From Alphaproteobacteria bacterium (lineage in GTDB: Bacteria > Pseudomonadota > Alphaproteobacteria > UBA828): 64,000 nt of DNA. The position numbers and the translations under genes were made by a program. Every line of letters starts with the position of its first letter. Position 1 is the first letter of the stretch. The notes under the pieces were generated by a model that saw only the letters and a list, made by a program, of their open reading frames with translations, searched no databases and was not told where the DNA came from. Location: positions 3,077,280 through 3,141,279 of the forward strand of contig OZ244839.1 of assembly GCA_965220825.1 (NCBI GenBank). The letters are read 5' to 3'. This document shows positions 1 to 64,000 of the stretch, one piece after another.

Positions 1-793
1 CGTCGAGCCAGTAGACGCCGTCCATGGCAACGCCGCCGATGACCGGAAGGTCGATGCCCGCGGCCCGGACCTGTTTGAGGATTGGCGTGCCGCCCACGCC
101 GGCGGCGCCGGTGAAAACGATGAAGTCGGCATCCGATTCCTTGATCCGGGTGATCTGTCCGGCCGCCGTGGTGTCGGTCTGCCCGTTGAAGGTGTCGTGG
201 CCCGCGACCGTGCCCAGGCCGTCCTCCCAGCGGGCGCGGAAGTAGCCGGCGAGCTTCTTGGTGTATTCGACCTGGGTATCCTCGAAGATAAAGGGCTTGC
301 GCCACCCTTGGGCGTGCGCCCATTCGGCCATGATCGCGCCTTCGGCGGGGGTGCCGATACCCATGGAGAAGGCGAGGTCGCCGATGCCCTGGACGCCGAA
401 CTTGGGGTCGCCCGCGCAGAGCGAGAAGGCGATCTTGCCTCGGCTCTGGGCGGTGATCGCCGCCGGGCTGCCGAAATCGAAATCGCAGGTTACGAGAACC
501 AGTTCGGCGCCCTGCTCCATCACCGCGATGGCGGCATTGGCCCCTTGCGCGGGGTCGGATTTGGTGTCGGCGGTCACGAACTCGATCTGCCTGCCGAGGA
601 CGCCGCCGGCGGCATTGACGTCGTCGATCGCCAGGATGGCACCCTTGTGCGGGTCGTCGTAGGGCGCGAGGAATCCCGAAAGTGCGATCGCCGCACCGAC
701 GACCACCTTGTCGTCTTCCGCCGCCGCACCCTGCACGAGGCCGCCCGCGGTAATCGCCGCCGCCAGCGCGATGGCACCCGTTCTCCAGCCCAT
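1..793 (-). CDS. ABC transporter periplasmic substrate-binding protein, type I PBP (LivK/amide-binding like), 3' end truncated by window edge
   Basis: Reverse-complement translation starts MGWRTGAIALAAAITAGGLVQGAAAEDDKVVVGAAIALSGFLAPYDDPHKGAILAIDDVNAAGGVLGRQIEF... (signal peptide then Leu/Ile/Val-binding-protein-like fold). ATG at 793-791 preceded by GGAGA RBS. Confidence 0.75.
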   Translation of the reverse strand, partial: MGWRTGAIALAAAITAGGLVQGAAAEDDKVVVGAAIALSGFLAPYDDPHKGAILAIDDVNAAGGVLGRQIEFVTADTKSDPAQGANAAIAVMEQGAELVLVTCDFDFGSPAAITAQSRGKIAFSLCAGDPKFGVQGIGDLAFSMGIGTPAEGAIMAEWAHAQGWRKPFIFEDTQVEYTKKLAGYFRARWEDGLGTVAGHDTFNGQTDTTAAGQITRIKESDADFIVFTGAAGVGGTPILKQVRAAGIDLPVIGGVAMDGVYWLD

Positions 794-977
794 TCTCCGT
801 CTCCTTCCAGCCTGTCGCCGACGGCTCCGCTTGCCGCCGGGGAATACCTTAACGGACCGACCCGGTCCCGCAATGGCTTGTCGAAGGCGGTGTCCCGCGT
901 GGTGCGAACCCTGCCGCGCACAAAACAGGGGCGCGCGGGCCCGTCGATTCGCGTCCTGTTGTCGCGACGAACGCCTG

Positions 978-1739
978 TCAGGTGCGGAAGCCGCCGCCCG
1001 CAGGACCCGATGCGGTGCCGGCGCCGCCGAGCTTGCGGTAGGCCACCGATAGCACCGCCACGGGCACGCCGACGGTCAGGAAGGTCAGGGCGTTGATGAA
1101 GGAGACCATGCCGCCCAGGCCGAAATTGACCAGAACGAACGGCCCGAATATCCCGCCGATGAGGAAGAGCACCATGGCGATGGCGAGGAACGAGAGCAGC
1201 ATGGCGCCCAGCAGCTTGAGCGCGGCACCCTTGAGCAGGCCGTAGGCGGAGGCGAAACCCGCGTATGAATCCACCGCCGTCGCGGGGAAGATCATGGAGA
1301 AGGGCGTGACGATAAGCAGCGTGATCAGCAGAAGCAGAAGTACGAGCCCCGGATCCTGCGCCTGCGCCGCCACCAGGACGATCTCCTGCGGCAGGAGGAA
1401 GAGAACCAGCCGCAGGAAGTATTTGACATCCCGAAGGCCCGGCCAGAATTGCACGGCGACGCTCGTATCCCGTGTTCCCAGCAGGAGATAGCGGTGCCAG
1501 GCCACCGCGAAAACGGCAAGCAGGAAGAGCCGCACCACCTCGTGGACGATGAGCAGCTCGGCGGACTCCATGTCCTGGAGATCGAGCCGGAGAACGGCCG
1601 GCAAGAGTATGGCGAGCACCATGGGGATCGCCGCAAGCCCCAGCATCACGCGGAAGTTGCGAAACGTCAGACGGATCGCCTCGCCGACGGTTGCGTACAC
1701 GCCGAGCGACGGTGGTAACGGGGCACCGGGGCCGTACAT
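978..1739 (-). CDS. hypothetical polytopic membrane protein (about 6 predicted TM helices)
   Basis: 253-aa ORF. Hydrophobic helices such as LGLAAIPMVLAILLPAVL and LLSFLAIAMVLFLIGGIFGPFVLV. Start codon abuts the stop of the upstream FtsX-type permease gene (1740), so it may be co-transcribed. Confidence 0.5.
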   Translation of the reverse strand: MYGPGAPLPPSLGVYATVGEAIRLTFRNFRVMLGLAAIPMVLAILLPAVLRLDLQDMESAELLIVHEVVRLFLLAVFAVAWHRYLLLGTRDTSVAVQFWPGLRDVKYFLRLVLFLLPQEIVLVAAQAQDPGLVLLLLLITLLIVTPFSMIFPATAVDSYAGFASAYGLLKGAALKLLGAMLLSFLAIAMVLFLIGGIFGPFVLVNFGLGGMVSFINALTFLTVGVPVAVLSVAYRKLGGAGTASGPAGGGFRT

Positions 1740-4268
1740 CTATTCCATCCGGAGGAGCGGCGCGGCCTTGCGGCCGAGCGCGCGCCATGTGCTTGCGAAT
1801 CCCAATATCAACGTAATGGTAATACAGGCGGCAGCCATGGCGATTACATATTCCACGCGGAACCGCAACTCCACGCCAAGCACGCCCGTGGTGAAGCCCC
1901 AGGCGGCCAGCGTGCCGATACCGAAAGCGAGCCCCGCCGCAATGCAACCCAGAAGCAGATGCTCGACGAGGAATGCGCGGGTGAGGTCGGCCCGCCGCGC
2001 GCCCAGCACTTTCATGACCACCGCGTCTCGCACGCGCCGCTCGCGGCCTGCGGCGATGGCGCCCGCCATGACCAGCAGGCCGGTGCCGACCGTCACTGCG
2101 GCGACCGCCTGGACTGCGCCGGCGACGCGCCCCAGCATCTCGTCCAACGCGGCGACGACGGCCCGGATCGGAATTGCGGAAATATTGGCGAACCGCTCTG
2201 TCACGCGGCGTTCCAACACGGGTTCCGCCTCGGGTGTCGCGCGGACGGTGGCGAGGTGGATCTGCGGCGCGCCGTCCAGAACGCCCGGCGAGAAGATGGC
2301 GATGAAGTTGATCTCGAGTGCGGTCCAGTCTACTTCGCGCAGGCTCGCGATTTGGGCCGTGACCTCCCGCCCCAGCACATTGAGCGTGAGGGTGTCGCCG
2401 ATGCCGACGCCGAAATCCCGCGCGATCTCGGCGCCGAGCGAGAGCAGCGCCGGGCCCCGGTAGTCCTCGTTCCACCAGCGGCCCTCGACGATCGCCGCAT
2501 TGGCGGGCGGCGTCGCGGCGTAGGAAAGACCGATATCGCTTCGAACCGCCCATTCCGAACCGGGTGCGACATCGGTCTCGCTCACGGGCTTCCCTGCGAT
2601 GCGAATGATGCGACCGCGCAGCATCGGCATTCGTGCGTCCCGCTCCGCGCCTTCCGTCTCGCTCACCAGCCGGTCGAAGGCCTCGGCCTGGCCGGGTTGG
2701 ATATCGACGAAGAAGAAGGCCGGCCGGTCGGCACTGCGCTCGACGAGCCGCGCGCCGAGCGAGGACTGCACCAGGACCAGCGCGATGAGCACGGCAAGCC
2801 CGGTTCCGAGGGAGAGGGCGACGGGGACCGTGGGCGCACCGGTGCGCGAGAGATTGGCAAGCCCGAGACGCAGTGCGAGGCCGCGCCGCGGCCGGGTGCG
2901 CCGGGCTGCGAGCACCACCACAGCAGCCGCTCCCCGGAAGAGTGCGAGAGAGACCGGCACTCCCGCCGCAAACCAGAGCGCGACTTCGGGGAGAGGCGCG
3001 GTGGCGACGACGAGTGCGGCGAGGCCGCCGGCCGCCAGGACCGTGCCGGCGACGGCGGCGAGCGGCGGCCGTCCGCTCGAAGGGTCGACGGCGCTCCGAA
3101 ACAGGAGGCCCGGACGGGTGCGTGCCGCGCGGCCCAGCGGCCAGAGCGAGAAGGTGAGCACGGTCAGCGCCCCGCAGGCCGCCGCGAAGGCCAGCGGCGC
3201 GGCGTGCAGCGTGCCGGATAGCGGCAGGGGGAGCGCGCCCCCGGCAAGGCTCGCGAGCACCGGGGGCAGTGCGGCGCCCAGCGCCAGCCCAACCCCGATC
3301 GCGGCAAGGCCCAGAATGGCGATCTGGATCAGATAGGCAAGCAGCACCACAGCTTGTGTCGCACCCACGCATTTCAGCGTGGCGATGGTGCGGAGCTTGC
3401 CTTCGAGATGATTCGAGACGGCGCTGGCGACGCCAATACCGCCGATCAGAAGCGCAGCCAGGCCGGTGAGTGTCAGGAACGATCCCACCCGGTCCAACTG
3501 GCGCTCGAGGGAGGGATTGGCGTTTCGCGAATCCCGCAGCCGCCAGCCGCCGTCGGGGAAGGCGTGCTCCAGCGCGTCGCTCCACGCTTCGGGCGTCACA
3601 CCGGGCGGGAGGAGGGCCCGATAGCGGTGCCGGCTCATGGTCCCCGGCCGTACCAGGCCGGTCCGCTCGAGGGAGGCGTGGTTCACCATGACGCGTGGGC
3701 CGAGGGCGATGCCCGCCGTGAGCCGGTCCGGCTCTCGGGTGATGACGGCGCGAAGCACGAGCAAAGCGCCGCCGATGCGAATCCTATCGCCGATTTCGAG
3801 TCCGAGCCTTTCGAACAGCCCGCGGTCCGCGGCGACGCCGCCGTCGGCGAGCGCCGCGGGCAGATCCGCACCACCCTCGAGTTCCAGAGTGCCCGTCAGC
3901 GGATAGGCTCCGTCCACCGCCTTCAACTCGATGAGCGAGCGTCGGGTGCCGTCCTCCGAATGCGCCATGCCGCGCATGGTGACGATATGGGAGACCGCCT
4001 GCGCCTCGGCCGCGAGCCAGTCCTCGGCGTCCGGCGGCAGGGGCCGGGAAAACTGCGCCAGTTCCACATCGCCGCCCAGGATCGTGCGCGCCTCCCGCGC
4101 GAGCCCAGCCTGTAGCGCTTCGGTCAGCGAGCCGATTCCTGCGATAACGGCAACGCCCAGAGCGAGGCAGGCGAGGAAGATGCCGAATCCCCGCACGCCG
4201 CTTCGGAGCTCCCGCCGGGCGATGCGCCAAGCGGGTCCCGCAAGGCCGGTCCCCGAAGTGCCGCCCAC
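1740..4268 (-). CDS. ABC transporter permease, FtsX family with two FtsX domains (YbbP-like)
   Basis: 842 aa. N-terminus MGG..WRIARRELRSGVRGFGIFLACLALGVAV typical of YbbP. Repeated 4-TM FtsX modules. 3-nt gap to the upstream ATPase gene. Confidence 0.85.
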   Translation of the reverse strand: MGGTSGTGLAGPAWRIARRELRSGVRGFGIFLACLALGVAVIAGIGSLTEALQAGLAREARTILGGDVELAQFSRPLPPDAEDWLAAEAQAVSHIVTMRGMAHSEDGTRRSLIELKAVDGAYPLTGTLELEGGADLPAALADGGVAADRGLFERLGLEIGDRIRIGGALLVLRAVITREPDRLTAGIALGPRVMVNHASLERTGLVRPGTMSRHRYRALLPPGVTPEAWSDALEHAFPDGGWRLRDSRNANPSLERQLDRVGSFLTLTGLAALLIGGIGVASAVSNHLEGKLRTIATLKCVGATQAVVLLAYLIQIAILGLAAIGVGLALGAALPPVLASLAGGALPLPLSGTLHAAPLAFAAACGALTVLTFSLWPLGRAARTRPGLLFRSAVDPSSGRPPLAAVAGTVLAAGGLAALVVATAPLPEVALWFAAGVPVSLALFRGAAAVVVLAARRTRPRRGLALRLGLANLSRTGAPTVPVALSLGTGLAVLIALVLVQSSLGARLVERSADRPAFFFVDIQPGQAEAFDRLVSETEGAERDARMPMLRGRIIRIAGKPVSETDVAPGSEWAVRSDIGLSYAATPPANAAIVEGRWWNEDYRGPALLSLGAEIARDFGVGIGDTLTLNVLGREVTAQIASLREVDWTALEINFIAIFSPGVLDGAPQIHLATVRATPEAEPVLERRVTERFANISAIPIRAVVAALDEMLGRVAGAVQAVAAVTVGTGLLVMAGAIAAGRERRVRDAVVMKVLGARRADLTRAFLVEHLLLGCIAAGLAFGIGTLAAWGFTTGVLGVELRFRVEYVIAMAAACITITLILGFASTWRALGRKAAPLLRME

Positions 4269-4271
4269 GGC

Positions 4272-4961
4272 TCAGGCCGTGCCGGCGGGCGGGTCCGCGA
4301 TGCGCCCGTCGGCGATATGCACCATGCGGTCGCAGCGTCCGGCCAGCCCTCTGTCATGGGTTACGAGCACCAGGGTCGAGCCCCGCTCGGCGCGAAGCTC
4401 GAGGAGCCGCTCCATCACGGCGTAGCCGGTCTCGCCGTCCAGATTTCCGGTGGGCTCGTCCGCGAGCAGCACGGCGGGGGCCGGCGCAAAGGCGCGGGCG
4501 AGGGCCACACGCTGCTGTTCGCCGCCGGAAAGCTGGCCGGGATAGTGCTGAAGCCGGTGGCCGAGCCCCACGCTCTCCAATGCGGCCCCGGCCTCGCCGA
4601 AAGGGTTCGGATGGGCGCCGAGCTCGAGCGGAAGCGCCACATTTTCGAGTGCGGTCATGGTGGGGATCAGGTGAAACGCCTGAAATACGATGCCGACCGA
4701 CTTGCAGCGGAAGGCGGCAAGCGCGCTCTCGTTCAACGCGCCGATGTCCGTGCCGACGACCGCGACCCGGCCCTTGTCGGCCTTCTCCAGGCCCGCGACG
4801 ACCGCGAGCAGGGTGGACTTGCCGGCGCCCGACGGCCCCAGCACGGCAATGCTCTCACCGCGCGCCGCGGTCAGCGAGATGCCGCGGAGGACATCGACAG
4901 GCCCCGCGCGGCTGTTGAGAGTAAGATGGACATCTTCGAGGGCCACGGCCGGATCATCCAT
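4272..4961 (-). CDS. ABC transporter ATP-binding protein (YbbA/LolD-like)
   Basis: Walker [10 protein letters not shown], signature [14 protein letters not shown], Walker [13 protein letters not shown]-loop VTHD. Confidence 0.85.
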
Positions 4962-5637
4962 GCTTTATCGCCTTTCCGTCCCGCGCGGTGCGCGCCTCGT
5001 CGCCGCCGCGCTCGCCGTCCTCTCCGTCGCGGTCTTGTGGTCTGCACCGCTCGGCCACGCCCGCGCCGCCGGCGACGAACCCATCATCCTCGTTTTCGGT
5101 GACAGTCTGACAGCTGGCTATGGGCTCGCGGCGGAGGAGGCATTCCCCGCCCGGCTCGAAGAGGCTCTCCGCGCAAAGGGCCTGGACTGGCGCGTCGTCA
5201 ATGGCGGGGTTTCGGGCGATACCAGCGCCGGGGGGCTCGCGCGTATCGATTGGGCGCTGGCCGACCGGCCGGAGATCGTGATCGTCGAACTCGGCGCGAA
5301 TGACGGCCTGCGCGGCCTGCCGACGGAACAACTCGAGGCCAATCTCGATGCCATCCTCGACCGGGTGCGGGAGGCGGGCGCCGCGATTCTGTTCGCCGGC
5401 ATGCGCGCACCGGCCAATTTCGGCGCGGATTATGCGGCCCGTTTCGAGGCCGTCTACCGGGCCCTTGCGGCGCGGCACGAGGTCGCCTTCTACCCGTTCT
5501 TTCTCGAGGGCGTGGCCATGGTGCCCGAACTGAATCAGCCGGACGGCATCCATCCGAACGCGGCCGGCGTGGTCGAAATCGTGAAACGCATTCTGAGCCA
5601 TGTGACGGCGGTTATTGCCGCGCGCACGAGCGGCTGA
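4960..5637 (+). CDS. tesA: SGNH/GDSL arylesterase - acyl-CoA thioesterase I family (TesA-like), secreted
   Basis: Signal peptide followed by GDSLTAGYG block. GANDGLRG and DGIHP motifs (catalytic Ser-Asp-His of SGNH hydrolases). Divergent from ybbA-ybbP as in E. coli. Confidence 0.8.
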   Translation: MLYRLSVPRGARLVAAALAVLSVAVLWSAPLGHARAAGDEPIILVFGDSLTAGYGLAAEEAFPARLEEALRAKGLDWRVVNGGVSGDTSAGGLARIDWALADRPEIVIVELGANDGLRGLPTEQLEANLDAILDRVREAGAAILFAGMRAPANFGADYAARFEAVYRALAARHEVAFYPFFLEGVAMVPELNQPDGIHPNAAGVVEIVKRILSHVTAVIAARTSG

Positions 5638-5652
5638 GGCACGGTACACGCC

Positions 5653-6210
5653 ATGAGCCGCTTGTTCACGGCCGTCACGCCGCCGGAGTCCGTTCGCCAG
5701 CAGCTCGCGGGCCTTTGCGGGGGCGTGCCCGGTGCGCGGTGGCAGGATCCGGAGCGGATGCATATCACGCTCCGTTTCATCGGAGAGGTGGACGCCACGG
5801 CCTTCGTCGAGATTCGGGATGCGCTCTCTGATGTGGAAGCGCCGTCGTTCTCCCTCATGCTGGAAGGCGTTGGCTGTTTCCCTCTGCGCGGGCCGGCGCG
5901 GGTGCTGTGGGTGGGTGTTACGCTTGATCCGGCGCTCGCACGCCTGCGCCGCCGCACGGATTCCGCGCTTGCCCATGTCGGATATGGGCCCGAGAGCCGC
6001 AATTTCTCGCCTCATGTCACCATCGCCCGCTTCGCCGCGCGGGCGCCCGCGCGGCGGCTGCGGGAGTTCCTGGCCTGGCATGGGGGTTTCCGCGCGGGGC
6101 CCTTTCCGGTGTGCTCCTTTGCGCTCATGTCGAGCAGCCTCGGTGAGGACGGCCCCCACTACACCACGGAGGCCCGCTATCCTCTTCTCGATGCGGGAGA
6201 GCGTCTCTGA
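5653..6210 (+). CDS. thpR: RNA 2',3'-cyclic phosphodiesterase (2H phosphoesterase, ThpR/LigT)
   Basis: Two H-x-T-x motifs (HITLRF and HVTIARF), about 185 aa, typical LigT architecture. Confidence 0.8.
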   Translation: MSRLFTAVTPPESVRQQLAGLCGGVPGARWQDPERMHITLRFIGEVDATAFVEIRDALSDVEAPSFSLMLEGVGCFPLRGPARVLWVGVTLDPALARLRRRTDSALAHVGYGPESRNFSPHVTIARFAARAPARRLREFLAWHGGFRAGPFPVCSFALMSSSLGEDGPHYTTEARYPLLDAGERL

Positions 6211-6218
6211 CGGCGACG

Positions 6219-6617
6219 TCAAACCGCCGACTCTATGCGTTCCATGTCTTCGTCCGAGAAGCCGAAATGGTGGCCGATCTCATGGATCAGTACATGGTGC
6301 ACGAGCTCTTCCAGCGTGCCGCCCGTCTCAACCCAGTAGTCGAGGAGCGGCCTGCGGTAGAGAAACACCATGTCCACATCCTGGCGCACGTCGCCGACGC
6401 CGCTTCGGTCCAGGGAAACGCCGCTATAGAGGCCCAGCAGGTCGAACGGGCTCTCGAGCGCCATGTCCTTCTGGACCTCCTCGCTCGGGAATTCCTCGAC
6501 CCGGATCATCACTTCGTCGACGCATTCGCGCAGGAAGGCGGGGATGCGGCGGTATTCCCGATCCGCGATGCGTTCGATGTCCGCCGCGCTCGGGGGCGTG
6601 AGGCCGCCGCCGGCCAT
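6219..6617 (-). CDS. small zincin-like metallopeptidase (HExxH)
   Basis: 132 aa ending ...VLIHEIGHHFGFSDEDMERIE. HEIGHH zinc-binding motif. 19 nt downstream of the CCD gene on the same strand. Confidence 0.6.
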   Translation of the reverse strand: MAGGGLTPPSAADIERIADREYRRIPAFLRECVDEVMIRVEEFPSEEVQKDMALESPFDLLGLYSGVSLDRSGVGDVRQDVDMVFLYRRPLLDYWVETGGTLEELVHHVLIHEIGHHFGFSDEDMERIESAV

Positions 6618-6636
6618 GATGCGGGCGGGCTTCAGC

Positions 6637-8202
6637 CTATCCCGCGCGCCACTGGCCGTGGAGGCCGAGGGGCAGCGGATAGGGGAGCGCGGCTTGCGCG
6701 ATGGGGCCGTCCGCCGGCGCCGTGGCGTCGAACACGGAAAGCCGCGTGATCCTCTCGCCGATATCCAGCGACGTGCCGAGGAGCCAGCCGTCGTCCTCCG
6801 TTCTGCCGCCGGGTTTCGGCACGAAGACATGCTCCTCGGGGATGATCCCGGGTCCGTAGTCGAAGCGGACGATGTCGCCGGTCTCGTGGTCGAAGCGGGC
6901 GAGGCCGCGGCCGGCCCCCGTGTAGGCGCTCGCATTTTCGTCCGAGTCCCAGTCCCAGGATTCCCCCAGAAGGAAATATTCGTAGCGGTGGCGGCGGCTG
7001 ACGGCGGCCGGCGCGATACGCGGGAATTCCGCGGCGAAGGGGGCGGTTTCCTGTGCCGCAGCCTTGCCGCCCGGCCGCAGCACGACACGCGCGAAGCGGG
7101 TGGGCGCGTCCGGCGGGCGCCACTCGCCGCGCATGACCGAGCGGAGGGTTTCCGTAAGGATGGAGCCGTTCTCGGCAACGCAATAGGTGAAGCAGATCGT
7201 GCCGTCCGATTCCTCCCACGCATTGCCGAAATGGAAGGTGAAACCGGTGGGCAGAGTATAGAGGTGCCGTTCGGCGGTATCGTCCTTGGCGATGGTGAGT
7301 ACCTGGAGTCCGAGTTCGGGCCGCCAGACGAAGCCGTCCAGCAAGGCGCCGTCGGCCATGACCTCGGGTTCGAAGGTGAAGGGAGACAGGGCGAAAACGA
7401 GATGGCGCTCGGTGACGGCGAAATCGTGCACGACCGCCGGTATGAAGGGCAGTTCCGGCAGCGGTACCGCTTCTGCGCCGATCAGCGTGCCGTCGGCGGC
7501 GATGCGGTAGAGCACCACCAGCTTGCGGTCCAGCGTGACGCCGAAGTTCCAGATCGTGCCGTCCGGCTCCTGCTTGTAGTGGGCGGAGAAGGGAACGCCC
7601 TTGAGCTCCTGGTTCCAGACCTTGAGCCCCAGGGTCTCCAGAGTCCCCGGATCGAGCCGGTGGGCGGAGCCGCCCTCCCAGAGCGCGAGCACCTCGTCGC
7701 CCAGCGGCAACAGGTTGATATTGGCGGTATTCAGGTCATCGGGGCGCATCACCGGGGCATCGCGGATCGCGGTACCGAAGCTCGGATAGACCAAGCGCCC
7801 GGCTTTCTCTTCCGCCAGGCGCTTTTTGGTCTGGACGAAACGCCCCCTGTGGCTCGCGCGCCCAGCTGAAAACCGAAAGGCCTGGACCATGCCGTCGCCG
7901 TCGAACCAGTGCCGGTAACGCAGGCCGGCGCGCTCATGTTGCGCGGGGCCGACGCGGTAGAACGTGCCGGCGAGCTCTTCGGGAAGGCGGCCCTCCAGCG
8001 CGAGGTCCGGTGCGTCGAAGGCGGGCCTCAGCGCGGTCTGCCAGCCCAGGAAGCTGGGGTCGGAAGCAAGAGCCGTGTCGAACCGGGTCTTCCAGGAGGC
8101 GGCTTCGGCCGTCGCGGGCCGGGGCTGTGCGAGATGCGCGCCTGCGGCTGAAACGAGGCCGGCCGCCGTTAACGTCCTCAGCACTTCTCTTCGCGTCAGC
8201 AC
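6637..8202 (-). CDS. carotenoid cleavage oxygenase family protein (RPE65/CCD/lignostilbene dioxygenase-like), Tat-exported
   Basis: 521 aa. Twin-arginine signal MLTRREVLRTLTAAGLVSAAGA. Conserved His-containing blocks (HDFAVTERH, FHFGNAWEE, LHGQW) of the CCD family. Confidence 0.8.
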   Translation of the reverse strand: MLTRREVLRTLTAAGLVSAAGAHLAQPRPATAEAASWKTRFDTALASDPSFLGWQTALRPAFDAPDLALEGRLPEELAGTFYRVGPAQHERAGLRYRHWFDGDGMVQAFRFSAGRASHRGRFVQTKKRLAEEKAGRLVYPSFGTAIRDAPVMRPDDLNTANINLLPLGDEVLALWEGGSAHRLDPGTLETLGLKVWNQELKGVPFSAHYKQEPDGTIWNFGVTLDRKLVVLYRIAADGTLIGAEAVPLPELPFIPAVVHDFAVTERHLVFALSPFTFEPEVMADGALLDGFVWRPELGLQVLTIAKDDTAERHLYTLPTGFTFHFGNAWEESDGTICFTYCVAENGSILTETLRSVMRGEWRPPDAPTRFARVVLRPGGKAAAQETAPFAAEFPRIAPAAVSRRHRYEYFLLGESWDWDSDENASAYTGAGRGLARFDHETGDIVRFDYGPGIIPEEHVFVPKPGGRTEDDGWLLGTSLDIGERITRLSVFDATAPADGPIAQAALPYPLPLGLHGQWRAG

Positions 8203-8215
8203 GACCGGTCTCTCC

Positions 8216-8662
8216 TCAATAACTCAGGACGATCTCTGTGGTGCGCTCACCCTCCTCCACCGCGACGGCGGCATCGTCGAATCTGGGCGGGCCGAAGCTT
8301 CCCTGCGCCTTCTCGGAAAAACCGAATCCCTCGATGGGTATCCCGAGGAGATTCTCGTCGAGCGTGTTGTTGGCATCTTCGTCATGGAACGCCGCCACGG
8401 CATATTTGCCTGGCGGCAGATCGGCGAACACGATATCGACGGTGCCGGGCATGGCCTTCCGCCACTGCGCGGCGAGCACGCCGCTTTCCGAAGGGAAGCC
8501 GCCGTCGCCGTCGGGCGCATGCAGTGCGGCCCGCAGCAGGCCGTCCGAACTCTTGACCCCCTGGATCTGTACTCTAAGGTCGCCTGCAACAAGAGGCTCC
8601 GCCGCCAACAGGCCACAGGCGAGCGCTGCGGCGGTCAGCGTCGCTTTGGGAAAACATTGCAT
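8216..8662 (-). CDS. secreted DUF2141-domain protein
   Basis: 148 aa with signal peptide. Motif YAVAAFHDEDANNTLDENLLGIPIEGFGFS characteristic of DUF2141. 13 nt upstream of the CCD gene on the same strand. Confidence 0.65.
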   Translation of the reverse strand: MQCFPKATLTAAALACGLLAAEPLVAGDLRVQIQGVKSSDGLLRAALHAPDGDGGFPSESGVLAAQWRKAMPGTVDIVFADLPPGKYAVAAFHDEDANNTLDENLLGIPIEGFGFSEKAQGSFGPPRFDDAAVAVEEGERTTEIVLSY

Positions 8663-8789
8663 TGCTGGGTTCCTGTGTGTGAACGGCCGGGTCGGGCTCT
8701 CCCGACGCAGCCATGTCTGGATCGACGAAGCGGAACATAGGGTGGGTCGGTATCCGTTTTCAAGTGCCCGGCGGTGACGGGGGCGCAGA

Positions 8790-9674
8790 ATGACCGGGAT
8801 TCTGTGGATTGCCTCCTACCCCAAGTCGGGCAATACGTGGATGCGGGCGTTCCTGCACAATCTGTTCCGCAACGCGCGCACGCCCTTCGACATCAACAGC
8901 ATGTCCGAGCTCACGGCGGGAGACAGCCAGGCTCGTTGGTTCGCCCGCATCGATCCGCGCCCGCCGACGGCGCTGAGCAGGGCCGAACTCGCGCGACTCC
9001 GGCCCGAGGCCCATGCGCTCATCGCCGGCAGCGCGCCGGACACCGTCATGGTCAAGACCCACAACGCCCATGTGGAAGTCGGCGGTGTTCCCATGATCAC
9101 GCCGGCGCTCACCGCGGGCGTCCTCTATGTGGTGCGCAATCCGTTGGACGTCGCAGTCTCCTATGCGCACCATCTGGGTATTTCGGTGGACGACGCCGTA
9201 ACGGTGATGGCGACACCGGGGTTCGAGACGCCGGCGTCCGAGACCCATGTGCCCGAACATCACGGCGACTGGTCGAGTCATGTGCTGAGTTGGACCGCGC
9301 GCCCCCATCCCGGCCTCCACGTGGTGCGCTATGAAGACATGACCAAGCGGCCGGGCTCCACCTTTCGCGGCGTCGCCAAGTTTCTCAGCCTGCGGCCGCC
9401 CCGAGAACGCCTTGAGCGCGCCATCCGGCAGTCGTCCTTCAAGGTGCTGCGGGCCCAGGAGGAGAAATCGGGCTTCGTCGAGCGCACACCCGCCCAGGAC
9501 CGGTTCTTCCGTTCGGGCAAGGCGGACGGCTGGCGCAGTGTGCTCGAGGAACACCAGATACGGGCCGTCGTGGCGCACCACGGCATTCAGATGGCCCGTT
9601 TCGGCTATGTACCGGCGGGCTACGAGGACGCCGTGCCGAAGGGGGTTGAAGACGCGCCACAGGACGCGCCATGA
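8790..9674 (+). CDS. PAPS-dependent sulfotransferase family protein
   Basis: 5'-PSB loop SYPKSGNTW and 3'-PB motif RNPLDVAVS. 294 aa, no signal peptide. Confidence 0.8.
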   Translation: MTGILWIASYPKSGNTWMRAFLHNLFRNARTPFDINSMSELTAGDSQARWFARIDPRPPTALSRAELARLRPEAHALIAGSAPDTVMVKTHNAHVEVGGVPMITPALTAGVLYVVRNPLDVAVSYAHHLGISVDDAVTVMATPGFETPASETHVPEHHGDWSSHVLSWTARPHPGLHVVRYEDMTKRPGSTFRGVAKFLSLRPPRERLERAIRQSSFKVLRAQEEKSGFVERTPAQDRFFRSGKADGWRSVLEEHQIRAVVAHHGIQMARFGYVPAGYEDAVPKGVEDAPQDAP

Positions 9675-9739
9675 CACGGGGGCCGGGTTCTAAGCCCTGA
9701 AGCGCGCCTTCGCGCACCGCGTGACGGCGAACGCGGTCG

Positions 9740-11275
9740 CTACAAGGATTGCAGAACCAGCAGGGCGGCGAGCAGGGCGGCGATGGCGGCGAGCAGGGTG
9801 TGGAGTATGAGGCGGCCGCGCCCCTTCCGCGTCCGCATCCCCGCGCCGGCGCTTGGCTCGACGTCCCGCTCGAGCCTCTCGAGCACCCGTTCCGCGCGCG
9901 TGGCGAGGCGGGGCAGCCGGTGAATGGTCTCGAGCGTCTCGGCGAACGCACTGCGCAGGAGCGCCGCCGGTCCCAGATTCTCGCGCGCCCAATCCTCGAT
10001 CAGCGGCCGGGCGAAGACCCACATGTTGCGATCCGGCGTGAGCCGGCGCGAGAGCCCCTCGGCCATGAGCATGGTCTTTTGCAGCAGGAGAAGCTGCGGT
10101 TGGGTCTCCATTTCGAACGCCTCGGTAGTACGAAAGAGCTGCGCCAGCAGGCGCGCCATGGAGATTTCGTTGAGCGGCTTGCCGAGAATCGGCTCGCCGA
10201 TGGCGCGCAGGGCCTGGACGAACGCCGCCTTGGACTTGTCGCGGGACACGTAGCCCGCCTCGAAATGCACATCGGCGATGCGTTCGTAGTCGCCGGCGAG
10301 GAAGCCCAGCAGCATTTCCGCGAGATAGCGCCGCGTATGGCGGTCGAGCCGGCCCATAATGCCGAAATCGACAGCGGCGACCGCACCGTCCGGCTGCACC
10401 ATGAGGTTGCCGGGATGAAGATCGGCGTGGAAGAAGCCGTCGCGAAAGACCTGGAGAAAGAACGCCTTTGCGGCCTTGCTGGAGACGTCCTCCGGGTCGT
10501 GTCCGGCTGCGATCAACGCTTCCCTCTCGTCGATGGGAGCACCTTCCACGCGCGCGAGAGTCATCACGCGGCGGCCGGTGCGCTCCCAGTCCACCGCCGG
10601 GACGATGAAGTCCGGGTCGTCGGCGAAGTTCCGTCCGAGTTCGGCCGCGGCGGCGGCCTCGAAGCGGAGATCCATCTCCATCCGGACGCTCTCGGCGAGG
10701 GTCCCGATGGCGTCCACCGGGCGCAGCCGCCGCCAGGCCGGCAGAGCCTGCTCGGCGAGTTCGGCGAGCCAGTAGAAGAGTTCCAGATGGCTCTCCACCG
10801 CGCGCTCCACGCCGGGCCGCAGGATCTTGACGGCGACCGGCTCGCCCGACGCGGTGACGGCGAGGTGCACCTGCGCGATAGAGGCCGCCGCGACCGGCTC
10901 GTCGTCGAAGGAGCGGAAGAGCGCGTCCACCGGACGGCCGAACTCGGTTTCGACGATGGCGCGCGCGTCCCTCGCGCTGAAGGGCGGGAGGCGGTCCTGC
11001 AAGTCGGAGAGATCGGCGGCAATGTCCTCGCCCACCAGGTCCGGGCGGGTGGAAAGCGCCTGGCCGAACTTGACGAAGGTGGGCCCGAGCGCCTGCAGTG
11101 CCGCGGCGAGCCGCTGCCCGGGCCTGCCGAGCCCGCGCTTGCGGGGCGCGAGGCCGGCGGCGAGAGTCACCGCCGGCACCAGGCGGTGATCGCTCAGCAG
11201 GAAGAGCGCATCGTAGCGTCCCAAAATCCAGGCGATGCGCAGCAGCCGCCCGATATTTCTGAGCGCTCGGCGCAT
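9740..11275 (-). CDS. ubiB: ubiquinone biosynthesis regulatory protein kinase UbiB (ABC1/AarF family)
   Basis: 511 aa from MRRALRNIGRLLRIAWILGRY. ABC1 kinase blocks (VAVKILRPG, HADLHPGNL, DFGIMGRLD) and C-terminal TM helix. Immediately downstream of ubiE. Confidence 0.85.
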   Translation of the reverse strand: MRRALRNIGRLLRIAWILGRYDALFLLSDHRLVPAVTLAAGLAPRKRGLGRPGQRLAAALQALGPTFVKFGQALSTRPDLVGEDIAADLSDLQDRLPPFSARDARAIVETEFGRPVDALFRSFDDEPVAAASIAQVHLAVTASGEPVAVKILRPGVERAVESHLELFYWLAELAEQALPAWRRLRPVDAIGTLAESVRMEMDLRFEAAAAAELGRNFADDPDFIVPAVDWERTGRRVMTLARVEGAPIDEREALIAAGHDPEDVSSKAAKAFFLQVFRDGFFHADLHPGNLMVQPDGAVAAVDFGIMGRLDRHTRRYLAEMLLGFLAGDYERIADVHFEAGYVSRDKSKAAFVQALRAIGEPILGKPLNEISMARLLAQLFRTTEAFEMETQPQLLLLQKTMLMAEGLSRRLTPDRNMWVFARPLIEDWARENLGPAALLRSAFAETLETIHRLPRLATRAERVLERLERDVEPSAGAGMRTRKGRGRLILHTLLAAIAALLAALLVLQSL

Positions 11276-11285
11276 GAGGGCTGGA

Positions 11286-12068
11286 TCAGATGCGCCAGCC
11301 CGAATGGAGCGCCGCGATGCCGGCGGAAAGCCGGCGGACGCGGACGCCGCCGAAGCCCGCCTGGCTGAGCATGGTGGCGAACCGCTCCGGTGGGGGGAAG
11401 GTTCGTATGCTCTCCACCAGATAGGCGTAGGCGTCCCGCTGGCCGGTGAGCATGGCGCCGAGGGACGGAATAACGCCGAAGGAATAGATGTCGTACAGCC
11501 GGTCGAGACCGGGCGGTGGGTGGGGAGCGAATTCGAGACAGAGGAAACGCCCCCCGGGCCGCAGCACCCGCCGGGCCTCGGCCAGCGCGCGGTCGATGCG
11601 GGCCACGTTGCGGATACCGAAGGCGATGGTATAGGCGTCCATGCTGCGCGAACGCAGCGGCAGCGCCTCCGCATCGCCCACCATCCACTTGACGGCGCCG
11701 AGATGCCCATCGTTCCAGAAGCGGTCGCGCCCCGTCTCGACCATGGCCGGGCTCGCGTCGCAGATCAGGATTCTGCCATCGCCGCCGATGCGTTCGAAAA
11801 CGCGGCGCGCGATGTCGCCGGTGCCGCCGGCGGCGTCCAGCAGGGCGAGGCCCGGACGGGGATCGAGCCAGTCCACCATCTCGCGCTTCCACAGGCGGTG
11901 GACGCCGCCGCTCATCAGGTCGTTCATCAGATCGTAGCGATGGGCGACGCGACCGAAGAGATCGCGGACCAGGTCCGGCTTCTCGTCCGCGGCCACGCGT
12001 CGATAACCGAACCAAGTGTTTTCGGAAGCGTCCTGTTCGCCGTGCGCAGAACCCATGGCGCGGACCAT
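11286..12068 (-). CDS. ubiE: ubiquinone/menaquinone biosynthesis C-methyltransferase UbiE
   Basis: 260 aa. THFGF-like start (TWFGYRRV), SAM-binding LLDAAGGTGD, PGGRFLCLEF block. Confidence 0.9.
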   Translation of the reverse strand: MVRAMGSAHGEQDASENTWFGYRRVAADEKPDLVRDLFGRVAHRYDLMNDLMSGGVHRLWKREMVDWLDPRPGLALLDAAGGTGDIARRVFERIGGDGRILICDASPAMVETGRDRFWNDGHLGAVKWMVGDAEALPLRSRSMDAYTIAFGIRNVARIDRALAEARRVLRPGGRFLCLEFAPHPPPGLDRLYDIYSFGVIPSLGAMLTGQRDAYAYLVESIRTFPPPERFATMLSQAGFGGVRVRRLSAGIAALHSGWRI

Positions 12069-12164
12069 ATCCCAGCCTTTTGGGGCGCGCCATGCCGCCT
12101 TTGGACGCGCTTCCCTTACCAAGAAACCGTCGTTTCCCGGGCGCCGGGCCGGTACAGTCGCGCC

Positions 12165-12989
12165 ATGCCGGAACTGCCTGAAGTGGAGACCGTTCGCCGG
12201 GGGCTCGCCCAGCGCCTCGCGGGGCGCCGGATCGTCCGCGTCATCGTGCGCCGGCGCGACCTCCGGCGGCCCATTCCGCGGGGCTTTGAGGGCGCGCTGG
12301 AGGGGCGGCGGATCGGCGCGTTCGGGCGGCGGGGAAAATATCTGCTCGCCCATCTGGAGGGGGCGCGCGTGCTTATCGTCCATCTCGGCATGTCCGGGCG
12401 CCTCGCGGTGGTCGAGACCGCGAGCGGCAACCCGCACGAGCATGTGCTCTTTTGCTTTGATGACGGGGCGGTTCTGAGCTTCACCGACCACCGCCGCTTC
12501 GGCTCGATGGACATCGCCGATGAAGGCACGCTCTCGGGCCACGCGCTTTTTCGCCATATGGGGCCGGAGCCGCTCTCGGAGGGGTTTACGGGCGTGCTTC
12601 TGGCCGAACGCCTTCGCGGCAAGAAGACCCCCGTCAAGGCCGCGCTGCTGGACCAGCGCGTGGTCGCGGGGCTCGGCAACATCTATGTCTGCGAGGCGCT
12701 CTATTATGGCGGCGTGAGCCCCCGGCGCAGCGCCCACACGGTGCAGGGCGCGCGCGCGGCGCGGCTCGCCGTCGCGATCCGCGAGGTGCTCGACGCGGCA
12801 ATCGAGGCCGGCGGGTCGAGCCTCAGGGACTATGTTCAGGCGTCGGGCGAGCTCGGCTACTTCCAGCACCGTTTCGCGGTCTACGACCGGCTGGGCCGAC
12901 CATGCCCGGGATGCGATTGCGGCGGCGGCGTGCGGCGCATGGTGCAGAGCGGGCGCTCCACCTTCTATTGCGCGAAGCGCCAGCGATAG
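12165..12989 (+). CDS. mutM: formamidopyrimidine-DNA glycosylase (Fpg/MutM)
   Basis: N-terminal MPELPEVETV (catalytic Pro2/Glu3), H2TH region, C-terminal zinc finger CPGCDCGGGVRRMVQSGRSTFYC. Divergent from ubiE, a common arrangement. Confidence 0.9.
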   Translation: MPELPEVETVRRGLAQRLAGRRIVRVIVRRRDLRRPIPRGFEGALEGRRIGAFGRRGKYLLAHLEGARVLIVHLGMSGRLAVVETASGNPHEHVLFCFDDGAVLSFTDHRRFGSMDIADEGTLSGHALFRHMGPEPLSEGFTGVLLAERLRGKKTPVKAALLDQRVVAGLGNIYVCEALYYGGVSPRRSAHTVQGARAARLAVAIREVLDAAIEAGGSSLRDYVQASGELGYFQHRFAVYDRLGRPCPGCDCGGGVRRMVQSGRSTFYCAKRQR

Positions 12990-13058
12990 GGTATCACGCG
13001 GCGCCCGGCGGCCTCGCCGCCGTTCCAGCCGCGCTCATCGTCCGATGGAGAAGAAGAG

Positions 13059-13832
13059 ATGGCGTACGAGACTATCGTCGTCGACCGTCGCGGTCGCGTC
13101 GGATTGATAACCTTGAACCGGCCCAAAGCGCTGAACGCGCTGAACGCCGCCCTTGTACGCGAGTTGAATGACGCGCTCGACGGCTTCGAAGCCGACGACG
13201 AGATCGGCGCAGTGGTGATCACCGGGAGCGAGAAGGCCTTCGCGGCCGGTGCCGATATAACCGAGATGCGGGATCTGGGTTTTTCCCAGGCCTATGCGAC
13301 CGATTTCATTGCTCCCTGGCACCGCGTGACGGCCTGTCGAAAACCCGTCGTCGCGGCCGTGGCGGGCTATGCGCTCGGCGGCGGGTGCGAACTCGCCATG
13401 ATGTGCGATATCGTCATCGCTTCCGACACGGCGAAGTTCGGCCAGCCGGAGATCAAGCTCGGCGTCATCCCGGGCGCCGGCGGAACCCAGCGGCTCACCC
13501 GCGCCATCGGCAAGTCCAAGGCCATGGAAATGATCCTGACCGGGCGCATGATGGACGCCGAGGAGGCGGAGCGAAGCGGGTTGGTGAGCCGGGTCGTGCC
13601 GGTCGACGACCTCCTCGACGAGGCGATGAAGGTCGGCGAGCGCATCGCGCACTTCTCCATGCCCGTGGTGGCGTTGGCGAAGGCGAGCGTCAACCGCGCC
13701 TTCGAGACCACCCTCGCAGAGGGCGTGCTCTATGAGCGGGCGGCGTTCTACTCCGCCTTTGCGACCGACGACCAGAAGGAGGGGATGGACGCCTTCGTCG
13801 AGAAGCGTGAGCCCGCCTTCGCCAACCGCTAG
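13059..13832 (+). CDS. enoyl-CoA hydratase (crotonase family)
   Basis: 257 aa, [29 protein letters not shown]..., oxyanion-hole blocks [18 protein letters not shown] and typical crotonase fold length. Confidence 0.85.
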
Positions 13833-13843
13833 AGCGGCCTTCG

Positions 13844-13871
13844 TTGACGCGCGTTGCGGGCGTGATATAAG
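13844..13871 (+). promoter_or_regulatory. candidate sigma70 promoter for rpsT (TTGACG-N16-TATAAG)
   Basis: TTGACG at 13844-13849 and TATAAG at 13866-13871 with 16-nt spacer, about 50 nt upstream of the rpsT ATG. Confidence 0.45.
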
Positions 13872-13921
13872 GCGGCACCGCGATCCGGGCGGCTTTGAAA
13901 ACGCAGAGAGAGAACAGTCAC

Positions 13922-14191
13922 ATGGCGCATTCCCTTCAGGCCAGGAAGCGGGTTAGGCAGAACAAGCGCCGCGCGGCCACCAACCGCGCTCGCATCTCGC
14001 GGATCCGTACCTTCATCCGCCGGGTCGAAGAGGCGATCGCGAGCGGCGACAGGGCGCGCGCCGAACAGGCTCTGCGCGAGGCCCAGCCCGAGATCATGCG
14101 CGGGGTGACGAAGTCCGTGCTGCACCGGCGAACGGCTTCACGCCGGGTTTCCGTGCTCGCGCGGCGCGTGAACGCACTCTCCGACGCCTGA
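13922..14191 (+). CDS. rpsT: 30S ribosomal protein S20
   Basis: [39 protein letters not shown]... classic S20. Chosen start is the second in-frame ATG. Confidence 0.85.
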
Positions 14192-14555
14192 CGGAAACCG
14201 TCGGCCAAACCGGCCGATTCCGGCATTTTGCGCCTTTTCCGGCACCGCTCAATCGATTGCGTGCCGTCCTTCACAGAAGCCGCCAGCGGTGCGGCCCGCG
14301 AATCTTTTTTGTGTTCCGCTTTCGAACCCGTTGTCAGCCCTTTCGCCGCTCATTAATCTGATCGTCATGAGGACGCCGGGGCGTTTCGCACCGGCGAAAT
14401 CAAAAGGCGGTAGTTTCGAGGCGGTACTTTCGAGGATGTGGGCGTCGCGGCGCGGCTCCGCCGGACCGTGACGAGCGAGACCAATCGCGCCGCTTCCGGG
14501 AGGCCGCCGCGGCAGGCGCGAAGGTGTCGGAGGAGGGGCCTCACGTGGAGCACTC

Positions 14556-16049
14556 GTGCGACGGTGCCCCGATGCGGATTGCGGCATCCCCCAGATTGCG
14601 CGGCCTCGTGACCGCGCGCTTTGCTACCGAAGCCTGACCTTGCCCGCCGCCCGACCCTCGCAGAATGCCAACCCCGCATGGGAGCGGATCCGCACACGCC
14701 TGCGCGCCGAGCTCGGAGACAACATCTTTTCGAGCTGGCTTGCACCGCTGACCTTCGATCGCATTGAAAACGGAAGGGTGGAGCTCTCCGCCCCGACACC
14801 TTTCGTGCGTGACTGGGTGGCGTCGCACTATGCGCATCGCATCCGCGAACTTTGGGCGCTCGAGCAGGAGGGCGTCACGACTGTCGACATCGCCGTGGGA
14901 ACGAATGCCCCCGCCGCTCGCCGTTCCGGTTCCGCACCCGCGAGGGCCCGCGGTGGAAGAGGATTGGCCGTCGGCCCATCCTCGGACGCGGAGCGGTCCG
15001 GCGAAGTGGCGAACGCGGGTTCGCCGCTCAACGGGCGCCTCACCTTTCGCGAGTTCGTGGTCGGCAAGCCAAACGAGTTCGCTTACGCCGCGGCCTTGCG
15101 GGTGGCGGAGGCCGATCGTCCTCCGTTCAACCCGCTCTACATCTACAGCGGAGTCGGCCTCGGCAAGACCCACCTCATCCATGCCATCGCCTGGCGGGTG
15201 CAGGAGAGCAACCCCAACCGGCACGTCCTCTATTTGTCCGCCGAGAAGTTCATGTACCACTTCGTGCGGGCGGTCCGGTACAAGGACACGATGGCCTTTA
15301 AGAACTATTTCCGCTCTGTCGACGTGCTGATGATCGACGATGTCCAGTTCATCTGCGGCAAGGACAGTACCCAGGAAGAGTTTTTCCACACCTTCAACGC
15401 ATTGGTGGATCACAACCGCCAGGTGGTAATCGCGGGCGACCGCCCGCCGTCCGATCTGGATGGAATGGAGGAGCGGCTGCGCTCGCGCCTCGGATGGGGG
15501 CTGGTCGCCGATATCCACCCCACCACCTATGAGCTCCGGCTCGGCATCCTTCAGTCGAAGGCGGAGGCCCTGGGCCTCGCCGGCGCTCCGAGGAGCGTGT
15601 TCGAATATCTCGCGCGCCGCATCACCTCCAATGTGCGCGAACTGGAGATGGCGCTGCTGCGCGTCGCTCACCACGCGACATATTTGAATGCGCCGGTGAC
15701 ACTGGAGATGACCCAGGAGGTCATGCGCGATGTGCTGCGAAGCTCCACCCGGCGCGTTACCATAGAGGAAATACAGCGGCGGGTGGCCGAGCATCACAAC
15801 ATCAAATATTCGGAAATGATGTCCAACCGGCGCGCCCGTGCCGTCGCGCGCCCGCGTCAGATGGCGATGTATCTTGCCAAGCAGCTAACGGGGCGCTCGC
15901 TGCCGGAGATCGGCCGCAAGTTCGGCGGGCGCGACCACACCACGGTGATGCACGCCGTGCGCCGGATCGAAGACCTGATGGCGAAGGACGTCGCTATCGA
16001 GGAAGACGTCAAGCTGCTGCGCCGCAGGATCGAAGAGGGAGACGGCTAG
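14556..16049 (+). CDS. dnaA: chromosomal replication initiator protein DnaA (start uncertain; alternative TTG at 14640)
   Basis: W..I..RLRAELGDNIFSSWLAPL N-terminal motif, AAA+ Walker A GVGLGKTHL, Walker B LMIDDVQF, C-terminal DNA-binding helix (RDHTTVMHAVRRIE). Confidence 0.9.
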   Translation: MRRCPDADCGIPQIARPRDRALCYRSLTLPAARPSQNANPAWERIRTRLRAELGDNIFSSWLAPLTFDRIENGRVELSAPTPFVRDWVASHYAHRIRELWALEQEGVTTVDIAVGTNAPAARRSGSAPARARGGRGLAVGPSSDAERSGEVANAGSPLNGRLTFREFVVGKPNEFAYAAALRVAEADRPPFNPLYIYSGVGLGKTHLIHAIAWRVQESNPNRHVLYLSAEKFMYHFVRAVRYKDTMAFKNYFRSVDVLMIDDVQFICGKDSTQEEFFHTFNALVDHNRQVVIAGDRPPSDLDGMEERLRSRLGWGLVADIHPTTYELRLGILQSKAEALGLAGAPRSVFEYLARRITSNVRELEMALLRVAHHATYLNAPVTLEMTQEVMRDVLRSSTRRVTIEEIQRRVAEHHNIKYSEMMSNRRARAVARPRQMAMYLAKQLTGRSLPEIGRKFGGRDHTTVMHAVRRIEDLMAKDVAIEEDVKLLRRRIEEGDG

Positions 16050-16324
16050 CCCCCCACCCGGTACGCGGCCCGCATCACGCATGAGTCCCGCCTCGGTGCA
16101 TGCCGGGCGTCGCAGCGGCGGGTGGGAGGTGGCTTTCACGTCGGCGCCGCGCTGCAACCCGGCGCGGACCGGGCCCACGGGGCGGGCGGAAAAGTCTGCG
16201 GCGGTGGCCCGTTGTTGGCTATAATCTATATTGTCGATTCATTCGCGCGAGAGCGTCGAGCCTTGCGCGAAGAACGAAGGGCTGGCCACGCCGGCCGCCG
16301 GCACTGAACGGGTGGCGATCGGGT

Positions 16325-17452
16325 ATGAAACTGACCATGGAACGTTCCGCGCTTCTGGGCTCGCTGGCGCATGTCCAGAGCGTTGTGGAGCGCCGCAACA
16401 CCATTCCCATCCTCAACAATGTCCGCATGGATGCGGATGGGAACGACCGCATCCGCCTGACGGCGACGGATCTCGACCTCGCCATGGTCGAGGGCGCACT
16501 GGCAGGCGTCGAGCAGGGCGGCGGTGCGACGGCGCCCGCACACACCCTCTACGATATCGTGCGGAAGCTCCCGGCAGGCGCGCAGGTCTCCCTCTCGCTC
16601 GATGCGGAGGCGGGACGCCTCGAACTCCGCTCGGGCCGCTCGACCTTCACGCTGTCCTGCCTGCCGCTCGAGGATTTTCCGGCCGTTGCGGATGGGGAGT
16701 TTCCCCACGCCTTTTCCATCCCCGCTAACGACCTCAAGCGGCTCATCGACAAAGCCCGCTTTGCCATGTCGACCGAGGAAACGCGCTATTACCTGAACGG
16801 AATTTACCTCCATCCGGCGGTCTCCGAGGGCAGCGGCGAGAGCAAGCTCCGGGCGGTCGCGACCGACGGGCATCGCTTGGCGCTTGTCGATGTCCCGCTG
16901 CCCGAGGAGGCGGCGGGCTTGCCGGGTCTCATCATCCCCCGCAAGACCGTGACGGAGGTGTACAAGCTGATCGAGGAAGACGAGTCGTCCGTCGCCGTCG
17001 CGGCGTCGGAGACCCAGATCCGCTTCACCGTCGGCGAGGTGGTCTTCACCTCGAAGCTGATCGACGGCACGTTTCCCGATTACGAGCGCGTAATACCGCG
17101 CGGCAACGACAATCTGCTGGCTCTCGGGAAGGAAGAGTTTTCGGACGCGATCGACCGGGTTTCCACGATCAACGCGGATCGCAGCGGCGGGGTGAAGCTC
17201 GCCGTCGCGCAGAACGGCGTGACTCTCACGGCCGGTAGCGCCGATACGGGCAAGGCGAGCGAGGAGTTGGAAGCGCGCTACGATGCCGCGCCGTTCGAGG
17301 TGGGCTTCAACGCCCGCTACATTCTCGACGTGGCCGGGACGATCGAAGGCGACCAGATCCAGCTCTTCTTCGCGGACGCCGGCTCGCCGGCTCTGGTGAA
17401 GGACCCGGAGGATCCCGGCGTGCTTCATGTCGTCATGCCGATGCGCGTCTAG
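16325..17452 (+). CDS. dnaN: DNA polymerase III beta sliding clamp
   Basis: MKLTMERSALLGSLAHVQSVVERRNTIPILNNVRMDADG..., 375 aa, three-domain beta-clamp. Follows dnaA as usual. Confidence 0.9.
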   Translation: MKLTMERSALLGSLAHVQSVVERRNTIPILNNVRMDADGNDRIRLTATDLDLAMVEGALAGVEQGGGATAPAHTLYDIVRKLPAGAQVSLSLDAEAGRLELRSGRSTFTLSCLPLEDFPAVADGEFPHAFSIPANDLKRLIDKARFAMSTEETRYYLNGIYLHPAVSEGSGESKLRAVATDGHRLALVDVPLPEEAAGLPGLIIPRKTVTEVYKLIEEDESSVAVAASETQIRFTVGEVVFTSKLIDGTFPDYERVIPRGNDNLLALGKEEFSDAIDRVSTINADRSGGVKLAVAQNGVTLTAGSADTGKASEELEARYDAAPFEVGFNARYILDVAGTIEGDQIQLFFADAGSPALVKDPEDPGVLHVVMPMRV

Positions 17453-17483
17453 TTGGGTGGCGGCGTCGCCCTCTCGCGCCGCC

Positions 17484-21099
<3,616 letters not shown>

Positions 21100-21123
21100 G
21101 CCCAGGCCACCCATTTTCGCTCC

Positions 21124-22986
21124 ATGGCAGCGAAGCGCCGCACCCCGGCCCGAGCCAAGCCGAAACGATCCGACGGGGCGAACCCGCGGAAGAAGCCCGC
21201 AGCGGGCGGCGCGCGCGCGAAGCGGGGCGGCCCGTTGCGCACCCTCAAATGGGGGTTCGTCGTCGTGCTGTGGCTTGCCCTTATCGCTGCCGGCTTCGTC
21301 GGCTATTACGGGCACGACCTCCCGGACACCGACCGGCTCGCCGCCCCGGTCACGCCGCGCTCCGTCTCCGTCCTGGCGGCCGATGGCTCCGAGATCGCGA
21401 ACTATGGCGAGATGTGGGGCGAGCTGGTGCCGGTTTCGGAGATGGCGCCCGCGCTGCCCCAGGCGGTGCTCGCCATAGAAGACCGGCGCTTTTTCGAACA
21501 TGGCGGCGTTGATGCGTTCGGCGTGATTCGCGCCGCTTGGCGGAACGCGGTGGAGGGCCGCCTCGCCGAGGGCGGCAGCACCATCTCGCAACAGCTTGCG
21601 AAGCTCGTGTTCCTCTCGCCGGAACGCAGCGTGAAGCGCAAGATCCAGGAAGCGATGCTGGCCTTCTGGCTGGAACGCACCTTCTCCAAGGAGGAAATCC
21701 TCACCATCTACATGAACCGCGCCTATTTCGGTGCGGGCGCCTACGGTGTGGACGCCGCGGCGCGCCGCTATTTCGGCCGCACGGCGCGTGACGTGACCCT
21801 TCCCCAGGCGGCCATGATCGCCGGGCTGCTCAAGGCGCCGTCCCGCTACAGCCCGGCCGGCGATCCGGAACGTGCCAAGGCCCGCGCCCGCGTCGTGCTT
21901 GACGCCATGGTGGACGCGGGCTTCCTCGAGAAGCGGCATGCGGCGGATGCGCGCGGGGCGCTGGAGCGGCTCAAGCCCTTCCGTGTCAACGCCCATCAGC
22001 CGGGCCATTTTGCGGATTGGGTGCTGGAGCAGTTCCCGGGCTTCGTGGGCGAGGGCCATGGCACGGTGCGCGTTCGCACCACGCTCCGGCCTGCGCTCCA
22101 GAAGGCTGCGGAGACGGCGGTCGCGGAAACCCTGCGCAAGGCGGGCAAGGCGAGACGTATCGGCGAGGCGGCGCTGGTCGCGCTCGATCCCGAGGGCGCG
22201 GTCGTTGCCATGGTGGGTGGGCGGGACTACCGGAAGAGCCAGTTCAACCGGGCGACGCAGGCCAGGCGGCAGCCGGGTTCGGCCTTCAAGACGGTGGTCT
22301 ATCTGGCGGCGGTGGAGGCGGGAATCGCGCCCGACGACAGGGTAGAGGATGCGCCGATCACCCTCGCCGGCTGGTCACCCCGCAACTATGACGGCAAATT
22401 CCGGGGGCTCGTGACGGTGCGGGAGGCCTTCGCCTATTCCATCAACACCGTCGCCGTCCGAATGAGCCAGAAGGCGGGCGTGAAGCGCATAAGGGCGACC
22501 GCGCAGAGGCTCGGCATCGAGAGCGACCTGCCGGCGGATGCGAGCCTCTCGCTCGGTACCGGCGAGGTGACGCTGATCGAGCTCACCGCGGCTTATACTG
22601 CGCTCGCCAACGGCGGTATCCGTGTGCTTCCTCACGGGATCGCCGAAATCCGCGACCGCTCCGGGCAGCTCCTCTATGGCCGCTCCGGCTCCGGTGCGGG
22701 CCGGGTGATCGGAGGAGGGGCGCTCGCCGTCATGCGGGACCTGCTCTCCGCCGCCGTGGCGGAGGGCACCGGCCGCAATGCCGCGCTCGCCGGTCCCCAC
22801 GGCCCGGGCTACGGCAAGACCGGCACCAGCCAGCGCTTCCGCGACGCCTGGTTCGTGGGATGGGCGGGCGATCTCACCGTAGGCGTCTGGCTCGGCAACG
22901 ACGATGGCGAAGCCATGGATGGCGTGACGGGCGCCGGCGCGCCGGCGGAACTCTGGCGCGACTTCATGGAAAGCGCGCTGCGCTGA
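21124..22986 (+). CDS. class A penicillin-binding protein (transglycosylase + transpeptidase)
   Basis: N-terminal TM anchor. GT51 motifs EDRRFFEHGGVD and GGSTISQQLAK. Transpeptidase SxxK (SAFK), SxN (SIN), KTGT. Confidence 0.8.
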   Translation: MAAKRRTPARAKPKRSDGANPRKKPAAGGARAKRGGPLRTLKWGFVVVLWLALIAAGFVGYYGHDLPDTDRLAAPVTPRSVSVLAADGSEIANYGEMWGELVPVSEMAPALPQAVLAIEDRRFFEHGGVDAFGVIRAAWRNAVEGRLAEGGSTISQQLAKLVFLSPERSVKRKIQEAMLAFWLERTFSKEEILTIYMNRAYFGAGAYGVDAAARRYFGRTARDVTLPQAAMIAGLLKAPSRYSPAGDPERAKARARVVLDAMVDAGFLEKRHAADARGALERLKPFRVNAHQPGHFADWVLEQFPGFVGEGHGTVRVRTTLRPALQKAAETAVAETLRKAGKARRIGEAALVALDPEGAVVAMVGGRDYRKSQFNRATQARRQPGSAFKTVVYLAAVEAGIAPDDRVEDAPITLAGWSPRNYDGKFRGLVTVREAFAYSINTVAVRMSQKAGVKRIRATAQRLGIESDLPADASLSLGTGEVTLIELTAAYTALANGGIRVLPHGIAEIRDRSGQLLYGRSGSGAGRVIGGGALAVMRDLLSAAVAEGTGRNAALAGPHGPGYGKTGTSQRFRDAWFVGWAGDLTVGVWLGNDDGEAMDGVTGAGAPAELWRDFMESALR

Positions 22987-24340
22987 CACTCCCGGCTTCC
23001 AGCCTGTCGATCAAATGGATGAACGAGCCGGAGACGGTGCCGCGCGTCATGCCGGCCCGGCCGAGCGGTACCTTCTCGGAATCCTCGGTCTCGAAGAGCG
23101 GCCCGTCATGGGCATCCGCCGCCCGGTCTGCGCCGATTTCCTGGCAATAGTGGAATTCGTGGCCCGCATAGCGGGTGCCGGCGGCGCCCAGCGGGCCGTC
23201 CCGAAGCAAGCGGGCGTAACGGTAGCCGAGGGAGAGGCGCCGTTTCTTGAAACTCGTTTCCAGCGGCAGGAGGCCCGCCATGGCGTGTCGCCGCCCGTTA
23301 CCGTCGACGAGGCCCCGGCCCAACACCATGTAGCCCCCACATTCGCCGAACACCGCAGCCCTGCGCAGGGCGGCCGCACGAAGGCCCTCGAGGAAGCGTC
23401 CGTTCGCGGCGATATGCCCGGCGTGAAGTTCGGGATAGCCGCCCGGAAGATAGACGGCGTCGGCCGCGCCGTCCGGTGCTTCGTCGGCGAGCGGTGAGAA
23501 GGGGCGAAGCTCGGCGCCCTGCGCACGCCAGTCCTCGACCACGGCGTCATAGACGAAGCCGAAGGCCGCATCCCGCGCAAAAGCGATCCGCTGCCCGAGC
23601 GGCGGGACGGGGGGATGCCACGCTCGATGCCCGGGCGGCTCCAGGGCGAAATGGCGGGCATGGGTGCGCACCGCCTCGACGACCGATTCGGGGATCGCGT
23701 TCGCTGCATCTGCGAGCGGTGGGCCGTCGCTCTCCGAGGCCTGTACCAGGCCCAGATGCCTCGACGGCAGGTGGAGCGCCGGCGTCTCTCGCACGGCGCC
23801 GAACACGGGGATCCGTCGCTCCCCCAGCGCGTTCCGCAGGATCCGCTCATGCCCTCGGCTCGAGACCCGGTTGAGAATGACGCCGGGCACGGAAAGACGC
23901 GGGTCAAAGCCCACGAAACCCTCGGCCAGCGCGGCGACCGATGCGCCAACGCCCCGGCAATCGATGACGAGAAAGACCGGGAGGCCGGTCCGGGCCGCGA
24001 AGTCGCCGGTGGAGCCGCGCCCGTCCCGGGCGCCGTCGAAGAGGCCCATTGCGCCTTCGCCCACAACCAGCGCCGCGCTCTCGGATAGCAGGGCCATGCG
24101 GTGCATGAGAGTTTCCGGTCGCATGCCCCATGGGTCGAGGTTGACGCAGTCCGCACCGGTCGCGGCCCGGTGGAAGCCGGGGTCGATATAGTCCGGCCCG
24201 ATCTTGAAGGCGCGGACCGGCGCATCCTTCTGCCCAAGCCTGGAGAGGATGCCGGCGCAGACCGCCGTTTTGCCGCTGCCCGAGCGCGGCGCGGCGATCA
24301 CCACGGCGCGGGCGTGGCCTCGCGGCTTCAGGCGCGACAA
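22964..24340 (-). CDS. cobB: cobyrinic acid a,c-diamide synthase (CobB/CbiA)
   Basis: 458 aa. N-terminal ATP-binding GSGKT, DxxG, C-terminal type-1 glutamine amidotransferase region (FGECGGYMVLG, HEFHY). Confidence 0.8.
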   Translation of the reverse strand: MSRLKPRGHARAVVIAAPRSGSGKTAVCAGILSRLGQKDAPVRAFKIGPDYIDPGFHRAATGADCVNLDPWGMRPETLMHRMALLSESAALVVGEGAMGLFDGARDGRGSTGDFAARTGLPVFLVIDCRGVGASVAALAEGFVGFDPRLSVPGVILNRVSSRGHERILRNALGERRIPVFGAVRETPALHLPSRHLGLVQASESDGPPLADAANAIPESVVEAVRTHARHFALEPPGHRAWHPPVPPLGQRIAFARDAAFGFVYDAVVEDWRAQGAELRPFSPLADEAPDGAADAVYLPGGYPELHAGHIAANGRFLEGLRAAALRRAAVFGECGGYMVLGRGLVDGNGRRHAMAGLLPLETSFKKRRLSLGYRYARLLRDGPLGAAGTRYAGHEFHYCQEIGADRAADAHDGPLFETEDSEKVPLGRAGMTRGTVSGSFIHLIDRLEAGSVSAARFP

Positions 24341-24347
24341 CGGGGTT

Positions 24348-25034
24348 TCAGCCGGGCAGATGCCGCCCGAGTTCGAGGGCGAGCCGGGTGGGGCCCTGCT
24401 CGGGCTCGAAATGCGCGACGAACTTGCCGTCGGGGTCCATCAAATAGACGAAGGAAGCGTGGTCCACCAGATACTCGGTGTCGTCCGGACTCTTCTTGTG
24501 GGAGCGGCGATAGACGCCGAACGAGGCGAGTGCACGGCCCACCGCTTCCTGCGAGCCGGTAAGCGCCACAAGGCCGGGGACGAGCTGCGGCGCATAGGCC
24601 GCGAGCCTGTCCACCGTGTCGCGCTCCGGGTCCACGGTGATGAAGAGCGGCGTGACGCGCTTGCCCTGTGCGGTGAGGTCCTCCACCGCCTGCGCCATTA
24701 CCAGCATGGAGGTGGGGCAGACATCCGGGCACGATGTGTAGCCGAAATAGATCAAGGTATGGCCGCCGTGGAAATCCGCATCCGTCCGGGGCATGCCGTT
24801 TTGGTCCACCAGTGCGAAGACGCCTTCGATCTCCTCGGGCGGAAGCGTCATGCGGGAGAGGTGACCCTGGTTGAGGTTGCCGAAGAGCGAGCCGTCATAC
24901 TGGGAATAGATCAGGATGGCGCCGATCACCACGATCCAGAGCAGCGGGTTGCGCCGCCGCCCATGCGTGCCTTCCTTGTCGGGGCCGCCGCCACCGAAAC
25001 GCCCGAAGTTCTGCCACATGCCCACCGCTCCCAT
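24348..25034 (-). CDS. SCO1/SenC family copper chaperone (thioredoxin fold)
   Basis: N-terminal TM helix, CPDVCP (CxxxC) copper-binding motif, conserved His near C-terminus. Start could also be the ATG at 25019. Confidence 0.8.
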   Translation of the reverse strand: MGAVGMWQNFGRFGGGGPDKEGTHGRRRNPLLWIVVIGAILIYSQYDGSLFGNLNQGHLSRMTLPPEEIEGVFALVDQNGMPRTDADFHGGHTLIYFGYTSCPDVCPTSMLVMAQAVEDLTAQGKRVTPLFITVDPERDTVDRLAAYAPQLVPGLVALTGSQEAVGRALASFGVYRRSHKKSPDDTEYLVDHASFVYLMDPDGKFVAHFEPEQGPTRLALELGRHLPG

Positions 25035-25268
25035 GGAGGCGCGCGGACCGCGACTATCGCCGCCCGGGATGGGGCACGCAACCCCGCGTCCTCGACATCC
25101 CGGGTCCTCGATACCCCACGTCCGCGCCGGTGACCTGTGGGCGTCGCGACGCGTTGGGGGGAGGGAGATGCGCTCACCGCCCCTGGTGCGGTGGCGTGCC
25201 TTGAGGCATAGAAGGTGGAGCAGGCTGGCTACCTCGCCCGCCCCGCCCGTCCGCAAGCCGGGAGCACC

Positions 25269-26417
25269 ATGAAATACGACGTCATCTCGGCCGATTGCCA
25301 TATCGACCTGGTTTGGCTGCCGCCGGACCTCTTCACCGCCAACGCGCCGGCCGCCTTCAGGGACCGCATGCCCTATGTCGCGGACGGCGAGAACGGACCG
25401 GTCTGGGTGAGCCGGAACGGCGCCCGCTTCGGTCTGCAGAACGGCATGGGCTCCGCCGGGCGCGAATATGTGCCGGGGCAGATTCGCCGATCGGACCGAA
25501 TGGCGGAAACCGGGCTCTTCCGGGACGGCAAGAAGGGCATTCGCCGCCTCACGGACCCGGACCTGCGCATCAAGGACCAGGACCTCGACGGCATTCAGGG
25601 CGAAGTGCTTTACGGCATTCTCGGTGCGGCTCAGCGCCTCGGGGATCCGCCGGCCGCGACCGTAATGATGGGCATCTACAACCGCTGGCTCGCCGCGTTC
25701 TGCGCGGCGCATCCGGCACGCTTCGCAGGCATCGCGGCGGTGCCCAGCCACGACGTCCCGGCGGCCGTGCGCGAGATCGAGCGTGTCGGGGCGGAGGGGG
25801 TTCTGCGCGGTGTCGAAGTGCCGCTGACCCGCGATATGACGCCGCTCTATGCGCCCGAATGGGAGCCGCTCTGGGCGGCGGCGGCGGATACCGGCCTGCC
25901 GATGCACTTCCACACCATCGGCGGCGCGCGGCCGGATTCGGAAGGCCTGCCGCCGCTCCGCCGCCGCCAGGACTGGGCGGTGTACATCACCGGTTTCCAG
26001 CTGGGCATGTCGCGCTTTCTCATGGAGGTCGTGTTCGGCGGCATCCTGGAGCGCTACCCGGCGCTCACGGTGGTGATCGGCGAGAGCGGCATTGGCTGGA
26101 TTCCCTATCTCCTCGAACATATGGACCTGGAGTGGGAGGAGCAGTTCCGGGATCTGACCCTCACCATGAAGCCCTCGCTCTACTGGCACCGGCAATGCCG
26201 GGCCACCTACCAGTCGGATCCGGTGGGGATCGCGCTCATCGACCGGCTCGGGGAGGATAACGTCATGTGGGGGTCGGACTTCCCGCACCCTGACGGCGTG
26301 TGGCCGGACAGCCGCGATTTCATCGACCGGGAGCTCGGCCATCTTCCGGCCCGTCAGCGGCGCAAGGTGGTGTGCGAGAACGCGGCCCGGCTCTACGGTT
26401 TCCCTCTCGACGCCTGA
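25269..26417 (+). CDS. amidohydrolase-2 family metal-dependent hydrolase/decarboxylase (ACMSD/LigW-like)
   Basis: MKYDVISADCHIDL (HxH-type metal site), internal HFHT, C-terminal WGSDFPHPD typical of PF04909. Confidence 0.75.
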   Translation: MKYDVISADCHIDLVWLPPDLFTANAPAAFRDRMPYVADGENGPVWVSRNGARFGLQNGMGSAGREYVPGQIRRSDRMAETGLFRDGKKGIRRLTDPDLRIKDQDLDGIQGEVLYGILGAAQRLGDPPAATVMMGIYNRWLAAFCAAHPARFAGIAAVPSHDVPAAVREIERVGAEGVLRGVEVPLTRDMTPLYAPEWEPLWAAAADTGLPMHFHTIGGARPDSEGLPPLRRRQDWAVYITGFQLGMSRFLMEVVFGGILERYPALTVVIGESGIGWIPYLLEHMDLEWEEQFRDLTLTMKPSLYWHRQCRATYQSDPVGIALIDRLGEDNVMWGSDFPHPDGVWPDSRDFIDRELGHLPARQRRKVVCENAARLYGFPLDA

Positions 26418-26474
26418 TCCGCCCATGTCTCCTGCGCGCTTCGTGCAGGCGCCGGCACGCCCTATCATGAGGCG

Positions 26475-27764
26475 GTGGAAACGTTCTGCCGCGATTGCGG
26501 CCGCCGGCCGCCTTCCGGGGCGCAGGCCTGCCCGGCTTGCGGGTCCGCGCATATTCTGCGCCATGCGGAGCTGCACCGCCTTGCGGTCGCACATCTGGAC
26601 TGCGATGCCTTCTACGCCGCCATCGAGAAGCGGGACCGGCCGGAACTCCGCGACGTTCCGGTGATCGTCGGCGGACGCCACCGAGGCGTGGTGGCGGCCT
26701 GCTGCTACCAAGCTCGGACCTATGGCGTGCGCTCCGCCATGCCGATGTTCAAGGCGCTCCGTGCGTGCCCGGATGCCGTGGTCGTGCCGCCCGATATGAA
26801 GAAGTACATGGCCGTCGGCCGAGAGGTCCGGGCATTGATGCAAGACCTGACGCCGGTCGTGGAGCCGCTCTCCATCGACGAAGCCTTCATGGACCTTGCC
26901 GGAACGGAAGCGTTGCACCGGGCCAGCCCGGCGGAGAGTCTGGCGTCGCTCGCGCGGCGGATCGAGGCGGCCCTTGCCATCACCGTTTCCATCGGCCTCA
27001 GCTACAACAAGTTCCTGGCCAAGATCGCCTCCGATCTCGACAAGCCGCGCGGTTTCGCGGTCATCGGACGGGGCGAGGCCCGGGCCTTCCTCGCCGGAAA
27101 GCCGGTGGGCCTGCTGTGGGGTGTGGGTGAGGCCATGCGGCGGCGGCTCGCAGCGGACGGTATCCGGCGCATAGGGGACCTCGCGCGTCTCGACGAAGCC
27201 GCGCTCGTCGGACGCTATGGCAAGATCGGTCGGCGGCTCTATTTGTTCGCTCGAGGCGAGGACGACCGCAAGGTGGACCCCGCGCGCGAGGCCAAGAGCG
27301 TTTCTGCGGAGGTCACGCTGGATGCGGACCTCTCCGACCCGGCGGGTCTCCGGCCCGTTCTGTGGCAGCTCGCGGAAACGGTGGCGCGGCGCTTGAGGAC
27401 TGCCGGTCTTGCCGGTACGCGGATGACGCTCAAGCTCAAGACGGCCGACTTTCGCTTGATCACCCGTTCCCGCCGGCTCGGCCGCGCGACCCGCTCGGCC
27501 GATGAGATGTTCCGCGTTGCCGAGGTCCTTCTGTCGGCAGAGGCGGACGGCCGCGCCTTCCGCCTGATCGGGATCGGCGCCAGCGATCTGGTGGAGGTGG
27601 AGCGGAGCTCGCAAGGCGAACTCTTCGGCACCGCGGATTCCGGTGGAAGCGACCTGGACAAGGCGCTGGACGCCGTACGCGACCGGTTCGGCACGGACGC
27701 CATCGTCAAGGGCCGGGCCTTCGGCGTCAACCTGAAGCGGAAGGGGCCGTCGAAGGTGGAGTAG
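26475..27764 (+). CDS. dinB: DNA polymerase IV (Y-family) with N-terminal CxxC...CxxC zinc-ribbon extension
   Basis: LDCDAFYAAIEKRDRPELRDVPVIVGG core, SIDEAFMDL catalytic block, little-finger domain. N-terminal extension CRDCGRRPPSGAQACPACGS. Confidence 0.9.
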   Translation: METFCRDCGRRPPSGAQACPACGSAHILRHAELHRLAVAHLDCDAFYAAIEKRDRPELRDVPVIVGGRHRGVVAACCYQARTYGVRSAMPMFKALRACPDAVVVPPDMKKYMAVGREVRALMQDLTPVVEPLSIDEAFMDLAGTEALHRASPAESLASLARRIEAALAITVSIGLSYNKFLAKIASDLDKPRGFAVIGRGEARAFLAGKPVGLLWGVGEAMRRRLAADGIRRIGDLARLDEAALVGRYGKIGRRLYLFARGEDDRKVDPAREAKSVSAEVTLDADLSDPAGLRPVLWQLAETVARRLRTAGLAGTRMTLKLKTADFRLITRSRRLGRATRSADEMFRVAEVLLSAEADGRAFRLIGIGASDLVEVERSSQGELFGTADSGGSDLDKALDAVRDRFGTDAIVKGRAFGVNLKRKGPSKVE

Positions 27765-28329
27765 GCGGAGCCGTCCCGACGGCATGCGCGTCCGTTGCGC
27801 CGCCAAGCCATTCGTCGGCGTGCGGCAACGTGTAGAAGAATGGAAGAGAGAGGGAATTCCCGGTGAATGTGCAGCCTGCCGACTACATTCCCGGTTCCTG
27901 GCTCGATTCCTATCGAAAGTTCATCAAGCCGATTCTATCGGGCCGTTCAATGAGGGCAGCTTCCAAAGACGTCAGTTTCTGCCGAATTGCAACCCAACGT
28001 TGGCTTGCCGCGTCCTGGAAGCAGGCGGCGTTTTCGCACATGGCGCAGGTTTGAGACAAAGACCATCTTGTTTCACGCATGGAGAGTGAAGTGAAGATCA
28101 TGCGCTATGCGGGACCGCCAAGCGCATCTCGGAGGGATTGGTCGACGCCGATTTCGGCAGCGGGGTAGCCGAGCGGTGCACCGCCTTTAACGGCAATGGC
28201 CGCTCCAGCGTATTTCACGTGATCATGCGGATTCGGCGGGGCGGAATGCCGGGATTCTCGCCGTATCGATCTTTCGAGAACGAGTCGCTTCCGGGGAAGT
28301 CGGGCGCCCGCTTTGCGGGCGCCGTACGC

Positions 28330-28614
28330 CTAACGGCTTGCGGCCTCGACGACGAGGCGACCGCGACCGCGCTTGACCAGATAGCCGCCGCGCGGGATGC
28401 GAAGCGTACCGTGCTTGACGAGCGGCCAGAGAGCGTTGGCGATGGCCTCCGCATTCCGGTCCGCCTTGTTCGGTCCCGGTTGCGAGTTGAGCCACTCGGC
28501 AAAGGCGCGCTCGCCGATGGAGCCGCCGACGGACTTGCGCAGGGCATTCAACTTACGGAGCTGCCCTTTTGTGAGCGCGCTCTCGTCGATGGCGTTTGAC
28601 GATAGAGTTCTCAT
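28330..28614 (-). CDS. hypothetical protein (94 aa) in lower-GC islet
   Basis: ORF MRTLSSNAIDESALTKGQLRKLNALRKSVGGSIGERAFAEWL... No family recognised. Followed by a GC hairpin at about 28290-28318. Confidence 0.35.
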   Translation of the reverse strand: MRTLSSNAIDESALTKGQLRKLNALRKSVGGSIGERAFAEWLNSQPGPNKADRNAEAIANALWPLVKHGTLRIPRGGYLVKRGRGRLVVEAASR

Positions 28615-28969
28615 GATCTTCCTGTGTTCGGTTGGACAAGGTGATGCATTCCGCTCAACGGACGTTGCTCAGAACGTGGCCATATCTTGCATGAGGCCGG
28701 AGAGAAACGAAAGAACTTTTTTGCCGAGATGCTCCCCATCCTGCGCGCATGTCGAAATTTTCGAATACGTCTATCCGATGGGTATTGCCGGTGCGGTGGC
28801 CGAATCGTCGCACACGATCGTCGCACCACTGCACGAGGCCCTGCGTTCGTTCGGGTGAGCGACGAGTGGCGCTCCGAATAGCCGGTGGCGAATCAGGGAA
28901 GCAGGAGGAAATCGTAATTTCCGGCAGGATCCAGGTCGTAAAGAACCCCTGGTGGTCTATGATATTTCC

Positions 28970-30151
28970 ATGCGGACCAGCTACGACGTAGTGATTGTAG
29001 GTGGAGGCGTAACCGGGTGTTCCACGGCGGTATTCCTCGCCCGGGAGCCGGGGTTCGACGGAACGATCCTGGTCGTCGAGCGGGATTCCACCTATGAAGA
29101 TGCACCGTCGGCGAAGGCGACGGGCGGATTCCGGCAGCAGTTCTCCACACCGGAGAACATTCGTATGGGCCTGTTCGGAGCCCGCTTTCTTAAGCGGATC
29201 GGGGACTATCTGGCCGTCGACGGCGAGGTTCCGGACGTGGGTTTCCGCGAGAACGGTTACCTGTTGCTCGCGACCCGGGCGATGCTGCCCGTCATGCTGG
29301 AGAACAATGCCTTGCAGCGCGCGCTGGGTGCCGACGTGCACTTCCGTGAATCCGCCATGTTGCAAGCGCGCTATCCGTGGCTCCGGGCGGACGGCTTGGC
29401 CGGCGGGTTTTTGAGCGACAGCAACGAAGGCTATCTCGATCCTTATTCGCTGTTGCAGGCCTATCGGCGCAAGGCGCGGGCGGCAGGCGTCGCGTTCCTC
29501 GAAGACGAGGTGGCAGCACTCAGGCGGGCAAGCGGGCGGATAACGAAGCTGCGCCTTGCCGGCGGCCACGAGATTTCCTGCGGTGCGGTCATTAACGCCG
29601 CGGGTGTCGCCGGTGCGCGGGCGCTCTGCGATTCGGCAGGGCTTCCGCTCCCGGTGGAGTCTCGCAAGCGCTGCACGTTCGCGTTCGAATGCCGCGAGGC
29701 TCTCGCGCCCACGCCGCTCACGATTACCGAGACGGGAGTCGGCTTCCGTTCGGAAGGCGCGGGCTTCATCGTCAACTTTGCGCCGCCGCCCGAGCGGGAT
29801 CCGGATACGCGGGACGACACGGTCGATTACGGTTTGTTCGAGGAGTTCGTCTGGCCGGGGCTTGCGGCGCGCGTATGGCCCTTCGAGGCGATCCGGCTCA
29901 CCGGCGGCTGGTGCTGTCACTACGACTACAACACGTTGGACGAGAACCTGATCGTCGGGCGTCTGCCCGGATATGAGAATTTCTACATGGCGGCGGGTTT
30001 TTCCGGCCACGGGCTGCAGCAGTCGCCGGCGGTGGGGCGCGCGCTGAGCGAGCTCGTCACCTTCGGCGAATATCGTACGATCGACCTCTCGCGCCTCGGC
30101 TATGAGCGCGTGACGACCGGTGCCGCCGTTCGCGAGACGAACTGCTATTGA
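28970..30151 (+). CDS. FAD-dependent oxidoreductase (DAO family; sarcosine/glycine/D-amino-acid oxidase-like)
   Basis: [20 protein letters not shown] Rossmann FAD motif at N-terminus. About 394 aa. In-frame ATG also at 28952. Confidence 0.75.
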
Positions 30152-31112
30152 GGCGAGGGGCCGTGCCGCCGGCCTTCGGCGGCGGATGCCAATGAACGCC
30201 CGCGACGTCGGCATCGACGGTCGTGCCCGCTTCACCCGCCACCAGTGCCGCCAGATCCTCGAGCGCGCTGATCGCCGCCCGCTGGCCTGTGCGCTCGGCG
30301 AAGCGACAGGCCGCCTCCACCTTCGGCCCCATCGAACCTTCGGGAAAGTCCCATTCCCGCATCGCTTCGGGCGAGGCGCTCCGGATCGCCCTGGCCGAAT
30401 CCGAGCCCCAGCCGGCGTAGACCGCGTCCACGTCGGTCGCAAGAACGAGAAGGTCGGCCGCGAGTTCCCGCGCCAGCAATTCGCTCGCGAGGTCCTTGTC
30501 GATCACCGCTTCGATTCCTCGAAGTGCCCCGTCCCCGCCGCGAATCGTGGGGACGCCGCCGCCGCCGGCGCAGATGACGACGGTGCCGTGCTCCAGCAGC
30601 CATTGAACGGGGCGGAGCTCCAGGATGCGTATCGGGCGCGGCGACGGCACCACGCGCCGCCACGCGCCACCGTCCTTTCGCAGCGCCCAGCGTTTCTCCG
30701 CGGCGAGCCGCGCGGCGTTCGCATCGTCGTAGGCCGGGCCGATGAACTTGGTGGGCGCGCCCAGCGCCGGATCGGCGGCATCGACTTCCACCATGGTGAG
30801 GATGGTAGCGATGGCCGTGTCCGGGGGCAGGAGGCTCGCGAGCTCCCGCTCGACCGTGTAGCCGATCATGCCCACGCTCTCGGCGCCCAATATGTCGAGC
30901 GGAAACGCCTCGTCGGGCTTGGCAGCGTCCTCCCGCAGCGCGAGGAGCCCGACCTGGGGACCGTTGCCGTGGGTCACGACGAGCCCGTGCGCCCGTGCAA
31001 GCGGCGCGAGCGCCTCCGCGGCGAGCCGCGCATTCCGGCGCTGTGCGGCCTCCGTCGCCGGCTCGCCGCGGCGCAGAAGGGCGTTGCCGCCGAGAGCGGC
31101 GACAATGCGCAT
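30057..31112 (-). CDS. arcC: carbamate kinase with about 45-aa low-complexity C-terminal extension
   Basis: [18 protein letters not shown].. (amino-acid kinase fold), internal [11 protein letters not shown], typical end motif AGEAGTTV followed by an R/S-rich tail that overlaps the convergent oxidoreductase gene. Confidence 0.8.
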
Positions 31113-31212
31113 GATCAACCCTCCTCGGCCGCCGCAACGGCCCCGGTGGGGCGCGTCCGTCGCTCCGCCGGTCGATATGGTGGGGCTCCGCCCGCCGGTG
31201 CGCTCTTTCCCC

Positions 31213-32442
31213 TCAATCGACCGGATCCCTTTGGAGCGGGCAGGTCATGCAATGGCCGCCGCCCCGCCCCCGGCCCAGCTCGGCGCCGTGGATCGTGATC
31301 ACCTCGACCCCGGCTTTGCGCAACAGCGTGTTGGTGTGGGTGTTTCTGGCATAGGCCACCACGACGCCCGGCTCCAGCGCGAGCAGGTTGTTGCCGTCGT
31401 CCCACTGCTCCCGTTCCCGCTCGTAGCGGTCTCCACCGGTGAAGACCACACGCAGCCTGTCCAGTCCGAGGCAGTCCGCGACCACATCGAAGAGATGGAC
31501 CTTCGTCTGGCGGCAATCGATTTCGTTGTCCGTCGCGCCGGGCCGGAGCTCGTAGCAGACGATTTCGTCGCAGGTCGCCCTGTAGGCCGTCGCAAGGTCC
31601 CGATCGCAAAGCGAGAAGACGGTATCGAGATGCATGGCCGCGTGCGTGATGGGCATCCGGCAGGAGATGACCCTTTCCGCCGCCTCCCGGCGGAAGAGCG
31701 AAAGCGCGATCTGGCCCACCGCCTGGGGTGAGGTGCGCTCCCCCATTCCGACCAATACCGCCCCCCGGCCGATGGGCATCACGTCGCCGCCCTCCACTGT
31801 CGCCGCGCCGTGGTCACGATCCGCATCGCCCCACCAGACGGTGAAATCGGAGTCCTTGAAGTCGGGATGAAACCTGTAGATCGAAGCGACAAGCAGCGTT
31901 TCCTGACGCCGGGCGGGCCAGCGCATGGGGTTGAGCGTCACGCCGCGGTAGATCCAGCAGCTGCTGTCCCGCGTGAAGAGCGTGTTGGGCAATGGCGGCA
32001 GAACGAACCCCTCCGGCCCAAGGCAGCATCCGGTCAGGCCCGTGGGACCGAACGGGAGCTCCTCCGGGGCGATCCCGCCGATCAGGCAGCGGGCCAGTTC
32101 CTCCGCCGGCATGGCGTCGAGCCAGGCGCGGATGTCCGCCAGCATGCCGACGCCCACCTGGTCCGCCGTGATCTTCCGGTCCAGAACCCAGTCTCGCGCG
32201 TCCCGCGCCGCGAGCGTCGTACCGAGCAGCTCGTGCAGGTCGAGAACCGCCACGCCGTGCGCCTTCATCTTGTTGCAGAAGTCGTAATGGTCCGTCCTGG
32301 CCTGTTGCACCCAGAGCACATCGTCGAACAGCAGCGCCTCGCGGTTGCCGGGGGTGAGGCGCTCATGCGCCTTGCCCGGTCGGCAGACCAGCACCTTGCG
32401 GAGCCTGCCGACCTCGGAATGGACGCCGTAGATCTCGGCCAT
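31213..32442 (-). CDS. arcA: arginine deiminase
   Basis: 409 aa. [15 protein letters not shown] start, catalytic Cys block [13 protein letters not shown] near C-terminus. Confidence 0.9.
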
Positions 32443-32473
32443 GGCGGATTCTCGCTGCGGATCCGCGGCCGCG

Positions 32474-33907
32474 TCAGGCGAGCGCGCCCGCGCCCAGCGC
32501 CGCCATGACCATAAGGGTGAGGACGAGGCAGAGCGGCATCACGAAGCGGATCCACCGTTCGTAAGGCACGCGCCCGATGGCGAGACCGCCCATGACCACG
32601 GCGAAGGTCGGGTTGAAGAAGTTCACCAGGCCGTTTGCCGACTGATAGGCGGTGACAACGAGGTCGCGCCCGCTTCCCGCGAAATCCGCAAGCGGCGCCA
32701 TGATCGGCATGGTGAGCACGGCGAGGCCCGAGGACGACGGCACGAAGAACGAAAGCGCCACTTCGATCCAATAGAGGACGATCACGAGCGCCGCCGGCGC
32801 CATGCCGTCCACGGCCTGGGCGGAGTGGTGGAGGATCGTATCGGTGATGCGGCCGGCGTCCATCACCACGACGATCCCCCGGGCCACGCCGATAATGAGC
32901 GCGACGCCCAGCAGACTGCGCGCGCCGTCGACGAACGTCGTGGTGAATCCTTCCTCGCCGAGGCGGCCGATGACGCCGACGAGCATCGCCGAGGCAAGAA
33001 ACAGGGCGGACATTTCGGCCATCCACCAGCCGCCCGACGAGACGCCCCATATCATGGCGCCGAACGTCGCGGCGAAAACGACCAGAACGATCTTGTGGGT
33101 GGTGGTGAACGCGCGGGCCTCGGGCGCGCCGCCGGTCCGCAGGAAATGGGCCTCGTTCGCCTCCTTCCGGTCCGCCACGATGGATTTCGAAGGGTCTTTC
33201 CGCACGCGTTCGGCATAGCGCATCACATAGCCGACACAGACGGCCCAGCCCGCGATCAGGATGGCGAAACGGAGCATGATCCCCTGGGTGAAGGGAATGC
33301 CGGCCGCGTCCGAGGCGATGACCGTCGCGAATGGGTTGATGGTGGAGCCCAGGACGCCCATGGCGGCGCCCAGCATGACGATGGCGACGCCGGTCAGCGC
33401 GTCGTACCCGGCAGCGATCATGACCGGTATGACGATGCCGTAGAACGCGAGGGTTTCCTCCGCCATGCCGTAGGTCGTGCCACCGGCCGCGAAGAGCGCC
33501 ATCAGCACCGGGATCATCCATTTCTCCCGGCCCCGGAGCCTCGCCATGACCCGGGCGATTCCGGCGTCGATGGCGCCTGTCTTGGAGACCACCCCGATGA
33601 AGCCGCCGATCACGAGGACGAAGATCGCGATGTCGATCGCGTTGGCCTGATAGCTTTCGGGGTCGTAGAGCCCGGCTATGGGCGCAAGAATGATCTCCTT
33701 GAGGCCTTGCGGATTGGCCTCGATCTCCTGGTAGGTGCCGGGGACGGGGACATCCCTCTCCAGCGCCTCGTTGAAGGTCCTGTCATATTCGCCAGCCGGC
33801 ACGAGCCAGGTGAGCGCGGCGACGACGACGATCAGGATGAACAGGATGGTGAAGGCCGTGGGAAACCGGATGCGGGTCTTCGCATCGCCGGCGCGCGCGC
33901 TCGTCAT
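32474..33907 (-). CDS. YfcC-family (DcuC-like) membrane transporter, candidate arginine/ornithine antiporter (ArcD-type)
   Basis: About 477 aa from [28 protein letters not shown]; many TM helices. YfcC-family proteins serve as ArcD in several ADI clusters. Adjacent to arcA. Confidence 0.75.
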
Positions 33908-33990
33908 GGCGGCAAGCCCCCCGATAGCGACGCGCGCCTCAGATATGGGAAGGCACGGGAGCCGGAACAAGGGCGTCACGGCATTGCAGA

Positions 33991-34025
33991 CTGTCCCAGT
34001 TCAGACAGGTGCGAGACGCGGCTCT
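33991..34025. repeat. 35-bp copy of IS-left-end-like sequence (ctgtcccagttcagacaggtgcgagacgcggctct)
   Basis: Near-identical to 34156-34194 (ctgctgtgcaagttcagacaggtatgagacgcgtctct), which contains the proposed left terminus of the IS481-family element. Confidence 0.6.
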
Positions 34026-34076
34026 CCAGGCCCGCATGTTTTTGTTTTCGAGGAGAAGAAAAATGCGGGCCTGGAG
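34024..34076. repeat. 53-bp imperfect palindrome (14-bp perfect arms ctccaggcccgcat / atgcgggcctggag around a T-run/A-run spacer)
   Basis: Read directly from sequence. Lies between the two IS-end-like repeat copies, about 120-170 nt upstream of the arcD-like gene start. Confidence 0.7.
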
Positions 34077-34159
34077 ACCCGCGCACCGAAAAAAGCGCCG
34101 CACCCCTGAAAGCGACGGAAGCCCCCGTCGTCTATTTCGTCCCGAACCAGGCCATCTGC

Positions 34160-35281
34160 TGTGCAAGTTCAGACAGGTATGAGACGCGTCTCTTGAAACG
34201 GGGTTGGGGGTCTCCGAAGCTGTTGGTGTAGACACATCAACCTCGAGGAGACCCCCATGCAGGTTCTTGGCCTGCCTCGTCAGATTACACGAGGCGCGCG
34301 GCTCGCGTCGCGTCTTTGCGATGCGCAGCGTAGCGAAGCAGAGCAAAGACGCGACGCGGTGCGTCGTTGGCGCGCTGCCATGGTGGCGGGCCTGACCGCC
34401 GAGGAAGCGGCCCAAGCCATCGGCGTGTCCCGTGCCACGCTCTACCGCTGGAAGAAGCGCTCCGAGCGGTACTCCAGCCGACCGCGGAGGCTGCGAAAGC
34501 CAAACTGGTCGCGGGCTCTGGTCGCCGCCATCCGCGAGATCCGCGCCGACTACCCCATGTGGGGCAAGGCCAAGATCACCGTTCTACTGCACCGGCGCGG
34601 CTTCCAGACCTGCGAAAGCACCGTTGGGCGCATCCTGAAGACCTTGATCGACCGCGGCGAGGTCGTCCCCGTCCCGACACTGCGGCGCAAGGCGCCACGG
34701 GCCTTGCGCCGCACCCGGCCCCATGCCCGGCGCCTGCCCAAGGGCAGAAAGCCCGCACGGCCCGGAGAAATCATCCAGATCGACACCATGACCATCAATC
34801 CCGGCCACGGACGGCCCACCATCAAGCAGTTCACTGCAATCGACCCCATCGCCAAATGGACCTGCGCACAGGCCTGGCGACGCGCAACGGCCCATAACGC
34901 CGCCCAATTCCTCGACAAGCTCCAGGACGACATGCCCTTCCCCGTCAAGGCCATCCAGATCGACGGCGGCGCCGAGTTCAAGGCAAGCTTCGAAACCGAA
35001 TGCCAAAGGCGCGGCATCAATCTCTGGGAGCTGCCGCCCCGATCCCCTGAACTCAACGGTCATGTCGAACGCAGCAACGGCACATGGCGCTATGAGTTCC
35101 ATGCCTCCTGGGAGCTCCCCGACGACCTCGAAGGCCTCAACCGATGGATCGACGCCTTCGCCGACGAGTTCAATACCATCAGACCCAACCAGGCCCTTGG
35201 CGGACAAACACCGGCCGAATACCTTGACAACCTGACAGCAGAAGAAACCACAGCGTCTCAAACGTCCTGAACGAGGACACA
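34160..35281 (+). mobile_element. IS481-family insertion sequence (boundaries approximate)
   Basis: Single DDE transposase ORF. Proposed imperfect terminal inverted repeats TGTGCAAGTTCAGACAGG (left) and reverse complement of CCTGAACGAGGACACA (right: TGTGTCCTCGTTCAGG), both starting TGTG with shared GTTCAG core. About 1.1 kb, typical for the family. Confidence 0.55.
34257..35270 (+). CDS. IS481-family transposase (HTH + rve integrase core, DDE)
   Basis: [27 protein letters not shown] residues in IQIDTMTI / QIDGGAEF / [12 protein letters not shown], 337 aa. Confidence 0.85.
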
Positions 35282-35355
35282 GCCTTGAATTCGGGGGGCG
35301 CTGCGAGTACAAAGCGTCCGCCGCACGCGCCTCCGGGACCGGCGACGGGGAAGAC

Positions 35356-35553
35356 ATGTCCAAGCTCAAGACCAAAAGCAGCGCCAAGAAGCGGTTTTCC
35401 GTGACCGGACGGGGCCGGCTTCGGCGGCGCGCGGCCTTTCATCGCCACAACCTCACCAAGCGGGCGAAAAAGGTGAAGCGCAACCAGCGCGGCGCGCGCG
35501 GGCTGGCGGCTTCGGATGCGGCGCTGATGAAGCCTTTCCTGCCTTACCTCTAG
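35356..35553 (+). CDS. rpmI: 50S ribosomal protein L35
   Basis: [39 protein letters not shown]... classic L35. Confidence 0.85.
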
Positions 35554-35570
35554 AACGGCGGACCGGATCC

Positions 35571-35936
35571 ATGGCACGGGTGAAGAGGGGCGTCGCAGCC
35601 CACGCGCGCCACAAGAAGGTGCTCAAGATGGCGCGCGGCTATCGCGGCCGGGGCCATTCAAGCTACCGCGTGGCGCTCGAGCGGGTCGAGAAGGCGCTGC
35701 AATATGCCTACCGCGACCGCCGTACCCGCAAGCGCCGCTTCCGCGCGCTCTGGATTCAGCGCATCAACGCGGCGGCGCGCGCGCATGGCGTCACCTATTC
35801 GGAGCTGATGCACGGCCTGTCGCTCGCCGGCGTGGAGGTCGACCGCAAGGTTCTCGCGGATCTCGCCGTGCGCGAACCCGCCGCCTTCGAGGCGGCCGTG
35901 GAGCAGGCCCGCGCCGCCCGCGGCGCGTCCGACTGA
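35571..35936 (+). CDS. rplT: 50S ribosomal protein L20
   Basis: [47 protein letters not shown]... classic L20. Confidence 0.9.
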
Positions 35937-35979
35937 CCACCTGTCGCTCCGTCGGGCCCTAGCCGTCGGAGGGAGTGCC

Positions 35980-37056
35980 GTGGACGATCTGAATTCCCTT
36001 CGAGAGGCGTTGCTGGAAGCGGTCGCCGGCGCGGCGGACGGCGCCGCCCTCGAGGAGGCCCGCATTGCGGCGCTCGGCAAGAAGGGTCGGCTTACCCAGG
36101 CCATGAAGGGGCTGGGCGCGCTCGATATCGCGCAGCGCAAGGAGGTTGGCGCCCAACTCAACCGTATCAAGGCCGATGTGGCGGAGGCGCTCGATGCACG
36201 CCGCGCCGCGCTGGAGGCGGACGCCCTCGAACAGCGGCTTGCCGCCGAGCGCGTGGATGTGACGCTGCCGCCGCGCCCGCAGCCTACGGGCGCCATACAT
36301 CCCATCAGCCGGGTGCTCGACGAGCTGATCGGCATTTTTGCCGGCATGGGCTTTCAGGTCGCCGACGGGCCGGATATCGAGGACGATTTCCACAATTTCA
36401 CGGCGCTCAACATCCCGCCTGAACACCCGGCGCGCCAGATGCACGACACCTTCTATCTTGCGCCCGACGAGGCGGGCAGGCACCCGCTGCTGCGCACCCA
36501 CACGTCGCCGGTGCAGATCCGCAGGATGTGTGCGGCGCCGCCGCCCCACCGGATCATCGCGCCCGGCCGCACCTATCGCTGCGACTACGACATGACGCAC
36601 ACCCCCATGTTCCACCAGATCGAGGGGCTGGTCGTCGACGAGCACACCCATATGGGCCATCTCAAGGGCTGTCTGATCGATTTCGCCCGCGCCTTCTTCG
36701 AGGTGGAGAAGCTGCCGGTGCGGTTCCGCCCGAGCTACTTCCCCTTCACCGAGCCCTCCGCCGAGATGGATATCGGCTGCTCGCGGGAAGGCGGCGTCCT
36801 GCGCATCGGCGAGGGCGCGGACTGGATGGAGATCCTCGGCTGCGGCATGGTGCACCCCAAGGTCCTGCGGAATGTGGGCCTGGATCCGGAGCGCTATCAG
36901 GGGTTCGCCTTCGGTCTCGGCGTCGAACGCTCCGCCATGCTGAAATACGGCATCCCGGATCTCCGCGACTTCTTCGACACCGATATGCGCTGGCTCCGCC
37001 ATTACGGCTTCGCCCCGTTCGATGCGCCGGCGCCGGCCTCCGGTCCACAGGCATGA
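35980..37056 (+). CDS. pheS: phenylalanine--tRNA ligase alpha subunit
   Basis: 358 aa, class II aaRS motifs (FRPSYFPFTEPSAEMD, GCGMVHPKVL), follows rplT. Confidence 0.9.
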   Translation: MDDLNSLREALLEAVAGAADGAALEEARIAALGKKGRLTQAMKGLGALDIAQRKEVGAQLNRIKADVAEALDARRAALEADALEQRLAAERVDVTLPPRPQPTGAIHPISRVLDELIGIFAGMGFQVADGPDIEDDFHNFTALNIPPEHPARQMHDTFYLAPDEAGRHPLLRTHTSPVQIRRMCAAPPPHRIIAPGRTYRCDYDMTHTPMFHQIEGLVVDEHTHMGHLKGCLIDFARAFFEVEKLPVRFRPSYFPFTEPSAEMDIGCSREGGVLRIGEGADWMEILGCGMVHPKVLRNVGLDPERYQGFAFGLGVERSAMLKYGIPDLRDFFDTDMRWLRHYGFAPFDAPAPASGPQA

Positions 37057-39458
37057 AGTTCACCCTCTCCTGGCTCAAGACCCATCTGGAGACCGATGCG
37101 CCGCTCGTGGAGATCGCCGAGACGCTTACCGCCATCGGCCTCGAGGTGGAATCGGTTTTGGACCGCACCGCGGCGTTCGCACCCTTTACCGTGGCCCATG
37201 TGATCGAGGCAGGGCCCCATCCCAACGCGGACAAGCTGAAGCTCTGCCTCGTGGATACGGGCGAGGAGCGGGTGGAAGTAATCTGCGGCGCCCCCAATGC
37301 GCGGACGGGCATGAAGGGGGTCTTCGCCCCGGTGGGCACCACAATCCCCGGCACGGGAGTCAAGCTAAAGCGCGCGAAAATCCGCGGTGTCGAGAGTTGC
37401 GGCATGCTGTGCTCCGAGCGCGAGATGGGCTTGAGCGACGAGCATGAGGGGATCATGGAGCTGCCCCAGGATGCGCCACTGGGCGCGCCGTTCGCTGCCG
37501 TCATGGGTCTCGACGATCCGCTGATCGAGATCGCCATCACGCCCAACCGCGCCGACTGCCTGGGTGTCCGCGGTATCGCGCGGGACCTCGCGGCGGCCGG
37601 CATCGGCCGGCTCAAGCCGCGGCAGATCGCGCCCGTCCCCGGGGTGTTTCCGAGCCCGGTGGGAATCCACCTGCGCTTTCCGGAAGAGGCGCGGGATGCC
37701 TGCCCGCTCTTTCTCGGGCGCTACATTCGGGGCGTGCGCAACGGCGAGAGCCCTCGCTGGCTGCAGGAAAGGCTGAGCGCCGTGGGCCTGCGTCCCATCT
37801 CCGCCCTGGTGGACATCACCAATTTCCTCACGCTGGACGAGAACCGCCCCGCGCATGTCTTCGACGCGGACAAGATCGCAGGCGACCTCTGGGTGGCGCT
37901 CGGGCAGGGCGGCACGCAGTTCGGCGCACTCGACGGGAAGACATACGAGATCGACGACGAGATGACGGCGATCGGCGACGACACCGGCATGCTGAGTCTT
38001 GCCGGCGTGATGGGCGGCGAGGCCTCGGGCTGTACGGCGGAGACCGTCAACGTCTTCATCGAGATCGCACTGTTCGATCCGCGCCGGACTGCGGCGACCG
38101 GGCGCAAGCTCGCCGTGGAAAGCGATGCTCGCTACCGCTTCGAGCGCGGTGTGGATCCGGCGTTCGCGGAACCGGGCATGGAGCGCGCGACGCGCCTCGT
38201 GCTCGATCTCTGCGGCGGTGAGGCCAGCGACGTTGTGGTGGCGGGCGCGGCGCCGCCGCTGCCGCGACCGATTGCGTTCCGCCCCTCGCGGGTCGAGGCG
38301 CTCGGCGGTGTCGCGGGTGCGGGCGGACGCGCTCAGGCGGTCCTGGAGGCCCTCGGTTTCGCCTGTACGCCGGAAGGCGACGACGCCATGACGGTGACCC
38401 CGCCCACCTGGCGGGGCGACGCGGAGGGAGAGGCGGATCTGGTCGAAGAGGTACTCCGAATCGAGGGTTTCGACCGTATCCCCGCGGTCTCGCTGCCGAG
38501 GCCCGAAGGCGAGGGCGCGCGGCCGCCGGAGACGCTCCTGTCCCGGACGGGCGCGGTGCGGCGGACCCTTGCGGCCCGCGGCATGCTGGAGGCGGTGACC
38601 TGGTCGTTCCTTCCGCGCCGGCAGGCGGCGCTCTTCGGCGGCGGTGCGGAGTCGCTCAGGCTCGAGAACCCCATCAGCGCGGATCTGGACTACATGCGGC
38701 CCTCGATCCTTCCCAATCTCGCCGCCGCCGCCAAGCGCAATGCGGATCGCGGCATGGCGGACGCGGCGCTCTTCGAGATCGGCCCCTGCTACGAAGGCCC
38801 GGGCGAGGATGGCCAGCGCCTTGCGGTCGCGGCCCTGCGCGCGGGCAGGACGGTCCCCCGCAACTGGTTGGGGCCCGCGCGCGCGGTGGATGCGTTCGAT
38901 GCCAAGGCGGATGCGCTGGCCGCGCTGGAGGCGGCCGGCGCGCCCGCGGACCGCCTCAGGACGGAGGTGACGGCGCCCGGCTGGTACCATCCCGGGCGCG
39001 CCGGTACGCTGGCGCTCGGGTCTACCGCGCTTGCCTTCTTCGGCGAACTGCACCCGACCGTTCTCAAGGCGCTTGACGCGGAGGGTCCCATGGCGGGTTT
39101 CGAGGTTTTGCTGGACGCCTTGCCCGCTCGCAAGGCCAAGGCGAGCCGGGCCCGGCCGGCGCTTCGGGCTTCCGATTACCCGGCGGTGGAGCGGGACTTC
39201 GCGTTCGTGCTCGATGCCGCGGTTCCCGCCGCCGAGGTGGAGCGCGCCGTACGCAATGCGGACAAGACGTTGATCGCGAATGTCGGGATCTTCGACCTGT
39301 ATGACGGCGAGGGCGTCGAGCCCGGCAAGAAGTCGCTCGCCGTGGCTGTGCGCCTCGAGCCGCAGGACCGCACGCTCACCGATCCCGAGATCGAGGCGGT
39401 GGCCGGGCGTGTCGTTGCCAATGTCGAGAAGACCGTCGGCGGCACGCTTCGGCGCTGA
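37053..39458 (+). CDS. pheT: phenylalanine--tRNA ligase beta subunit
   Basis: 801 aa, [33 protein letters not shown] start, tRNA-binding, B3/B4, B5 and FDX-ACB domains. ATGA overlap with the pheS stop. Confidence 0.9.
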
Positions 39459-39490
39459 AGGGTCCTCGCGGGCCACGCCGTGGGCATGAG

Positions 39491-41293
39491 ATGACCGCGC
39501 TCGCGCATATCCGCAACTTTGCGATCGTCGCTCATATCGACCATGGCAAATCGACCCTGGCCGACCGCATGATCGAGCGCTGCGGCGGGCTCGATAAGCG
39601 GGAGATGACCAGCCAGGTGCTCGATTCCATGGCGATCGAGCGCGAGCGCGGCATCACCGTGAAGGCGCAGACGGTGCGGCTCGTCTATCCCGCCGGCGAC
39701 GGCATCCCCCACATGCTCAACCTGGTGGATACGCCCGGCCATGTGGACTTCTCCTACGAGGTCAGCCGCTCGCTCGCCGCGTGCGAGGGCTCGCTCCTGG
39801 TGGTGGACGCGACCCAGGGCGTCGAGGCACAGACCCTCGCCAACGCCTATCAGGCGGTGGAGCACGACCATGAGATCGTTCCCGTGCTCAACAAGATGGA
39901 CTTGGAATCGGCGGAACCCGAGCGGGTCAGGCGTCAGATCGAGGACGTGATCGGGATCGATGCGAGCGATGCCATCGAAGTTTCCGCCAAGACCGGCCGG
40001 GGTGTGGACGACGTACTTCGCGCGCTCATCGCCCGCCTGCCTCCGCCGGCGGGCGATGCCGACGCGCCGCTCAAGGCTCTGCTGATCGATAGCTGGTACG
40101 ACCCCTATCTCGGTGTGGTGGTTCTGGTGCGGGTGCTGGACGGGCGCGTATCCGCGCGCATGCGCATCCGGATGATGGCGTCGGGCGCCGAGCACGAGGT
40201 GGAGCGCGTCGGCGTGTTCACGCCCAAGAAGACGCCGGTGGAAAGCTTAGGTCCCGGCGAGATCGGCTTCCTCACCGCTTCGATCCGCGAGGTGGCGGAC
40301 TGCGAAGTGGGCGATACCATCACCGCCGCCCGGCGCCCGACGGCGGCGGCGCTGCCGGGTTTTCGCCCCAGCGTTCCCGTTGTCTTCTGCGGCCTCTTCC
40401 CGGTGGATTCCGGGGATTACGAACGGCTGCGGGAGGGTCTGGCCCGGCTGCGGCTGAACGATGCCAGCTTCCATTTCGAGGCCGAGACGTCGCCGGCCTT
40501 GGGCTTCGGCTTCCGTTGCGGCTTCCTCGGCCTGCTGCATCTCGAGATCGTGCAGGAGCGGCTCGAGCGGGAGTTCGGGCTCGACCTGGTGGCGACGGCG
40601 CCGAGCGTGGTCTATCGCCTCGCTCTCACGGACGGCGAGGAGCGCACCATCCACAATCCGGCCGACATGCCGGACGCAACCCGTATCGCGCGCGTGGAGG
40701 AGCCCTGGATCCAGGCCACGATCCTGGTGCCCGATGCGAATCTGGGCGGGGTGCTCGCGCTCTGTGAAGAGAAGCGCGGGATCCAGGTGAACCTCACCTA
40801 TGCGGGCAGCCGCGCCATGGTGGTCTACGAACTGCCGCTCAACGAGGTGGTGTTCGATTTCTACGACCGGCTGAAATCGGTCTCGCGGGGCTATGCGAGC
40901 TTCGACTACCGTTTCGAAGCGCATCGCGAGAGCGATCTCGTGAAACTCTCCATCCTGATCAACGGCGAGCCGGTGGAATCGCTTGCGCTGATCGTTCATC
41001 GGAGCCAGGCGGAGAAGCGCGGCCGGGCGCTCTGTCTGCGGTTGAAGGCGCTGATTCCGCGCCAGCTCTTCAAGATCGCCATCCAGGCCGCGATCGGGGG
41101 GCGCATCGTCGCGCGGGAGACCGTGAGCCCGCTGCGCAAGGACGTGCTGGCCAAGTGCTATGGCGGAGACGTCTCCCGCAAGCGGAAGCTGCTCGAGCGC
41201 CAGAAGCGGGGCAAGAAGCGCATGCGCCGCATCGGCAATGTGGAAATCCCGCAGGAAGCCTTCCTGGCCGCCCTCAAGATGGAGGAATCCTAG
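39491..41293 (+). CDS. lepA: elongation factor 4 (LepA)
   Basis: [24 protein letters not shown]-domain. 600 aa with conserved LepA C-terminal domain ([18 protein letters not shown]). Confidence 0.9.
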
Positions 41294-41317
41294 GCGCCGG
41301 CCCGCCGTCCGAAGGGT

Positions 41318-41623
41318 CTACCGGCGCCGTCTTCGGTGCGCGCGCCGCCTGCAGGCGAGCAGCAACAGCGCGCCCGGCGCCAGCGGGACGGCCCAGGCGG
41401 GGGCCAGAAGAACCGGAAGGACGATGTCGGACCAGAGCCAGGGTTTGGCGTTCTTCTCGATGAGCGCCTGGAAGCCCACCAGGCTGTTGCCGTCGGCCCG
41501 TGCCCAAAGCTCTCCGGCCGCGATGAACCGGTAGCCGTCGCCGACGGCGTGGTAGATCTCGTGGCCGAACGCGGCGAGTGCGGCCAAGAGCAGCACTGTT
41601 GCAATGGCTCGGCAAGCGATCAC
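41318..41623 (-). CDS. hypothetical small membrane protein (101 aa, Arg-rich C-terminus)
   Basis: ORF with two hydrophobic segments (AIATVLLLAALAAF, IVLPVLLAPAWAVPLAPGALLLLA). No recognised family. Confidence 0.4.
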   Translation of the reverse strand: MIACRAIATVLLLAALAAFGHEIYHAVGDGYRFIAAGELWARADGNSLVGFQALIEKNAKPWLWSDIVLPVLLAPAWAVPLAPGALLLLACRRRAHRRRRR

Positions 41624-41650
41624 GTTCTCCTCCCTTTTATATCGATATTA

Positions 41651-41678
41651 TTGCAGAGTCCTGCGTTCGCGCTATTGT
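41651..41678 (+). promoter_or_regulatory. candidate sigma70 promoter for tRNA-Ser (TTGCAG-N16-TATTGT)
   Basis: AT-rich patch immediately upstream of the tRNA. -10 ends 11 nt before the mature 5' end. Confidence 0.4.
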
Positions 41679-41689
41679 TCGCAGCCTGC

Positions 41690-41774
41690 GGAGGGATGGC
41701 CGAGCGGTTTAAGGCGCACGCCTGGAAAGCGTGTTCACCGAAAGGTGTCCGGGGTTCGAATCCCCGTCCCTCCG
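41690..41774 (+). tRNA. tRNA-Ser (anticodon GGA)
   Basis: GGAGGGATGGCCGAGCGGTTTAAGGCGCACGCCTGGAAAGCGTG..GGGTTCGAATCCCCGTCCCTCCG: 7-bp acceptor stem, D-loop GAGCGGTTTAAGGC, anticodon loop CUGGAAA, long variable arm, TPsiC GGTTCGAATCC. CCA not encoded. Confidence 0.8.
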
Positions 41775-41933
41775 CCGCGGTCTCCGTCGCCGTCACTCTG
41801 GGCGGCAGGATCGCGCCGCCCGCGGCCCGGTTCACGCGCCAATTCGCCACCGAGCGTTTGGACGATTCTCCAGGGTCGAAAAATTTTCTAGACTGCTTCC
41901 ACGGGCTTCGGGCGAAGGGGGGGGCAACGGGCA

Positions 41934-43193
41934 TTGAAGTGCTTGGTGCTTGGAGCCGGCGTGATCGGGACCGCCACGGCCTATTTCCTGGCCAAGGACG
42001 GCCACGAGGTCACGGTCCTGGATCGGCAGCCGGGCGCGGCGCGGGAGACGAGCTTCGGCAATGGCGGCGTGCTCCACACCAGCGAGTGCGAGCCGTGGTC
42101 GCGCCCGGGCATGGCGGGCAAGGTGCTGGGCTGGCTCGGCAGGGAAGACGCGCCCTTCGTGCTCCGCTACAGCGCGATCCCGAAGATGTGGCGCTGGGGG
42201 CTCGCCTTCGCGCGCAACTGCGAGCATGGCCGCTTCATGCGCCACACCCGCACCAACATGGCGCTCTCACTGCTCACGCTGGAGCTTATCCGGGATATCC
42301 GCGCCGAGACCGGCATCGCCTACGACCATCTCGAGACCGGTTCGATGAAGATCTACAGGAACCGCGAGGCGATGGCCCGGGTCGAGGCCGATTGCAGGGC
42401 GCTGGAGCCCTACGGCCTGGGCTTCGAGGCGGTCGACGTCGCACGCTGTGTCGCGCTCGAGCCGGCACTTGAACCGGTGGCCGAAACGCTGGCGGGCGCG
42501 CTCTACTTTCCGCCGGACGAGACTGGCGATTGCCAGAAGTTCACTGCCGCGCTCGCCGCCCACTGCGCCGGGATGGGCGTGGCCTTCGAATGGGGCGCGA
42601 AGGTGCGGACGCTGCGGCGCACGGGCAGGCGCATCGAGGCGGTCGAGACCGACAAGGGTACGCATGTCGCAGACATCGTGGTCGTCGCGCTCGGCAGTCA
42701 CACACCTCTCCTGCTGCGGCCGCTGGGCATCCGTATTCCGATCTATCCGGTGAAGGGCGTCACCGTCACGGTGCCCGCCGATGCGTGGCCCGACAGGCTC
42801 CGCATGCCGATCATCGACGATTCGCGGCTCTTTGGCCTGATCCCTCTGGGCGACCGCCTGCGCTGCTCGGGCTCGGCCGAGATCGCGGGCTATGACACGG
42901 TACCGAGCCGGGTGCGGTGCCGGACCATCGTCGACAATGTGATCGGCGTGTTCCCGAAATTCGCGGACTGCTTCGATCCCGAGACGGCGCTCTACTGGGC
43001 CGGGCTGCGTCCGATGACCCCGACGGGCGTGCCCTGCCTCGGTCGCACACGGCTGGAGAACCTCTATGTCAATGCGGGCCACGGCCATCTGGGATGGACC
43101 ATGTCCTGCGGGTCCGCAAGGGTGTTGGCCGACATCGTCGCCAAGCGTCCGCTCGAGGGCGCCCTCGCCGCATTCGACAGGGAGGCCGCCTGA
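41934..43193 (+). CDS. dadA: D-amino acid dehydrogenase small subunit-like FAD oxidoreductase
   Basis: MKCLVLGAGVIGTATAYFLAKDGHEVTVLDR dinucleotide-binding motif, about 419 aa DadA-like. Apparent TTG start. Confidence 0.75.
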   Translation: MKCLVLGAGVIGTATAYFLAKDGHEVTVLDRQPGAARETSFGNGGVLHTSECEPWSRPGMAGKVLGWLGREDAPFVLRYSAIPKMWRWGLAFARNCEHGRFMRHTRTNMALSLLTLELIRDIRAETGIAYDHLETGSMKIYRNREAMARVEADCRALEPYGLGFEAVDVARCVALEPALEPVAETLAGALYFPPDETGDCQKFTAALAAHCAGMGVAFEWGAKVRTLRRTGRRIEAVETDKGTHVADIVVVALGSHTPLLLRPLGIRIPIYPVKGVTVTVPADAWPDRLRMPIIDDSRLFGLIPLGDRLRCSGSAEIAGYDTVPSRVRCRTIVDNVIGVFPKFADCFDPETALYWAGLRPMTPTGVPCLGRTRLENLYVNAGHGHLGWTMSCGSARVLADIVAKRPLEGALAAFDREAA

Positions 43194-43285
43194 GGCGGCA
43201 GTCCCCCTCGGCCGACGGAGGCCGCGGAATGCCCGACGGCAAGCCTGTTCGCGAAAGCCTCGACGACCGTTCGGTATCGATTTTC

Positions 43286-44785
43286 CTACCGGCGGCCGAG
43301 GAGCAGGAAGCGCGCACGCGGCGCCGGGCGAGGGGTGGGCGTCGTGTCGATCTTCAGGGGTCTGTCGGGCCCGGAGAGGCCGAGGCGGAGATCGCGCAGA
43401 AGGGTCGCGACCGTGACCGTCGCCAGCACCTCCGCGAAGCCGTGGCCCAGGCAGTAATGCTCGCCGATCCCGAAGGGCGTGTAGACGCCCGGCGTCCGGT
43501 GCTCCTCGCGGCCCGGCAGGTAGCGGTCGATGTCGAAACGGTCGGGGTCGGGGAAGTGTTCCGGCAGGCGCAGCGTCGCCGCCGTCGCGACGAGCACCCG
43601 CTCCCGCGCCTTGATGTGGTAGCCGCCGAACCTGAAGGACGTGGCGACGGTGCGGCTGAGCGCCGGCGCGATGGGATGCATGCGCAAGGTCTCCATGAAA
43701 GCCCGCCGCGTGGCGTCGAGCGACGGCAGTGCTTCCAGCCCCGCGCCCGCGGCGAAGAACGCATCCGCCTCCTCCGTTACCCGCGCGAGCAGGGCAGGGC
43801 GCCGCAGCAGGGCGTGCAGCATGAAGGAGACCGCACTCGCCGCCGTTTCCAGACCTGCGAAATAGGGCCCGAGCACGGCGATGAGCATGTCGGTCTCCGG
43901 CAGGAACTGGGAATCCGTCCCGTGCAGTTCCAGCAGGTGGTCGATCAGGTCCGGCTCGCGGCCGGCGCGCGCCTCGGGCCGGTGTGCGGCGAGCACTTCG
44001 CCATAGAGCGCCTCGAGCCGCAGGCGTGCGCGGCGGACACGCGGCACATGGGTCGTGAAGCCCGGCCGGTGATGCGTGACGCGCGCGCCGAGCGCGGCTT
44101 CCAGGAAGTCGATCAAATCGTCCCGGTAGGCCCGCGGCGAGAAGCCGGTGGTGAGGATGCCGAGCTGCTCGGCCACCAGGCGCTGTATCGCACGGTGGCC
44201 GGGTCGCGGCTCCCGCTCCAGCCAGTCGCCGATCTCGTGGCGCGTCACGGCGACGAGTTCCGGCAGGCGGTTCTCGACGGCGGCGCGGGAGAAGCTCTCC
44301 CGCTGTGCCTTGCGCATACGGGCATGCTCCGCGCCGTCCATGCTGGTCATGGAGCGCGCGGCGCCGAGCTCGGTGTCGAAGTCCTGCCAGAACTCCCGCG
44401 AACGGAAGTAGCGCCGCCCGGCCCGGTGGGCGAACAGCGTGGCCTCCGGTCCGGCCAGCACGACCCAGGAATATTGCAGGGTGCCCACCCGGAAGACCGG
44501 ACCGAGAGCCCGGTACTGGGCGGTGAGAAAGCCGCCCATGTCGGTCGCGAGCGGAAGGGCGTTTCCGATCAGCGGCAGTCCCGGTGCGCGGGGAATAGCC
44601 GGCGGGCGGGTGGGGCGGAAAGGCGGTGTCCCTACCTTCTGGCGCGCGTGCTCCCACGCCTCCGCGGCCCGGCGCGGCAACGCGCCTGGCAAGGTCTCGA
44701 GCAGCTTGCCGACGCCGACCGGCTGCCAGGGGCGGCCGGCAGGGTGGAACAGACCGGGGAAGACTTTCATGCCGCTGCCCGCCAC
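43286..44785 (-). CDS. cytochrome P450
   Basis: Heme-binding loop FGIGEHYCLGHGFA (FxxGxHxCxG), ETLR motif in K-helix (AFMETLRMHP), about 499 aa. Confidence 0.8.
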   Translation of the reverse strand: MAGSGMKVFPGLFHPAGRPWQPVGVGKLLETLPGALPRRAAEAWEHARQKVGTPPFRPTRPPAIPRAPGLPLIGNALPLATDMGGFLTAQYRALGPVFRVGTLQYSWVVLAGPEATLFAHRAGRRYFRSREFWQDFDTELGAARSMTSMDGAEHARMRKAQRESFSRAAVENRLPELVAVTRHEIGDWLEREPRPGHRAIQRLVAEQLGILTTGFSPRAYRDDLIDFLEAALGARVTHHRPGFTTHVPRVRRARLRLEALYGEVLAAHRPEARAGREPDLIDHLLELHGTDSQFLPETDMLIAVLGPYFAGLETAASAVSFMLHALLRRPALLARVTEEADAFFAAGAGLEALPSLDATRRAFMETLRMHPIAPALSRTVATSFRFGGYHIKARERVLVATAATLRLPEHFPDPDRFDIDRYLPGREEHRTPGVYTPFGIGEHYCLGHGFAEVLATVTVATLLRDLRLGLSGPDRPLKIDTTPTPRPAPRARFLLLGRR

Positions 44786-44858
44786 ACCTCGCGAACGCCG
44801 TAACGAGGATATGGGAGGGCGGCCCCGTTTTACCAGAGACCGGTTTCGGTCGGCGTCT

Positions 44859-45587
44859 TCAGGCGCCGTTCGATGTGGGCGCCTCTCCTCCCATGCCGAC
44901 GAATTCGCCGATCAGATCCGGATCGGAGAGCTGGTCGGGTGAGACCTCGCCGGTGAACTGGCCGCGCTGAATGATCAGCACACGCTGGGAGAGCGCGGCG
45001 ATGAAGTCTAGATTCTGCTCCACCAGCACGACCGTAAGATTGCGCCGCGCCTGAAGGGATCGGAGGATCTCGACGATCTCCTCGACGATGTTGGGCTGGA
45101 TGCCTTCCGTGGGCTCGTCCAGGAGGATCAGTCGCGGCCGACCGCAGAGGCAGCGCGCCAGCGCAAGGATCTGCTGCTCTCCGCCCGAGAGCACACGGCC
45201 CGCGCGGCCCAGCAGGGGCTTCAGCCGCGGGAACTCCTCGAGCACCTCCTCCAGAATCTCGTTCTCGTCGAACTTCCGCACCGCGAAGCCGAGGCGCAGA
45301 TTGTCCCTCACGCTCACATTAGGGAAGATTTCCCGCCCCTGGGGAACATAGCCGATACCGCGACGGCTCCGCTTGTGTGACGGCTCCCGCGTGATGGTAT
45401 CGCCTTCGAAGACGATCGAGCCGTCGGTCGTCCGGACCAGGCCGATCAGCGTCTTGAGAAGGGTGGTCTTGCCCATGCCGTTATGGCCCAGGATGCCGAT
45501 GAATTCGCCTTCCCGCACCGAGAGATCGATTCCGTGCAGGATGGGGATCCTGCCGTAGCTCGCGCGAACGCCTTGGACTTCGAGCAT
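44859..45587 (-). CDS. urtE: urea/amide ABC transporter ATP-binding protein (UrtE/LivF-like)
   Basis: Walker A GHNGMGKTT, signature LSGGEQQILALARCL, Walker B LLDEPTEG. Last gene of a five-gene urtABCDE-ordered operon. Confidence 0.75.
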   Translation of the reverse strand: MLEVQGVRASYGRIPILHGIDLSVREGEFIGILGHNGMGKTTLLKTLIGLVRTTDGSIVFEGDTITREPSHKRSRRGIGYVPQGREIFPNVSVRDNLRLGFAVRKFDENEILEEVLEEFPRLKPLLGRAGRVLSGGEQQILALARCLCGRPRLILLDEPTEGIQPNIVEEIVEILRSLQARRNLTVVLVEQNLDFIAALSQRVLIIQRGQFTGEVSPDQLSDPDLIGEFVGMGGEAPTSNGA

Positions 45588-45590
45588 GAT

Positions 45591-46319
45591 TCAAGCCGCG
45601 TGCTGTTTGCCGAGATAAATATCGCGCACCTGCTGGTTCTTCTCCAGGTTCGCCATGGTGTCCTCGATCAGGATGGCACCTTGGTGGAAGACAGTCACCC
45701 GCTCCGCGATCGCCTTGATGAACTGCATGTCGTGCTCGACGACGATGAGCGAGGCAGTCTTGTTGATCTCGTGGATCAGCTCGGTGGTCTGGTGGACCTC
45801 CTCGCCGGTCATGCCGGCGGTGGGCTCGTCGAGCAGCACCAGATTCGGCTCGCCCGTGAGCACGGTGCCGAGCTCGACCCGCTGGCGCTCGCCATGGGCG
45901 AGCTGGCCCACCAGGCGGCCGCGGATCGCGCCGAGCCCGATGCGTTCCAGAATCTCGTCCACGATGCGGTTCGCCTCGCGCCGCCCGCGATGACGCCGCG
46001 CCGCCACCCAGATGTTCTCGTGGACGCTCAGCCCGTCGAACACGCTCGGCACCTGGGTCTTGATGCCGATGCCGCGCCGCGCGATCTGGTAGGTGTGGGA
46101 GCCCGTGATGTCCATGCCGCGAAAACGGACCCGCCCGGCGGTCGCCTTGTACTGGTGGGTGAGGCACTTGAAGAAGGTGCTCTTGCCCGCGCCGTTGGGG
46201 CCGATCAGGCAGCGGAGCTCCCCTTCGGCCATGGAGAAGTCCACATTGTCCACGGCGACCACGCCGCCGAAGCGCATGGTGAGTCCCTGGGTCTCCAGAA
46301 TGGGAGGGGTTTCGGTCAT
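45591..46319 (-). CDS. urtD: urea/amide ABC transporter ATP-binding protein (UrtD/LivG-like)
   Basis: Starts MTETPPILETQGLTMRFGGVVAVDNV. Walker A GPNGAGKST, LAHGERQRVELG signature variant, LLDEPTAG. Confidence 0.75.
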   Translation of the reverse strand: MTETPPILETQGLTMRFGGVVAVDNVDFSMAEGELRCLIGPNGAGKSTFFKCLTHQYKATAGRVRFRGMDITGSHTYQIARRGIGIKTQVPSVFDGLSVHENIWVAARRHRGRREANRIVDEILERIGLGAIRGRLVGQLAHGERQRVELGTVLTGEPNLVLLDEPTAGMTGEEVHQTTELIHEINKTASLIVVEHDMQFIKAIAERVTVFHQGAILIEDTMANLEKNQQVRDIYLGKQHAA

Positions 46320-47386
46320 GGAGCCGCCTCTTCCCGCCTTGCACTGCCGCCTGCCGAGGCACCGGGCGGCCTGTCGGACCAGCCGCCCAGGACGCGCTGC
46401 ACAAGCGCGCGCGCCGTGGGCACGATACCGGCCGGCACCAGCAGGACGAACAGCATGATGATCGCGCCGAAGATCAGATAGGTGTTGGTGATCTGCTGCT
46501 GGCCGATCTCGAATTTGAGCATGAGAAGCCCGATGCATCCGATCATCGGGCCGACAAGCGTACCGAGGCCGCCGATCAGCGTCCACATGATGATTTCGGC
46601 GGCGAAGTTGAGGGCGAACACGTCCGGGTTCACGAAGGAGTTGAAGTTCACGCCCAGGCAACCGGCCAGCCCGGCGACGGCACCGCCGATGGTGAAGGTC
46701 TGCAGCTTGTGGAGCCGCACGTCGTAGCCCAGAAGTTCGGCGCGGAGCTCGTTCTCCCGGATCGCGACGGCGACCCGCCCGAAACGCGATCTCAGCAGAA
46801 GCTTGAGGCCGAAATAGCAGAGGATGAGACATCCCATGGCGAGGTGGAACACGTCGTCCGGAAAGAGGAAGGCCTTGGCGTTGCCGGGCCAGTTGATGGG
46901 CTGGATCGAGGAAATTCCGTTGAAACCCATGAGGCGCTGCTCGCCGATGGCGTATTCCTCGCCAGCGGTCGAGCGCATGAAGTTGTAGAGGATCAGGGTG
47001 ACCGCAAGCGTCACCACCGCGAGATAGACGTCGCTCAACCTGCCGTAGAACATGAAGTAGCCGAGCAGCGCCGCGAACGCCGCCGGCACGGCGATGGCGA
47101 GCAGGAAGGGCGCGGTGCTCTCCCCGATATTCCCCACGGCGATGGCGTAGGTGTAGGCGCCGAGGCCGTAGAACGCGGACTGGCCGAAGCAGAGGATGCC
47201 GCCATAGCCCCAGATGAAGCCCATGGAGAGCGCGAGGATCGCCATGGCGACGAAGAGGGTGACCTTGAAGAGGGTGAAGAGGTCGAAGATATGCGGGCCG
47301 GCGAACAGCAGGACCACCATGACGAGTCCCACGAACGCCGTGCCCCGGGCCTCCCAGCTGCCGAGGGGGATGCGCGGCATCGTCAC
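46316..47386 (-). CDS. urtC: urea/amide ABC transporter permease (UrtC/LivM-like)
   Basis: 356 aa polytopic, branched-chain-amino-acid permease family. 4-nt overlaps with neighbouring genes. Confidence 0.75.
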   Translation of the reverse strand: MTMPRIPLGSWEARGTAFVGLVMVVLLFAGPHIFDLFTLFKVTLFVAMAILALSMGFIWGYGGILCFGQSAFYGLGAYTYAIAVGNIGESTAPFLLAIAVPAAFAALLGYFMFYGRLSDVYLAVVTLAVTLILYNFMRSTAGEEYAIGEQRLMGFNGISSIQPINWPGNAKAFLFPDDVFHLAMGCLILCYFGLKLLLRSRFGRVAVAIRENELRAELLGYDVRLHKLQTFTIGGAVAGLAGCLGVNFNSFVNPDVFALNFAAEIIMWTLIGGLGTLVGPMIGCIGLLMLKFEIGQQQITNTYLIFGAIIMLFVLLVPAGIVPTARALVQRVLGGWSDRPPGASAGGSARREEAAP

Positions 47387-48252
47387 AGCGAGCGCCGGAA
47401 AATCTTGCCGGTGATGCCCTGCGGCAGCAGCCGGAGCATGACCACGGCGACGATCAGCAGGCCGACGCCGCCCAGCACCGGCGTGAACTCGTAGCTCAGA
47501 AGCTGGCGCACGGTGCCGAACACGCCGGAGGCGACCAGCGTGCCGGTTACCGCGCCGCTGCCGCCGGTAATCACGGTAATGAAGGTCTGCGCCACATAGG
47601 CGGCGCCGGCCGTCGGGATCACCTGGGAGATTGGTGCGAGCAGGCCGCCGGCGAGCCCGGTTATCGCCGCACCGACGGCGAACGTCACCATGTAGACCCG
47701 CTGCGGGCTGATGCCGAGCGCCGAGGCCTGGCTCGGGTTCTGCATGGTGCCGCGGGCGATCAGTCCCATGCGGGTGCGGGTGAGCGCGAGATAGAGCGCA
47801 ACGAAGAGCAGGACGACGATGCCGATAAGAACCATGCGGTACTGTGCAATCTTGTAGACGCCGACGTCGAAGCTTCCCATGGGCGCGGAGACGCCCTCGA
47901 TCACGTTACCGAAGATCGCGGTCACGATGCCGATGAGCAGCAGGCTGAGCCCCCAGGTCGCAATCAGCGTGTCGACCATCCTGCCGTAGAAGAAGCGGAT
48001 GAAGGTGCGCTCGACGACGATGCCGATAAGGCCCACGACAATGGGCGAGATTATCAGCATCGAGATCCAGATATTGATGCCGAGGGTCTTGGTGCAGACC
48101 ACCGTGGTGTAGGCCCCGAGCATCATGAACTCGCCATGGGCGAAGTTGATGACCCGCATCATGCCGAAAATGATCGCCAGCCCGGCGCAGGCGAGCGCCA
48201 GGCTGGCAATGCCGTTCAACACCTCGATGACGAGCAGCGCGGCCGTATCCAC
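47383..48252 (-). CDS. urtB: urea/amide ABC transporter permease (UrtB/LivH-like)
   Basis: 289 aa polytopic LivH-family permease. Confidence 0.75.
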   Translation of the reverse strand: MDTAALLVIEVLNGIASLALACAGLAIIFGMMRVINFAHGEFMMLGAYTTVVCTKTLGINIWISMLIISPIVVGLIGIVVERTFIRFFYGRMVDTLIATWGLSLLLIGIVTAIFGNVIEGVSAPMGSFDVGVYKIAQYRMVLIGIVVLLFVALYLALTRTRMGLIARGTMQNPSQASALGISPQRVYMVTFAVGAAITGLAGGLLAPISQVIPTAGAAYVAQTFITVITGGSGAVTGTLVASGVFGTVRQLLSYEFTPVLGGVGLLIVAVVMLRLLPQGITGKIFRRSL

Positions 48253-48300
48253 GGCGCGGCCCTCTGCGGCGCCCGTCCGCTCTGCCGTTCGGAAGCGCGC

Positions 48301-49548
48301 CTAGAGAATCGGCTCGAGATGCGCGTCCATGTCCGGCGTCTTGGTCAGGTCGCAGCGGTCGATCACGTCACTGGGATACAACTGCGAGAAACTCTCGAAG
48401 ATGTCCCAACTCCGGTCCTTGCACACGGCCATGTGCATGTCCTGGACGACGTGGTTGGTCACCGGATCCACCACCATGCGACCCGACGGTCCGTCCCAGG
48501 CGATGTCGCCGCTGCGGAGCGCCGCCATCACCGCCTCCCGCTCGTGGCTTCCGGCGGCCTTGACGCCGAGCGACCACAACATGGTACCGAGATAGCCGCC
48601 GATGCCCACCGAGTTGAGATATTGAGCCTGGTCGCCGAAGCGTTCCTGGTAGCGCTTGACGAAGTCCACATTGGCGGGGAGCTGGAGTTCCTGGAAGTAG
48701 GGCTGGGCGCTGACGATGCCGTTGCCTTCCTCCGCGCTGAGCTGGATATGCTCGTTGCCCACTCCGAACGTCACCGAGACGATGGGGATTTCGTTCAGCA
48801 TGCCCGCCGCATACCACTGGCGATAGAAGCCGGTATGGGCGGCGCCCACGAGACAGGTGGAGAGCCAGTCGGGCTTCGCCTCCTGGATCTTGGCGATCGC
48901 CGGGCCGAACTCCGACACGTCGAGGGGGAAGAAGTCCTTGGTGACGACCTCCGCGCCGTGCTCGCGCGAGAAGAACTCGGTCCACTTGCCGATGATCTGG
49001 GGCGCGTTGTAGTCCGCACCGATGTAGTAGCAGCGCTTGCCGTGAGTCCTGAAGCCATAGTCCGCCATGGGCTTCACCCACTGCACGGCGGTGACGCCGC
49101 TTACGAAATTGTTGATGTCGCAAACCCCGCCCTCATAGATGACGCTGTACCAGAGCAGGGTCTGGAAACGCCGGAGGATCGGGCGGATGACCTCGCGCGA
49201 GGCACTGGTGATTCCGCCATGCACCAGATCGACCTGTTCCTTGAGCGCGGCTTCCTGCGCATATTGCGCATAGAGCTCCATGTTGGACTGCGGGTCGTAC
49301 TTGATGAGCCGGACCTTCTTGCCCAGGAGGCCGCCCGATGCGTTTATCTCCTCGACCGCGAGCTCGCAGGTCTGGGTCATGGGCGTGCCGTAGATGTCGA
49401 GACCGCCCGACTGGTCGAAGATGCTGGCAATGACGATTTCGTCGTCCTGGGCGTAAGCCTTGGGCGATGCGGCGAGACCCGCAGCCACCAGCGTGGCGGC
49501 CGTGCCGGCCGTGCCTTTCAAGAACTGTCTCCGGTTCGTCTGGAACAT
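48301..49548 (-). CDS. urtA: urea/short-chain-amide ABC transporter substrate-binding protein (UrtA/FmdD-like), Tat signal
   Basis: MFQTNRRQFLKGTAGTAATLVAAGLAASPKAYAQ twin-arginine signal. About 415 aa type I PBP with UrtA-like length and composition. Confidence 0.75.
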   Translation of the reverse strand: MFQTNRRQFLKGTAGTAATLVAAGLAASPKAYAQDDEIVIASIFDQSGGLDIYGTPMTQTCELAVEEINASGGLLGKKVRLIKYDPQSNMELYAQYAQEAALKEQVDLVHGGITSASREVIRPILRRFQTLLWYSVIYEGGVCDINNFVSGVTAVQWVKPMADYGFRTHGKRCYYIGADYNAPQIIGKWTEFFSREHGAEVVTKDFFPLDVSEFGPAIAKIQEAKPDWLSTCLVGAAHTGFYRQWYAAGMLNEIPIVSVTFGVGNEHIQLSAEEGNGIVSAQPYFQELQLPANVDFVKRYQERFGDQAQYLNSVGIGGYLGTMLWSLGVKAAGSHEREAVMAALRSGDIAWDGPSGRMVVDPVTNHVVQDMHMAVCKDRSWDIFESFSQLYPSDVIDRCDLTKTPDMDAHLEPIL

Positions 49549-49745
49549 GGCTTCTGGTCCTCCCTTCCTCGGTTCCGTAACGCCTCCCGGTACGAGCGGG
49601 CGGCCGGGCCGCCAGGCGCTTCTTCCGGCGTCGCGACAGGTTAGGCATGGCGCACGGCCCGCGCAACGCCTTGTCCTCGTTCAGGACGCTTGAGACGCTG
49701 GAGTATCTTCGGCGGTCAGATTGGAAGGGCATGTCGGCCTGTGTG

Positions 49746-50906
49746 CTATGCGGCGAAGCCGAGGGTGCGTTCGACGAACGCGTGCAATATCGCCGCCGCA
49801 TCGACCATCTGGGCGAGCGGCACATGCTCGTTCGCGGCGTGGCTGGTGGCGCCGTTGCCGGGGCCGAAATTCACGATCTCGATGCCGTCCCGGGCGAAGA
49901 AACGGCCGTCGCTCGCGCCGAGTGCGTCGAGCACCGCCGGCGCCCGCCCCAGGTGCTCTTCGGCGGCTGCGGCGAGCGCCGAGACGAACGGTCCGTCGGG
50001 GGCGGCGGCGTAACCCGGCGTGCCGACCAGACGGCGAAGCGTGTAGGAGCCGGCGGGCTCGCCTGCGCCCGCGAGAACGGCCTCGATCTCGGCCGTCGCC
50101 GCATCGACCGGCTCGTCCGGCAGCAGGCGGCGGTCGATCCGGGCGACGCAACGGTCGGGCACGACGTTCGGGTTCTCGCCGGCGTGGATGGTGCCGATAT
50201 TCATGGTGGAGGTCTTCGCGCCGTCCCGCCGGGACGCGAGCTTCGGTGCGAGCGTCGTGTCGAGGCGGTCCAGCAGGCGCATGGCGCGAAGGATGGCGTT
50301 GTCGCCGGCGGCGGGGTCGCCCGCATGGGCGGCGCGGCCCGAGGTCTCGATCTCGAGCCACAGAATGCCGCGCTCCTCGACGACGAGCTCGTTCTCCGTC
50401 GGTGCGCCGAGCACCAGGGCGTCCGGCGCGATCAGCCCTTCCTCGCGGAGGAAGGCCGTGCCCTCCGTTCCGAGGCGCTCCTCGTCGCCGGCGAGTACGA
50501 AGACCAGGCTGCCGCGCGCCGGCCCGCCGCGCTTCGCCACCTCGCCCGCGAGCCACAGATGGACCGCAGCCGATCCCTTGCAGTTGTTCGCGCCCAGGCC
50601 GCAGATATTGCCGTCCACCATGGTCGCGGCGAACGGATCGGTACGCCAGGCCGCGGCGTCCCCGGGGGCGACCGTGTCCACATGGGCGTTGAACAGGAGG
50701 CACGGCGCGCCTTCTCCGAGCTGCGCAACCAGATTGGCGATGGGCGGAGTCCGCATTGCCACGTCCACCCGGTAGCCGTCCGCCCGCAGCCGGTCGGCCG
50801 CAAAGTCGCAGACTGCCCGTGTGTCCCCGGGCGGCGTGATGGAGGGGATGGCGATCAGTGCGGCGAGCAGGTCGTGCAGCGCCTCGGCCGACTTGTCGTC
50901 GCTCAT
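49746..50906 (-). CDS. M20 family metallo-amidohydrolase (ArgE/DapE/acylase-like)
   Basis: 386 aa. Metal-binding blocks NAHVDTV, LAGDEE, and C-terminal HAANEHV. 4-nt ATGA overlap with the upstream hydrolase gene. Confidence 0.75.
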   Translation of the reverse strand: MSDDKSAEALHDLLAALIAIPSITPPGDTRAVCDFAADRLRADGYRVDVAMRTPPIANLVAQLGEGAPCLLFNAHVDTVAPGDAAAWRTDPFAATMVDGNICGLGANNCKGSAAVHLWLAGEVAKRGGPARGSLVFVLAGDEERLGTEGTAFLREEGLIAPDALVLGAPTENELVVEERGILWLEIETSGRAAHAGDPAAGDNAILRAMRLLDRLDTTLAPKLASRRDGAKTSTMNIGTIHAGENPNVVPDRCVARIDRRLLPDEPVDAATAEIEAVLAGAGEPAGSYTLRRLVGTPGYAAAPDGPFVSALAAAAEEHLGRAPAVLDALGASDGRFFARDGIEIVNFGPGNGATSHAANEHVPLAQMVDAAAILHAFVERTLGFAA

Positions 50907-51805
50907 GCCGATGCGCCGCCGCTGGTATCGGCCGGCGTGATCGCCGAGTCGGTTAGGGAGCGCGGGTCGCGTACGCCCCAGGTGCCGCGTTCCACCCGGG
51001 CGAAGAAGTCGTCGCAGGCGCGATTGAAGGCCTCGGGCTCCTCCAGGTTGATGGTGTGGCCTGATTTGGGGATCGCGAGCAGGCCCGCCGTCGGGATCGT
51101 ACGCTTGAGGTAGAGGGTCGCGTCGAGGCAGGGCTCGTCCTCGTCGCCCACGATCAGCAGCACGGGTAACGTCATGCGCGAGAGGCCTTCCTCCAGGTCG
51201 TAGAGCGAAGGCCGCCGGGCCTGGACGCCGCGCAGGGTGTTCGCCGAGCCCGTCGCCGAGTGCGCCATCAGTTGACTGCGAAACGCGGCCCAGCCCTCCG
51301 GGTCCTTGTTCTGGAACTGGACGCGCGCGGGCCCCAGCGCATAGTCCGCACCGACGACCGTCGCGCCCTCGCGCTCGAAGCGGTCGGCAACGGCTTCGGT
51401 CTCCGACTTGAAGCCCGGACGCGCCGTCTTCCGCGCGCCGTAGCCGCAACCCGCGACCACCAGGGCGGAGGCGCGCTCGGGGCAGCGCAGCCCGATATGG
51501 AGCGCGGCGAAGCCGCCCATGCTGAGGCCGATGATATGGGCGCGGTCGATTCCCAGACGGTCGAGGATGGCGAGCGCGTCGTCCACCGCCCGCTCCTGGC
51601 CGTAGGCCTCCTTCGCCGCCGGGACGTCGGAGGGCGGATAGCCGCGGGCGTTATAGGCGATGCAGCGGTAGCGCGCGGCGAAGTGGCGCAGCTGAGGCTC
51701 CCAGCTTCGCCAGTCCCCGGCGAATTCGTGGATGAAGAGCAGCGGCGGGCCGTTGCCTGTCTCTTCGTAATAGAGCTTGATACCGTCCGAACGCGCGTAG
51801 GGCAT
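50903..51805 (-). CDS. alpha/beta-fold hydrolase
   Basis: 300 aa. Nucleophile elbow GLSMGG, HEFAGD oxyanion region, C-terminal His block (KSGHTINLEEPE). Confidence 0.7.
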   Translation of the reverse strand: MPYARSDGIKLYYEETGNGPPLLFIHEFAGDWRSWEPQLRHFAARYRCIAYNARGYPPSDVPAAKEAYGQERAVDDALAILDRLGIDRAHIIGLSMGGFAALHIGLRCPERASALVVAGCGYGARKTARPGFKSETEAVADRFEREGATVVGADYALGPARVQFQNKDPEGWAAFRSQLMAHSATGSANTLRGVQARRPSLYDLEEGLSRMTLPVLLIVGDEDEPCLDATLYLKRTIPTAGLLAIPKSGHTINLEEPEAFNRACDDFFARVERGTWGVRDPRSLTDSAITPADTSGGASA

Positions 51806-51923
51806 TGCGTTTCTCCCATTGCAGCCATGATAGCGAGTCGGGAGGCCGGTGCACCTGTTCATGCTATGATGCGCGCGAGCCAACGGTATCGCACCGTGTT
51901 CGGACAACGTTTGGAGCGGGGTC

Positions 51924-52835
51924 ATGTGTGGAATTGCGGGCGTCATGTTCAAGCATGGCGGCACCGGCCTGGAGGCCGGCCGCGCGCTGATCGATATGCT
52001 CGACGGCTGCCAGCACCGCGGACCGGATTCAACGGGCTTCGCGCTCTATGAGGAAGCGCGCGAGGGCGAGCTCAGATTCCGTTTCCTCGTGGGTGAGGGC
52101 GCCGGCAGGGACGATTCGATCGCGCGCATCCGCGGCCTCCTCGAGGAGAAGGGCGCGGAAATCGTGGACGACGAGCAGGTCGGCAACAGCTACCGCGCCG
52201 TCGTGCGCTTCTCCGGCGACGTTCAGAAGCTCGCCTACGAGATGGAGAACGCGGCGACACTCGTTTCCATCGGTGAGAGCCTCGACATCCGCAAGGATGT
52301 GGGCGGTGCGCACGATGTGGACGAACGCTTCCAGGTGAGCGCCGTAAGGGGTACGCACGGGCTCGGCCATGTCCGGCTCGCCACCGAATCGGACGTGAAG
52401 CCCGAGGCGGCCCATCCGTTCTGGGCCACGGGTTTCACCGACATCGCCATCGTGCATAACGGTCAGATCACCAATTATTGGAAGATGCGCAGGCGGTTGG
52501 AGCGGCGGGGCTTCGAGTTCCATACCGACAATGACAGCGAGCTGATCGCCGTCTATCTCGCGGACAAGCTCGCGAACGAGGCGACGCTCGAGGACGCGCT
52601 GAAGACCTCCATCGAGGACCTGGACGGCACGTTCTCCTTCCTGGTCTCCACCAAGGACGAAATCGGTTACGCCAAGGACCATCTCGCCGCCAAACCCATG
52701 ATCATGTACGAGAACGACGACATGATCGCCATCGCGTCCGAAGAGGTCTCGCTCAACCGCCTCTTCCCGGGCCGTGCGCTCGACACCCGGGAACCGCCGC
52801 CAGGGAGCTACGGTACATGGTCCAGGTCGATCTAG
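51924..52835 (+). CDS. class-II (Ntn) glutamine amidotransferase domain protein (GlxB / N-methylglutamate synthase subunit A-like)
   Basis: N-terminal MCGIAG nucleophile Cys2, about 303 aa stand-alone GATase-2 domain. Confidence 0.75.
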   Translation: MCGIAGVMFKHGGTGLEAGRALIDMLDGCQHRGPDSTGFALYEEAREGELRFRFLVGEGAGRDDSIARIRGLLEEKGAEIVDDEQVGNSYRAVVRFSGDVQKLAYEMENAATLVSIGESLDIRKDVGGAHDVDERFQVSAVRGTHGLGHVRLATESDVKPEAAHPFWATGFTDIAIVHNGQITNYWKMRRRLERRGFEFHTDNDSELIAVYLADKLANEATLEDALKTSIEDLDGTFSFLVSTKDEIGYAKDHLAAKPMIMYENDDMIAIASEEVSLNRLFPGRALDTREPPPGSYGTWSRSI

Positions 52836-54802
52836 GCGAAATCGCCGTACGCGAAGCCAACGAGGCGATCCGCGAATATGGCGCCCGTGGCGAGGATGTG
52901 GAGGTTCTCAACCCGGACGCACGGCACCATATCGGGGTCGGCCTGATCCATCCCGTCACGGTGCGGGTGCGCGGCTCGGCGGGCTATTTCTGCGCGGGCC
53001 TCGCCGACCGGGCGCGCTTCGAAATCGATAACAATGTGGGCTGGGGCCTGGGCGACAACATGTATTCCGGCACCGTGATCGTCCGCGGCAATGCGGGCGC
53101 GATCGCGGGTGTCGCCATCCGGGGTGCCGAGATCGTGATCCACGGCAATATGGGCTCCCGCGCCGGCCAGGTGATGAAGGCCGGCACGCTGTGCTGCGTC
53201 GGCAACGCCAACTTCATGGCGGGCTACATGATGTATGGCGGGCGCATCATCATCCTCGGGGAATCCGGCGAGCGCGTGGGCGAGGACATGTCCGCCGGCG
53301 AAATCTATATCGGCTCCCGCATCCATAGCCTGGGCTCGGACGCGGAACTCGCCGACATCGAGGCGTCGGAACTCGACGGCGTGCGGGAGTTCCTGGACCG
53401 TCACGAGATCCCGTTCAAGGGGGGCTTCCAGAAGGTGGTGAATGCGGGCAAGCGGCTGCGCTACGCCACCTCGGAGCGGCAAGTGCGCAGCATTCCGTTC
53501 TTCACCTTCTCCGGCAAGTCGGACTACTGGAACGACAAGGTCCAGGAGGACATCTACATCAAGTCCCAGATCGGGCGTTACCGGGTGCGGGGGTATGGCG
53601 GTGCGCGGGAGCTCCCGCACCTCTCCGACATCGCCTTCCGCAAGGATCTCTCGTCGGCGGGCACCCGGGGCGACCCGGTGGCGGCGGTCGAGATGCGGAC
53701 GGAGATCGGCGGGTTGAACGGTGCGCGCCCGCTCTCGCTCTCCATGCCGGTGATGATCGCGCCCATGAGCTACGGCGCGCTCTCACGTTCCACCAAGCAG
53801 GCGGTGGGCATGGCGTCCAGCATGGCGGGAATCGCCGAGAATACGGGCGAAGGTGGCATGAGCGACGCCCAGCGGGGTGCGGCGGAACAGCTCGTCTTCC
53901 AGTGCCTGGGCGGGCGGCTCGGCTGGAACATCCACGACATGAACCGTGCCGACGGGCTCGAAATCTATATCAGCCAGGGCGCGAAGCCCGGTTTCGGCGG
54001 CCAGCTCATGGCGAAGAAGGTCACGAAGGAGCTTGCCACCATCCGCGGCATCCCCGAGGGGATCGATCTGCGCTCGCCCTCGCGCCACCCCGATATCCTC
54101 GGTGCCGACGATCTGGTCATCAAGGTGGAGGAGTTCCGGGAGGCGACGGGCTACCGCATCCCGGTGAGCGTGAAGCTCGGCGCGGGCCGCGTCCGCGATG
54201 ACATCAAGATTGCCTACAAGGACGGCTTCGACTTCGTGGAGCTCGATGGCATGCAGGGCTCCACAGGTGCCGGCGGCGCGGAGGTGATGGAGCATGTGGG
54301 GGTGCCCACCATCGCCGCCATCGTCCAGGCCATGCGCGCGCTGGAGGAAGTGGACGGCCTCGGCAAGATGCAGATCGTCCTCATGGGCGGCATCCGCGAC
54401 GGGGTGGACGCGGTGAAGGGCCTCTGCCTCGGCGCGGACGCCGTCGCCATGGGCACCGCGGTAATCATTGCCGGCGGTTGCATCGCCTGCATGCAGTGCC
54501 ATGTGGGCCAGTGCGTGACCGGAATCGCGACCCAGGACCCGGAGCATGAGCGCCGCTACAACCCGGTGGCGGAGGCACGCAACATCCACCGCTATCTGGA
54601 GGGGGTGCGCTGGCAGATCGCGGCGCTGACCCAGGCGCTCGGCTATTCCAGCACGGTTGATCTGAATCGCGGCGATCTGGTGGCGCTTACGCGCGATGCG
54701 GCCGAGATGACGGGCCTTCCCTACGAACCGCAATACCGGGAGCGGGAACGCGAAACCGCCCTTGCACAGCGCTTCCGCGCGGTTCGCGACGGCGTGAGCT
54801 GA
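52817..54802 (+). CDS. fused GXGXG-domain + FMN-binding glutamate-synthase-central-domain protein (GlxC-GlxD / MgsB-MgsC-like fusion)
   Basis: N-terminal repeated GxGxG beta-helix region (VRGSAGYF..VIVRGNAGAIAG..IVIHGNMGSRAG..). C-terminal PF01645-like blocks (MIAPMSYGALS, ENTGEGG, SQGAKPGFGGQL, GMQGSTGAGG, MGGIRDGVDAVKGLCLGADAV, 3Fe-4S-type CxxCxxxxC GGCIACMQCHVGQC). Confidence 0.75.
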   Translation: MVQVDLGEIAVREANEAIREYGARGEDVEVLNPDARHHIGVGLIHPVTVRVRGSAGYFCAGLADRARFEIDNNVGWGLGDNMYSGTVIVRGNAGAIAGVAIRGAEIVIHGNMGSRAGQVMKAGTLCCVGNANFMAGYMMYGGRIIILGESGERVGEDMSAGEIYIGSRIHSLGSDAELADIEASELDGVREFLDRHEIPFKGGFQKVVNAGKRLRYATSERQVRSIPFFTFSGKSDYWNDKVQEDIYIKSQIGRYRVRGYGGARELPHLSDIAFRKDLSSAGTRGDPVAAVEMRTEIGGLNGARPLSLSMPVMIAPMSYGALSRSTKQAVGMASSMAGIAENTGEGGMSDAQRGAAEQLVFQCLGGRLGWNIHDMNRADGLEIYISQGAKPGFGGQLMAKKVTKELATIRGIPEGIDLRSPSRHPDILGADDLVIKVEEFREATGYRIPVSVKLGAGRVRDDIKIAYKDGFDFVELDGMQGSTGAGGAEVMEHVGVPTIAAIVQAMRALEEVDGLGKMQIVLMGGIRDGVDAVKGLCLGADAVAMGTAVIIAGGCIACMQCHVGQCVTGIATQDPEHERRYNPVAEARNIHRYLEGVRWQIAALTQALGYSSTVDLNRGDLVALTRDAAEMTGLPYEPQYRERERETALAQRFRAVRDGVS

Positions 54803-54805
54803 GCC

Positions 54806-57322
54806 ATGACGATCTCCGAGATGGACAGTGGCGGGCAGCTTCTCGCCGAACTTCCCGACGATACCGGCGACATCCACTTCGTCCCGGCGCCTTGCCAGGT
54901 TGCCTGCCCGGTGGGCACGGACGCGCCCTCCTACATCGCCTATATCTGGGAGCGGAAGTTCGAGGAGGCATTCGAGGCCATCACGGCCACCAACCCGTTC
55001 AGCTCCATCTGCGGGCGGGTGTGCGACGCGCCCTGCGAACCGGCCTGCCGGCGCACCGATTCCGACGGGCCGGTGCAGATCCGCAACCTCAAGCGCTTTG
55101 TCATGGACGCGGTCGGCCCCGATCACGCGCTGCCGCCGGTGCCGGTGACGAAGCAGCAAACCGTCGCCGTGGTGGGTTCGGGTCCCGCCGGGATGACGGC
55201 CGCGCACGATCTTTGCGTCGCGGGTTACGAGACGCATGTCTATGAAATGACGGACCGTCTCGGCGGCATGATGGTCTGGGGAATCCCCGCCTTCCGGCTC
55301 CCGACGGGCATCATCGGGGAGGATATCGATCGCATCGCCAAGCGCTGCCCCGGAATGAAGATCCATCTCGATACCGCCCTCGGGCGGGACGTGACGCTCG
55401 ATGAGTTGAAGGAGCGCCACGACGCGGTGATCCTCGCCATCGGCGCCTGGTGGGGCAAGAAGATGGGGATCCCGGGCGAGGACGATCCGAGGGTGATCGA
55501 CGGCGTGCAGTTCCTGAGGGACGTGAATGAAGGCGCCCGGCCCGAGATACCGGAGACCGTGGTGGTGGTGGGCGGCGGCGACGTGGCGATGGATGCCTGC
55601 CGGGTCGCCAAGCGCCTCCCCGGCTGCAAGCATGTCAAGGTGATCTACCGCCGGGGTCCGGCGGAGATTCCGGCGCGCAAGATCGAACTCGAGGGTGCCG
55701 TCGCCGAAGGAATCGAGTTCGTCTACCACACGCAGCAGACGGAAATCGTGAAGGACGGCAACGGGCTCGCGGTCCGCTGCCTCCGGACGACCCTTGGCGA
55801 TCCGGACGAATCGGGCCGCCGCAGCCCCGTCAACATGCCGGGGACGGAGCATGATATCTCGTGCGGCATGGTGATAGCCTCGGTGGGCCAGGAGGGGCTC
55901 TGCGACGATCTGGACGGCCGCGGCATGATGGGGACCGACCGGGTGCGGACGGACTGGGAGACCATGCGCACGAGCGATCCCAAGGTCTTTGCGGCCGGCG
56001 ACGGCGCCTTCGGCGGCTCCACCATCGTCATGGCCATGAACCACGGCCAGCGGGTCGCCTATTATGTGAAGGCTTTCCTCGAGGGGCGGGACGATCCGCT
56101 TCCCTATCGCACGCCCTTCCGTACGCGCCGCGTACCCGTGGCGCAGGATCTGAAGTGGGAGCTGCTGCCGGTGCAGCACCCCGATTTCCTCGGTCTCGGC
56201 GAGAAGCCCGTGGAGTTCCCCGAGATCGAGACCACCTACGACTGGAATGCGGCGCGGGACGAGGCGGCGCGCTGCTTCCGCTGCGATGCGGAGACGGGCT
56301 CGGCCGACTATTCGGTCGACCACCGGGAGGATATTTTCGCCATGGCGCGCACCAACCCGGTGGATGCGGCCCGTCAGACGACGACGCTGCGCAAGCGCAT
56401 GGAAGGCCGCGACGACCCCTTCCCGCCGGAGCGCCTCGGGGTGCTCGACGACCTCGCTTTCCTTCCGGCCAACCTCTCCCGCCTCGTGATCGACCCCTAT
56501 CGGGAGGCCTGCCGGATCGACACCCGGGTGGGCGAGCTTCGCCTCGACCTTCCCTTCCTCGTCGCCGGCTTCGACACCGCGCCCGCGGATGTGCGCCGCG
56601 CGGTCGGGCAGGGCCTCGCGGAGGCCGGCGCCGCCTATCTCGGGCTCGAGCCTCTGGGCGGAGAGGCCGCTTGGTTCCAGCTCGTGATGCCGGATCAGAT
56701 TCCGCCGTCGCCCGAGGCGGCGGGTATCGTCCACGCGCTGGGCCACAGCTTCCGCCCCGTGGAGCCCAATCGCCTGCGCGAGGGCCAGGTGGCGGGTCTT
56801 GCCGTCTCCTCGCCCGCCGTTCTGGAGGAGGCGATCCCCCATGCCCTCGAAGCCGGCTTCGACATGCTGCTGCTGGACGGCAGTGCCGGTCTCGGAACCT
56901 CCTGGGCGGAACTCCAGGGCCCGCCTGACCTCACGATCCTGCGGGATGCCGTTTCCATCCTGCGCCGCCTCGGGCGCGAGGAGGAGATCGACCTGGTCTA
57001 TTTCGGCGGCGTGCGCTCCGGCACCGATGCGGCGAAGGTGATCGCCATGGGCGCGGTGGCGGTGGTACTGGGAGTCGTGGTAGGGCTCGCCGCGGGCGGT
57101 GCCGTCGACCAGACCCACGCGATGCGCTTCTCCGCCGACCGCACGGACGAGGACCGCGCGCGGGGCGCCACCAACATCGTGAAGGCGTCCGCCTCGGAAG
57201 CCTCCATGATGGCCCGCTGTACGGGCAAGACGAACCTCCAGAATGTGGAGCCCGAGGACCTGCGCGCACTGACCGCCGCCACCGCCGAAGCGACCGGCAT
57301 CCCACTCGCGGGGACGCAGTAG
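54806..57322 (+). CDS. GltD-like NAD(P)H flavin oxidoreductase fused to a second, degenerate glutamate-synthase FMN-type TIM-barrel domain
   Basis: N-terminal Fe-S Cys clusters (CQVACPVG, CGRVCDAPCEPAC), two dinucleotide-binding motifs (VAVVGSGPAGMTAA, VVVVGGGDVAMD). C-terminal about 370 aa with PF01645-like blocks (LLLDGSAGLGTS, IDLVYFGGVRSGTDAAKVIAMGA). Confidence 0.65.
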   Translation: MTISEMDSGGQLLAELPDDTGDIHFVPAPCQVACPVGTDAPSYIAYIWERKFEEAFEAITATNPFSSICGRVCDAPCEPACRRTDSDGPVQIRNLKRFVMDAVGPDHALPPVPVTKQQTVAVVGSGPAGMTAAHDLCVAGYETHVYEMTDRLGGMMVWGIPAFRLPTGIIGEDIDRIAKRCPGMKIHLDTALGRDVTLDELKERHDAVILAIGAWWGKKMGIPGEDDPRVIDGVQFLRDVNEGARPEIPETVVVVGGGDVAMDACRVAKRLPGCKHVKVIYRRGPAEIPARKIELEGAVAEGIEFVYHTQQTEIVKDGNGLAVRCLRTTLGDPDESGRRSPVNMPGTEHDISCGMVIASVGQEGLCDDLDGRGMMGTDRVRTDWETMRTSDPKVFAAGDGAFGGSTIVMAMNHGQRVAYYVKAFLEGRDDPLPYRTPFRTRRVPVAQDLKWELLPVQHPDFLGLGEKPVEFPEIETTYDWNAARDEAARCFRCDAETGSADYSVDHREDIFAMARTNPVDAARQTTTLRKRMEGRDDPFPPERLGVLDDLAFLPANLSRLVIDPYREACRIDTRVGELRLDLPFLVAGFDTAPADVRRAVGQGLAEAGAAYLGLEPLGGEAAWFQLVMPDQIPPSPEAAGIVHALGHSFRPVEPNRLREGQVAGLAVSSPAVLEEAIPHALEAGFDMLLLDGSAGLGTSWAELQGPPDLTILRDAVSILRRLGREEEIDLVYFGGVRSGTDAAKVIAMGAVAVVLGVVVGLAAGGAVDQTHAMRFSADRTDEDRARGATNIVKASASEASMMARCTGKTNLQNVEPEDLRALTAATAEATGIPLAGTQ

Positions 57323-57377
57323 CCCCAGTTTGCTCCGTGGTGCCTGGGGACCGGCCGCCGTGCCTACACAGCAATTG

Positions 57378-57557
57378 ATGCTCCGATGTGGATCATGTGA
57401 GAAAATGACGCTTCATGTGCGTCAAAGAATAAACCATCTTCTGCATTTTGTTATATCGGCATCAACCATTATATGGGCGATTGTTTGGCTTATTCTTATA
57501 TTTAGTGACAGACGTATGGCGCAATGTACGCAGTGTGGTGGATCGAACAAGGTTTAG
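57378..57557 (+). CDS. tiny zinc-ribbon membrane protein (CxxC - TM helix - CxxC), hypothetical
   Basis: MLRCGSCEKMTLHVRQRINHLLHFVISASTIIWAIVWLILIFSDRRMAQCTQCGGSNKV. Located in a 250-bp segment of about 42% GC. Start uncertain (ATGs at 57330, 57378, 57405). Confidence 0.35.
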   Translation: MLRCGSCEKMTLHVRQRINHLLHFVISASTIIWAIVWLILIFSDRRMAQCTQCGGSNKV

Positions 57558-57650
57558 TCGAAATATGCGCGTTAGTACGGGCGGTCGCATTGACGCCGGC
57601 AGCAGCGTGAACCTGAACGGGGAGCGATCTCTCGCATAGGATGGCAGCCC

Positions 57651-58946
57651 ATGCGCGTTCACCTGAATTACGGCCGCGGCAAGCGTGCGGTAGAGCTTCC
57701 GGAGGGGTGTGACGTCACCGTCATTGCCAAGCAGGCGATGCCGGTGCTGGCGGCGCCTTCCGCCGCCATGGCGCGGGCGCTCGCCGAGCCCGTGGGCTGT
57801 GCGCCGCTCGCCAAGGAGGCCGCGGGCGCGGCGAGCGCCTGCATCCTGATCTGCGACGTCACCCGCCCGGTACCCAACGGGGTCATTCTTCCGGTTCTCG
57901 TCCGCGCCCTGCTGGGTGCCGGCCTTGCGCCCGATTCCATCACGGTGCTGGTGGCGACCGGCCTGCACCGGCCCAATGAAGGGGCGGAACTCGCGGAGCT
58001 GGTCGGCGACCCCTGGGTGCTCGAGACGGTCCGGGTCGAGAACCACTTCGCCCGCAGCGACGCCGACCACCGCTTCGTGGGCCGCACCCGGAGCGGCACG
58101 GTCGTCCGGCTGGACCGGCGCTTTCTGGAAGCGGACCTCAAGATCGCGACGGGGCTGGTGGAGCCCCACTTCATGGCGGGCTGGTCCGGCGGGCGCAAGG
58201 TGGTGGCGCCCGGCATTGCCCACGCGGAGACGGTGACGACGTTTCACAGCGCGCGCTTCATGGAGCACCCCGACTGCGCGAACTGCGTGCTGGAGGGCAA
58301 TCCGCTGCACGCGGAGCAGCTTGAAATCGTGGGCATGCTGGGGCCCTTGCGGGCGGTCAATGCCGTCATCGACGACGAGCGGCGCGTCTCCTTCCTCAAC
58401 TATGGCGAGATCGTCGCGAGCCATGCGGCGGCGGTCGGTTTCGCCGCGCCCTTCGCCACCGTGTCCGTGAGCGAGCGCTTCGCCACCGTGCTCACCTCCG
58501 CCGCCGGCCACCCCCTCGACCAGACCTACTATCAGACGGTCAAGGGCATGGTGGGACCCATGCAGATTCTGGCGCCCGGCGGGGACCTGATCGTGGCCTC
58601 CGCCTGCTCCGGCGGTTTGGGGTCGGCGGACTATGCCGAGGCCCAGCGCCGCCTGGTGGCGCTCGGCCCCGAGCGCTTCCTCGCCGGCATCGAGGGAAAG
58701 ACTCACGCCGCCATCGACGAGTGGCAGACCGAGATGCAGCTCAAACCCATGCGCGTGGGCACGATCCATCTCTTCACCGAGGGGCTCTCGGAAGAGGAGC
58801 GTGCGCTCACCGGCGTCCGCACCGTGGACTCCCTCGAGGGCGCCGTCGCCGAGGCCGCCGCGCGCCACGCCCGCAACGGCGACCGCCGCATCGCGGTTAT
58901 CCCCGAAGGCCCCTACGTCGTGCCGCTTCACCGGCACGCGGCGTAG
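57651..58946 (+). CDS. LarA-family protein (nickel-pincer-nucleotide-dependent 2-hydroxyacid racemase/epimerase-like, DUF2088)
   Basis: 431 aa. LVATGLHRP and HFMAGWSGGRK blocks characteristic of LarA N-terminal domain (Lys for NPN tethering), second catalytic His region. Confidence 0.7.
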   Translation: MRVHLNYGRGKRAVELPEGCDVTVIAKQAMPVLAAPSAAMARALAEPVGCAPLAKEAAGAASACILICDVTRPVPNGVILPVLVRALLGAGLAPDSITVLVATGLHRPNEGAELAELVGDPWVLETVRVENHFARSDADHRFVGRTRSGTVVRLDRRFLEADLKIATGLVEPHFMAGWSGGRKVVAPGIAHAETVTTFHSARFMEHPDCANCVLEGNPLHAEQLEIVGMLGPLRAVNAVIDDERRVSFLNYGEIVASHAAAVGFAAPFATVSVSERFATVLTSAAGHPLDQTYYQTVKGMVGPMQILAPGGDLIVASACSGGLGSADYAEAQRRLVALGPERFLAGIEGKTHAAIDEWQTEMQLKPMRVGTIHLFTEGLSEEERALTGVRTVDSLEGAVAEAAARHARNGDRRIAVIPEGPYVVPLHRHAA

Positions 58947-58959
58947 AGCGGTTCCATCG

Positions 58960-60507
58960 ATGGCTGAACCTGCGCGCCGGCGCGGGGCGAACCCCGTCTG
59001 CCTGTTGGCGGCGACGGTCATCGGCTCCGCTCTCGTCTATATCGACGGCACCGCGGTCAATGTCGCGCTTCCCGTGGCGCAGCGGGATCTGGGCGCGGAC
59101 CTGGTGGACCTGCAGTGGGTGATCGAGTCCTACGCGATCATGCTGGCGGCGCTCCTCCTTCTCGGTGGCGCACTGGGGGACCGCTACGGACGCAAGCGGT
59201 TGTTCGCGCTGGGCCTCTCCCTGTTCGCCGTCGCCTCCGTCTGGTGCGGGATGGCGCCGGATGTGGGCCAGCTCATCGGTGCCCGGGCGCTCCAGGGAGC
59301 GGGCGGTGCCCTGCTGATTCCGGGGAGCCTCGCACTGATTACCGCCCATGTGCCGCCGGAGCGCCGAGGCCGCGCCATCGGCACCTGGGCTGCGTTCTCT
59401 TCCGTTTCGGTGGCGATCGGGCCGGTGCTCGGCGGCTGGCTGATCGATCATGCGTCCTGGCGCTGGGTCTTCTACATCAACCCGCCGCTTGCGCTCGTCG
59501 TCCTGGCACTGCTTGCGGCCGGTGTGCCCGAGAGCCGGGACGAAAGCCGTAGTGGACGCTTCGACTATGTCGGTGCGGCGCTCGTGGCGCTCGGCCTCGG
59601 CGTGCTTGTCTACGGGCTGCTGGAGGCCGCACGCCACGGCTTCGACGACCCTGCGGCAGCGGTTTCGGTTGCGGCCGGCGTGGTGCTGCTCGCGGCTTTC
59701 ATCAGGGTGGAAGCACGGGCCGAGGTACCGATGATGCCGCTTGGTCTCTTCCGTTCCAGGGTCTTCAGCGGCGCGAACGCCGCCACCTTTTTTCTCTATG
59801 CGGCGCTCGGCGGCGGGTTCTTCTTCCTCTCCTTCAACATGGTGCAGGTGCAGGGCTGGAGCGCGACGGAGGCGGGCCTCGCCTTCCTGCCCCTGATCCT
59901 CTCGATCTCCGTCCTCTCCCAGGCGGTGGGCCGGACGGTGGATCGCGTTGGCGCCCGCTGGCTGCTGATCGCGGGGCCCGCGCTTTCGGCGGTGGGCTAC
60001 GGGCTCTTCATTCTGCCGGGTCCGGACGCGGACTACTGGCAGACATTCTTTCCCGCCATGGCGGCGCTCGGCGTCGGGACCGGCATCGCGGTGGCGCCGC
60101 TCACATCCGTGGCCATGGGCGCCGCGCCCGTCGCCCAGTCGGGCGTCGCGGCCGGTGTCAACAACACGGCGTCCCGCTTCGGCACCGTGCTCATGCTCGC
60201 GGTCTTCGGCCTGATCGTGGTCGCGGCCTTCAACGCCCGCCTGGATGTGGAGCCCGTGCTCGAAAGCCTCTCGCCCGCGGCCCGTGCCGCGTTCGATGCG
60301 GAGCGGCTCAACCTCGCGGCCGCGGCACTCCCCGAGGGGCTTCCGGCCGACGCGGCCGCCGCCCTTCGCGCCGCGGTGGAAGAGGGCTTCGTCGGGGGTT
60401 TCCGCATCGTGATGGCGGTCTGCGCCGGCCTGGCGTTGCTTGCGAGCCTGGCCGCCGCCCTCACCGTCCCGTCCGGCGGCGCCCGCGCGCCGGTGGACGG
60501 CCGCTGA
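58960..60507 (+). CDS. MFS transporter, DHA2 (14-TMS EmrB/QacA) family
   Basis: 515 aa. LGGALGDRYGRKRLF motif A region, 14 hydrophobic segments. 13 nt downstream of the LarA-like gene. Confidence 0.8.
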   Translation: MAEPARRRGANPVCLLAATVIGSALVYIDGTAVNVALPVAQRDLGADLVDLQWVIESYAIMLAALLLLGGALGDRYGRKRLFALGLSLFAVASVWCGMAPDVGQLIGARALQGAGGALLIPGSLALITAHVPPERRGRAIGTWAAFSSVSVAIGPVLGGWLIDHASWRWVFYINPPLALVVLALLAAGVPESRDESRSGRFDYVGAALVALGLGVLVYGLLEAARHGFDDPAAAVSVAAGVVLLAAFIRVEARAEVPMMPLGLFRSRVFSGANAATFFLYAALGGGFFFLSFNMVQVQGWSATEAGLAFLPLILSISVLSQAVGRTVDRVGARWLLIAGPALSAVGYGLFILPGPDADYWQTFFPAMAALGVGTGIAVAPLTSVAMGAAPVAQSGVAAGVNNTASRFGTVLMLAVFGLIVVAAFNARLDVEPVLESLSPAARAAFDAERLNLAAAALPEGLPADAAAALRAAVEEGFVGGFRIVMAVCAGLALLASLAAALTVPSGGARAPVDGR

Positions 60508-60512
60508 GCGGG

Positions 60513-61331
60513 CTATTGGGGTGCGAAGAAGGCGAGGGTCCGCGCTTCGATGCTTTGGCGCGGCGGTGCGTCCGGCGGCGTTTCCGGGTCCGCGAACGCC
60601 GTGTGGGCGGTGAATCGCGACCGTCCGTCCCGTAGCGAATCGTAACATTTGAAGACCAGGGCTTCCTCGCGCTCCATCGCCGGGAAGTAGTACCAGCGGT
60701 GGCCCGGATTGTGGCTCATCTGCAGAACCTCGCCGACGCGGTCCTCGTAGATCAGGTCGGTCTCCACCAGGTCTTCGGGCTGGATGCTGCGGGCGTCGCA
60801 GATGGCAAGCGGCATGTCGTGCACCGGCCCTGTGATGGGCCGCCAGACCTGGATGACGGCGAAGCGGTGCTCGAGCAGCGCGTCCGCGCGGTCCGCCGGC
60901 AGGAGGTCGCGGACCCTCTGGGGGGCGGACCTCTCCGTATAGTCGTTGTGGGCGATAAGCACGGGCTCGCGCGCACGGCGCTCGGCCCGGATTGCCGACT
61001 CGTTGACGCGGATGGTGTGGTCGAACACCAGGACCTCCGAGGCCCCGCTGTGGTCCTTCACCAGCCGTTCGACCTCGGGGTAGTAGACGGCCTCGACCTC
61101 CGCGTCGTCGAAGAAGTCGGCGACACGCGTCTCGTGCCGGGCAAGCGCGAAGCCTTCCCGGTCCAGCGCGAAGCGGTCGGCCTCCGCCCGCCCGTCCCGG
61201 ATGACCACGGAGACCTCGCGGAACGCCGCGTCCCGGAGCGCGGTGCGCTCGCCCGGCCGTGCGATATGCGTGGCGGGCTTCTCTCCGGACGGCACCAGAT
61301 AGTTGACATGCGCTCGGATGGAATCCTGCAT
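60513..61331 (-). CDS. hypothetical protein, possible CmcJ/NvfI-family hydroxylase-like
   Basis: 272 aa, MQDSIRAHVNYLVP... No cofactor motif recognised with certainty. Family call is from overall resemblance only. Confidence 0.4.
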   Translation of the reverse strand: MQDSIRAHVNYLVPSGEKPATHIARPGERTALRDAAFREVSVVIRDGRAEADRFALDREGFALARHETRVADFFDDAEVEAVYYPEVERLVKDHSGASEVLVFDHTIRVNESAIRAERRAREPVLIAHNDYTERSAPQRVRDLLPADRADALLEHRFAVIQVWRPITGPVHDMPLAICDARSIQPEDLVETDLIYEDRVGEVLQMSHNPGHRWYYFPAMEREEALVFKCYDSLRDGRSRFTAHTAFADPETPPDAPPRQSIEARTLAFFAPQ

Positions 61332-61444
61332 GGCTTGCGCTTCGTTGCCGCTGTGAACGGATCCGCAGAGTAGACCGAAACCGGTCGAAAACCCATCTTG
61401 TCGGCATACCCGTCGGGCGCGCAGCCCGGGCGCTCGGGGCGCGG

Positions 61445-63469
61445 CTACGCGGCGGCGATCTCCACCTCCACGCCGTGGACGCAGGTGCTTTCGCCCATGT
61501 CGGACTTGATGCCCGGGTTCAGCACGTTCACGTTGGCGCGCGCGGCACCCTCCTGGCGCGGCCAGCGCCCCTTCGGACTTAGGGCGACGCCGGGGGGAAC
61601 GATCTCGGCGGTCTCGAGGGTGAGCGTGAGGCTTCCGGTGGCGTTGGAAAGCCGCACCCTTTGCCCCGCCGCAAGCCCCCGCGCCGCCGCATCCGCCGGG
61701 TGGAGCGTGACGGTCGCCTTGCCGAGCTGCTTCGCGATCCGCGCGTCGTTCGCGTAGGAATCGTTCATCAGCCAGGGCGAGGCCGGCGAGAGAAGCCGAA
61801 GCCCGCCATTTGTGGGGCGCGCATCCGAATCCGGTGAGGGCACGCGGGGATGGCCGTCGGCCTCGGCGCGGGACGACGCAATCTCGAACTTGCCGCTTTC
61901 CGTCGGGAAGACGAGATCGGGAAACTGGATCTCGGGCTCGGCCGAGGGGAAGACCGTGCCCTTGGCCTTGAAATCCTCGAACGTGCCGGCGATTCCCACC
62001 TGGCCCATCACGGCCGCGATGATCTCCTCGTCGCTCTCGAAGAGGGCGGGCTCGCTGAAACCCATGGCACGGGCCAGGCGGCGGAAGATCTCCTGGTTGG
62101 GGAGCGATTCACCCAGGGGCTCCTGGAGTTTGGCCTGCGTCGAGAAGGAGAGGTTGAAGTAGCCGGAGACCAGATCGTCGAACTCGAGGAAGGAAGCCGC
62201 CGGCAGGACGTAATCGGCGTAGTCCGCCGTGTCGGTCTGGAAGATGTCCACCACCACGGTAAAGAGGTCGTCCCGCGCGAGCGCCCGCTGCAGGCGCGCC
62301 TGCTCCGGGCTGGAGGCTGCCGGGTTGATGTTCCAGCAGAGGAAGGCCTGGATGTCCGCCGGATCCTCGAGACGGGCGGCGAGTTCCATCTGGCTGAAGC
62401 TCGCCGGGCTCCGGCTGAGTGCGGCGCCGCTCAGATAGTCGCCGTCCACACCTTTCCGACCGCCGCCATTGAGATAGAGCATGCCGGCGCCGGGCTTGCC
62501 GAAATTGCCCGTCGCCGCAGCCAGCAGCGCGCAGGCGCGTATCACATTGCCGCCGCGCGCCTGGCGCTGCAGCCCCTGGCCCAGCCAGAGCAGCGCCGGC
62601 CCTGCGCCATAGGCCCGCGCCGCCTCCTCGATCAACGCGGAAGCGACGCCGGTCTCCCCTTCGGCCCATTCCGGCGTCGCGGCTTGCACGGAGGGCTCGA
62701 CCTCCTCCCAGCCCACGGTGTGGGCGGCGAGGAACGCGCGGTCGATCAATCCGTCCCGCACGAGGACATGCACCATGGCGAAGGCGAGCGCCGCGTCGGT
62801 GCCGGGAAAGGGCTGGAGATGGAGATCCGCCTCGGCCGCCGTCGGATGGCGCACCGGATCCACCACGATCACCGTGCCCGGAGCCTCCTTGAGCCAGTGC
62901 TTGTGCTGATGCGGCGCGGAGGCGGAGGGGTTTGCACCCCACACCAGGATGCAGGCGGAATCTTTTGCGGTGCGCGGATCGAACCCCACTGTGGACGTGC
63001 CGATGACGTAATCGAGCGCGACATGGCCCGCCATGTTGCAGACGGTGTCGGGCTCCACTTCCCGAGCGCCGAGCCGGCCGAGAAAACGCATCGGGAAGTT
63101 GTTGGCGATCAGGGAGCAGGTGCCGGTGTAGTGGGCATGGACGATCCGGTCCGCGCCGGGGCCTTCGGCGATGGCGGCGAAGCGCGCGGCGATGTCGGAG
63201 ATGGCCTCGTCCCAGCTCACGGGCGTGAAGCGGCCTTCGCCCTTGGCGCCTTGGCGCTTGAGCGGCGTGAGCAGCCGGGCTTCGCGGTCGCGGAAGACGC
63301 CATTGTAGGCGAGCGCGCATTTGCCGCAGAGCGCACCGCGGCTCACCGGATGGTCCGGATCGCCGAGAACGCGGGTGATGGCGCCGTTCCGTCTTATGGC
63401 GACGATCCCGCAGGCGTCATAGCAGTCCCTCGGGCAGGTGGTCTTGAGAACTTCCTTCTCGCTCGGCAT
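61445..63469 (-). CDS. molybdopterin (MGD) oxidoreductase, cytoplasmic, with N-terminal 4Fe-4S cluster
   Basis: 674 aa from MPSEKEVLKTTCPRDCYDACG...CGKC (four-Cys Fe-S motif). MopB-superfamily length with C-terminal MGD-binding barrel. No Tat signal. AGGAAA RBS. Confidence 0.8.
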   Translation of the reverse strand: MPSEKEVLKTTCPRDCYDACGIVAIRRNGAITRVLGDPDHPVSRGALCGKCALAYNGVFRDREARLLTPLKRQGAKGEGRFTPVSWDEAISDIAARFAAIAEGPGADRIVHAHYTGTCSLIANNFPMRFLGRLGAREVEPDTVCNMAGHVALDYVIGTSTVGFDPRTAKDSACILVWGANPSASAPHQHKHWLKEAPGTVIVVDPVRHPTAAEADLHLQPFPGTDAALAFAMVHVLVRDGLIDRAFLAAHTVGWEEVEPSVQAATPEWAEGETGVASALIEEAARAYGAGPALLWLGQGLQRQARGGNVIRACALLAAATGNFGKPGAGMLYLNGGGRKGVDGDYLSGAALSRSPASFSQMELAARLEDPADIQAFLCWNINPAASSPEQARLQRALARDDLFTVVVDIFQTDTADYADYVLPAASFLEFDDLVSGYFNLSFSTQAKLQEPLGESLPNQEIFRRLARAMGFSEPALFESDEEIIAAVMGQVGIAGTFEDFKAKGTVFPSAEPEIQFPDLVFPTESGKFEIASSRAEADGHPRVPSPDSDARPTNGGLRLLSPASPWLMNDSYANDARIAKQLGKATVTLHPADAAARGLAAGQRVRLSNATGSLTLTLETAEIVPPGVALSPKGRWPRQEGAARANVNVLNPGIKSDMGESTCVHGVEVEIAAA

Positions 63470-63578
63470 GGCGGTTTCCTCTTGCGCGCCGCGGTCGGTG
63501 CCAGCGTAAGACGGTTTCCTTCCAAATGGAATCGCTCCAGGCTTGCGGCCGTTGCGAGATGTGTGGGGAGGAGTCGTC

Positions 63579-64000
63579 ATGCGGGAGGTAACGCTGCCGT
63601 CGGGAGAGCGCGTGCCGGCGCTGGGCCAGGGCACGTGGCGCATGGGAGAGAAGCGGAGCGCCTTCAAGGAGGAGGTGGCGGCGCTCCGCCACGGCATCGC
63701 CCGCGGCATGACCCTGATCGACACGGCCGAAATGTACGGCGACGGCGGTGCCGAGCGGGTGGTGGGCGAGGCGATGCGTGGACAGCGGGATTCGGTTTAT
63801 CTCGTGAGCAAGGTCCTGCCGCAGAACGCCGGGCGCAAGCGGCTCGTGCGCGCCTGCGAGGCGAGTCTGGAGCGGCTGGGGACGGACCGTCTGGATCTCT
63901 ACCTGCTGCACTGGCGCGGTAGCGTTCCGCTGGAGGAGACGGTGGAAGGCTTCCTCGCCCTCCGGGAGGCCCGGAAGATCCGCGCGTTCGGGGTCAGCAA
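63579..64000 (+). CDS. aldo/keto reductase (partial, runs off window end)
   Basis: [24 protein letters not shown]...[20 protein letters not shown]...LDLYLLHW: AKR catalytic Asp/Tyr/Lys/His blocks. Confidence 0.75.

Follow-up and report, generated by a model that had tools for sequence, protein, structure and literature searches.

The window, by which we mean the whole 64-kb stretch of alphaproteobacterial DNA that was analysed, contains an insertion sequence (IS) immediately upstream of rpmI, with rplT, pheS, pheT and lepA following. On the other side of the IS are a MITE-like element and an arginine-deiminase cluster (Table 1).

Table 1. Features around the rpmI junction, in window coordinates.
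Feature	Position	Strand	Basis
Carbamate kinase (arcC-like)	30057..31118	-	Pfam AA_kinase; clustered with ADI and the YfcC-like carrier
Arginine deiminase (arcA)	31213..32442	-	Pfam ADI, E = 2e-123
DcuC/YfcC-family carrier	32474..33979	-	PF03606, E = 1e-118; gene call in L002
MITE-like derivative of a related IS, 163 bp	33992..34154	+	IRL-like end, palindromic repeat, IRR-like end
IRL-like end of MITE-like element	33992..34021		86% identity to the IS left end over 35 nt; pattern matches only these two sites in the window
Palindromic repeat inside MITE-like element	34017..34092		Dispersed in this genome; recurs in L085, L086, L083, L084
IRR-like end of MITE-like element	34130..34154		18/25 positions match the clade IRR consensus (compared by eye)
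TCTGC, 5 nt between MITE-like element and IS (IS left flank)	34155..34159	.	Read from sequence; mismatches CAGCC
IS481-like insertion sequence	34160..35279	+	Ends set by four aligned same-organism copies
IRL	34160..34187	+	Copy alignment
DDE transposase, 337 aa	34257..35270	+	Pfam HTH_23, HTH_32, rve, rve_3; best NCBIfam match IS481
IRR	35253..35279	-	Copy alignment
CAGCC, 5-bp target position adjoining the -35; would be one TSD copy	35280..35284	.	Copy alignment, flank comparison
Native rpmI promoter-like element: TTGAAT (35285-35290), 17-nt spacer, TACAAA (35308-35313)	35285..35313	+	Conserved in relatives
Short rpmI leader, retained	35314..35355	+	Aligns with relatives
rpmI (L35)	35356..35553	+	Pfam Ribosomal_L35p
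rplT (L20)	35571..35936	+	Pfam Ribosomal_L20
pheS	35980..37056	+	Pfam tRNA-synt_2d
pheT	37053..39458	+	Gene call and Pfam families in L001; syntenic with relatives
lepA, last gene of the block syntenic with relatives	39491..41293	+	Synteny comparison

The insertion sequence and its ends

When the window copy is aligned with L083-L085, three further copies in the same organism, the shared sequence, TGTGCAAG...GAACGAGGACA, delimits a 1120-bp IS481-like element. The first-pass annotation had put its ends at 34160 and 35281; the left end is exact, and the right end lies two nucleotides further in. The distance to the rpmI ATG is 76 nt rather than the 74 nt given before, and rpmI does lie closely downstream, in the same direction as the transposase gene, as had been stated. 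The left inverted repeat (TGTGCAAGTTCAGACAGGTATGAGACGC, beginning TGTGCAAG...) and the right one (reverse complement TGTCCTCGTTCAGGACGTTTGAGACGC, beginning TGTCCTCG...) both start with 5'-TGT and have a common core, GTTCAG...TGAGACGC. The transposase, which is identical to P0123, retains D176, D236 and E271, the residues conserved in alignment A4. Among NCBIfam models IS481 (NF033577) scores best (E = 4e-51), followed by IS3 at 90 bits.

The element resembles IS481 of Bordetella pertussis and ISRme5 of Cupriavidus metallidurans in being about 1.1 kb long, with one DDE ORF, an N-terminal HTH and an rve core; a single ORF with no programmed frameshift in roughly 0.95-1.3 kb and 5'-TGT inverted repeats are characters of the IS481 family. 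As in that family, the ORF ends within the right repeat, where the stop codon falls, and the element is multi-copy and often near and co-oriented with neighbouring genes (PMC13548323). It differs in that the window transposase scores 174 bits, below the curated cutoff of 224, and in that its clade makes 5-bp target-site duplications (TSDs), within the family range of 2-15 bp, whereas most IS481 members make 6-bp TSDs (PMC10045372). PGAP calls a Thermaceae relative only 'integrase core domain-containing protein', and the clade is apparently undescribed as a group. Four copies with 99.7-100% identical transposases occupy different contexts in this organism, and at least two further variants are found on the 3.28-Mb source contig. 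The window element is thus a genuine, recently mobile IS481-like IS, co-oriented with rpmI.

Perfect 5-bp TSDs bracket ten well-assembled copies: the three others of the same organism (CGTCC, GCATT and CTTCG, the first belonging to L083), five metagenome copies (L103, L125, L134, L152 and L159), L171, and L168 on a finished Allomeiothermus silvanus plasmid (GGATG). The window copy, for which a duplication had been proposed as a check, has none (TCTGC on the left, CAGCC on the right). In most short metagenome contigs the 5-bp flanks of the IS copy also do not match, which we attribute to chimeric assembly across the repeat, an attribution that is direct in one case, where the sequence to the left of the IS in L177 matches that to its right in L179, rather than proven for every contig. 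The MITE-like element abuts the window IS, and the pair taken as one unit is flanked by CAGAC and CAGCC, which match at four of five positions. That the solo IRL-like repeat at 33992 might come from P0002, the genome's second IS type (79% identical), was considered and rejected, as the left end of P0002 differs.

The rpmI promoter-like element and the divided gene cluster

The E. coli thrS-infC-rpmI-rplT-pheST cluster has internal rpmI promoters and is autoregulated by L20 through a long-range L20 operator within infC. The same gene order is intact in the three nearest relatives of our organism (L003-L005; PheS 78-79% identical to that of the window), in which infC stands directly ahead of rpmI, as the first-pass annotation expected, at a gap of 183-371 nt, and the infC-rpmI spacer carries a conserved promoter-like element, analogous to the internal promoters of E. 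coli. No infC or infC fragment had been seen at our locus, and tblastn searches of the 64-kb window with both E. coli IF3 and the organism's own IF3 confirm this. The gene is found at a separate locus on another contig (L086), still behind thrS. ORF-level blastp shows that the order shared with L003-L005 begins at rpmI and is absent upstream; a tblastx comparison gave uninformative noise. The ancestral cluster has been split in this organism, leaving rpmI-rplT-pheST-lepA behind the IS and beside an unrelated arginine-deiminase cluster. The gene on the far side of the IS had been called arcD-like; a carrier gene is indeed there, next to arginine deiminase and carbamate kinase, and it belongs to the DcuC/YfcC family (PF03606, NF008611). 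It scores 297 bits against the NCBIfam model for YfcC, a putative basic amino acid antiporter, under the 500-bit cutoff, and gene callers put its start at 33907.

Since infC is unlinked here, a long-range L20 operator inside infC of the E. coli type cannot exist in that form. In further contrast to E. coli, the leader of about 40 nt has no significant structure, its fold being no more stable than that of shuffled sequence (z = +1.1), and an Rfam search around the IS and the leader returned no relevant RNA family. Matches at 34017-34084 were rejected as spurious miRNA matches to the palindromic repeat.

It had been supposed that the insertion might have separated or removed the native promoter and leader of rpmI. 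The promoter-like element and the leader are both present, beginning 5 bp after the IS end and aligned with the IS-free relatives, and thus the proximal promoter and leader were not removed. The window aligns to L003-L005 from CC-TTGAAT onward, keeping the -35, the 17-nt spacing and TACAA; in those relatives the element is invariant or near-invariant and lies at the same distance from rpmI. We call it promoter-like on the basis of consensus and conservation; a strict sigma-70 scan rejects TTGAAT-N17-TACAAA, as the sixth base of the -10 is A and the strict TANNNT rule requires T. The IS has left the core promoter, the leader and the genes intact, and what rpmI has lost is the transcription arriving from thrS and infC, together with whatever lay further upstream. 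A terminator scan from the transposase stop codon to rpmI found no terminator-like site, so transcriptional read-through from the IS into rpmI is possible, to judge from the sequence.

One could read this junction as the scar of the split itself: the IS landed or recombined between infC and rpmI, separating or deleting infC and the native promoter and leader, and rpmI-rplT-pheST now rely on transcription from the IS. The position of infC in the nearest relatives, synteny that stops at the IS, and the lack of a terminator-like site between the transposase gene and rpmI are in keeping with this, as is the missing TSD, which the three other same-organism copies have and whose absence is the expected signature of recombination between two IS copies. 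However, the retained promoter-like element and leader speak against it. Moreover, infC has no IS beside it on its side of the break, where a convergent GATase gene ends just 31 nt past the infC stop codon, and the reciprocal flanks (CAGCC left, TCTGC right) occur in none of the copies compared. The MITE-like element and IS between near-matching pentamers fit instead a composite transposition into a pre-existing junction. The end of homology at the IS is itself weak evidence, since intergenic DNA upstream of the -35 cannot be aligned even among L003-L005. Finally, infC-rpmI linkage has been lost repeatedly in Alphaproteobacteria, the two genes being adjacent in only 26 of the 75 relatives examined. 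On balance we regard this reading in its full form as unlikely; the IS may or may not have brought about the split. A two-step model, in which an inversion with its ends at infC|rpmI and GATase|flavoprotein preceded an IS-IS exchange with L083, was rejected on the perfect CGTCC duplication of L083. Searches of the protein collection with PheS, L35 and ADI gave no strain or species at 90% identity or above, and no empty-site allele of the yfcC-rpmI junction was found.

Register with promoters across the clade

The placement of the window copy, 5 bp from a -35-like hexamer, recurs throughout its clade. In a set of 64 independent IS copies, with transposases 38-100% identical and hosts from Alphaproteobacteria to Thermaceae, TTG occupies positions +6 to +8 past the right end in 54 flanks (binomial P ~5e-60); before seven loci were added the count was 48 of 57, against 0-6 for any other offset. 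In a position matrix of the right flank, C stands at +5, positions +6 to +11 read TTGACa, and +29 to +34 read TAnaaT; the clade consensus is 5 nt, then cTTGACa, about 17 nt, and TAnaaT. TANNNT follows at a 16-18 nt spacer in 33 of the 64 flanks (control rate, 2%), the -35 to -10 spacing being fixed at 17 +/- 1 nt. Left flanks, used as a control, contain no comparable motif. Transposase gene and promoter point in the same direction, and where the assembly is good, the next co-oriented gene or tRNA starts 50-180 nt downstream. The co-oriented protein genes found after copies are rpmI, dctP, FMN_dh, SBP and DUF308, with an SBP gene in A. silvanus, and tRNA-Lys, tRNA-Leu, tRNA-Arg and tRNA-Ala come after L098, L099, L100 and L114, respectively. 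Among extant copies, register and orientation relative to the target feature are thus fixed across independent insertions, as in site-specific elements. A blastn search of plasmids with the IS as DNA and a search of phages with the transposase as protein found none, and a protein search of plasmids found only the Thermaceae relatives; the A. silvanus plasmid, pMESIL01, carries four more copies besides L168. Genomes with many copies of the clade also stand behind the clusters P0005, P0008 and P0084, which have 114, 55 and 29 members.

Many IS elements, including ISEcp1 and IS481, carry outward promoters, and the motif follows the element in most copies of this clade. It might accordingly be thought that the promoter is carried by the element as an outward mobile promoter and that the IS boundaries have been misplaced. 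The four-copy alignment and the IS-free relatives refute this, leaving it practically no chance of being correct: identical copies in one genome, whose flanks are otherwise mutually unrelated, diverge fully right after ...GGACA, and IS-free relatives have the rpmI motif at the orthologous position. Moreover, the perfect 5-bp TSDs of the ten well-assembled copies bracket the element without the promoter, and therefore the promoter is part of the target and not of the element. By eye, no convincing -35/-10 pair at 16-18 nt could be made out across abutted IS ends.

Outward transcription reported for IS481 in Bordetella provides a precedent for another reading, in which copies insert at random and those upstream of genes are retained through beneficial outward IS transcription. 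Three of the four same-organism copies are closely followed by a co-oriented gene, and IS481-family elements are reported to sit next to coding sequences and to influence the expression of neighbouring genes (PMC13548323). However, selection cannot produce a single-nucleotide register with TTG exactly at +6, and this register is the same across phyla and ahead of unrelated genes, tRNAs included. Retention bias by itself is therefore very improbable.

It is harder to set aside sequence-only targeting combined with selection, in which the transposase reads an asymmetric word, approximately C-TTGAC, wherever it occurs, genic insertions are purged, and the survivors lie at intergenic TTGAC words, many of them -35 hexamers, with no role for RNA polymerase. 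Compared with typical promoter sets, conservation is indeed higher in the -35 (~90% TTG) and lower in the -10, which would also be in keeping with a -35 sequence that is recognised directly; the C at +5 lengthens the word, and the transposase has ordinary HTH DNA-binding domains. Nevertheless, 10 of the 64 flanks lack TTG, and while five of these show no promoter-like pattern whatever, the other five keep an in-register -10, 23-29 bp from the integration point (P ~8e-7). The fixed spacing to the -10 likewise speaks against a -35 word alone, and the four near-identical, recent copies of this organism all lie between genes and in register with -35-like and -10-like hexamers. We consider this explanation somewhat unlikely, though a serious competitor.

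Promoters as proposed integration targets

The right end of the window IS lies 5 bp upstream of the native rpmI -35-like hexamer, a placement that is the rule throughout the clade, and we believe that it probably reflects choice of the promoter as target. That the IS 'occupies the position of infC', as the first-pass annotation put it, over-reads its placement: the group sits at the same register before promoters generally, and an IS at the rpmI promoter can thus be understood without any connection to the missing infC. The operon may have been split by other means than the IS.

How the choice might be made can be sketched. The transposase, or its complex with both IS ends, would choose its target through recognition of the promoter as a whole, most likely of promoter DNA occupied by RNA polymerase holoenzyme and less likely by direct reading of the -35. 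This would place strand transfer at about -40/-36, always with one polarity; a copy-out-paste-in pathway is assumed here from related families. Landing just outside the core promoter would be a low-cost 'safe haven', and from there transcription of the transposase gene, though weak, could run on into the host gene. For rpmI this would mean that transcription from thrS and infC is lost, that the DNA upstream of -36, with any UP element, is swapped for IS DNA, and that IS read-through is possibly gained. Mimicry of sigma-70 region 4 by the transposase N-terminus was considered and dropped for want of Pfam support, no similarity being detected even at E <= 1.

The target word of IS481 is NCTAGN. 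ISRme5 is directed to a 6-bp motif (PMC4803752). The targets reported for these two elements are short words rather than a promoter register. Members of the ISAba32 subgroup of the IS1202 family, which is related to IS481, target XerCD recombination sites, and a possible safe haven has been discussed for them (bioRxiv 10.1101/2022.12.17.520857). Like the window clade, they are IS481/IS3-related DDE elements with TGT ends and short duplications that abut a functional, protein-bound site in one orientation. However, in that subgroup it is IRL that abuts a dif-like xrs site, whereas in the window clade IRR abuts the -35 of a sigma-70-type promoter, and the transposases are only distantly related.

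The yeast elements Ty3 and Ty1 and the Dictyostelium TRE elements are directed to tRNA genes and Pol III promoters, where they insert at a constant upstream position and leave the gene intact. Their targeting is believed to be guided by the transcription machinery, with the integrase tethered to TFIIIB/TFIIIC, and to follow a 'safe haven' logic. The fixed position upstream of a transcription unit is shared with the window clade, several copies of which also precede tRNA genes. In contrast, Ty and TRE are eukaryotic LTR and non-LTR retroelements, whereas ours is a bacterial DNA transposon for which contact with RNA polymerase is only inferred. Our search of the open-access literature found no report of promoter-register targeting by such an IS, and a note on it may exist in ISfinder, TnPedia or subscription journals.

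We tentatively suggest, as a possibility well short of a conclusion, that a widespread IS481-like clade, ranging from Alphaproteobacteria to Thermaceae and low-GC lineages, may use sigma-70-type promoters, most likely when occupied by polymerase, as an integration beacon, inserting with fixed polarity at about -40/-36. It would then be a bacterial DNA-transposon counterpart of Ty3-type targeting. A promoter beacon, if real, would also account for tandem or composite arrays, among them the MITE and IS pair before rpmI.

The local finding is one of ordinary genome evolution, in which a conserved cluster of translation genes was split, an IS is found where it was divided, and the genes still have a promoter of their own. 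What is seen across the clade is out of the ordinary: a whole IS clade lies in single-nucleotide register with the -35, in the same direction, across phyla. Annotators should note that when an IS of this clade lies directly before a gene, this reflects a trait of the element itself and is no evidence of displacement. If the register reflects target choice, it would define a new target-specificity class for bacterial transposons, with promoter homing as a safe haven, and would raise the mechanistic question of whether recognition works through the DNA or through docking of the transposase on RNA polymerase or sigma. Systematic effects on UP-element function, and read-through into housekeeping genes and tRNAs, would be predicted. 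Under the same condition, the clade could offer a possible scaffold for promoter-proximal DNA insertion tools, and every inserted copy would mark a real promoter in uncultured bacteria at no cost and whatever the organism.

The split rpmI cluster and its insertion sequence

Genes of the window were called from an ORF listing with Pfam and NCBIfam scans (see table). The first-pass annotation had placed an IS481-family element where infC normally precedes rpmI, and this observation was confirmed: the IS is present, and tblastn with the IF3 of E. coli and the organism's own IF3 found no infC or fragment of it in the 64 kb. The organism is an uncultured, Rhodospirillales-like alphaproteobacterium; in even its nearest species representatives, PheS is no more than 78-79% identical. 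A PheS scan, with one genome per species, gave 80 loci from relatives. The three nearest, which lack the IS, have the order thrS-infC-rpmI-rplT-pheST, with 183-371 nt from the end of infC to rpmI; compared at ORF level, they share rpmI through lepA with the window and nothing upstream of rpmI. The organism's infC (protein P0130) lies directly behind thrS on another contig (L086), was also found on the window's own 3.28-Mb contig, and is followed after 31 nt by the end of a convergent glutamine amidotransferase gene. Because infC follows thrS elsewhere and synteny begins only at rpmI, this lineage has its cluster broken between infC and rpmI. Splits of this kind are frequent: of 75 relatives, 26 have infC adjacent to rpmI, 14 have it 0.5-2.5 kb away and four farther off, 19 have none within at least the 5 kb upstream, and 12 could not be assigned.

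The best NCBIfam model for the transposase is IS481 (174 bits, cutoff 224), with IS3 a distant second. Its 90% cluster holds five near-identical members, one of which yielded three more IS copies of the same organism in unrelated contexts (L083-L085). Alignment of the four copies gives a 1120-bp span, TGTGCAAGTTCAG... to ...CCTGAACGAGGACA (34160-35279), so that the left end proposed earlier is exact and on the right the element stops 2 nt short of the proposed position. Both inverted repeats begin TGT and have the common core GTTCAG...TGAGACGC. Perfect 5-bp target duplications flank the copies in L083-L085 (CGTCC, GCATT and CTTCG), and none flanks the window copy (TCTGC on the left versus CAGCC on the right). 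In structure the element agrees with the IS481 family, but its sequence score is under the NCBI cutoff. Its duplication is 5 bp long rather than the 6 bp of most IS481 members (PMC10045372).

In the arcA/arcC pathway cluster (30057-33979) the partner carrier is of the DcuC/YfcC family, not a canonical ArcD-type antiporter, and its score falls short of the NCBIfam YfcC cutoff. Two ENA long-contig assemblies (L001, L002) represent the same organism, at 99.9% identity to the window. L001 has two calls apiece for the carrier gene and lepA (6905-8337, 13921-15201), while the window versions are intact; L001 differs from the window by seven gap openings across 14 kb, and the split calls are probably long-read indel errors.

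Features of the window and of related loci (unprefixed coordinates are those of the window)
Feature	Location	Strand	Basis or remark
arcC-like carbamate kinase	30057-31118	-	ORF, Pfam
arginine deiminase (arcA)	31213-32442	-	ORF, Pfam
DcuC/YfcC-family carrier	32474-33979	-	ORF, Pfam/NCBIfam
MITE-like derivative of related element, 163 bp	33992-34154		5 nt upstream of IS
palindromic repeat, ~76 nt	34017-34092
transposase, 337 aa	34257-35270	+	Pfam HTH_23, HTH_32, rve, rve_3
rpmI -35-like hexamer TTGAAT	35285-35290	+	alignment with L003-L005
rpmI -10-like hexamer TACAAA	35308-35313	+	17-nt spacer; alignment with L003-L005
rpmI	35356-35553	+	ORF, Pfam
rplT	35571-35936	+	ORF, Pfam
pheS	35980-37056	+	ORF, Pfam
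pheT	37053-39458	+	ORF, Pfam
lepA	39491-41293	+	ORF listing
further palindrome copies	L085:4240-4317, 5703-5739, 12160-12238; L086:7708-7778		parts in L083, L084
amidotransferase-flavoprotein gene order, relative	L182:8937-10326
flavoprotein orthologue, this organism	L083:5139-5729		73% identical
amidotransferase-infC junction	L086:10490-10520
second IS type	L087:3900-5012		transposase P0002
tRNA-Lys	L098:1172-1247		first feature downstream of IS, co-oriented
tRNA-Leu	L099:1706-1790		first feature downstream of IS, co-oriented
tRNA-Arg	L100:1733-1809		first feature downstream of IS, co-oriented
tRNA-Ala	L114:1204-1279		first feature downstream of IS, co-oriented

Promoter register at the right end of the element

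The window and the infC-rpmI spacers of the three nearest relatives (L003-L005) align over a common block, CC-TTGAAT-N17-(GAG)TACAA-GCG..CGCC, after which come a short leader and the ATG. The window version of this block starts at 35283-35285, with TTGAAT 5 nt past the IS end. From its consensus and conservation we infer that TTGAAT-N17-TACAAA is the native rpmI promoter; a strict consensus scan rejects it, the final -10 base not being T. The earlier interpretation therefore stands in part: the IS is genuine and infC lies elsewhere, but the native promoter and leader were not removed, as the promoter-like block and leader still follow the IS. No terminator-like site was found from the transposase stop codon (35268-35270) to rpmI, so read-through from the transposase gene into rpmI is possible. 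The rpmI leader gave no Rfam match and no significant fold.

In 58 of 73 more distant alphaproteobacterial relatives (from L006-L082; for example L034:9150-9250), GG[CT]ATGCC occurs 47-68 nt ahead of the rpmI start, with one hit in a control window. It sits between complementary GC-rich arms with a CTATAA box before it, is missing from the window and L003-L005, and at one locus gave no Rfam 15 match at E <= 1. One possibility is an L20/L35 autoregulatory leader that has not been curated.

At every one of the organism's other copies, ...GGACA is likewise followed by 5 nt and then promoter-like hexamers: GTGCGC-N17-TATACT at L083, TTGCCG-N17-TACCCT upstream of dctP at L084, and TTGACG-N17-TATCTC at L085. 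The right flank of L087, where another sample has an IS of a type 79% identical, reads GGGTA-TTGATT-N17-TAGATT. This second type of the same clade is also in the source genome; the L087 contig bears TraI/TrwC relaxase genes and another transposase, which suggests spread by a plasmid or ICE.

A metagenome scan with the transposase alignment (A4) gave 80 further loci, whose transposases have 40-57% identity to that of the window. The IS end was defined by the conserved right-repeat terminus (...ACA) alone, not by the flank, and 57 distinct flanks, each 45 nt or longer, were kept. TTG stands at +6 to +8 in 48 of these 57, and at every other offset in 0-6; adding L168 and the IS of transposase P0048 brings the count to 54/64 (P ~5e-60). 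TANNNT follows at a 16-18 nt spacer in 33/64 flanks versus 2% in shifted registers, and flanks without TTG have an in-register TANNNT in 5/10 (P ~8e-7; control 2%). The position matrix (C at +5, then T-T-G-A/C-C-a over +6 to +11 and T-A-n-a-a-T over +29 to +34) reads as a sigma-70 promoter whose spacer is 17 nt. On the left (n=42), TTG reaches at most 2-3 flanks at any single offset, and information content is negligible save for the last duplicated base.

The register holds even for a 38%-identical element on a finished Allomeiothermus silvanus plasmid (L168), where GGATG stands on both sides as the duplication, and TTGGCA-N17-TATGAT and a co-oriented gene come next. Such a gene is the first downstream feature of the well-assembled copies. 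Given the tRNA genes downstream in several metagenome contigs, the clade is often in front of strong housekeeping promoters.

The promoter is part of the target and not of the element, since identical copies of one genome cease to match directly after ...GGACA, in ten well-supported cases perfect 5-bp duplications enclose the element and leave the promoter outside, and relatives without the IS have the rpmI motif at the orthologous site. Matching duplications are absent in most short metagenome contigs. For one IS this is demonstrably an assembly effect: its long contig L171 has a perfect duplication (CGATC), and among its Logan short-read contigs TCAGC is both the left flank of L177 and the right flank of L179, two insertions having been joined. 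A duplication missing from a short contig is therefore not evidence of rearrangement.

Possible role of the element in the split

The IS may or may not have had a role in separating infC from rpmI. Such a role would suit the window copy, the only one of the four same-organism copies without a duplication; however, no IS lies beside the thrS-infC locus, and no reciprocal copy was seen among those retrievable. The MITE-like element directly left of the IS is neutral or speaks against it. This element has an IRL-like end, an IRR-like end that matches the clade consensus at 18/25 positions (by eye), and an internal palindrome. Together, the MITE-like element, TCTGC and the IS are flanked by CAGAC and CAGCC, a 4/5 match (chance ~0.02), and on the strength of this match they fit a tandem array that later moved as a unit into a pre-existing yfcC-rpmI junction. 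Repeated homing to one promoter would be expected to give such an array. The collections held no closer relatives to show an empty-site allele. A two-step model of inversion and exchange with the L083 copy was rejected, the L083 duplication being perfect.

In two relatives (L182, L183) a flavoprotein gene follows the glutamine amidotransferase gene. In this organism the amidotransferase gene abuts infC, and the flavoprotein orthologue lies immediately left of the L083 IS copy. With the two genes thus apart, a second synteny break also adjoins an IS of this type, though that copy's duplication is perfect. The palindromic repeat (arms CGCGGCTCTCCAGGCCCGCATGTTT / AAAAATGCGGGCCTGGAGACCCGCG) is dispersed intergenically in the organism and resembles a REP or bidirectional terminator; Rfam miRNA hits there are spurious and caused by the palindrome.

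Proposed target choice by the clade

Insertions have a fixed register and fixed polarity, both promoter hexamers are present, and the core promoter and gene are spared. We suggest that the promoter is recognised as a whole during target capture, with strand transfer staggered by 5 bp at about -40/-36, in a copy-out-paste-in transposition assumed from the related IS3/IS481 families. Two variants can be envisaged. The transposase may dock on the RNA polymerase-promoter complex, or on the DNA shape that the complex imposes, as would suit an in-register -10 that is 23-29 bp away from where the element integrates and is kept where the -35 is poor. Alternatively, it may read C-TTGAC directly, with purifying selection removing other insertions; the roughly 90% conservation of TTG and the ordinary HTH domains of the transposase, in which no sigma region 4 signal was found, favour this variant.

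Published IS481-type targets, including that of ISRme5, are short words (PMC4803752). XerCD sites are the target of the ISAba32 subgroup of IS1202 (10.1101/2022.12.17.520857), the nearest precedent in the superfamily for directional, site-specific insertion. Large surveys describe IS481 elements juxtaposed to genes and no -35 register (PMC13548323, PMC9208149), and we found no description of promoter-register targeting in the open-access full-text literature.

At rpmI, transcription from thrS/infC would have been lost, the DNA upstream of -36 would now be IS DNA, and weak read-through from the transposase gene may have been gained. The likely biological logic of such targeting is that sites just outside the core promoter offer a safe haven. 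The local event at rpmI is ordinary, and what it exposed is a target specificity common to a large IS clade and, apparently, undescribed.

Follow-up and report, generated by a model that had tools for sequence, protein, structure and literature searches.

A three-gene glutamate-synthase-type enzyme with a reductase subunit, predicted from an alphaproteobacterial genome and conserved among several phyla

Three plus-strand genes (positions 51924-57322) of the analysed stretch of alphaproteobacterial DNA, which is 64 kb long and is called the window below, are predicted to encode an undescribed and very conserved enzyme of the glutamate synthase type, in which pieces resembling GlxBCD/MgsABC are combined with an NAD(P)H-reductase subunit. 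The genes code for an amidotransferase, a GXGXG+FMN fusion and a GltD-like fusion, and HMM domain annotation found every gene and domain that an earlier note on this DNA had assigned in place. The first two genes overlap by 19 nt in the window and in L013, L022, L041 and L047, the loci whose coordinates were compared, and the triad is strictly syntenic across its relatives. Such relatives were detected in 413 of 185,579 species genomes; the best 80 of the 413 are all MAGs, come from several phyla (Alpha- and Gammaproteobacteria, Planctomycetota, Latescibacterota and Opitutales) and have 63-90% identity. The hosts are many uncultured bacteria, apparently mostly marine. Identities of this level across these phyla indicate a strong constraint on the triad. 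Subunits 2 and 3 occur as one chain in P0158 (1486 aa) and in an ORF of L045 (1371 aa), which argues for a single complex. The earlier note knew of no described pathway with such an architecture; likewise, no published description of the triad was found in the literature search, and none of the curated NCBIfam models was passed.

Subunit 1 (51924-52835, plus strand, 303 aa) is a stand-alone, GlxB/MgsA-like class-II glutamine amidotransferase of the Ntn type, matching the Pfam families GATase_6 (1.5e-20) and GATase_7 (4.7e-19). Its N-terminus reads MCGI, a motif kept in 62 of 65 family members, and removal of the Met would expose Cys1. The identity of the subunit was 66-89% over 80 loci and 38% to GlxB of R. 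etli.

Subunit 2 (52817-54802, plus strand, 661 aa) consists of a GlxC-like GXGXG beta-helix (approx. residues 1-215; PF01493, 52 bits) and a GlxD-like FMN-binding synthase barrel (approx. residues 230-640; Glu_synthase, PF01645, 302 bits). Its identity was 35-40% to GlxC+GlxD versus 33% to the FMN domain of E. coli GltB, so that, with the GlxB match of subunit 1, the kinship of the triad to GlxBCD/MgsABC claimed earlier is supported. The protein bears the cysteines of a GltB-type [3Fe-4S] cluster, GGCIACMQCHVGQC, in a segment covered by the phmmer alignment to the GltB chains 7mfm and 2vdc; all three match those of GltB position by position, and 59 of 60 members retain them. Of these 60, 59-60 also have the conserved motifs PMSYGALS, NTGEGG and QGAKPGFGGQL. 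The synthase site (NTGEGG / QGAKPGxGGQL / ..IR) is the same as in E. coli GltB, whereas TGDGG / QGAKPGGGGML stands in each of the five canonical GlxD/MgsC sequences that were compared; the cluster cysteines are missing from four of these. We take the Glu/Asp and Gln/Met differences to concern the residues equivalent to the active-site Glu903 and Gln978 of Synechocystis Fd-GltS.

Subunit 3 (54806-57322, plus strand, 838 aa) carries Fer4_20, Pyr_redox_2 and a C-terminal barrel-like domain. Its N-terminal module (residues 1-499, 54806-56302, plus strand) is a GltD/NfnB/StnC-type NAD(P)H-FAD oxidoreductase (Fer4_20 81 bits, Pyr_redox_2 103 bits). Eight conserved cysteines in PCQVACP, CGRVCDAPCEPAC and RCFRCD would, judged from the sequence, be enough for two [4Fe-4S] clusters, and these cysteines together with the dinucleotide motifs GSGPAG and GGGDVAMD...YRR are kept in 70-75 of 77 members. 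The best NCBIfam match, PRK12771, reached 397 bits, under its cut-off of 516. Among PDB chains the top scores came from the StnC- and NfnA-type chains 9bov (366 bits), 9n5u (NfnA, 350 bits) and 8oh5, and GltD (2vdc_G) followed with 252 bits. Since StnC/NfnB-type proteins outscore GltD, the electron partner could differ. As in dihydropyrimidine dehydrogenase and proteins of the StnC/NfnB type, a GltD-like module with FAD, NAD(P)H and two [4Fe-4S] sites is N-terminal to a TIM barrel. Unlike that of dihydropyrimidine dehydrogenase, however, the barrel is derived from GlxD and is not DHODH-like, its flavin-site motifs are lost, and the matches of dihydropyrimidine dehydrogenase to subunit 3 span residues 24-428 only.

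The C-terminal module (residues 500-838, 56303-57322, plus strand) is a second TIM barrel, which resembles GlxD but is degenerate. Its Pfam matches to FMN_dh and Glu_synthase were weak, and BLASTP gave 29% identity (E = 6e-25) to a GlxD-type protein from L079; against GlxD of R. etli the identity was 35%. It retains GGVRSGTDAAK and two peripheral motifs of GlxD, DDLxFLPANLSRLVIDPYREAC and the tail MMARCTGKTNL..EPEDLRALT..GIPLAGT, while in the alignment MSxGALS, GEGG, QGAKPG and the cluster cysteines are all missing. The AlphaFold model (mean pLDDT 77, pTM 0.73) has an alternation of strands and helices that is consistent with a beta/alpha barrel, and Foldseek aligned it with FMN-oxidoreductase barrels and the GltS alpha chain 6s6s_A (TM 0.46-0.51); the PDB sequence search gave no match over this region. 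The module probably has no catalytic function and serves for docking or as a scaffold, a role akin to that of the cofactor-less central domain of GltB.

The earlier note had suggested a glutamate-dependent transfer or oxidation of an amine or amide substrate. The GltB-type signatures and the presence of a reductase subunit together point to NAD(P)H-driven chemistry of the GOGAT type and not to the reaction of N-methylglutamate synthase, which is redox-neutral. Save for a true central domain, the triad contains all five modules of a GOGAT. We give about an even chance to the reading in which the triad would be a three-subunit reductive amidotransferase of this type and, in this genome, would serve as nitrogen sink for an acquisition island specific to its lineage. 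By analogy with GltBD, Cys1 of subunit 1 would hydrolyse the gamma-amide of glutamine, the ammonia would reach the FMN barrel in subunit 2 and be added to 2-oxoglutarate, and FMNH2 would reduce the resulting imine. We infer that NAD(P)H donates the electrons and that these travel via FAD and the two putative [4Fe-4S] clusters of subunit 3 to the [3Fe-4S] cluster of subunit 2, so that the net reaction would be Gln + 2-oxoglutarate + NAD(P)H -> 2 Glu.

With the GltBD enzymes of E. coli and Azospirillum brasilense the triad shares the Cys1 amidotransferase, the FMN barrel with its C-x5-C-x4-C cysteines, the GXGXG beta-helix, the FAD/NAD(P)H subunit with Fe-S cysteines and the identical synthase-site motifs. 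In contrast to GltBD, in which the order is GAT, central domain, FMN barrel and GXGXG plus a separate GltD, the triad is split and permuted (GAT, GXGXG-FMN, GltD-barrel), its amidotransferase belongs to the GATase_6/7 (PurF/GlmS/GlxB) type and not to GATase_2, and the Glu_syn_central domain is missing. Subunit 3 has 33% identity to GltD, like the FMN domain to its counterpart, and the scores are far under the NCBIfam equivalog cut-offs.

GlxBCD/MgsABC, and not GltB, are the closest sequence relatives of the triad, which is a counterpoint to the GOGAT-type assignment; like the triad, they encode an amidotransferase, a GXGXG domain and an FMN barrel in this order. The subunits are joined differently, as had been suggested before: the triad merges the counterparts of GlxC and GlxD in a single protein, and a GltD-like reductase fused to the degenerate GlxD copy is added. 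The triad could be regarded as a reductive form of MgsABC, a synthase that makes N-methyl- or N-alkyl-glutamate at the expense of NAD(P)H. Gamma-glutamylmethylamide or another gamma-glutamyl amide would be hydrolysed by its amidotransferase, and the freed amine would condense with 2-oxoglutarate and be reduced to N-alkylglutamate. In that event the nitrogen of the amine would reach glutamate in methylamine clusters without passing through free ammonia, and in the lineage of the window the imported compound would be the source of the amide donor. The arrangement of approx. 20 loci speaks for it. In these an XRE regulator, the triad and glnT/gmaS stand in this order and several continue with folD and soxBDAG, which matches the canonical XRE-glxBCD-glnT-soxBDAG clusters of R. 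etli, Aminobacter and Falsirhodobacter. The glnT/gmaS products are 60-66% identical to R. etli GlnT and score 676 bits against TIGR03105 (cut-off 470), and in approx. 19 of the loci the triad is the sole Mgs-like set. Its location in the exact glxBCD position of the glnT clusters suggests that an MgsABC step is possible there. The synthase site speaks against this reading, since the positions of its Glu and Gln are taken by Asp and Met in every canonical GlxD/MgsC examined, and so does the fact that the canonical enzyme works without a reductase and is mostly without the cluster cysteines. In L079, the only locus in which another complete set of Glx genes lies within 10 kb, both the triad and canonical glxBCD (GlxD 85% identical to that of R. 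etli) lie ahead of one glnT, thus the triad there is not simply the N-methylglutamate synthase. Moreover, no glnT/gmaS was found within 10 kb in approx. 60 of the 80 loci, the window included, and most of these are also without sox genes. Tblastn and Pfam scans of the remaining ORFs detected no gmaS, mgdABCD, amt, folD or canonical gltB in the 64-kb window. The absence of gmaS and mgdABCD noted earlier is thus borne out in the window, but the argument drawn from it holds for this lineage only, as approx. 20 related loci have glnT/gmaS beside the triad. Taken together, an N-alkylglutamate synthase seems somewhat unlikely.

Returning to the preferred GOGAT-type function, the varied nitrogen contexts of the triad, namely an ammonium transporter in 17 loci, the adjoining glnT in approx. 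20 and GlnE nearby in the clade of the window, fit a general enzyme moving amide nitrogen to glutamate. The triad might also be the only glutamate synthase of its hosts, a housekeeping GOGAT in split form with unrelated neighbours. The very high conservation would be typical of core metabolism, GlnE and Amt are close by in several lineages, and canonical gltB was found neither in the window nor in any of the 81 loci, a search that covered 64 kb of this genome and only approx. 20 kb per relative. However, canonical gltBD is the rule within Alphaproteobacteria, the family is rare, and its contexts look accessory, including the methylamine clusters and a tRNA-flanked block. We therefore consider a housekeeping role unlikely.

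Upstream of the triad seven minus-strand genes follow each other in the order hydrolase, M20 deacylase, a gap of 197 nt, binding protein, two permeases and two ATPases. All seven are co-directional, so that the hydrolase and the M20 gene do not diverge from the importer, as had been proposed, and they do not face the triad but stand back-to-back with it across 118 nt (51806-51923, between the starts of the hydrolase and the amidotransferase). This divergent intergenic region is a probable shared promoter and regulatory region; no sigma-70 consensus and no Rfam match was found in it. The alpha/beta-fold hydrolase (50903-51805, minus strand, 300 aa; Abhydrolase_1, E = 1.9e-23), the first gene of the operon, has a start codon with a Shine-Dalgarno sequence, and its best NCBIfam matches, PcaD (108 bits) and RutD (71 bits), are both far under the cut-offs. 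The ATGA overlap of its stop with the start of the M20 gene could be read in the sequence as described. The latter (49746-50906, minus strand, 386 aa) encodes an ArgE/DapE-family metallo-deacylase (TIGR01910, 235 bits against a cut-off of 217.6) with matches to both Peptidase_M20 and M20_dimer; the best PDB matches were DapE and ArgE at approx. 109 bits.

The importer (44859-49548, minus strand) is a five-gene ABC system of the urea/short-amide type with a TAT-signal binding protein (48301-49548; Peripla_BP_6, TAT_signal), two BPD_transp_2 permeases (47383-48252 and 46316-47386) and two ABC_tran ATPases (approx. 45591-46340 and 44859-45587), all on the minus strand. The five genes and a binding protein of the Peripla_BP_5/6 type are shared with the Urt and FmdDEF-AmiC systems, and the best PDB matches of the binding protein were 8tg1 and urea-binding UrtA proteins (127-154 bits) and AmiC (98 bits). 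Unlike in Urt, its scores with TIGR03669 (294 bits) and TIGR03407 (208 bits) are below the curated cut-offs of approx. 495, and no urease or amidase gene is adjacent. A cytochrome P450 gene (43286-44785, minus strand; Pfam p450, 4e-49) lies 73 nt past the last ABC gene. No orthologue of it was found in the related loci; in L003 a PhyH dioxygenase and a luciferase-like monooxygenase (Bac_luciferase) occupy its position.

The divergent operon would import a small urea- or amide-like compound, which may be processed by the P450 oxygenase, the hydrolase and the M20 deacylase. A closer integration, in which importer, hydrolase, M20 and triad form a dedicated catabolic route for one particular compound of the amide, ureido or N-acyl kind, with its deacylated product and not glutamine as the direct substrate of the triad, seems distinctly improbable. 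The short divergent spacer suggests shared regulation, an oxygenase always follows the importer, and in the clade of 80-84% identity the M20 is present in 15 of the 16 loci, the hydrolase in 12 and the binding protein in 10. At 72% identity the set is partly kept in L022 and L023 (binding protein 81%, M20 55-56%). These two loci have lost the hydrolase, however, M20 and binding protein are missing in L017 and L019, the accessory enzymes vary among relatives, and the catalytic motifs of the triad in the clade of the window show no distinction from the rest of the family. The importer, M20 and hydrolase accompany the triad solely in one alphaproteobacterial lineage (GltD-fusion identity of at least 72%), and so does LarA. 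The first three are absent beside the equally conserved triad in approx. 60 other loci, hence the triad is an autonomous enzyme outside any fixed pathway with them; of the import-deacylation-triad pathway proposed earlier, the co-conservation stands within that lineage only. The close hydrolase orthologues of the 12 loci are 73-77% identical, and L019 has one at 61%.

Downstream of the triad lies a gene for a LarA-like nickel-pincer 2-hydroxyacid racemase (57651-58946, plus strand, 431 aa; Lar_N, 177 bits, and LarA_C), which matches the broad-spectrum lactate racemase 9eid of the PDB (324 bits), directly followed by an MFS transporter (58957-60507, plus strand, start codon approximate; MFS_1, 197 bits). 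The two may provide the 2-oxoacid skeleton from a 2-hydroxyacid. LarA orthologues of 56-79% identity occur in 18 loci, and the gene is conserved beside the triad within the lineage of the window; in L019 it begins 58 nt past the triad. MFS orthologues (52-54%) follow LarA in L017, L019, L022 and L023, with a 4-nt overlap between the two genes in L022.

The genes of the window, which has a GC content of 65-71%, were chosen by third-position GC and domain matches. The triad lies on the plus strand and encodes subunit 1, a class-II amidotransferase of 303 aa (51924-52835), subunit 2, a GXGXG and FMN-synthase fusion of 661 aa (52817-54802), the gene of which overlaps that of subunit 1 by 19 nt, and subunit 3, a GltD-like fusion of 838 aa (54806-57322). 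On the 3' side of the triad, a LarA-like racemase (57651-58946) is followed by an MFS transporter (approx. 58957-60507), both on the plus strand. On the minus strand an alpha/beta hydrolase (50903-51805), whose start is separated by 118 nt from that of the triad, heads a string of genes: an M20 ArgE/DapE-family deacylase (49746-50906), an ATGA being common to the stop of the hydrolase and the start of the M20 gene, a periplasmic binding protein with a TAT signal (48301-49548, 197-nt gap from M20), two permeases (47383-48252 and 46316-47386), two ABC ATPases (approx. 45591-46340 and 44859-45587) and a cytochrome P450 (43286-44785), 73 nt past the last ABC gene. The ORF and domain searches of the window bore out the gene and domain calls of the earlier note. 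Its description of the two hydrolases as divergent from the importer was wrong, since both of them stand at the head of the importer's strand, and it is the triad from which they diverge. In the intergenic regions of the window no riboswitch or RNA motif of Rfam was detected apart from one tRNA, and a sigma-70 scan gave zero matches.

Subunit 1 starts with MCGI, as do 62 of 65 family members, and is 38% identical to GlxB of R. etli. Pfam assigns its amidotransferase domain to GATase_6/7, whereas GltB has a GATase_2. Subunit 2 could be aligned over its full length with GlxC and then GlxD (35% and 40% identity, respectively), while its identity to the FMN domain of E. coli GltB was only 33%; its score with PF01645 was 302 bits. 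The [3Fe-4S] cysteines of GltB are retained in the barrel of this subunit as GGCIACMQCHVGQC, aligned to GC....ICHLNNC of E. coli. The same cysteines also align with the structures 7mfm and 2vdc and are retained in 59 of 60 members.

Residues 28-499 of subunit 3 form a module of the GltD/NfnB/StnC type, which scored 366 bits with 9bov, 350 bits with NfnA (9n5u) and 252 bits with GltD (2vdc_G) in the PDB. Both Fer4_20 and Pyr_redox_2 match this module in Pfam, and its eight conserved cysteines and both dinucleotide motifs are present; the subunit scored below the cut-offs of TIGR01317 and TIGR01318. The PDB sequence search returned no match to residues 500-838. By BLAST this part is 29-35% identical to GlxD-type barrels (E = 6e-25), and because of this identity a GlxD-type origin is assigned to it. 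Strands and helices alternate in its AlphaFold model (pLDDT 77), consistent with a beta/alpha barrel, and Foldseek groups it with FMN-oxidoreductase barrels, the GltS alpha subunit among them. In the alignment this barrel is without the cluster cysteines and the MSxGALS, GEGG and QGAKPG motifs, and its substrate loop is shorter by about 60 residues; what it retains is GGVRSGTDAAK together with two peripheral GlxD motifs, DDLxFLPANLSRLVIDPYREAC and the C-terminal tail ARCTGK..EPEDLRALT..GIPLAGT. It is exactly at these two GlxD motifs that the catalytic barrel of subunit 2 diverges. We infer from the alignments that the FMN barrel was probably duplicated and subfunctionalised, with catalysis left to one copy and a docking or scaffold role to the other.

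Two other assignments of subunit 3 were rejected. Identity of its C-terminal barrel with the central domain of GltB does not hold at the sequence level, hhalign against E. coli GltB reaching the FMN domain only, and weakly (E = 0.09); the parallel between this barrel and the cofactor-less central domain would be a functional one only. Membership in the dihydropyrimidine-dehydrogenase-like proteins was also discarded, the matches to that enzyme being limited to the N-terminal module.

The triad shares with GltBD an Ntn class-II amidotransferase with the catalytic Cys1 (subunit 1), a PF01645 domain with three [3Fe-4S] cysteines and the GltB site motifs, and a GltD-type beta subunit (FAD, NAD(P)H, two [4Fe-4S] clusters). 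In GltBD, however, the modules are arranged in a single alpha chain in the order GAT-central-FMN-GXGXG, whereas in the triad they are distributed on three proteins in another order, and the central domain, PF04898, was not found. MgsABC/GlxBCD consists of three separate subunits and has no reductase, while in the triad the GXGXG and FMN domains are fused and the GltD-like subunit is always there. The sites differ as well: the triad reads NTGEGG and GG(Q)L and has the cysteines, whereas the five canonical GlxD/MgsC sequences examined read TGDGG and GGML, with D and M at these positions, and in four of the five the cysteines are missing at the cluster positions. Judging from these five sequences, the TGDGG and GGML motifs may define the GlxD/MgsC family. 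The absence of the gmaS and mgd partner genes pointed out in the earlier note was confirmed: gmaS/glnT and the sox-like mgdABCD are missing from the 64-kb window, unlike in the MgsABC/GlxBCD systems, and neither sox, amt, folD nor a canonical gltB was found within it; clustering with the partner genes was seen in about 20 loci of other lineages. As far as the sequences tell, the triad is not a member of GltBD by its domain order and central domain, and not a member of MgsABC by its subunit structure, site signature and context. None of the curated family models was passed by the triad, and no description of its architecture was found in the literature. It is best classed as a GOGAT/Glx-type amidotransferase-synthase.

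In GltBD the [3Fe-4S] cluster of the FMN barrel takes electrons from the NAD(P)H/FAD/Fe-S subunit. The lack of the cysteines in four of the five GlxD/MgsC sequences fits the redox-neutral reaction of N-methylglutamate synthase. In the triad the reductase subunit, the [3Fe-4S] ligands and the GltB-type site motifs favour GOGAT chemistry, and for a NAD(P)H-driven reductive amidotransfer in which ammonia is the group transferred we would put the chance at about even. The GEGG and GGQL positions are those which we take to be Glu903 and Gln978 of the Synechocystis Fd-GltS, next to the imine. As a lead, the shorter Asp and the apolar Met of GlxD/MgsC would make room for an N-methyl group. The E/Q versus D/M residue pair is a candidate determinant of ammonia versus methylamine specificity, and it can be tested. 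The chemistry of the triad is probably a familiar one, and the enzyme lends itself to mechanistic interpretation and to direct tests.

The 838-aa protein has thousands of relatives at the GltD level, yet the full-length family is tight: its best 120 matches are 66-84% identical to it across 96-100% of the length, and were named by their sources only 'FAD-dependent oxidoreductase' or 'glutamate synthase'. In a scan of 185,579 species, each represented by one genome, 413 relatives were detected. The best 80 of these 413 were all MAGs, from Alphaproteobacteria, Gammaproteobacteria (including Acidiferrobacterales), Planctomycetota, Latescibacterota and Opitutales, and going by the record names many of them came from marine or sponge samples. 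With the C-terminal barrel as query, 511 cluster representatives out of 1.84 billion were obtained. Over 80 loci the identity to the window proteins was 66-89% in case of subunit 1, 73-90% in case of subunit 2 and 63-84% in case of subunit 3. The cofactor and catalytic motifs are intact in 59-60 of 60, or 70-75 of 77, members, and the 19-nt overlap of the first two genes was seen again in the loci whose coordinates were inspected. Subunits 2 and 3 also occur naturally fused in one polypeptide of GltB size (the cluster representative P0158, 1486 aa, and an ORF of 1371 aa in the locus L045). None of 195 PLSDB plasmid records covered at least 80% of the 838-aa protein, and the PLSDB matches to the 661-aa protein were canonical glxCD only. 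The triad is widespread in uncultured bacteria and extremely conserved.

The neighbourhoods of the triad were compared in 81 loci, in which every ORF was clustered and then checked by tblastn with the window proteins. In about 20 loci of other lineages the gene order is XRE-cupin regulator, triad, glnT; the product of this glnT scored 676 bits with TIGR03105 and is 60-66% identical to GlnT of R. etli. Several of these loci extend into folD, a SolA-like oxidase and soxBDAG, and their order matches the canonical XRE-glxBCD-glnT-soxBDAG clusters of R. etli, Aminobacter and Falsirhodobacter. The main rival reading, according to which the triad is a reductive N-methylglutamate synthase, draws on these clusters, since no Mgs-like set other than the triad lies beside glnT/gmaS in about 19 loci, some of them with sox genes; weighed with the site motifs that favour GOGAT chemistry, we consider it rather unlikely. 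An ammonium transporter adjoins the triad in 17 loci, and no canonical GltB was found near the triad in any of the 81 (a neighbour of 1470 aa in L076 proved not to be GltB). The varied nitrogen-related contexts fit a general sink of amide nitrogen into glutamate.

In L079, a locus of a Rhodospirillales MAG (1077-17575), three paralogous Glx-type systems are neighbours. The first combines a GS-like gene of 562 aa with GAT, GXGXG and an FMN barrel that has cysteines and a GGHL motif; the triad is the second system, and the third, before glnT, is a canonical glxBCD with a GlxD 85% identical to that of R. etli. L040 carries the first two types. The type with the GS-like gene and the GGHL barrel is a further uncharacterised variant. 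In a separate observation, a SolA/N-methyltryptophan-oxidase-like FAD oxidase of about 395 aa lies between folD and soxB in L001/L030, L032, L036 and L040, and it was not seen in the canonical glxBCD-glnT-sox clusters inspected.

Nitrogen enters biomass mainly through GOGAT, which is known in bacteria as GltBD and as the ferredoxin enzyme. We tentatively propose, at less than even confidence, that the triad may represent a third architectural class among the bacterial enzymes of the glutamate synthase type, one that has gone unrecognised so far. Its ancestor would have been of the GlxBCD/MgsABC type, from which it would have developed as the B and C subunits fused, the FMN barrel underwent duplication and decay and a GltD/NfnB-type reductase was captured; horizontal spread would have carried it into several phyla of uncultured bacteria, apparently most of them marine. 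The enzyme would transfer gamma-glutamyl amide nitrogen (of glutamine, possibly of gamma-glutamylmethylamide) reductively onto 2-oxoglutarate, so that methylamine, ammonium and imported-amide modules could share one sink with no free ammonia. If this third form of GOGAT were true, nitrogen assimilation and methylamine use would be read differently from marine and symbiont metagenomes. The triad genes combine the parts of the methylamine enzyme MgsABC with a reductase and are conserved at 63-90% identity in the closest 80 of the 413 species genomes with a relative; their present annotation is only 'FAD-dependent oxidoreductase' or 'glutamate synthase family protein'. For enzyme evolution the family amounts to a natural experiment, in which an FMN barrel was probably duplicated and one copy decayed to a probable docking domain.

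The context found in the window, with the importer, M20 and hydrolase genes on one side and LarA on the other, is limited to an alphaproteobacterial lineage with at least 72% identity in subunit 3. Sixteen loci have at least 80% identity; of these, 15 carry M20, 13 LarA, 12 the hydrolase and 10 the binding protein. At 72% identity, L022 and L023 retain the binding protein (81%), M20 (55%), LarA and the MFS transporter. L017 and L019 retain LarA, the MFS transporter and a GlpD-like FAD dehydrogenase, LarA starting 58 nt beyond the triad in L019. Since these genes accompany the triad in one lineage only and vary within it, the 'island', which the earlier note had put forward as a candidate nitrogen-compound catabolic unit (49746-57322), is an association specific to this lineage rather than a defined pathway.

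The importer matches the five-gene urtABCDE organisation of the Urt urea transporter; its binding protein belongs to the urea/short-amide family and scored 294 bits with TIGR03669 and 208 bits with TIGR03407, both under the UrtA cut-offs of about 495. The M20 protein scored 235.4 bits with TIGR01910 (cut-off 217.6) and matches both PF01546 and PF07687; neither M20 nor the hydrolase reached any equivalog model, DapE and ArgE included. The LarA-like protein gave 177 bits with Lar_N and 52 bits with LarA_C in Pfam, and 324 bits with 9eid, a broad-spectrum 2-hydroxyacid racemase. A reasonable but unproven reading of these genes is that the minus-strand operon would import a small amide- or ureido-type compound and degrade it via the oxygenase and the two hydrolases, that the ammonia or amino acid set free would feed GS and the triad, and that LarA and the MFS transporter, with the FAD dehydrogenase in relatives, would provide a 2-oxoacid.

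The oxygenase slot after the urt-like ATPases is always filled, by differing families: the P450 in the window (43286-44785), and a PhyH Fe/2OG dioxygenase and a luciferase-like monooxygenase in close relatives (L003, 665-2628). About 5-9 kb downstream of the triad in the loci L002-L014, which are the closest relatives of the window, LarA precedes a homologue of tungsten-type aldehyde:ferredoxin oxidoreductase, a ThiS/MoaD-like protein of 80 aa with a GG end and a convergent glnE, the GS adenylyltransferase (1006 bits); in place of these genes after LarA the window has the MFS transporter and a molybdopterin oxidoreductase.

Elsewhere in the window, a tRNA gene (41690-41774, 59 bits) separates lepA from the block running through the P450, the importer and the triad, and is a possible island boundary. 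This block is opened by a D-amino-acid dehydrogenase (41892-43193; PRK00711 430 bits, cut-off 383). At 30057-35270 an amino-acid/carbamate-kinase-family gene (30057-31118), an arginine deiminase (31213-32442) and a DcuC-family carrier (32474-33979), all on the minus strand, are directly adjoined by an IS-type integrase (rve, 34257-35270). Between 28 and 30 kb the GC content falls to 0.63, and these genes may have been acquired as an ADI block. The genes dnaA (14556-16049), dnaN (16100-17452) and gyrB (18466-21099) are grouped at 14556-21099, about 30 kb away from the triad, which places the window at the chromosomal replication origin region. A GDSL lipase and a MacB-like ABC permease are neighbours of an RPE65-family carotenoid-cleavage oxygenase (6637-8202, 358 bits).

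Follow-up and report, generated by a model that had tools for sequence, protein, structure and literature searches.

What enzyme is made by a set of glutamate-synthase-like genes with unusual domain fusions, and what does a second, degenerate FMN-type barrel do on the subunit through which electrons would enter? The genes lie together on the + strand, as do all features given below, in the window, the whole 64-kb stretch of DNA that was analyzed. An amidotransferase gene (positions 51924 to 52835; 303 residues) overlaps by 19 nt the gene for a synthase subunit, gene 1 (52817 to 54802; 661 residues), and gene 2 (54806 to 57322; 838 residues), for an electron-input subunit with the degenerate barrel, begins 4 nt past the stop codon of gene 1. 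The open reading frames of genes 1 and 2 fall at exactly these positions and share a coding-type GC3 of 0.87; the gene 2 product is 100% identical to database entry P0267. The amidotransferase gene belongs in one unit with the other two, and the three make up an overlapping cassette.

Amidotransferase and synthase subunits

The first gene encodes a class-II (Ntn) glutamine amidotransferase subunit of the GlxB/MgsA type, with Pfam matches to GATase_6 and GATase_7. Its N terminus, MCGIAG, exposes Cys1 once the methionine is removed, and it is 36.6% identical over its full length to Pseudomonas and Rhizobium MgsA. In an alignment of 58 sequences (the window protein and 57 homologues), C2, R151, N179-G180, and D204 are 96 to 100% conserved.

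Gene 1 joins a GXGXG beta-helix domain (PF01493, E = 8e-14; residues 32 to 175, positions 52910 to 53341) to a catalytic FMN barrel (PF01645, Glu_synthase, E = 9e-90; residues 305 to 610, positions 53729 to 54646). The fusion of a GXGXG domain to a complete FMN/Fe-S domain of the PF01645 type, proposed in the preliminary description of this DNA, is borne out by these Pfam assignments and by tblastn, in which residues 1 to 635 are collinear, at 35 to 39% identity, with adjacent glxC-glxD pairs (GlxC/MgsB and GlxD/MgsC) on Rhizobium and Pseudomonas plasmids. Taken singly, the GXGXG domain is 35% identical to Rhizobium MgsB; for the FMN part, identity is 40% with MgsC and 33% with E. coli GltB.

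The barrel motifs APMSYGALS, TGEGG, QGAKPGFGGQL, DGMQGSTGAGG, and GGIRDGVD are 83 to 100% conserved at most positions among 55 sequences (the window protein and 54 homologues). A four-cysteine motif, C555-x2-C558-x2-C561-x4-C566 (54479 to 54514), is 94 to 96% conserved in the same alignment; in alignment it falls on the Cx5Cx4C 3Fe-4S motif of E. coli GltB, and it is predicted to hold the Fe-S cluster that receives electrons. The synthase-site motifs of GltB (MSxGALS, GEGG, QGAKPGEGGQL, GGTGA, and DGGxxTG) and the Cys cluster after barrel strand 8 are all represented in gene 1. The CxxCxxCxxxxC motif is also found in the archaeal-type protein P0261 and is missing from five of the six MgsC sequences checked; 119 of 120 relatives carry [ST]GEGG, as do E. 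coli GltB and one archaeal-type barrel, whereas all six MgsC sequences have TGDGG. The barrel signature of MgsC, namely TGDGG with a Cys-free insert (ALGDN...DDWxxGxDPAGITTQD), is replaced in gene 1 by TGEGG and the cysteines.

Electron-input module

Residues 28 to 430 of gene 2 (54887 to 56095) form a GltD/NfnB-like module, in which an Fe-S domain (Fer4_20, residues 28 to 102, E = 7e-23) is followed by FAD and NAD(P)H Rossmann domains (Pyr_redox_2, residues 119 to 414, E = 2e-29). The module is 33% identical to E. coli GltD, and the GGGDVAMD...YRRG stretch, read directly from the translation, is an NADPH-type site. Six cysteines lie in the Fe-S domain (C30, C34, C69, C73, C77, and C81). C490 and C493, which bring the total to the eight of two [4Fe-4S] clusters, lie C-terminal to the flavoprotein module, in an element (residues 463 to 497, ending EAARCFRCD; 56192 to 56296) that phmmer aligns with residues 15 to 49 of Pyrococcus furiosus NfnI and Xfn; both are invariant in a 92-sequence alignment. 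Thus the GltD-type NAD(P)H flavoprotein of the preliminary description stands, but its placing of both Cys clusters at the N terminus does not, since the RCxxC pair is a permuted copy of the N-terminal element of NfnB and GltD.

Compared with GltD, which is a stand-alone protein of about 470 residues with CX2CX4CX3CP at its N terminus and a second Cys group, the fold and the eight cysteines are all present, but the pair is permuted to residues 490 to 493 and about 340 residues are added; TIGR01317 and TIGR01318 score under their cut-offs on gene 2. The best solved relatives of the module by phmmer are the GltD-like chains of the NfnABC and StnABC complexes, NfnB, and GltD, and the same NfnABC and StnABC chains head the Foldseek list, which adds dihydropyrimidine dehydrogenase (DPD) with a longer but poorly superposed alignment. 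In the Nfn and Stn chains, the RCxxC element is likewise C-terminally placed, but these chains run on into molybdopterin-type domains, with no barrel.

The second barrel

The remainder of gene 2, residues ~546 to 838 (56441 to 57319), is here called TIM'. Pfam finds a weak match to PF01645 above threshold at residues 680 to 763 (22.6 bits, cut-off 20.4, E = 7e-5) and one to FMN_dh at residues 726 to 775. BLASTP aligns TIM' with the gene 1 barrel at 28% identity over 174 residues (E = 2e-11) and with Rhizobium MgsC at 35% over 192 residues (E = 4.5e-22), and the comparison of the TIM' family with the gene 1 barrel family by hhalign gives a probability of 97.9% (E = 4.6e-13). AlphaFold models TIM' as a barrel of eight strands, throughout which pLDDT exceeds 90, and the top Foldseek matches of the model are TIM barrels of the FMN/IMP type. 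The resemblance goes far beyond chance, and TIM' is clearly paralogous to the barrel of GlxD and MgsC. The preliminary description had proposed a second PF01645-like barrel here, together with profile comparison and structure prediction of the C-terminal 370 residues as checks, and both methods return such a barrel, of about 290 residues.

Significant homology to PF01645 covers strands 6 to 8 and the C-terminal helices; the N-terminal half is unalignable except for an invariant pre-barrel motif, LPANLSRLVIDPYREAC (residues 553 to 569, positions 56462 to 56512), whose columns do not vary in alignment A1 or A2 and whose form, DDLxFL..SR....YRExC, is common to TIM', MgsC, and archaeal-type barrels. 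Two MgsC-specific motifs, YRExC and ARxCGKxxLxNLEPEDLxALT...PLAGT, are shared by TIM'. The phosphate-binding loop GGVRSGTD (residues 734 to 741, positions 57005 to 57028) aligns with GGIRDGVD of gene 1 and varies little or not at all across 92 homologues, with G734, G735, R737, S738, G739, T740, and D741 identical throughout. In comparison with PF01645 barrels, TIM' is without the Cys cluster motif, MSFGALS, the 2-oxoglutarate loop, QGAKPGxGG, and some 42 residues around RHPD..VK. The earlier observation of a retained GG(V/L)R(S/T)G(T/R)D block in an otherwise degenerate barrel therefore holds, and the ligand residues, whose conservation it had suggested examining, divide in the same way: the phosphate loop is invariant and the Fe-S cysteines are absent. 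The further suggestion of a duplicated, possibly non-catalytic FMN domain is right as to a duplicate lacking active-site loops but needs qualification, since TIM' is 55 to 80% identical across phyla and so is strongly conserved, not decaying.

Distribution and alternative fusions

Relatives of TIM' occur in at least 582 species-level genomes. We examined 80 loci, all from uncultured, mostly marine bacteria. The order amidotransferase, GXGXG-FMN, GltD-TIM' is kept, at 53 to 90% identity, in 63 to 64 related loci spanning Alpha- and Gammaproteobacteria and Planctomycetota, with the amidotransferase gene directly upstream in 63. Wherever the flanking sequence of a related locus is long enough, the cassette is intact, and gene 2 is never seen without the two upstream genes.

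Two other arrangements exist. One is a single chain, GXGXG-FMN-GltD-TIM', of about 1490 to 1510 residues. The other, from Desulfobacterota (cultured ones included), has GXGXG, FMN barrel, and TIM' in that order in one chain of about 1010 to 1070 residues without GltD; these proteins are annotated as “glutamate synthase-related protein” or “GlxD” and have an amidotransferase gene upstream. A query of this type, P0132, is ~70% identical over its GXGXG-FMN part to proteins of the split and fully fused forms, and the Desulfobacterota proteins are of the same family as the window cassette. Their electron donor, with no GltD module, is presumably ferredoxin. The natural fusions with and without GltD argue for one enzyme, and since its place on the electron-input subunit is one arrangement out of three, TIM' would seem to be functionally a part of the synthase side.

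On the cassette proteins, every NCBIfam model stays short of its cut-off, relatives bear generic source names (“FAD-dependent oxidoreductase,” “glutamate synthase beta subunit-like”), and a literature search found no paper on this architecture. The layout is as atypical as first described, and it defines a widespread enzyme family that matches no characterized enzyme found.

Comparison with glutamate synthases and proposed function

The GltB-GltD enzymes of E. coli and Azospirillum brasilense share with the cassette an amidotransferase of the Ntn type bearing Cys1, an FMN barrel that contains QGAKPGxGG and GEGG and a Cys cluster at the same position, a GXGXG beta-helix, a GltD-type FAD/2x[4Fe-4S] reductase, and a second degenerate barrel. 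The five modules of the cassette, however, are spread over three polypeptides in another order, with GXGXG N-terminal and not C-terminal to the barrel and the degenerate barrel on the reductase. Canonical GltB is a single chain of ~1500 residues with PF00310 (GATase_2), PF04898 (the central domain), PF01645, and PF01493 in that order, as in E. coli; here the amidotransferase is a separate PurF/GlmS-like protein (PF13522, GATase_6/7) of 303 residues in place of the 420-residue PF00310 domain, PF04898 is absent, the cluster motif has four cysteines instead of three, the RCxxC element is permuted, and the sequences are only about 33% identical. The score of the cassette with NCBIfam PRK11750 is 148 bits, against a cut-off of 1047.

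Closest in sequence (35 to 41% identity) are GlxBCD and MgsABC of the methylamine utilizers (Rhizobium, Pseudomonas, Aminobacter, and SAR11), with the same A-B-C gene order. These are three separate genes, A for an Ntn amidotransferase-like protein, B for GXGXG, and C for the FMN barrel, whereas in the cassette B and C are fused and followed by a GltD-like reductase with an extra barrel, neither of which is present in the canonical clusters examined. The archaeal-type split glutamate synthases, as exemplified by P0261, have a barrel with CxxCxxCxxxxCP, TGEGG, and an N-terminal DD(I/L)..LPAQ...YRE.C, and their amidotransferase and GXGXG parts are likewise separate from GltB-style large subunits; unlike in the cassette, electrons enter through a fused N-terminal 2x[4Fe-4S] ferredoxin domain and not GltD, and there is no TIM'.

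All modules and catalytic motifs of NADPH-GOGAT are present and conserved in the cassette: Ntn Cys1, R, NG, and D; QGAKPGxGGQL and TGEGG; a Cys cluster motif where GltB has its 3Fe-4S one; the eight reductase cysteines; and the NADPH-type site. On balance, we favor, with some reserve, the view that the products of the three genes form a single heteromeric enzyme within the glutamate synthase family, an unrecognized NAD(P)H glutamate synthase lineage in which TIM' is structural. The amidotransferase, through Cys1, would hydrolyze the amide of glutamine and free ammonia; the GXGXG-FMN subunit would join the ammonia to 2-oxoglutarate; and its FMN would reduce the resulting imine to glutamate. Electrons would pass from NAD(P)H through the FAD and the two [4Fe-4S] clusters of the GltD-like module to the four-Cys cluster of the synthase barrel.

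Gene neighborhoods

Some neighborhoods fit this proposal and others do not. In Desulfococcus, Desulfospira, and Desulfosarcina, the form without GltD lies between an ammonium transporter gene and a glutamine synthetase gene, with P-II preceding the transporter gene in the first two, and Amt, glutamine synthetase (GS), and GlnE recur close to the cassette in loci of metagenome-assembled genomes. In 14 of the 80 loci, mostly gammaproteobacterial or Acidiferrobacterales and some alphaproteobacterial, the cassette sits exactly where mgsABC is found in clusters of the N-methylglutamate (NMG) pathway; a GS III, 62 to 66% identical to GlnT of the Rhizobium NMG cluster, is nearby in all 14 and follows directly in 12. 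FolD, SoxB-family (44 to 47% identical to that of Rhizobium), and SoxA-like proteins and an upstream Amt also recur across these loci, not all in each. The SAR11 cluster has the comparable layout glxBCD-glnT-soxBDAG (PMC3160333). In the window, the neighbors are a LarA-like protein, an MFS transporter, an M20 peptidase, a hydrolase, and a Liv-type ABC transporter, with neither GS nor Amt adjoining. Both the 14 loci and this setting count against a glutamate synthase.

The pathway enzyme MgsABC forms N-methylglutamate from methylamine or gamma-glutamylmethylamide and glutamate. It is possible, though we think it unlikely, that the cassette encodes a reductive, NAD(P)H-dependent relative of this N-methylglutamate synthase, in which the amidotransferase would hydrolyze gamma-glutamylmethylamide from a GmaS-type GS III, or another gamma-glutamyl alkylamide, and the amine would be reductively added to 2-oxoglutarate; the use of methylated amines would then be coupled to nitrogen assimilation. 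The sequence relationships given above lean this way, MgsA, MgsB, and MgsC being the closest relatives of a characterized type, in the same gene order, and TIM' itself being most like MgsC, as do the canonical NMG layout of the 14 loci, a SoxB-SoxD-SoxA set upstream in one Desulfobacterota locus, and an MTTB-family gene near one full-fusion locus. However, the family has the cysteines and [ST]GEGG of GOGAT and not the features typical of MgsC, the canonical NMG clusters examined do without a reductase gene, the contexts with P-II, Amt, and GS-I are those of classical ammonium assimilation, and no GS III, FolD, or close SoxB homologue is encoded within the 64-kb window.

Role of the second barrel

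In the glutamate synthase that we favor, TIM' would be a duplicated GlxD-type barrel, stripped of active-site loops and Fe-S ligands, that serves the synthase side as a structural module, holding subunits together and helping to shape the interface between amidotransferase and synthase. The canonical GltB central domain is itself a truncated alpha/beta barrel, and TIM' may play a similar part, carried in the window by the reductase polypeptide. The analogy is functional speculation, since TIM' compared with a 17-sequence profile of the GltB central domain by hhalign gave no significant match (P of 0.08 to 0.09); Pfam finds no PF04898 match to TIM', and the sole likeness is a seven-residue coincidence, IDP(Y/L)REA, with the E. 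coli motif QVTNPPIDPLREA. That GlxBCD/MgsABC and the archaeal-type enzymes manage without such a domain also counts against a structural role.

The intact phosphate loop and the many invariant polar residues at the catalytic, C-terminal face of the barrel (D590, W623, Q625, D691, W700, E702, R737, and D741) seem excessive for a scaffold. With the high identity across phyla, a fold that matches FMN-dependent oxidases, and bifurcating NfnABC and StnABC as the best solved relatives of the adjoining module, they leave some room, in our estimate rather little, for TIM' as a working site for a second FMN or other phosphorylated ligand, a second redox or regulatory center such as the electron branch point of Nfn/Stn. 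Yet the elements that hold the isoalloxazine and substrate (MSFGALS, QGAKPGxGG, and the RHPD..VK strand region) are gone or replaced, no Fe-S ligands lie beside TIM', and it is also found in forms without any GltD module. It is most improbable that gene 2 alone is a DPD-like two-domain oxidoreductase, its adjacency to GlxBCD-like genes being metabolic and not physical: DPD has the same order of GltD-like NADPH/FAD/2x[4Fe-4S] module and TIM barrel in one chain and aligns over about 900 columns in Foldseek, but the superposition has an rmsd of about 18 Å and a TM-score of 0.43, no better than GltD alone, in DPD the barrel is a catalytic FMN barrel of the DHODH type with a further, C-terminal 2x[4Fe-4S] domain whereas TIM' derives from GlxD/MgsC, is without active-site loops, and has no Fe-S domain C-terminal to it, and the fusions to GXGXG-FMN and the constant presence of the two upstream genes speak for a joint enzyme.

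More speculatively, and with considerable doubt, TIM' may be a still recognizable version of the step that made the enigmatic GltB central domain, in which one copy of a duplicated FMN barrel lost the loops for cofactor and substrate and took on the task of organizing the assembly of amidotransferase, synthase, and reductase. The family could then be a missing link from GlxBCD and the archaeal split enzymes to GltBD, the principal GOGAT in many uncultured marine bacteria and in sulfate reducers, and in some lineages an NAD(P)H-dependent N-alkylglutamate synthase for methylamine assimilation, which, if this is true, would be a previously unknown enzyme in that subset of lineages.

Gene organization and domain content of the cassette

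Two long open reading frames lie on the + strand of the window (G+C, ~67%) at 52817-54802 (gene 1, 661 aa) and 54806-57322 (gene 2, 838 aa), each with a third-position GC of 0.87, as in the real genes of the window. Gene 1 matches two Pfam families: the Glu_synthase FMN barrel is complete (aa 305-610, E 9e-90) and is preceded by a GXGXG beta-helix (aa 32-175, E 8e-14). In gene 2, Fer4_20 (aa 28-102) marks an Fe-S domain of the GltD type and Pyr_redox_2 (aa 119-414) a flavoprotein module; further on come a weak PF01645 match (aa 680-763), which at 22.6 bits passes the cut-off of 20.4, and a match to FMN_dh (aa 726-775). These assignments bear out the two fusions proposed in the preliminary description: GXGXG with a complete FMN/Fe-S barrel in gene 1, and a GltD-type flavoprotein with a second PF01645-like barrel, here called TIM' (aa ~546-838), in gene 2.

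A class-II amidotransferase gene (51924-52835, 303 aa, N terminus MCGIAG) is part of the same unit, overlapping gene 1 by 19 nt, and gene 1 ends 4 nt before the start of gene 2. All NCBIfam models scored below their curated cut-offs against the three cassette proteins. An exact copy of the gene 2 protein is present in a public collection under generic source-given names, and the names used in current annotation, "glutamate synthase-related protein" for one part and "FAD-dependent oxidoreductase" for another, split the cassette.

TIM' is a conserved paralogue of the synthase barrel

TIM' is a real paralogue of the gene 1-type barrel and not a chance match. By BLASTP, gene 2 aa 501-838 matches gene 1 with 28% identity over 174 residues (E 2e-11), a stretch that takes in strands 6-8 of the barrel together with the C-terminal helices. 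MgsC, the FMN subunit of N-methylglutamate synthase, is nearer to TIM' than the gene 1 barrel is (35% identity over 192 aa, E 4.5e-22, with the pre-barrel segment as a second match). The PF01645-type homology held up in a profile-profile comparison of the TIM' and gene 1 barrel families (probability 97.9%, E 4.6e-13), and structure prediction agreed: the AlphaFold model of TIM', built from 85 sequences, is a regular eight-stranded barrel with pLDDT >90 across the barrel, and its top Foldseek matches are of the FMN/IMPDH type, namely, the barrels of glycolate oxidase, flavocytochrome b2, IMPDH, and IDI-2.

A multiple alignment shows that TIM' keeps the phosphate loop GGVRSGTDAAK. It also keeps two segments that are common to MgsC and in part to archaeal-type barrels: LDDLxFLPANLSRLVIDPYREAC, ahead of the barrel, and EASMMARCTGKTNLxNxEPEDLRALT...PLAG, at the C-terminal end. 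Lost or replaced are MSFGALS, the 2-oxoglutarate loop QGAKPGxGG, GGTGA, ~42 residues around RHPD...VK, and every Fe-S motif cysteine. The alignment thus shows what the preliminary description had claimed, a barrel that retains its phosphate block and has diverged elsewhere, and the evidence supports viewing TIM' as a duplicated GlxD/MgsC-type barrel without the substrate loop or the Fe-S ligands. The earlier term "degenerate" is apt for these losses but not in the sense of decay: TIM' is not decaying, since 92 homologues share dozens of invariant columns, some of them holding polar residues of the barrel's catalytic face.

The reductase module of gene 2

Gene 2 holds the eight cysteines required for two [4Fe-4S] clusters. 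They had been described as two N-terminal clusters, which is correct for C30/C34 and C69/C73/C77/C81 but not for C490/C493. The latter pair lies within aa 463-497, a segment that aligns (phmmer) with residues 15-49 of Pyrococcus furiosus NfnI and Xfn, the N-terminal "...EAxRCxxC" element of GltD-like proteins. The best solved relatives of the module by sequence and predicted fold, the NfnABC and StnABC chains, likewise have this pair placed C-terminally.

The full-length AlphaFold model of gene 2 has a pLDDT of 80 and a pTM of 0.66. Dihydropyrimidine dehydrogenase (DPD) was rejected as a structural relative: its reductase and barrel regions both align with this model, but with an rmsd of 18 Å and a TM-score not above that to GltD alone, so that the two proteins have their domain order in common and nothing more.

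Distribution and fusion forms

Searched exhaustively with TIM' only as the HMMER query, 1.84 billion cluster representatives gave 63 clusters at E <1e-30 and 511 at E <1e-3. The matches take three forms: the split form of the window, whose GltD-TIM' protein has 809-857 aa; the total fusion GXGXG-FMN-GltD-TIM', 1486-1510 aa long; and a form of about 1010-1070 aa that lacks GltD, GXGXG-FMN-TIM'. When one genome per GTDB species was scanned, at least 582 loci were confirmed, each in a species-level genome. The best 80 of these all come from uncultured, metagenome-assembled genomes, mainly of marine Alpha- and Gammaproteobacteria and also of Planctomycetota, Acidimicrobiia, and Acidiferrobacterales; the GltD-less form is present in cultured Desulfobacterota. 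TIM' is a conserved hallmark of the family that occurs also without GltD, which, together with the third gene and the permuted cysteine pair, refines the preliminary description.

Wherever a locus has sufficient flanking sequence, the amidotransferase gene comes first, then GXGXG-FMN, then GltD-TIM'. The three genes were found in 63, 64, and 74 of 82 loci, respectively, the remainder being cut by contig ends. GXGXG-FMN proteins are 72-90% identical, even between phyla. At most positions, conservation is 83-100% both in the catalytic motifs of the amidotransferase (C2, R151, N179-G180, and D204) and in those of the synthase barrel; the latter include a four-cysteine CxxCxxCxxxxC motif where GltB has its 3Fe-4S ligands.

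A word-indexed search with TIM' only returned solely entries of 220-580 aa, giving a false picture of stand-alone TIM' proteins because truncated or frameshifted fragments dominated it; two entries that we checked were such copies, and the exhaustive and full-length searches corrected the impression. Plasmids of cultured strains yielded only a partial MgsC-type match and no plasmid-borne copy of TIM'. Among the loci compared, L001 retains a 464-aa remnant of the GltD-TIM' gene (8001-9395), with several transposase genes upstream and dimethylformamidase genes a few kilobases away, and in L002 this gene is broken into three calls (6644-9578).

Gene neighborhoods

Outside the three cassette genes, the neighborhood varies between loci. 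A LarA-like gene (57651-58946, + strand; Lar_N plus LarA_C, the family of nickel-pincer hydroxyacid racemases and epimerases) lies 329 nt downstream of the cassette in the window, and one takes this place in 24 of 80 related loci, the window included. Upstream in such loci there are often an M20 peptidase, an alpha/beta hydrolase, and a Liv-type ABC transporter. In the window these form a divergent block (44859-51964, - strand), in which the transporter has five genes, with a TAT signal on its binding protein. In ~20 related loci the hydrolase and M20 genes have been conserved beside the cassette.

In 14 other loci the cassette is near a type III glutamine synthetase gene (TIGR03105, 667 bits), immediately after the cassette in 12 of them, whose product is 62-66% identical to GlnT of a Rhizobium N-methylglutamate cluster. 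This context and the LarA-like gene never occurred together among the loci examined. Many of the 14 also have an ammonium transporter upstream, together with genes for FolD, a SoxB-family protein, and a SoxA-like protein. This matches the layout of canonical mgsABC-gmaS-folD/sox clusters, SAR11 included (PMC3160333), with the cassette in the mgsABC position. A tblastn search of the 64-kb window with the type III glutamine synthetase, FolD, SoxB, SoxA-like, and ammonium transporter sequences of these loci gave only two distant DAO-family matches.

In Desulfococcus multivorans, Desulfospira joergensenii, and Desulfosarcina variabilis, the GltD-less form sits between an ammonium transporter gene and a type I-like glutamine synthetase gene. 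P-II precedes the transporter in the first two, and the Desulfospira locus has a sigma-54 regulator upstream; the setting in these strains is that of a classical ammonium-assimilation locus. In another Desulfobacterota locus, SoxB-SoxD-SoxA lie upstream.

Several other neighbors were observed. In the metagenomic locus L107, an MTTB-family (trimethylamine methyltransferase-like) gene (13400-14854) lies two genes downstream of a 1501-aa total fusion, after a glutamine synthetase gene. A YbaK-like tRNA_edit gene (PF04073) recurs beside the cassette or its glutamine synthetase neighbor in Alphaproteobacteria metagenome-assembled genomes (7 loci) and in Desulfobacterota (e.g., L047, 10425-10958; L104, 17593-18096; L105, 11995-12462; L106, 11841-12311). 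The window has dnaA (14556-16049, +), ~37 kb from the cassette, and gyrB (18466-21099, +) and so spans the chromosomal replication-origin region. Its RPE65-type carotenoid oxygenase (6637-8202, -), cytochrome P450 (43286-44785, -), and molybdopterin oxidoreductase with an Fe4S4 domain (61445-63724, -) are unrelated to the cassette as far as examined.

Proposed function and relation to known systems

The simplest reading is that the cassette encodes a glutamate-synthase-family enzyme of three polypeptides. All parts that a glutamate synthase (GOGAT) requires appear to be present: the amidotransferase would be the competent Ntn glutaminase of the complex, gene 1 would supply the synthase barrel, with its 2-oxoglutarate loop, FMN motifs, and Fe-S site, and the GltD-like module of gene 2 would act as an NADPH-type reductase. 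The natural single-chain fusions indicate that the parts work together.

TIM' can sit on either subunit and therefore belongs to the assembly and not to electron input as such. The central domain of canonical GltS is an alpha/beta barrel in truncated form, and we therefore propose for TIM' an analogous structural role. The likeness is one of analogy only: we rejected orthology between TIM' and the central domain of GltB, since hhalign in local, low-mact, and global modes found no significant homology to a 17-sequence profile of that domain (Escherichia coli plus 16 plasmid-borne gltB genes), and comparison with a single central-domain sequence gave only a 7-residue motif coincidence. A ligand-binding role for TIM' is a live rival to the structural one, which does not account for why the phosphate loop is intact and the polar face invariant.

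As to the amide donor, the P-II, ammonium transporter, and glutamine synthetase contexts point to glutamine. Like GltB and archaeal GOGAT barrels, the cassette barrel has [ST]GEGG, in which the glutamate is known from Fd-GltS as a catalytic residue of the synthase site; all six MgsC sequences examined have TGDGG, and five of them lack the cysteines. A reductive variant using gamma-glutamylmethylamide in some lineages, which the N-methylglutamate-like gene contexts of the 14 loci would favor, seems to us unlikely. The exceptional MgsC-type barrel is that of L111 (Paraburkholderia caribensis plasmid 1), which combines TGDGG with C...CxxCxxxxCP before VTTQD; judging by these cysteines, some Mgs-like enzymes may bind an Fe-S cluster.

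In membership tests the cassette fell outside GltB, MgsABC, and DPD, and we found no paper describing its architecture, in keeping with the earlier view of it as atypical. From its sequence it would work most like a GOGAT, and it is a fourth, conserved arrangement of glutamate synthase.

Glutamate synthase is the gateway of nitrogen into biomass, and its enzymology rests on GltBD and Fd-GltS, along with a split form from archaea that has been little studied. Because annotation splits the cassette under two generic names, metabolic reconstructions may miss a GOGAT or miscall it as N-methylglutamate synthase. The family is also a natural experiment, relevant to nitrogen assimilation and flavoenzyme evolution, in which a degenerate barrel is found on one subunit, on the other, or within a single chain; these placements are informative about the contribution of a duplicated barrel to amidotransferase coupling, as with the GltS central domain, and the cultured Desulfococcus, Desulfosarcina, and Desulfospira strains make these readings directly testable.

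Follow-up and report, generated by a model that had tools for sequence, protein, structure and literature searches.

A horizontally inserted small gene of a phage-associated protein family in the spacer between gltD-like and larA-like genes

The AT-rich islet that separates the gene of a GltD-like oxidoreductase from the gene of a LarA-like protein is foreign DNA, a horizontally inserted gene for a small protein. An earlier note on the window (the whole 64-kb stretch of DNA that was analysed) had offered this reading among others, and it is borne out by the base composition, the codon usage, the lack of the gene in syntenic relatives and the existence of a conserved protein family. It is probable that the insertion is recent and that the islet is a 65-codon gene, running on the plus strand from a GTG at 57360 to a TAG at 57557, of a widespread and uncharacterised family of small membrane proteins of phages and mobile elements. 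Most likely, the gene in the window is a phage moron that has been orphaned and specifies a protein anchored in the membrane.

The flanking genes belong to the host and are transcribed in the same direction. The GltD-like oxidoreductase (838 aa, 54806–57322, plus strand) includes the domains Fer4_20 and Pyr_redox_2 and a C-terminal FMN/Glu_synthase-like part, and the LarA-like protein (431 aa, 57651–58946, plus strand) matches the Pfam domains Lar_N (4e-52) and LarA_C (7e-14). The spacer from the stop codon of the former to the ATG of the latter is exactly 328 bp long (57323–57650), in full agreement with the initial description of an islet between glutamate-synthase-like and LarA-like genes. 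As revealed by a scan in 30-nt windows, the low-GC block proper (about 57362–57570, 27–53% GC) is narrower than the whole spacer and nearly coincides with the coding sequence. The spacer also has parts that look like host DNA, namely 37 nt on the left (57323–57359, plus strand, 76% GC), as seen in the sequence itself, and 93 nt on the right (57558–57650, plus strand, 61% GC). Moreover, the last 20 or so nucleotides of the right part (GCATAGG...) are homologous, according to the alignment, to the short spacer that precedes the LarA start codon in relatives.

The islet is the most extreme spot of the 64-kb window with respect to composition, with a minimum of 38% GC per 150 nt. The runner-up (49%, at about 28590) is unrelated; it lies between ORFs on opposite strands and resembles an ordinary intergenic region. 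The 198-nt small gene has a GC content of 41.9%, compared with the window mean of 67.8% (z = −6), and its GC3 is 38%, compared with 85–90% in the four neighbouring genes. The codon adaptation index (CAI), with the neighbours serving as the reference, is 0.16 for the small gene and 0.71–0.76 for the neighbours, where 67 windows of 65 codons gave no value below 0.62. Judged by the usage of the neighbours, 30 of the 65 codons are rare, that is, used in less than 10% of cases within their synonymous set in the neighbouring genes. The low GC cannot be put down to amino-acid composition, since the anomaly affects synonymous positions. Nor is a GC content of 42% a family trait, because members encoded by GC-rich phages have a GC content near that of their genomes. 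Thus, the sharp compositional anomaly does coincide with one intact ORF, and the codon usage of this ORF is indeed unlike that of its neighbours, both as first noticed.

The comparison with related loci shows the same insertion from another side. When 185,579 species genomes were scanned for the LarA protein, 572 relatives were confirmed among the matched stretches, and the best 80 were studied. The order glt661, gltD838, larA, with the GltD-like gene beside LarA, is kept in ten of these 80 loci (L001–L008, L039 and L080), including eight with a LarA identity of 76–77% (L001–L008). In six of the ten (L001, L003, L004, L008, L039 and L080), the spacer between gltD and larA is 18–50 bp long. The remaining four (L002, L005, L006 and L007) carry a different gene of about 130 aa at this spacer, and the one in L002 matches Asp_protease_2 (PF13650). 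The alignment places about 280 extra bases in the window, flanked by short conserved ends of the spacer. A search with tblastn, and with the family HMM on six reading frames (about 0.9 Mb), found the small gene in none of the best 80 LarA loci. It seems that the gene was taken up from a donor of lower GC content and landed in the gltD–larA spacer.

The earlier note had described an ORF of 59–75 codons. The intact ORF stands, and its start and length can be set more narrowly: both the profile of the protein family and a Shine-Dalgarno-like element place the start at GTG 57360, giving a protein of 65 aa. This start is most likely, over the ATG at 57378 (59 aa) and the TTG at 57330 (75 aa), because the alignment with the family HMM runs upstream of ATG 57378 and reaches the valine of the GTG codon, matching V-P-T-Q-Q-L-M of the window protein to the family N-terminus M-s-t-k-q-k-s (conserved M-x-T-x-Q-x-M). 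The choice is supported by the nine residues that precede the first cysteine, as in the family consensus, by the Shine-Dalgarno-like GGGGA (57346–57350, plus strand, read directly from the sequence) located 9 nt before the GTG, and by rare codons from the second codon on (codons 2, 3, 5 and 6), which indicates that the foreign DNA starts right at the start codon. Unlike GTG 57360, ATG 57378 has no Shine-Dalgarno element upstream.

The predicted product, MPTQQLMLRCGSCEKMTLHVRQRINHLLHFVISASTIIWAIVWLILIFSDRRMAQCTQCGGSNKV, contains all the elements noticed at the outset, namely an N-terminal CGSC, one strongly hydrophobic helix and a C-terminal CTQCGG. The N-terminal cysteine knuckle C10-G-S-C13 is encoded at 57387–57398 and the C-terminal knuckle C56-T-Q-C59-G60 at 57525–57539, both on the plus strand, as are the elements between them. 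A hydrophobic stretch of 22 residues, LLHFVISASTIIWAIVWLILIF, lies between the two CxxC pairs; it is part of the predicted helix spanning residues 26–49 (57435–57506). At the start of this helix there is the motif N25-H26-L-L28-H29 (57432–57446), 11 residues after the first CxxC. Alignments of 106 sequences revealed seven invariant positions in the family (Cys, His, Leu, His, Trp, Trp and Cys) and eight more conserved in at least 90% of the sequences. All seven invariant residues are kept in the window protein (C10, H26, L28, H29, W39, W43 and C59), as are five of the eight near-invariant ones, the near-invariant set comprising C13, N25, T36, C56, G60, a helix glycine and two leucines. The deviations are the loss of the glycine between T and W in the helix, through a one-residue deletion, and the replacement of the two conserved leucines with Phe and Ile.

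A homology search with the 59-aa sequence had been suggested in the earlier note, and its outcome depended on the method. A word-indexed search gave no matches, whereas exhaustive phmmer against 1.84 billion cluster representatives found 224 representatives at E ≤ 1e-3, nearly all matched over their full length and having a size of 60–130 aa. Two of the matches, P0001 (the top one) and P0036, were rejected as spurious, being translations of tandem-repeat DNA with scores summed from many weak repeats. A similar pattern was observed for P0136 (1,832 aa, 25 matched stretches). The closest relative of the window protein anywhere has an identity of 53%, and peptide patterns taken from the window protein retrieved no close relatives from viral and metagenome contigs. 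A subsequent profile search extended the family to at least 1,281 members, which, where the source names them, are nearly always designated as 'hypothetical protein'.

A family HMM was built from 105 homologues with the window sequence excluded. It matched the window ORF over the full length with 73 bits (E 6e-22), and this was the only significant match in the six-frame translation of the 64 kb. The family motif reads M-x-T-x-Q-x-M-x-x-CxxC-x-K-x-T-x(7)-NHxLHLxLSxxTxGxWxxVW-x(about 12)-CTxCG in full and MxTxQxMxxCxxC-11-NHxLH-TxGxW..VW-CxxCG in short. The spacing from the first CxxC to NH is 11 in all 103 members compared and that from NH to the second CxxC ranges from 31 to 33; the corresponding values in the window protein are 11 and 31. 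Judging by these matches, the small ORF is a real gene and a member of the family.

Searches of Pfam, NCBIfam and PADLOC gave no significant match for the window protein. Among the other family members, PADLOC gave no meaningful match either, the one recorded being of a single member to Cas8b at E 0.004. DUF4234 (PF14018) weakly matched 31 of 63 members over the helix segment (HILHLxLSxxTxGxWxxVW), and one family member passed the cut-off; the window protein had no match. Since the matches span only about 20–30 residues of the hydrophobic helix, they may reflect composition and not homology.

The family is well represented among phages. In the set of 63 members, matches at E ≤ 1e-3 were obtained to phrog_2697 (60 members), phrog_34413 (56), phrog_36892 (46), phrog_17545 (44) and phrog_35826 (38). 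All five PHROGs consist of phage proteins listed with unknown function, and they share with the family the pattern CxxC-11-NHxLH-TxGxW..VW-CxxCG. The top five PHROG matches of the window protein are the same five families, with weak scores (E 0.003–0.19, none at E ≤ 1e-3). In addition, one octapeptide pattern taken from one member was enough to bring up 18 viral contigs in IMG/VR. A tblastn search of a phage collection with a single protein gave one near-full-length weak match (E 0.1), which was confirmed by the family HMM at 83.5 bits. The window protein is a divergent new member of this catalogued but uncharacterised phage family. In contrast to the PHROG proteins, it is encoded in a bacterial metabolic operon with no surrounding phage and has lost the conserved glycine.

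The genomic context was looked up for nine members picked by the length of their contigs, without regard to any phage signal. Six of them (L081, L084, L089, L090, L091 and L093) are located in phages or prophages and two in islands bearing recombinases (L082, beside DruA, and L086); the remaining one, L088, could not be assigned. Among the loci examined, two positions recur. In the first, the gene is co-oriented with a repressor gene of the CI/S24 type and lies directly downstream of it (L081, L091, L098, L108 and L110). In L081, it is found at the end of a Mu-like prophage together with a second, uncalled tandem paralogue, and in L090, it is convergent with the repressor gene and lies beside cro. 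In the second position, inside the tail operon, the gene is antisense to the tape-measure gene and abuts its 5′ end. This was found in L085 (Rhizobium phage RHph_TM3_3_14B, as annotated) and in L096, L102, L107 and L109, where the tape-measure gene was recognised by Pfam (TMP_3). Judged by geometry, L101, L104, L105 and L093 probably share this position. In L089, the gene lies between those of the tail tube and the tail terminator. The family was absent from lysis cassettes in the loci examined. Both the repressor-adjacent and the tape-measure slots are classical sites of genes expressed from a repressed prophage, and homologues occupy them in L085, L096, L102, L107 and L109 (tape measure) and in L081, L090, L091, L098, L108 and L110 (repressor). 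The window copy, flanked by the GltD-like and LarA-like genes, is not at such a prophage location, and no phage, integrase, recombinase or other mobile-element genes were found near the islet (52–64 kb of the window).

The layout of the protein was compared with that of LITAF. LITAF proteins are eukaryotic and endosomal. In the LITAF domain, two CxxC pairs enclose about 22 hydrophobic residues; this arrangement binds one zinc and forms a zinc-stabilised monotopic anchor in the membrane, the N- and C-termini of LITAF both being cytoplasmic (PMC5095921). The window protein has the layout known from PF10601 with human LITAF and CDIP1, its 22 hydrophobic residues likewise being framed by two cysteine knuckles, so that the initial description as a zinc ribbon split by a transmembrane segment proves apt for the layout. 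End-to-end matches to PF10601 at E ≤ 0.1 were found for 24 of 63 members. In ten members checked individually, the scores were below the gathering cut-off, and three homologues exceeded it (29.0, 24.9 and 25.6 bits against 23.8). PF10601 did not match the window protein at E ≤ 1, either in the 59-aa or in the 65-aa form. An hhalign comparison of the family with 13 bona fide LITAF proteins brought the knuckles into register, with weak statistics (probability 7.4%, E 0.0047), and the comparison with human LITAF alone gave a probability of 2.9%. The family differs from LITAF in having invariant NHxLH and W...W motifs of its own and in not having the HxCPxC signature. The literature search found no paper on LITAF-like proteins of bacteria or phages. 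Homology of the family with LITAF-domain proteins, as far as these sequence comparisons go, is unproven; that the family works like LITAF is a reasonable model.

Structure prediction with AlphaFold2 placed a helix at residues 20–43 of the 59-aa form, with a pLDDT of about 90 in this segment. Another difference from LITAF is that the models of both the window protein (pLDDT 73.6) and P0005 (pLDDT 65.1) contain one straight, unbroken helix of 24–25 residues, the ends of both models being small beta-hairpins of low confidence. The modelled single helix would suit a membrane-spanning segment with the knuckles on opposite faces of the membrane at least as well as, or better than, a zinc ribbon assembled in the manner of LITAF. 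One flank of the helix carries a net positive charge in 90% of members and the other in 83%, which fits a cytoplasmic location of both flanks, as far as charge can tell. Fold searches brought no insight: Foldseek with the AlphaFold2 model had no match in the PDB and only noise in BFVD, and when PDB sequences were searched with a profile, the zinc-knuckle matches obtained (to L33, eL42 and rubredoxin) were all insignificant.

The protein would be anchored in the cytoplasmic membrane by its hydrophobic segment of 22–24 residues. By analogy with the LITAF domain, the two cysteine knuckles, possibly together with the invariant HxxH, would bind a metal on the cytoplasmic face. With a conservation at least as high as that of the cysteines, the HxxH that opens the helix may belong to the metal site.

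In phages, the family would represent accessory proteins of the moron type. The first moron described was that of HK97 gp15, a small inner-membrane protein of superinfection exclusion, the gene of which is inserted between the genes of the tail chaperone and the tape measure (PMC3594210). It blocks the entry of the DNA of superinfecting phages in a manner dependent on the phage tail, and it has bacterial relatives outside prophages too (PMC3594210). Some family members share the genomic slot of gp15, and the window gene, like that of gp15, appears to encode a small membrane protein and is an insertion of deviant GC content, the latter being a moron-type trait (41.9% against 67.8%, GC3 38% against 85–90%). 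The differences are that the homologues at the tape-measure slot are on the opposite strand and that the window copy is outside a phage, with no promoter or terminator of its own found. Because of the genomic position and the analogy with gp15, superinfection exclusion is the most likely role of the family; its members might block tape-measure-dependent DNA entry at the membrane, as gp15 does from the same slot. The orphan copy in the window is not accompanied by a phage and, if expressed at all, is probably expressed by read-through from the glt-like operon.

A more far-reaching proposition combines these elements: the CxxC-NHxLH-W..VW-CxxCG family would be a prokaryotic and phage branch of LITAF, made up of widespread and hitherto unrecognised zinc-stabilised monotopic membrane proteins that are expressed from prophages and stop superinfecting DNA at the tape-measure step, and the window gene would be a lone copy that a bacterium has co-opted as a minimal phage defence consisting of one gene. 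As a whole, this proposition is rather unlikely. If the link with LITAF were true, the eukaryotic LITAF domain would gain a prokaryotic or viral relative.

Another interpretation treats the window gene as a silent relic of the insertion, still intact but with neither expression nor function, and heading for loss. A consensus scan of 57100–57800 found no sigma-70-like promoter (the source organism may use promoters of other types) and no terminator on the plus strand, so that the classical anatomy of a moron is not seen at the window copy. The very poor codon adaptation (CAI 0.16, 30 rare codons) predicts weak translation and low protein output. The loss of the near-invariant glycine, together with the lack of any relative above 53% identity, means that the window protein could be decaying or inactive, and the absence of an accompanying mobile element also suits a remnant. 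On the other hand, the frame is intact, the protein retains all seven invariant residues as well as the two spacings of the family, the Shine-Dalgarno-like element and the start codon are correctly placed, and the position of the gene inside an operon makes read-through transcription likely. A silent relic is, consequently, an unlikely reading, and an orphaned moron that retains its coding capacity is preferred. The physiological importance of the window copy as such is probably small.

The small size, the single strongly hydrophobic helix and the association of the family with phages and mobile elements would also suit a small membrane toxin, such as the toxin of a type I toxin-antitoxin system, an effector of abortive infection or a protein resembling holins, which would damage the membrane on expression. 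On the minus strand, a hairpin resembling a terminator (57424–57406) could end an antisense RNA, and CDIP1, a eukaryotic relative of LITAF, is described as pro-apoptotic (PMC7865452). Against a toxin, neither an antisense gene nor a promoter for it was identified, and the number of hairpins is modestly above the expectation from shuffled sequences (two found, 0.4 expected). A constitutive toxin would be surprising at the repressor-side and tail-operon slots, which are typical of genes active in lysogens. The absence of the family from lysis cassettes in the loci examined and the lack of a meaningful PADLOC match point in the same direction. It is therefore quite unlikely that the family consists of toxins, and superinfection exclusion is retained as its presumed role.

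AT-rich DNA in a genome with 68% GC may act as a promoter or as a target of xenogeneic silencers. The islet lies directly upstream of LarA, and it had been suggested that it could be the leader or promoter region of the LarA-MFS pair, that is, a non-coding leader, riboswitch, promoter or silencer site controlling these genes, with the ORF being incidental. The scan for riboswitches and leaders that had been recommended for this case, carried out against Rfam 15, gave only two chance-level matches far under the gathering scores (snoR120, E 8.3, and sX9, E 2.7); as stated above, no sigma-70-like promoter was detected, and relatives manage LarA with a spacer of 18–50 bp. The conservation is found at the protein level, where the ORF matches the family at E 6e-22 and keeps every invariant residue. 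A purely non-coding element is thus highly improbable, and the reading as a protein-coding gene is preferred; a side effect of the islet on LarA expression is conceivable.

The last suggestion, a membrane-tethered Ni/Zn delivery or accessory factor for the LarA-like enzyme, has in its favour the co-oriented LarA homologue next door and four cysteines and two histidines that could bind metal, and it is extremely improbable and can be largely ruled out by the absence of family members from all 80 LarA loci, including the ten syntenic ones, and by the occurrence of the homologues in phages, prophages and integrative islands, with none seen beside LarA, while the foreign composition indicates a recent arrival and not a co-evolved partner of LarA.

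A tempting functional link to a nickel enzyme is thereby removed for this locus, and what is left is a one-gene horizontal acquisition with a corrected gene model (GTG start, 65 aa). It draws attention to a large uncharacterised family of at least 1,281 proteins in five PHROGs, the motif of which is very rigid and the layout of which resembles that of LITAF. The two stereotyped prophage positions make the hypothesis of superinfection exclusion testable, for example, in Rhizobium phage RHph_TM3_3_14B.

As for the insertion site, the 9-nt repeat ATGCGCGTT, found at 57565 and at the LarA start (57651), was considered as a footprint of the insertion and rejected, as its score is at chance level and is reached by 86 of 500 shuffled sequences. 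The site also contains an imperfect 22-nt inverted repeat (57275–57296 and 57582–57603), which is GC-rich and 73% complementary. In sister lineages, too, this spacer has acquired a small gene, albeit not the same one.

In the window, three genes forming a glutamate-synthase-like set are immediately followed by a LarA-family gene (window 51924-58946), and this order is conserved in ten genomes. The set encodes a class-II amidotransferase, a protein with GXGXG and FMN domains, and an 838-aa GltD-like protein, the latter being unusual in carrying an additional FMN/Glu_synthase-like part at its C-terminus. The LarA-family gene is followed by an MFS transporter gene both in the window and in three loci of LarA relatives (L001, L039 and L071). 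The substrate of the LarA homologue may be linked to the glutamate-synthase-like enzyme complex.

The spacer between the gltD-like and larA-like genes, which contains the small gene in the window, is occupied by another inserted gene of about 130 aa in four among the closest syntenic relatives (L002:5591-6000, L005:5582-6000, L006:5585-6000 and L007:5585-6000). The L002 copy matches Asp_protease_2 (PF13650, DTGA motif), a retropepsin-like aspartyl protease, and its GC content is close to that of the host. Small genes seem to have landed repeatedly in this spacer.

The first nine bases of the larA-like gene, ATGCGCGTT (window 57651-57659), are repeated just 3' of the small-gene stop codon (57565-57573). 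Local alignment of the sequences flanking the small gene found similarity not above chance, the score being reached by 86 of 500 shuffled controls, and the repeat is therefore probably fortuitous rather than a footprint of the insertion. Inside the small gene, towards its 5' end, the minus strand carries a terminator-like hairpin with a T-run behind it (57406-57424); the 700 nt scanned contained two terminator-like sites, compared with an expectation of 0.4. The minus-strand hairpin could mark the end of an antisense transcript or have arisen by chance. The stretch at 28580-28740 (49% GC), second only to the islet in low GC content within the window, is flanked by ORFs on opposite strands; it resembles normal intergenic DNA and has no connection with the small-gene islet.

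In the Mu-like prophage of locus L081, a second member of the small-protein family (L081:6224-6442, plus strand; family HMM E-value 2e-30), absent from the called genes of the record, was found immediately after the first copy and downstream of an S24 repressor, as a tandem paralogue. The homologue from Rhizobium phage RHph_TM3_3_14B (EVB67_082, L085:2971-3222) has its family N-terminus truncated by the annotated start, and translation from an in-frame upstream ATG gives MGIQKRRMFCEDD..., consistent with the family N-terminus. Its first knuckle, normally a CxxC pair, is degenerate (CxxD), as it also is in the homologues P0232 and P0248, which makes four-Cys metal binding impossible for some members. 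Many members, e.g., P0002, P0003, P0004, P0016, P0072, P0183 and P0155, possess C-terminal extensions beyond the conserved module; some reach about 150 aa, some contain a second hydrophobic helix, and one (P0183) includes a HIRAN domain. This variability indicates that the 60-residue module doubles as a predicted N-terminal membrane-anchoring unit of proteins with variable tails.
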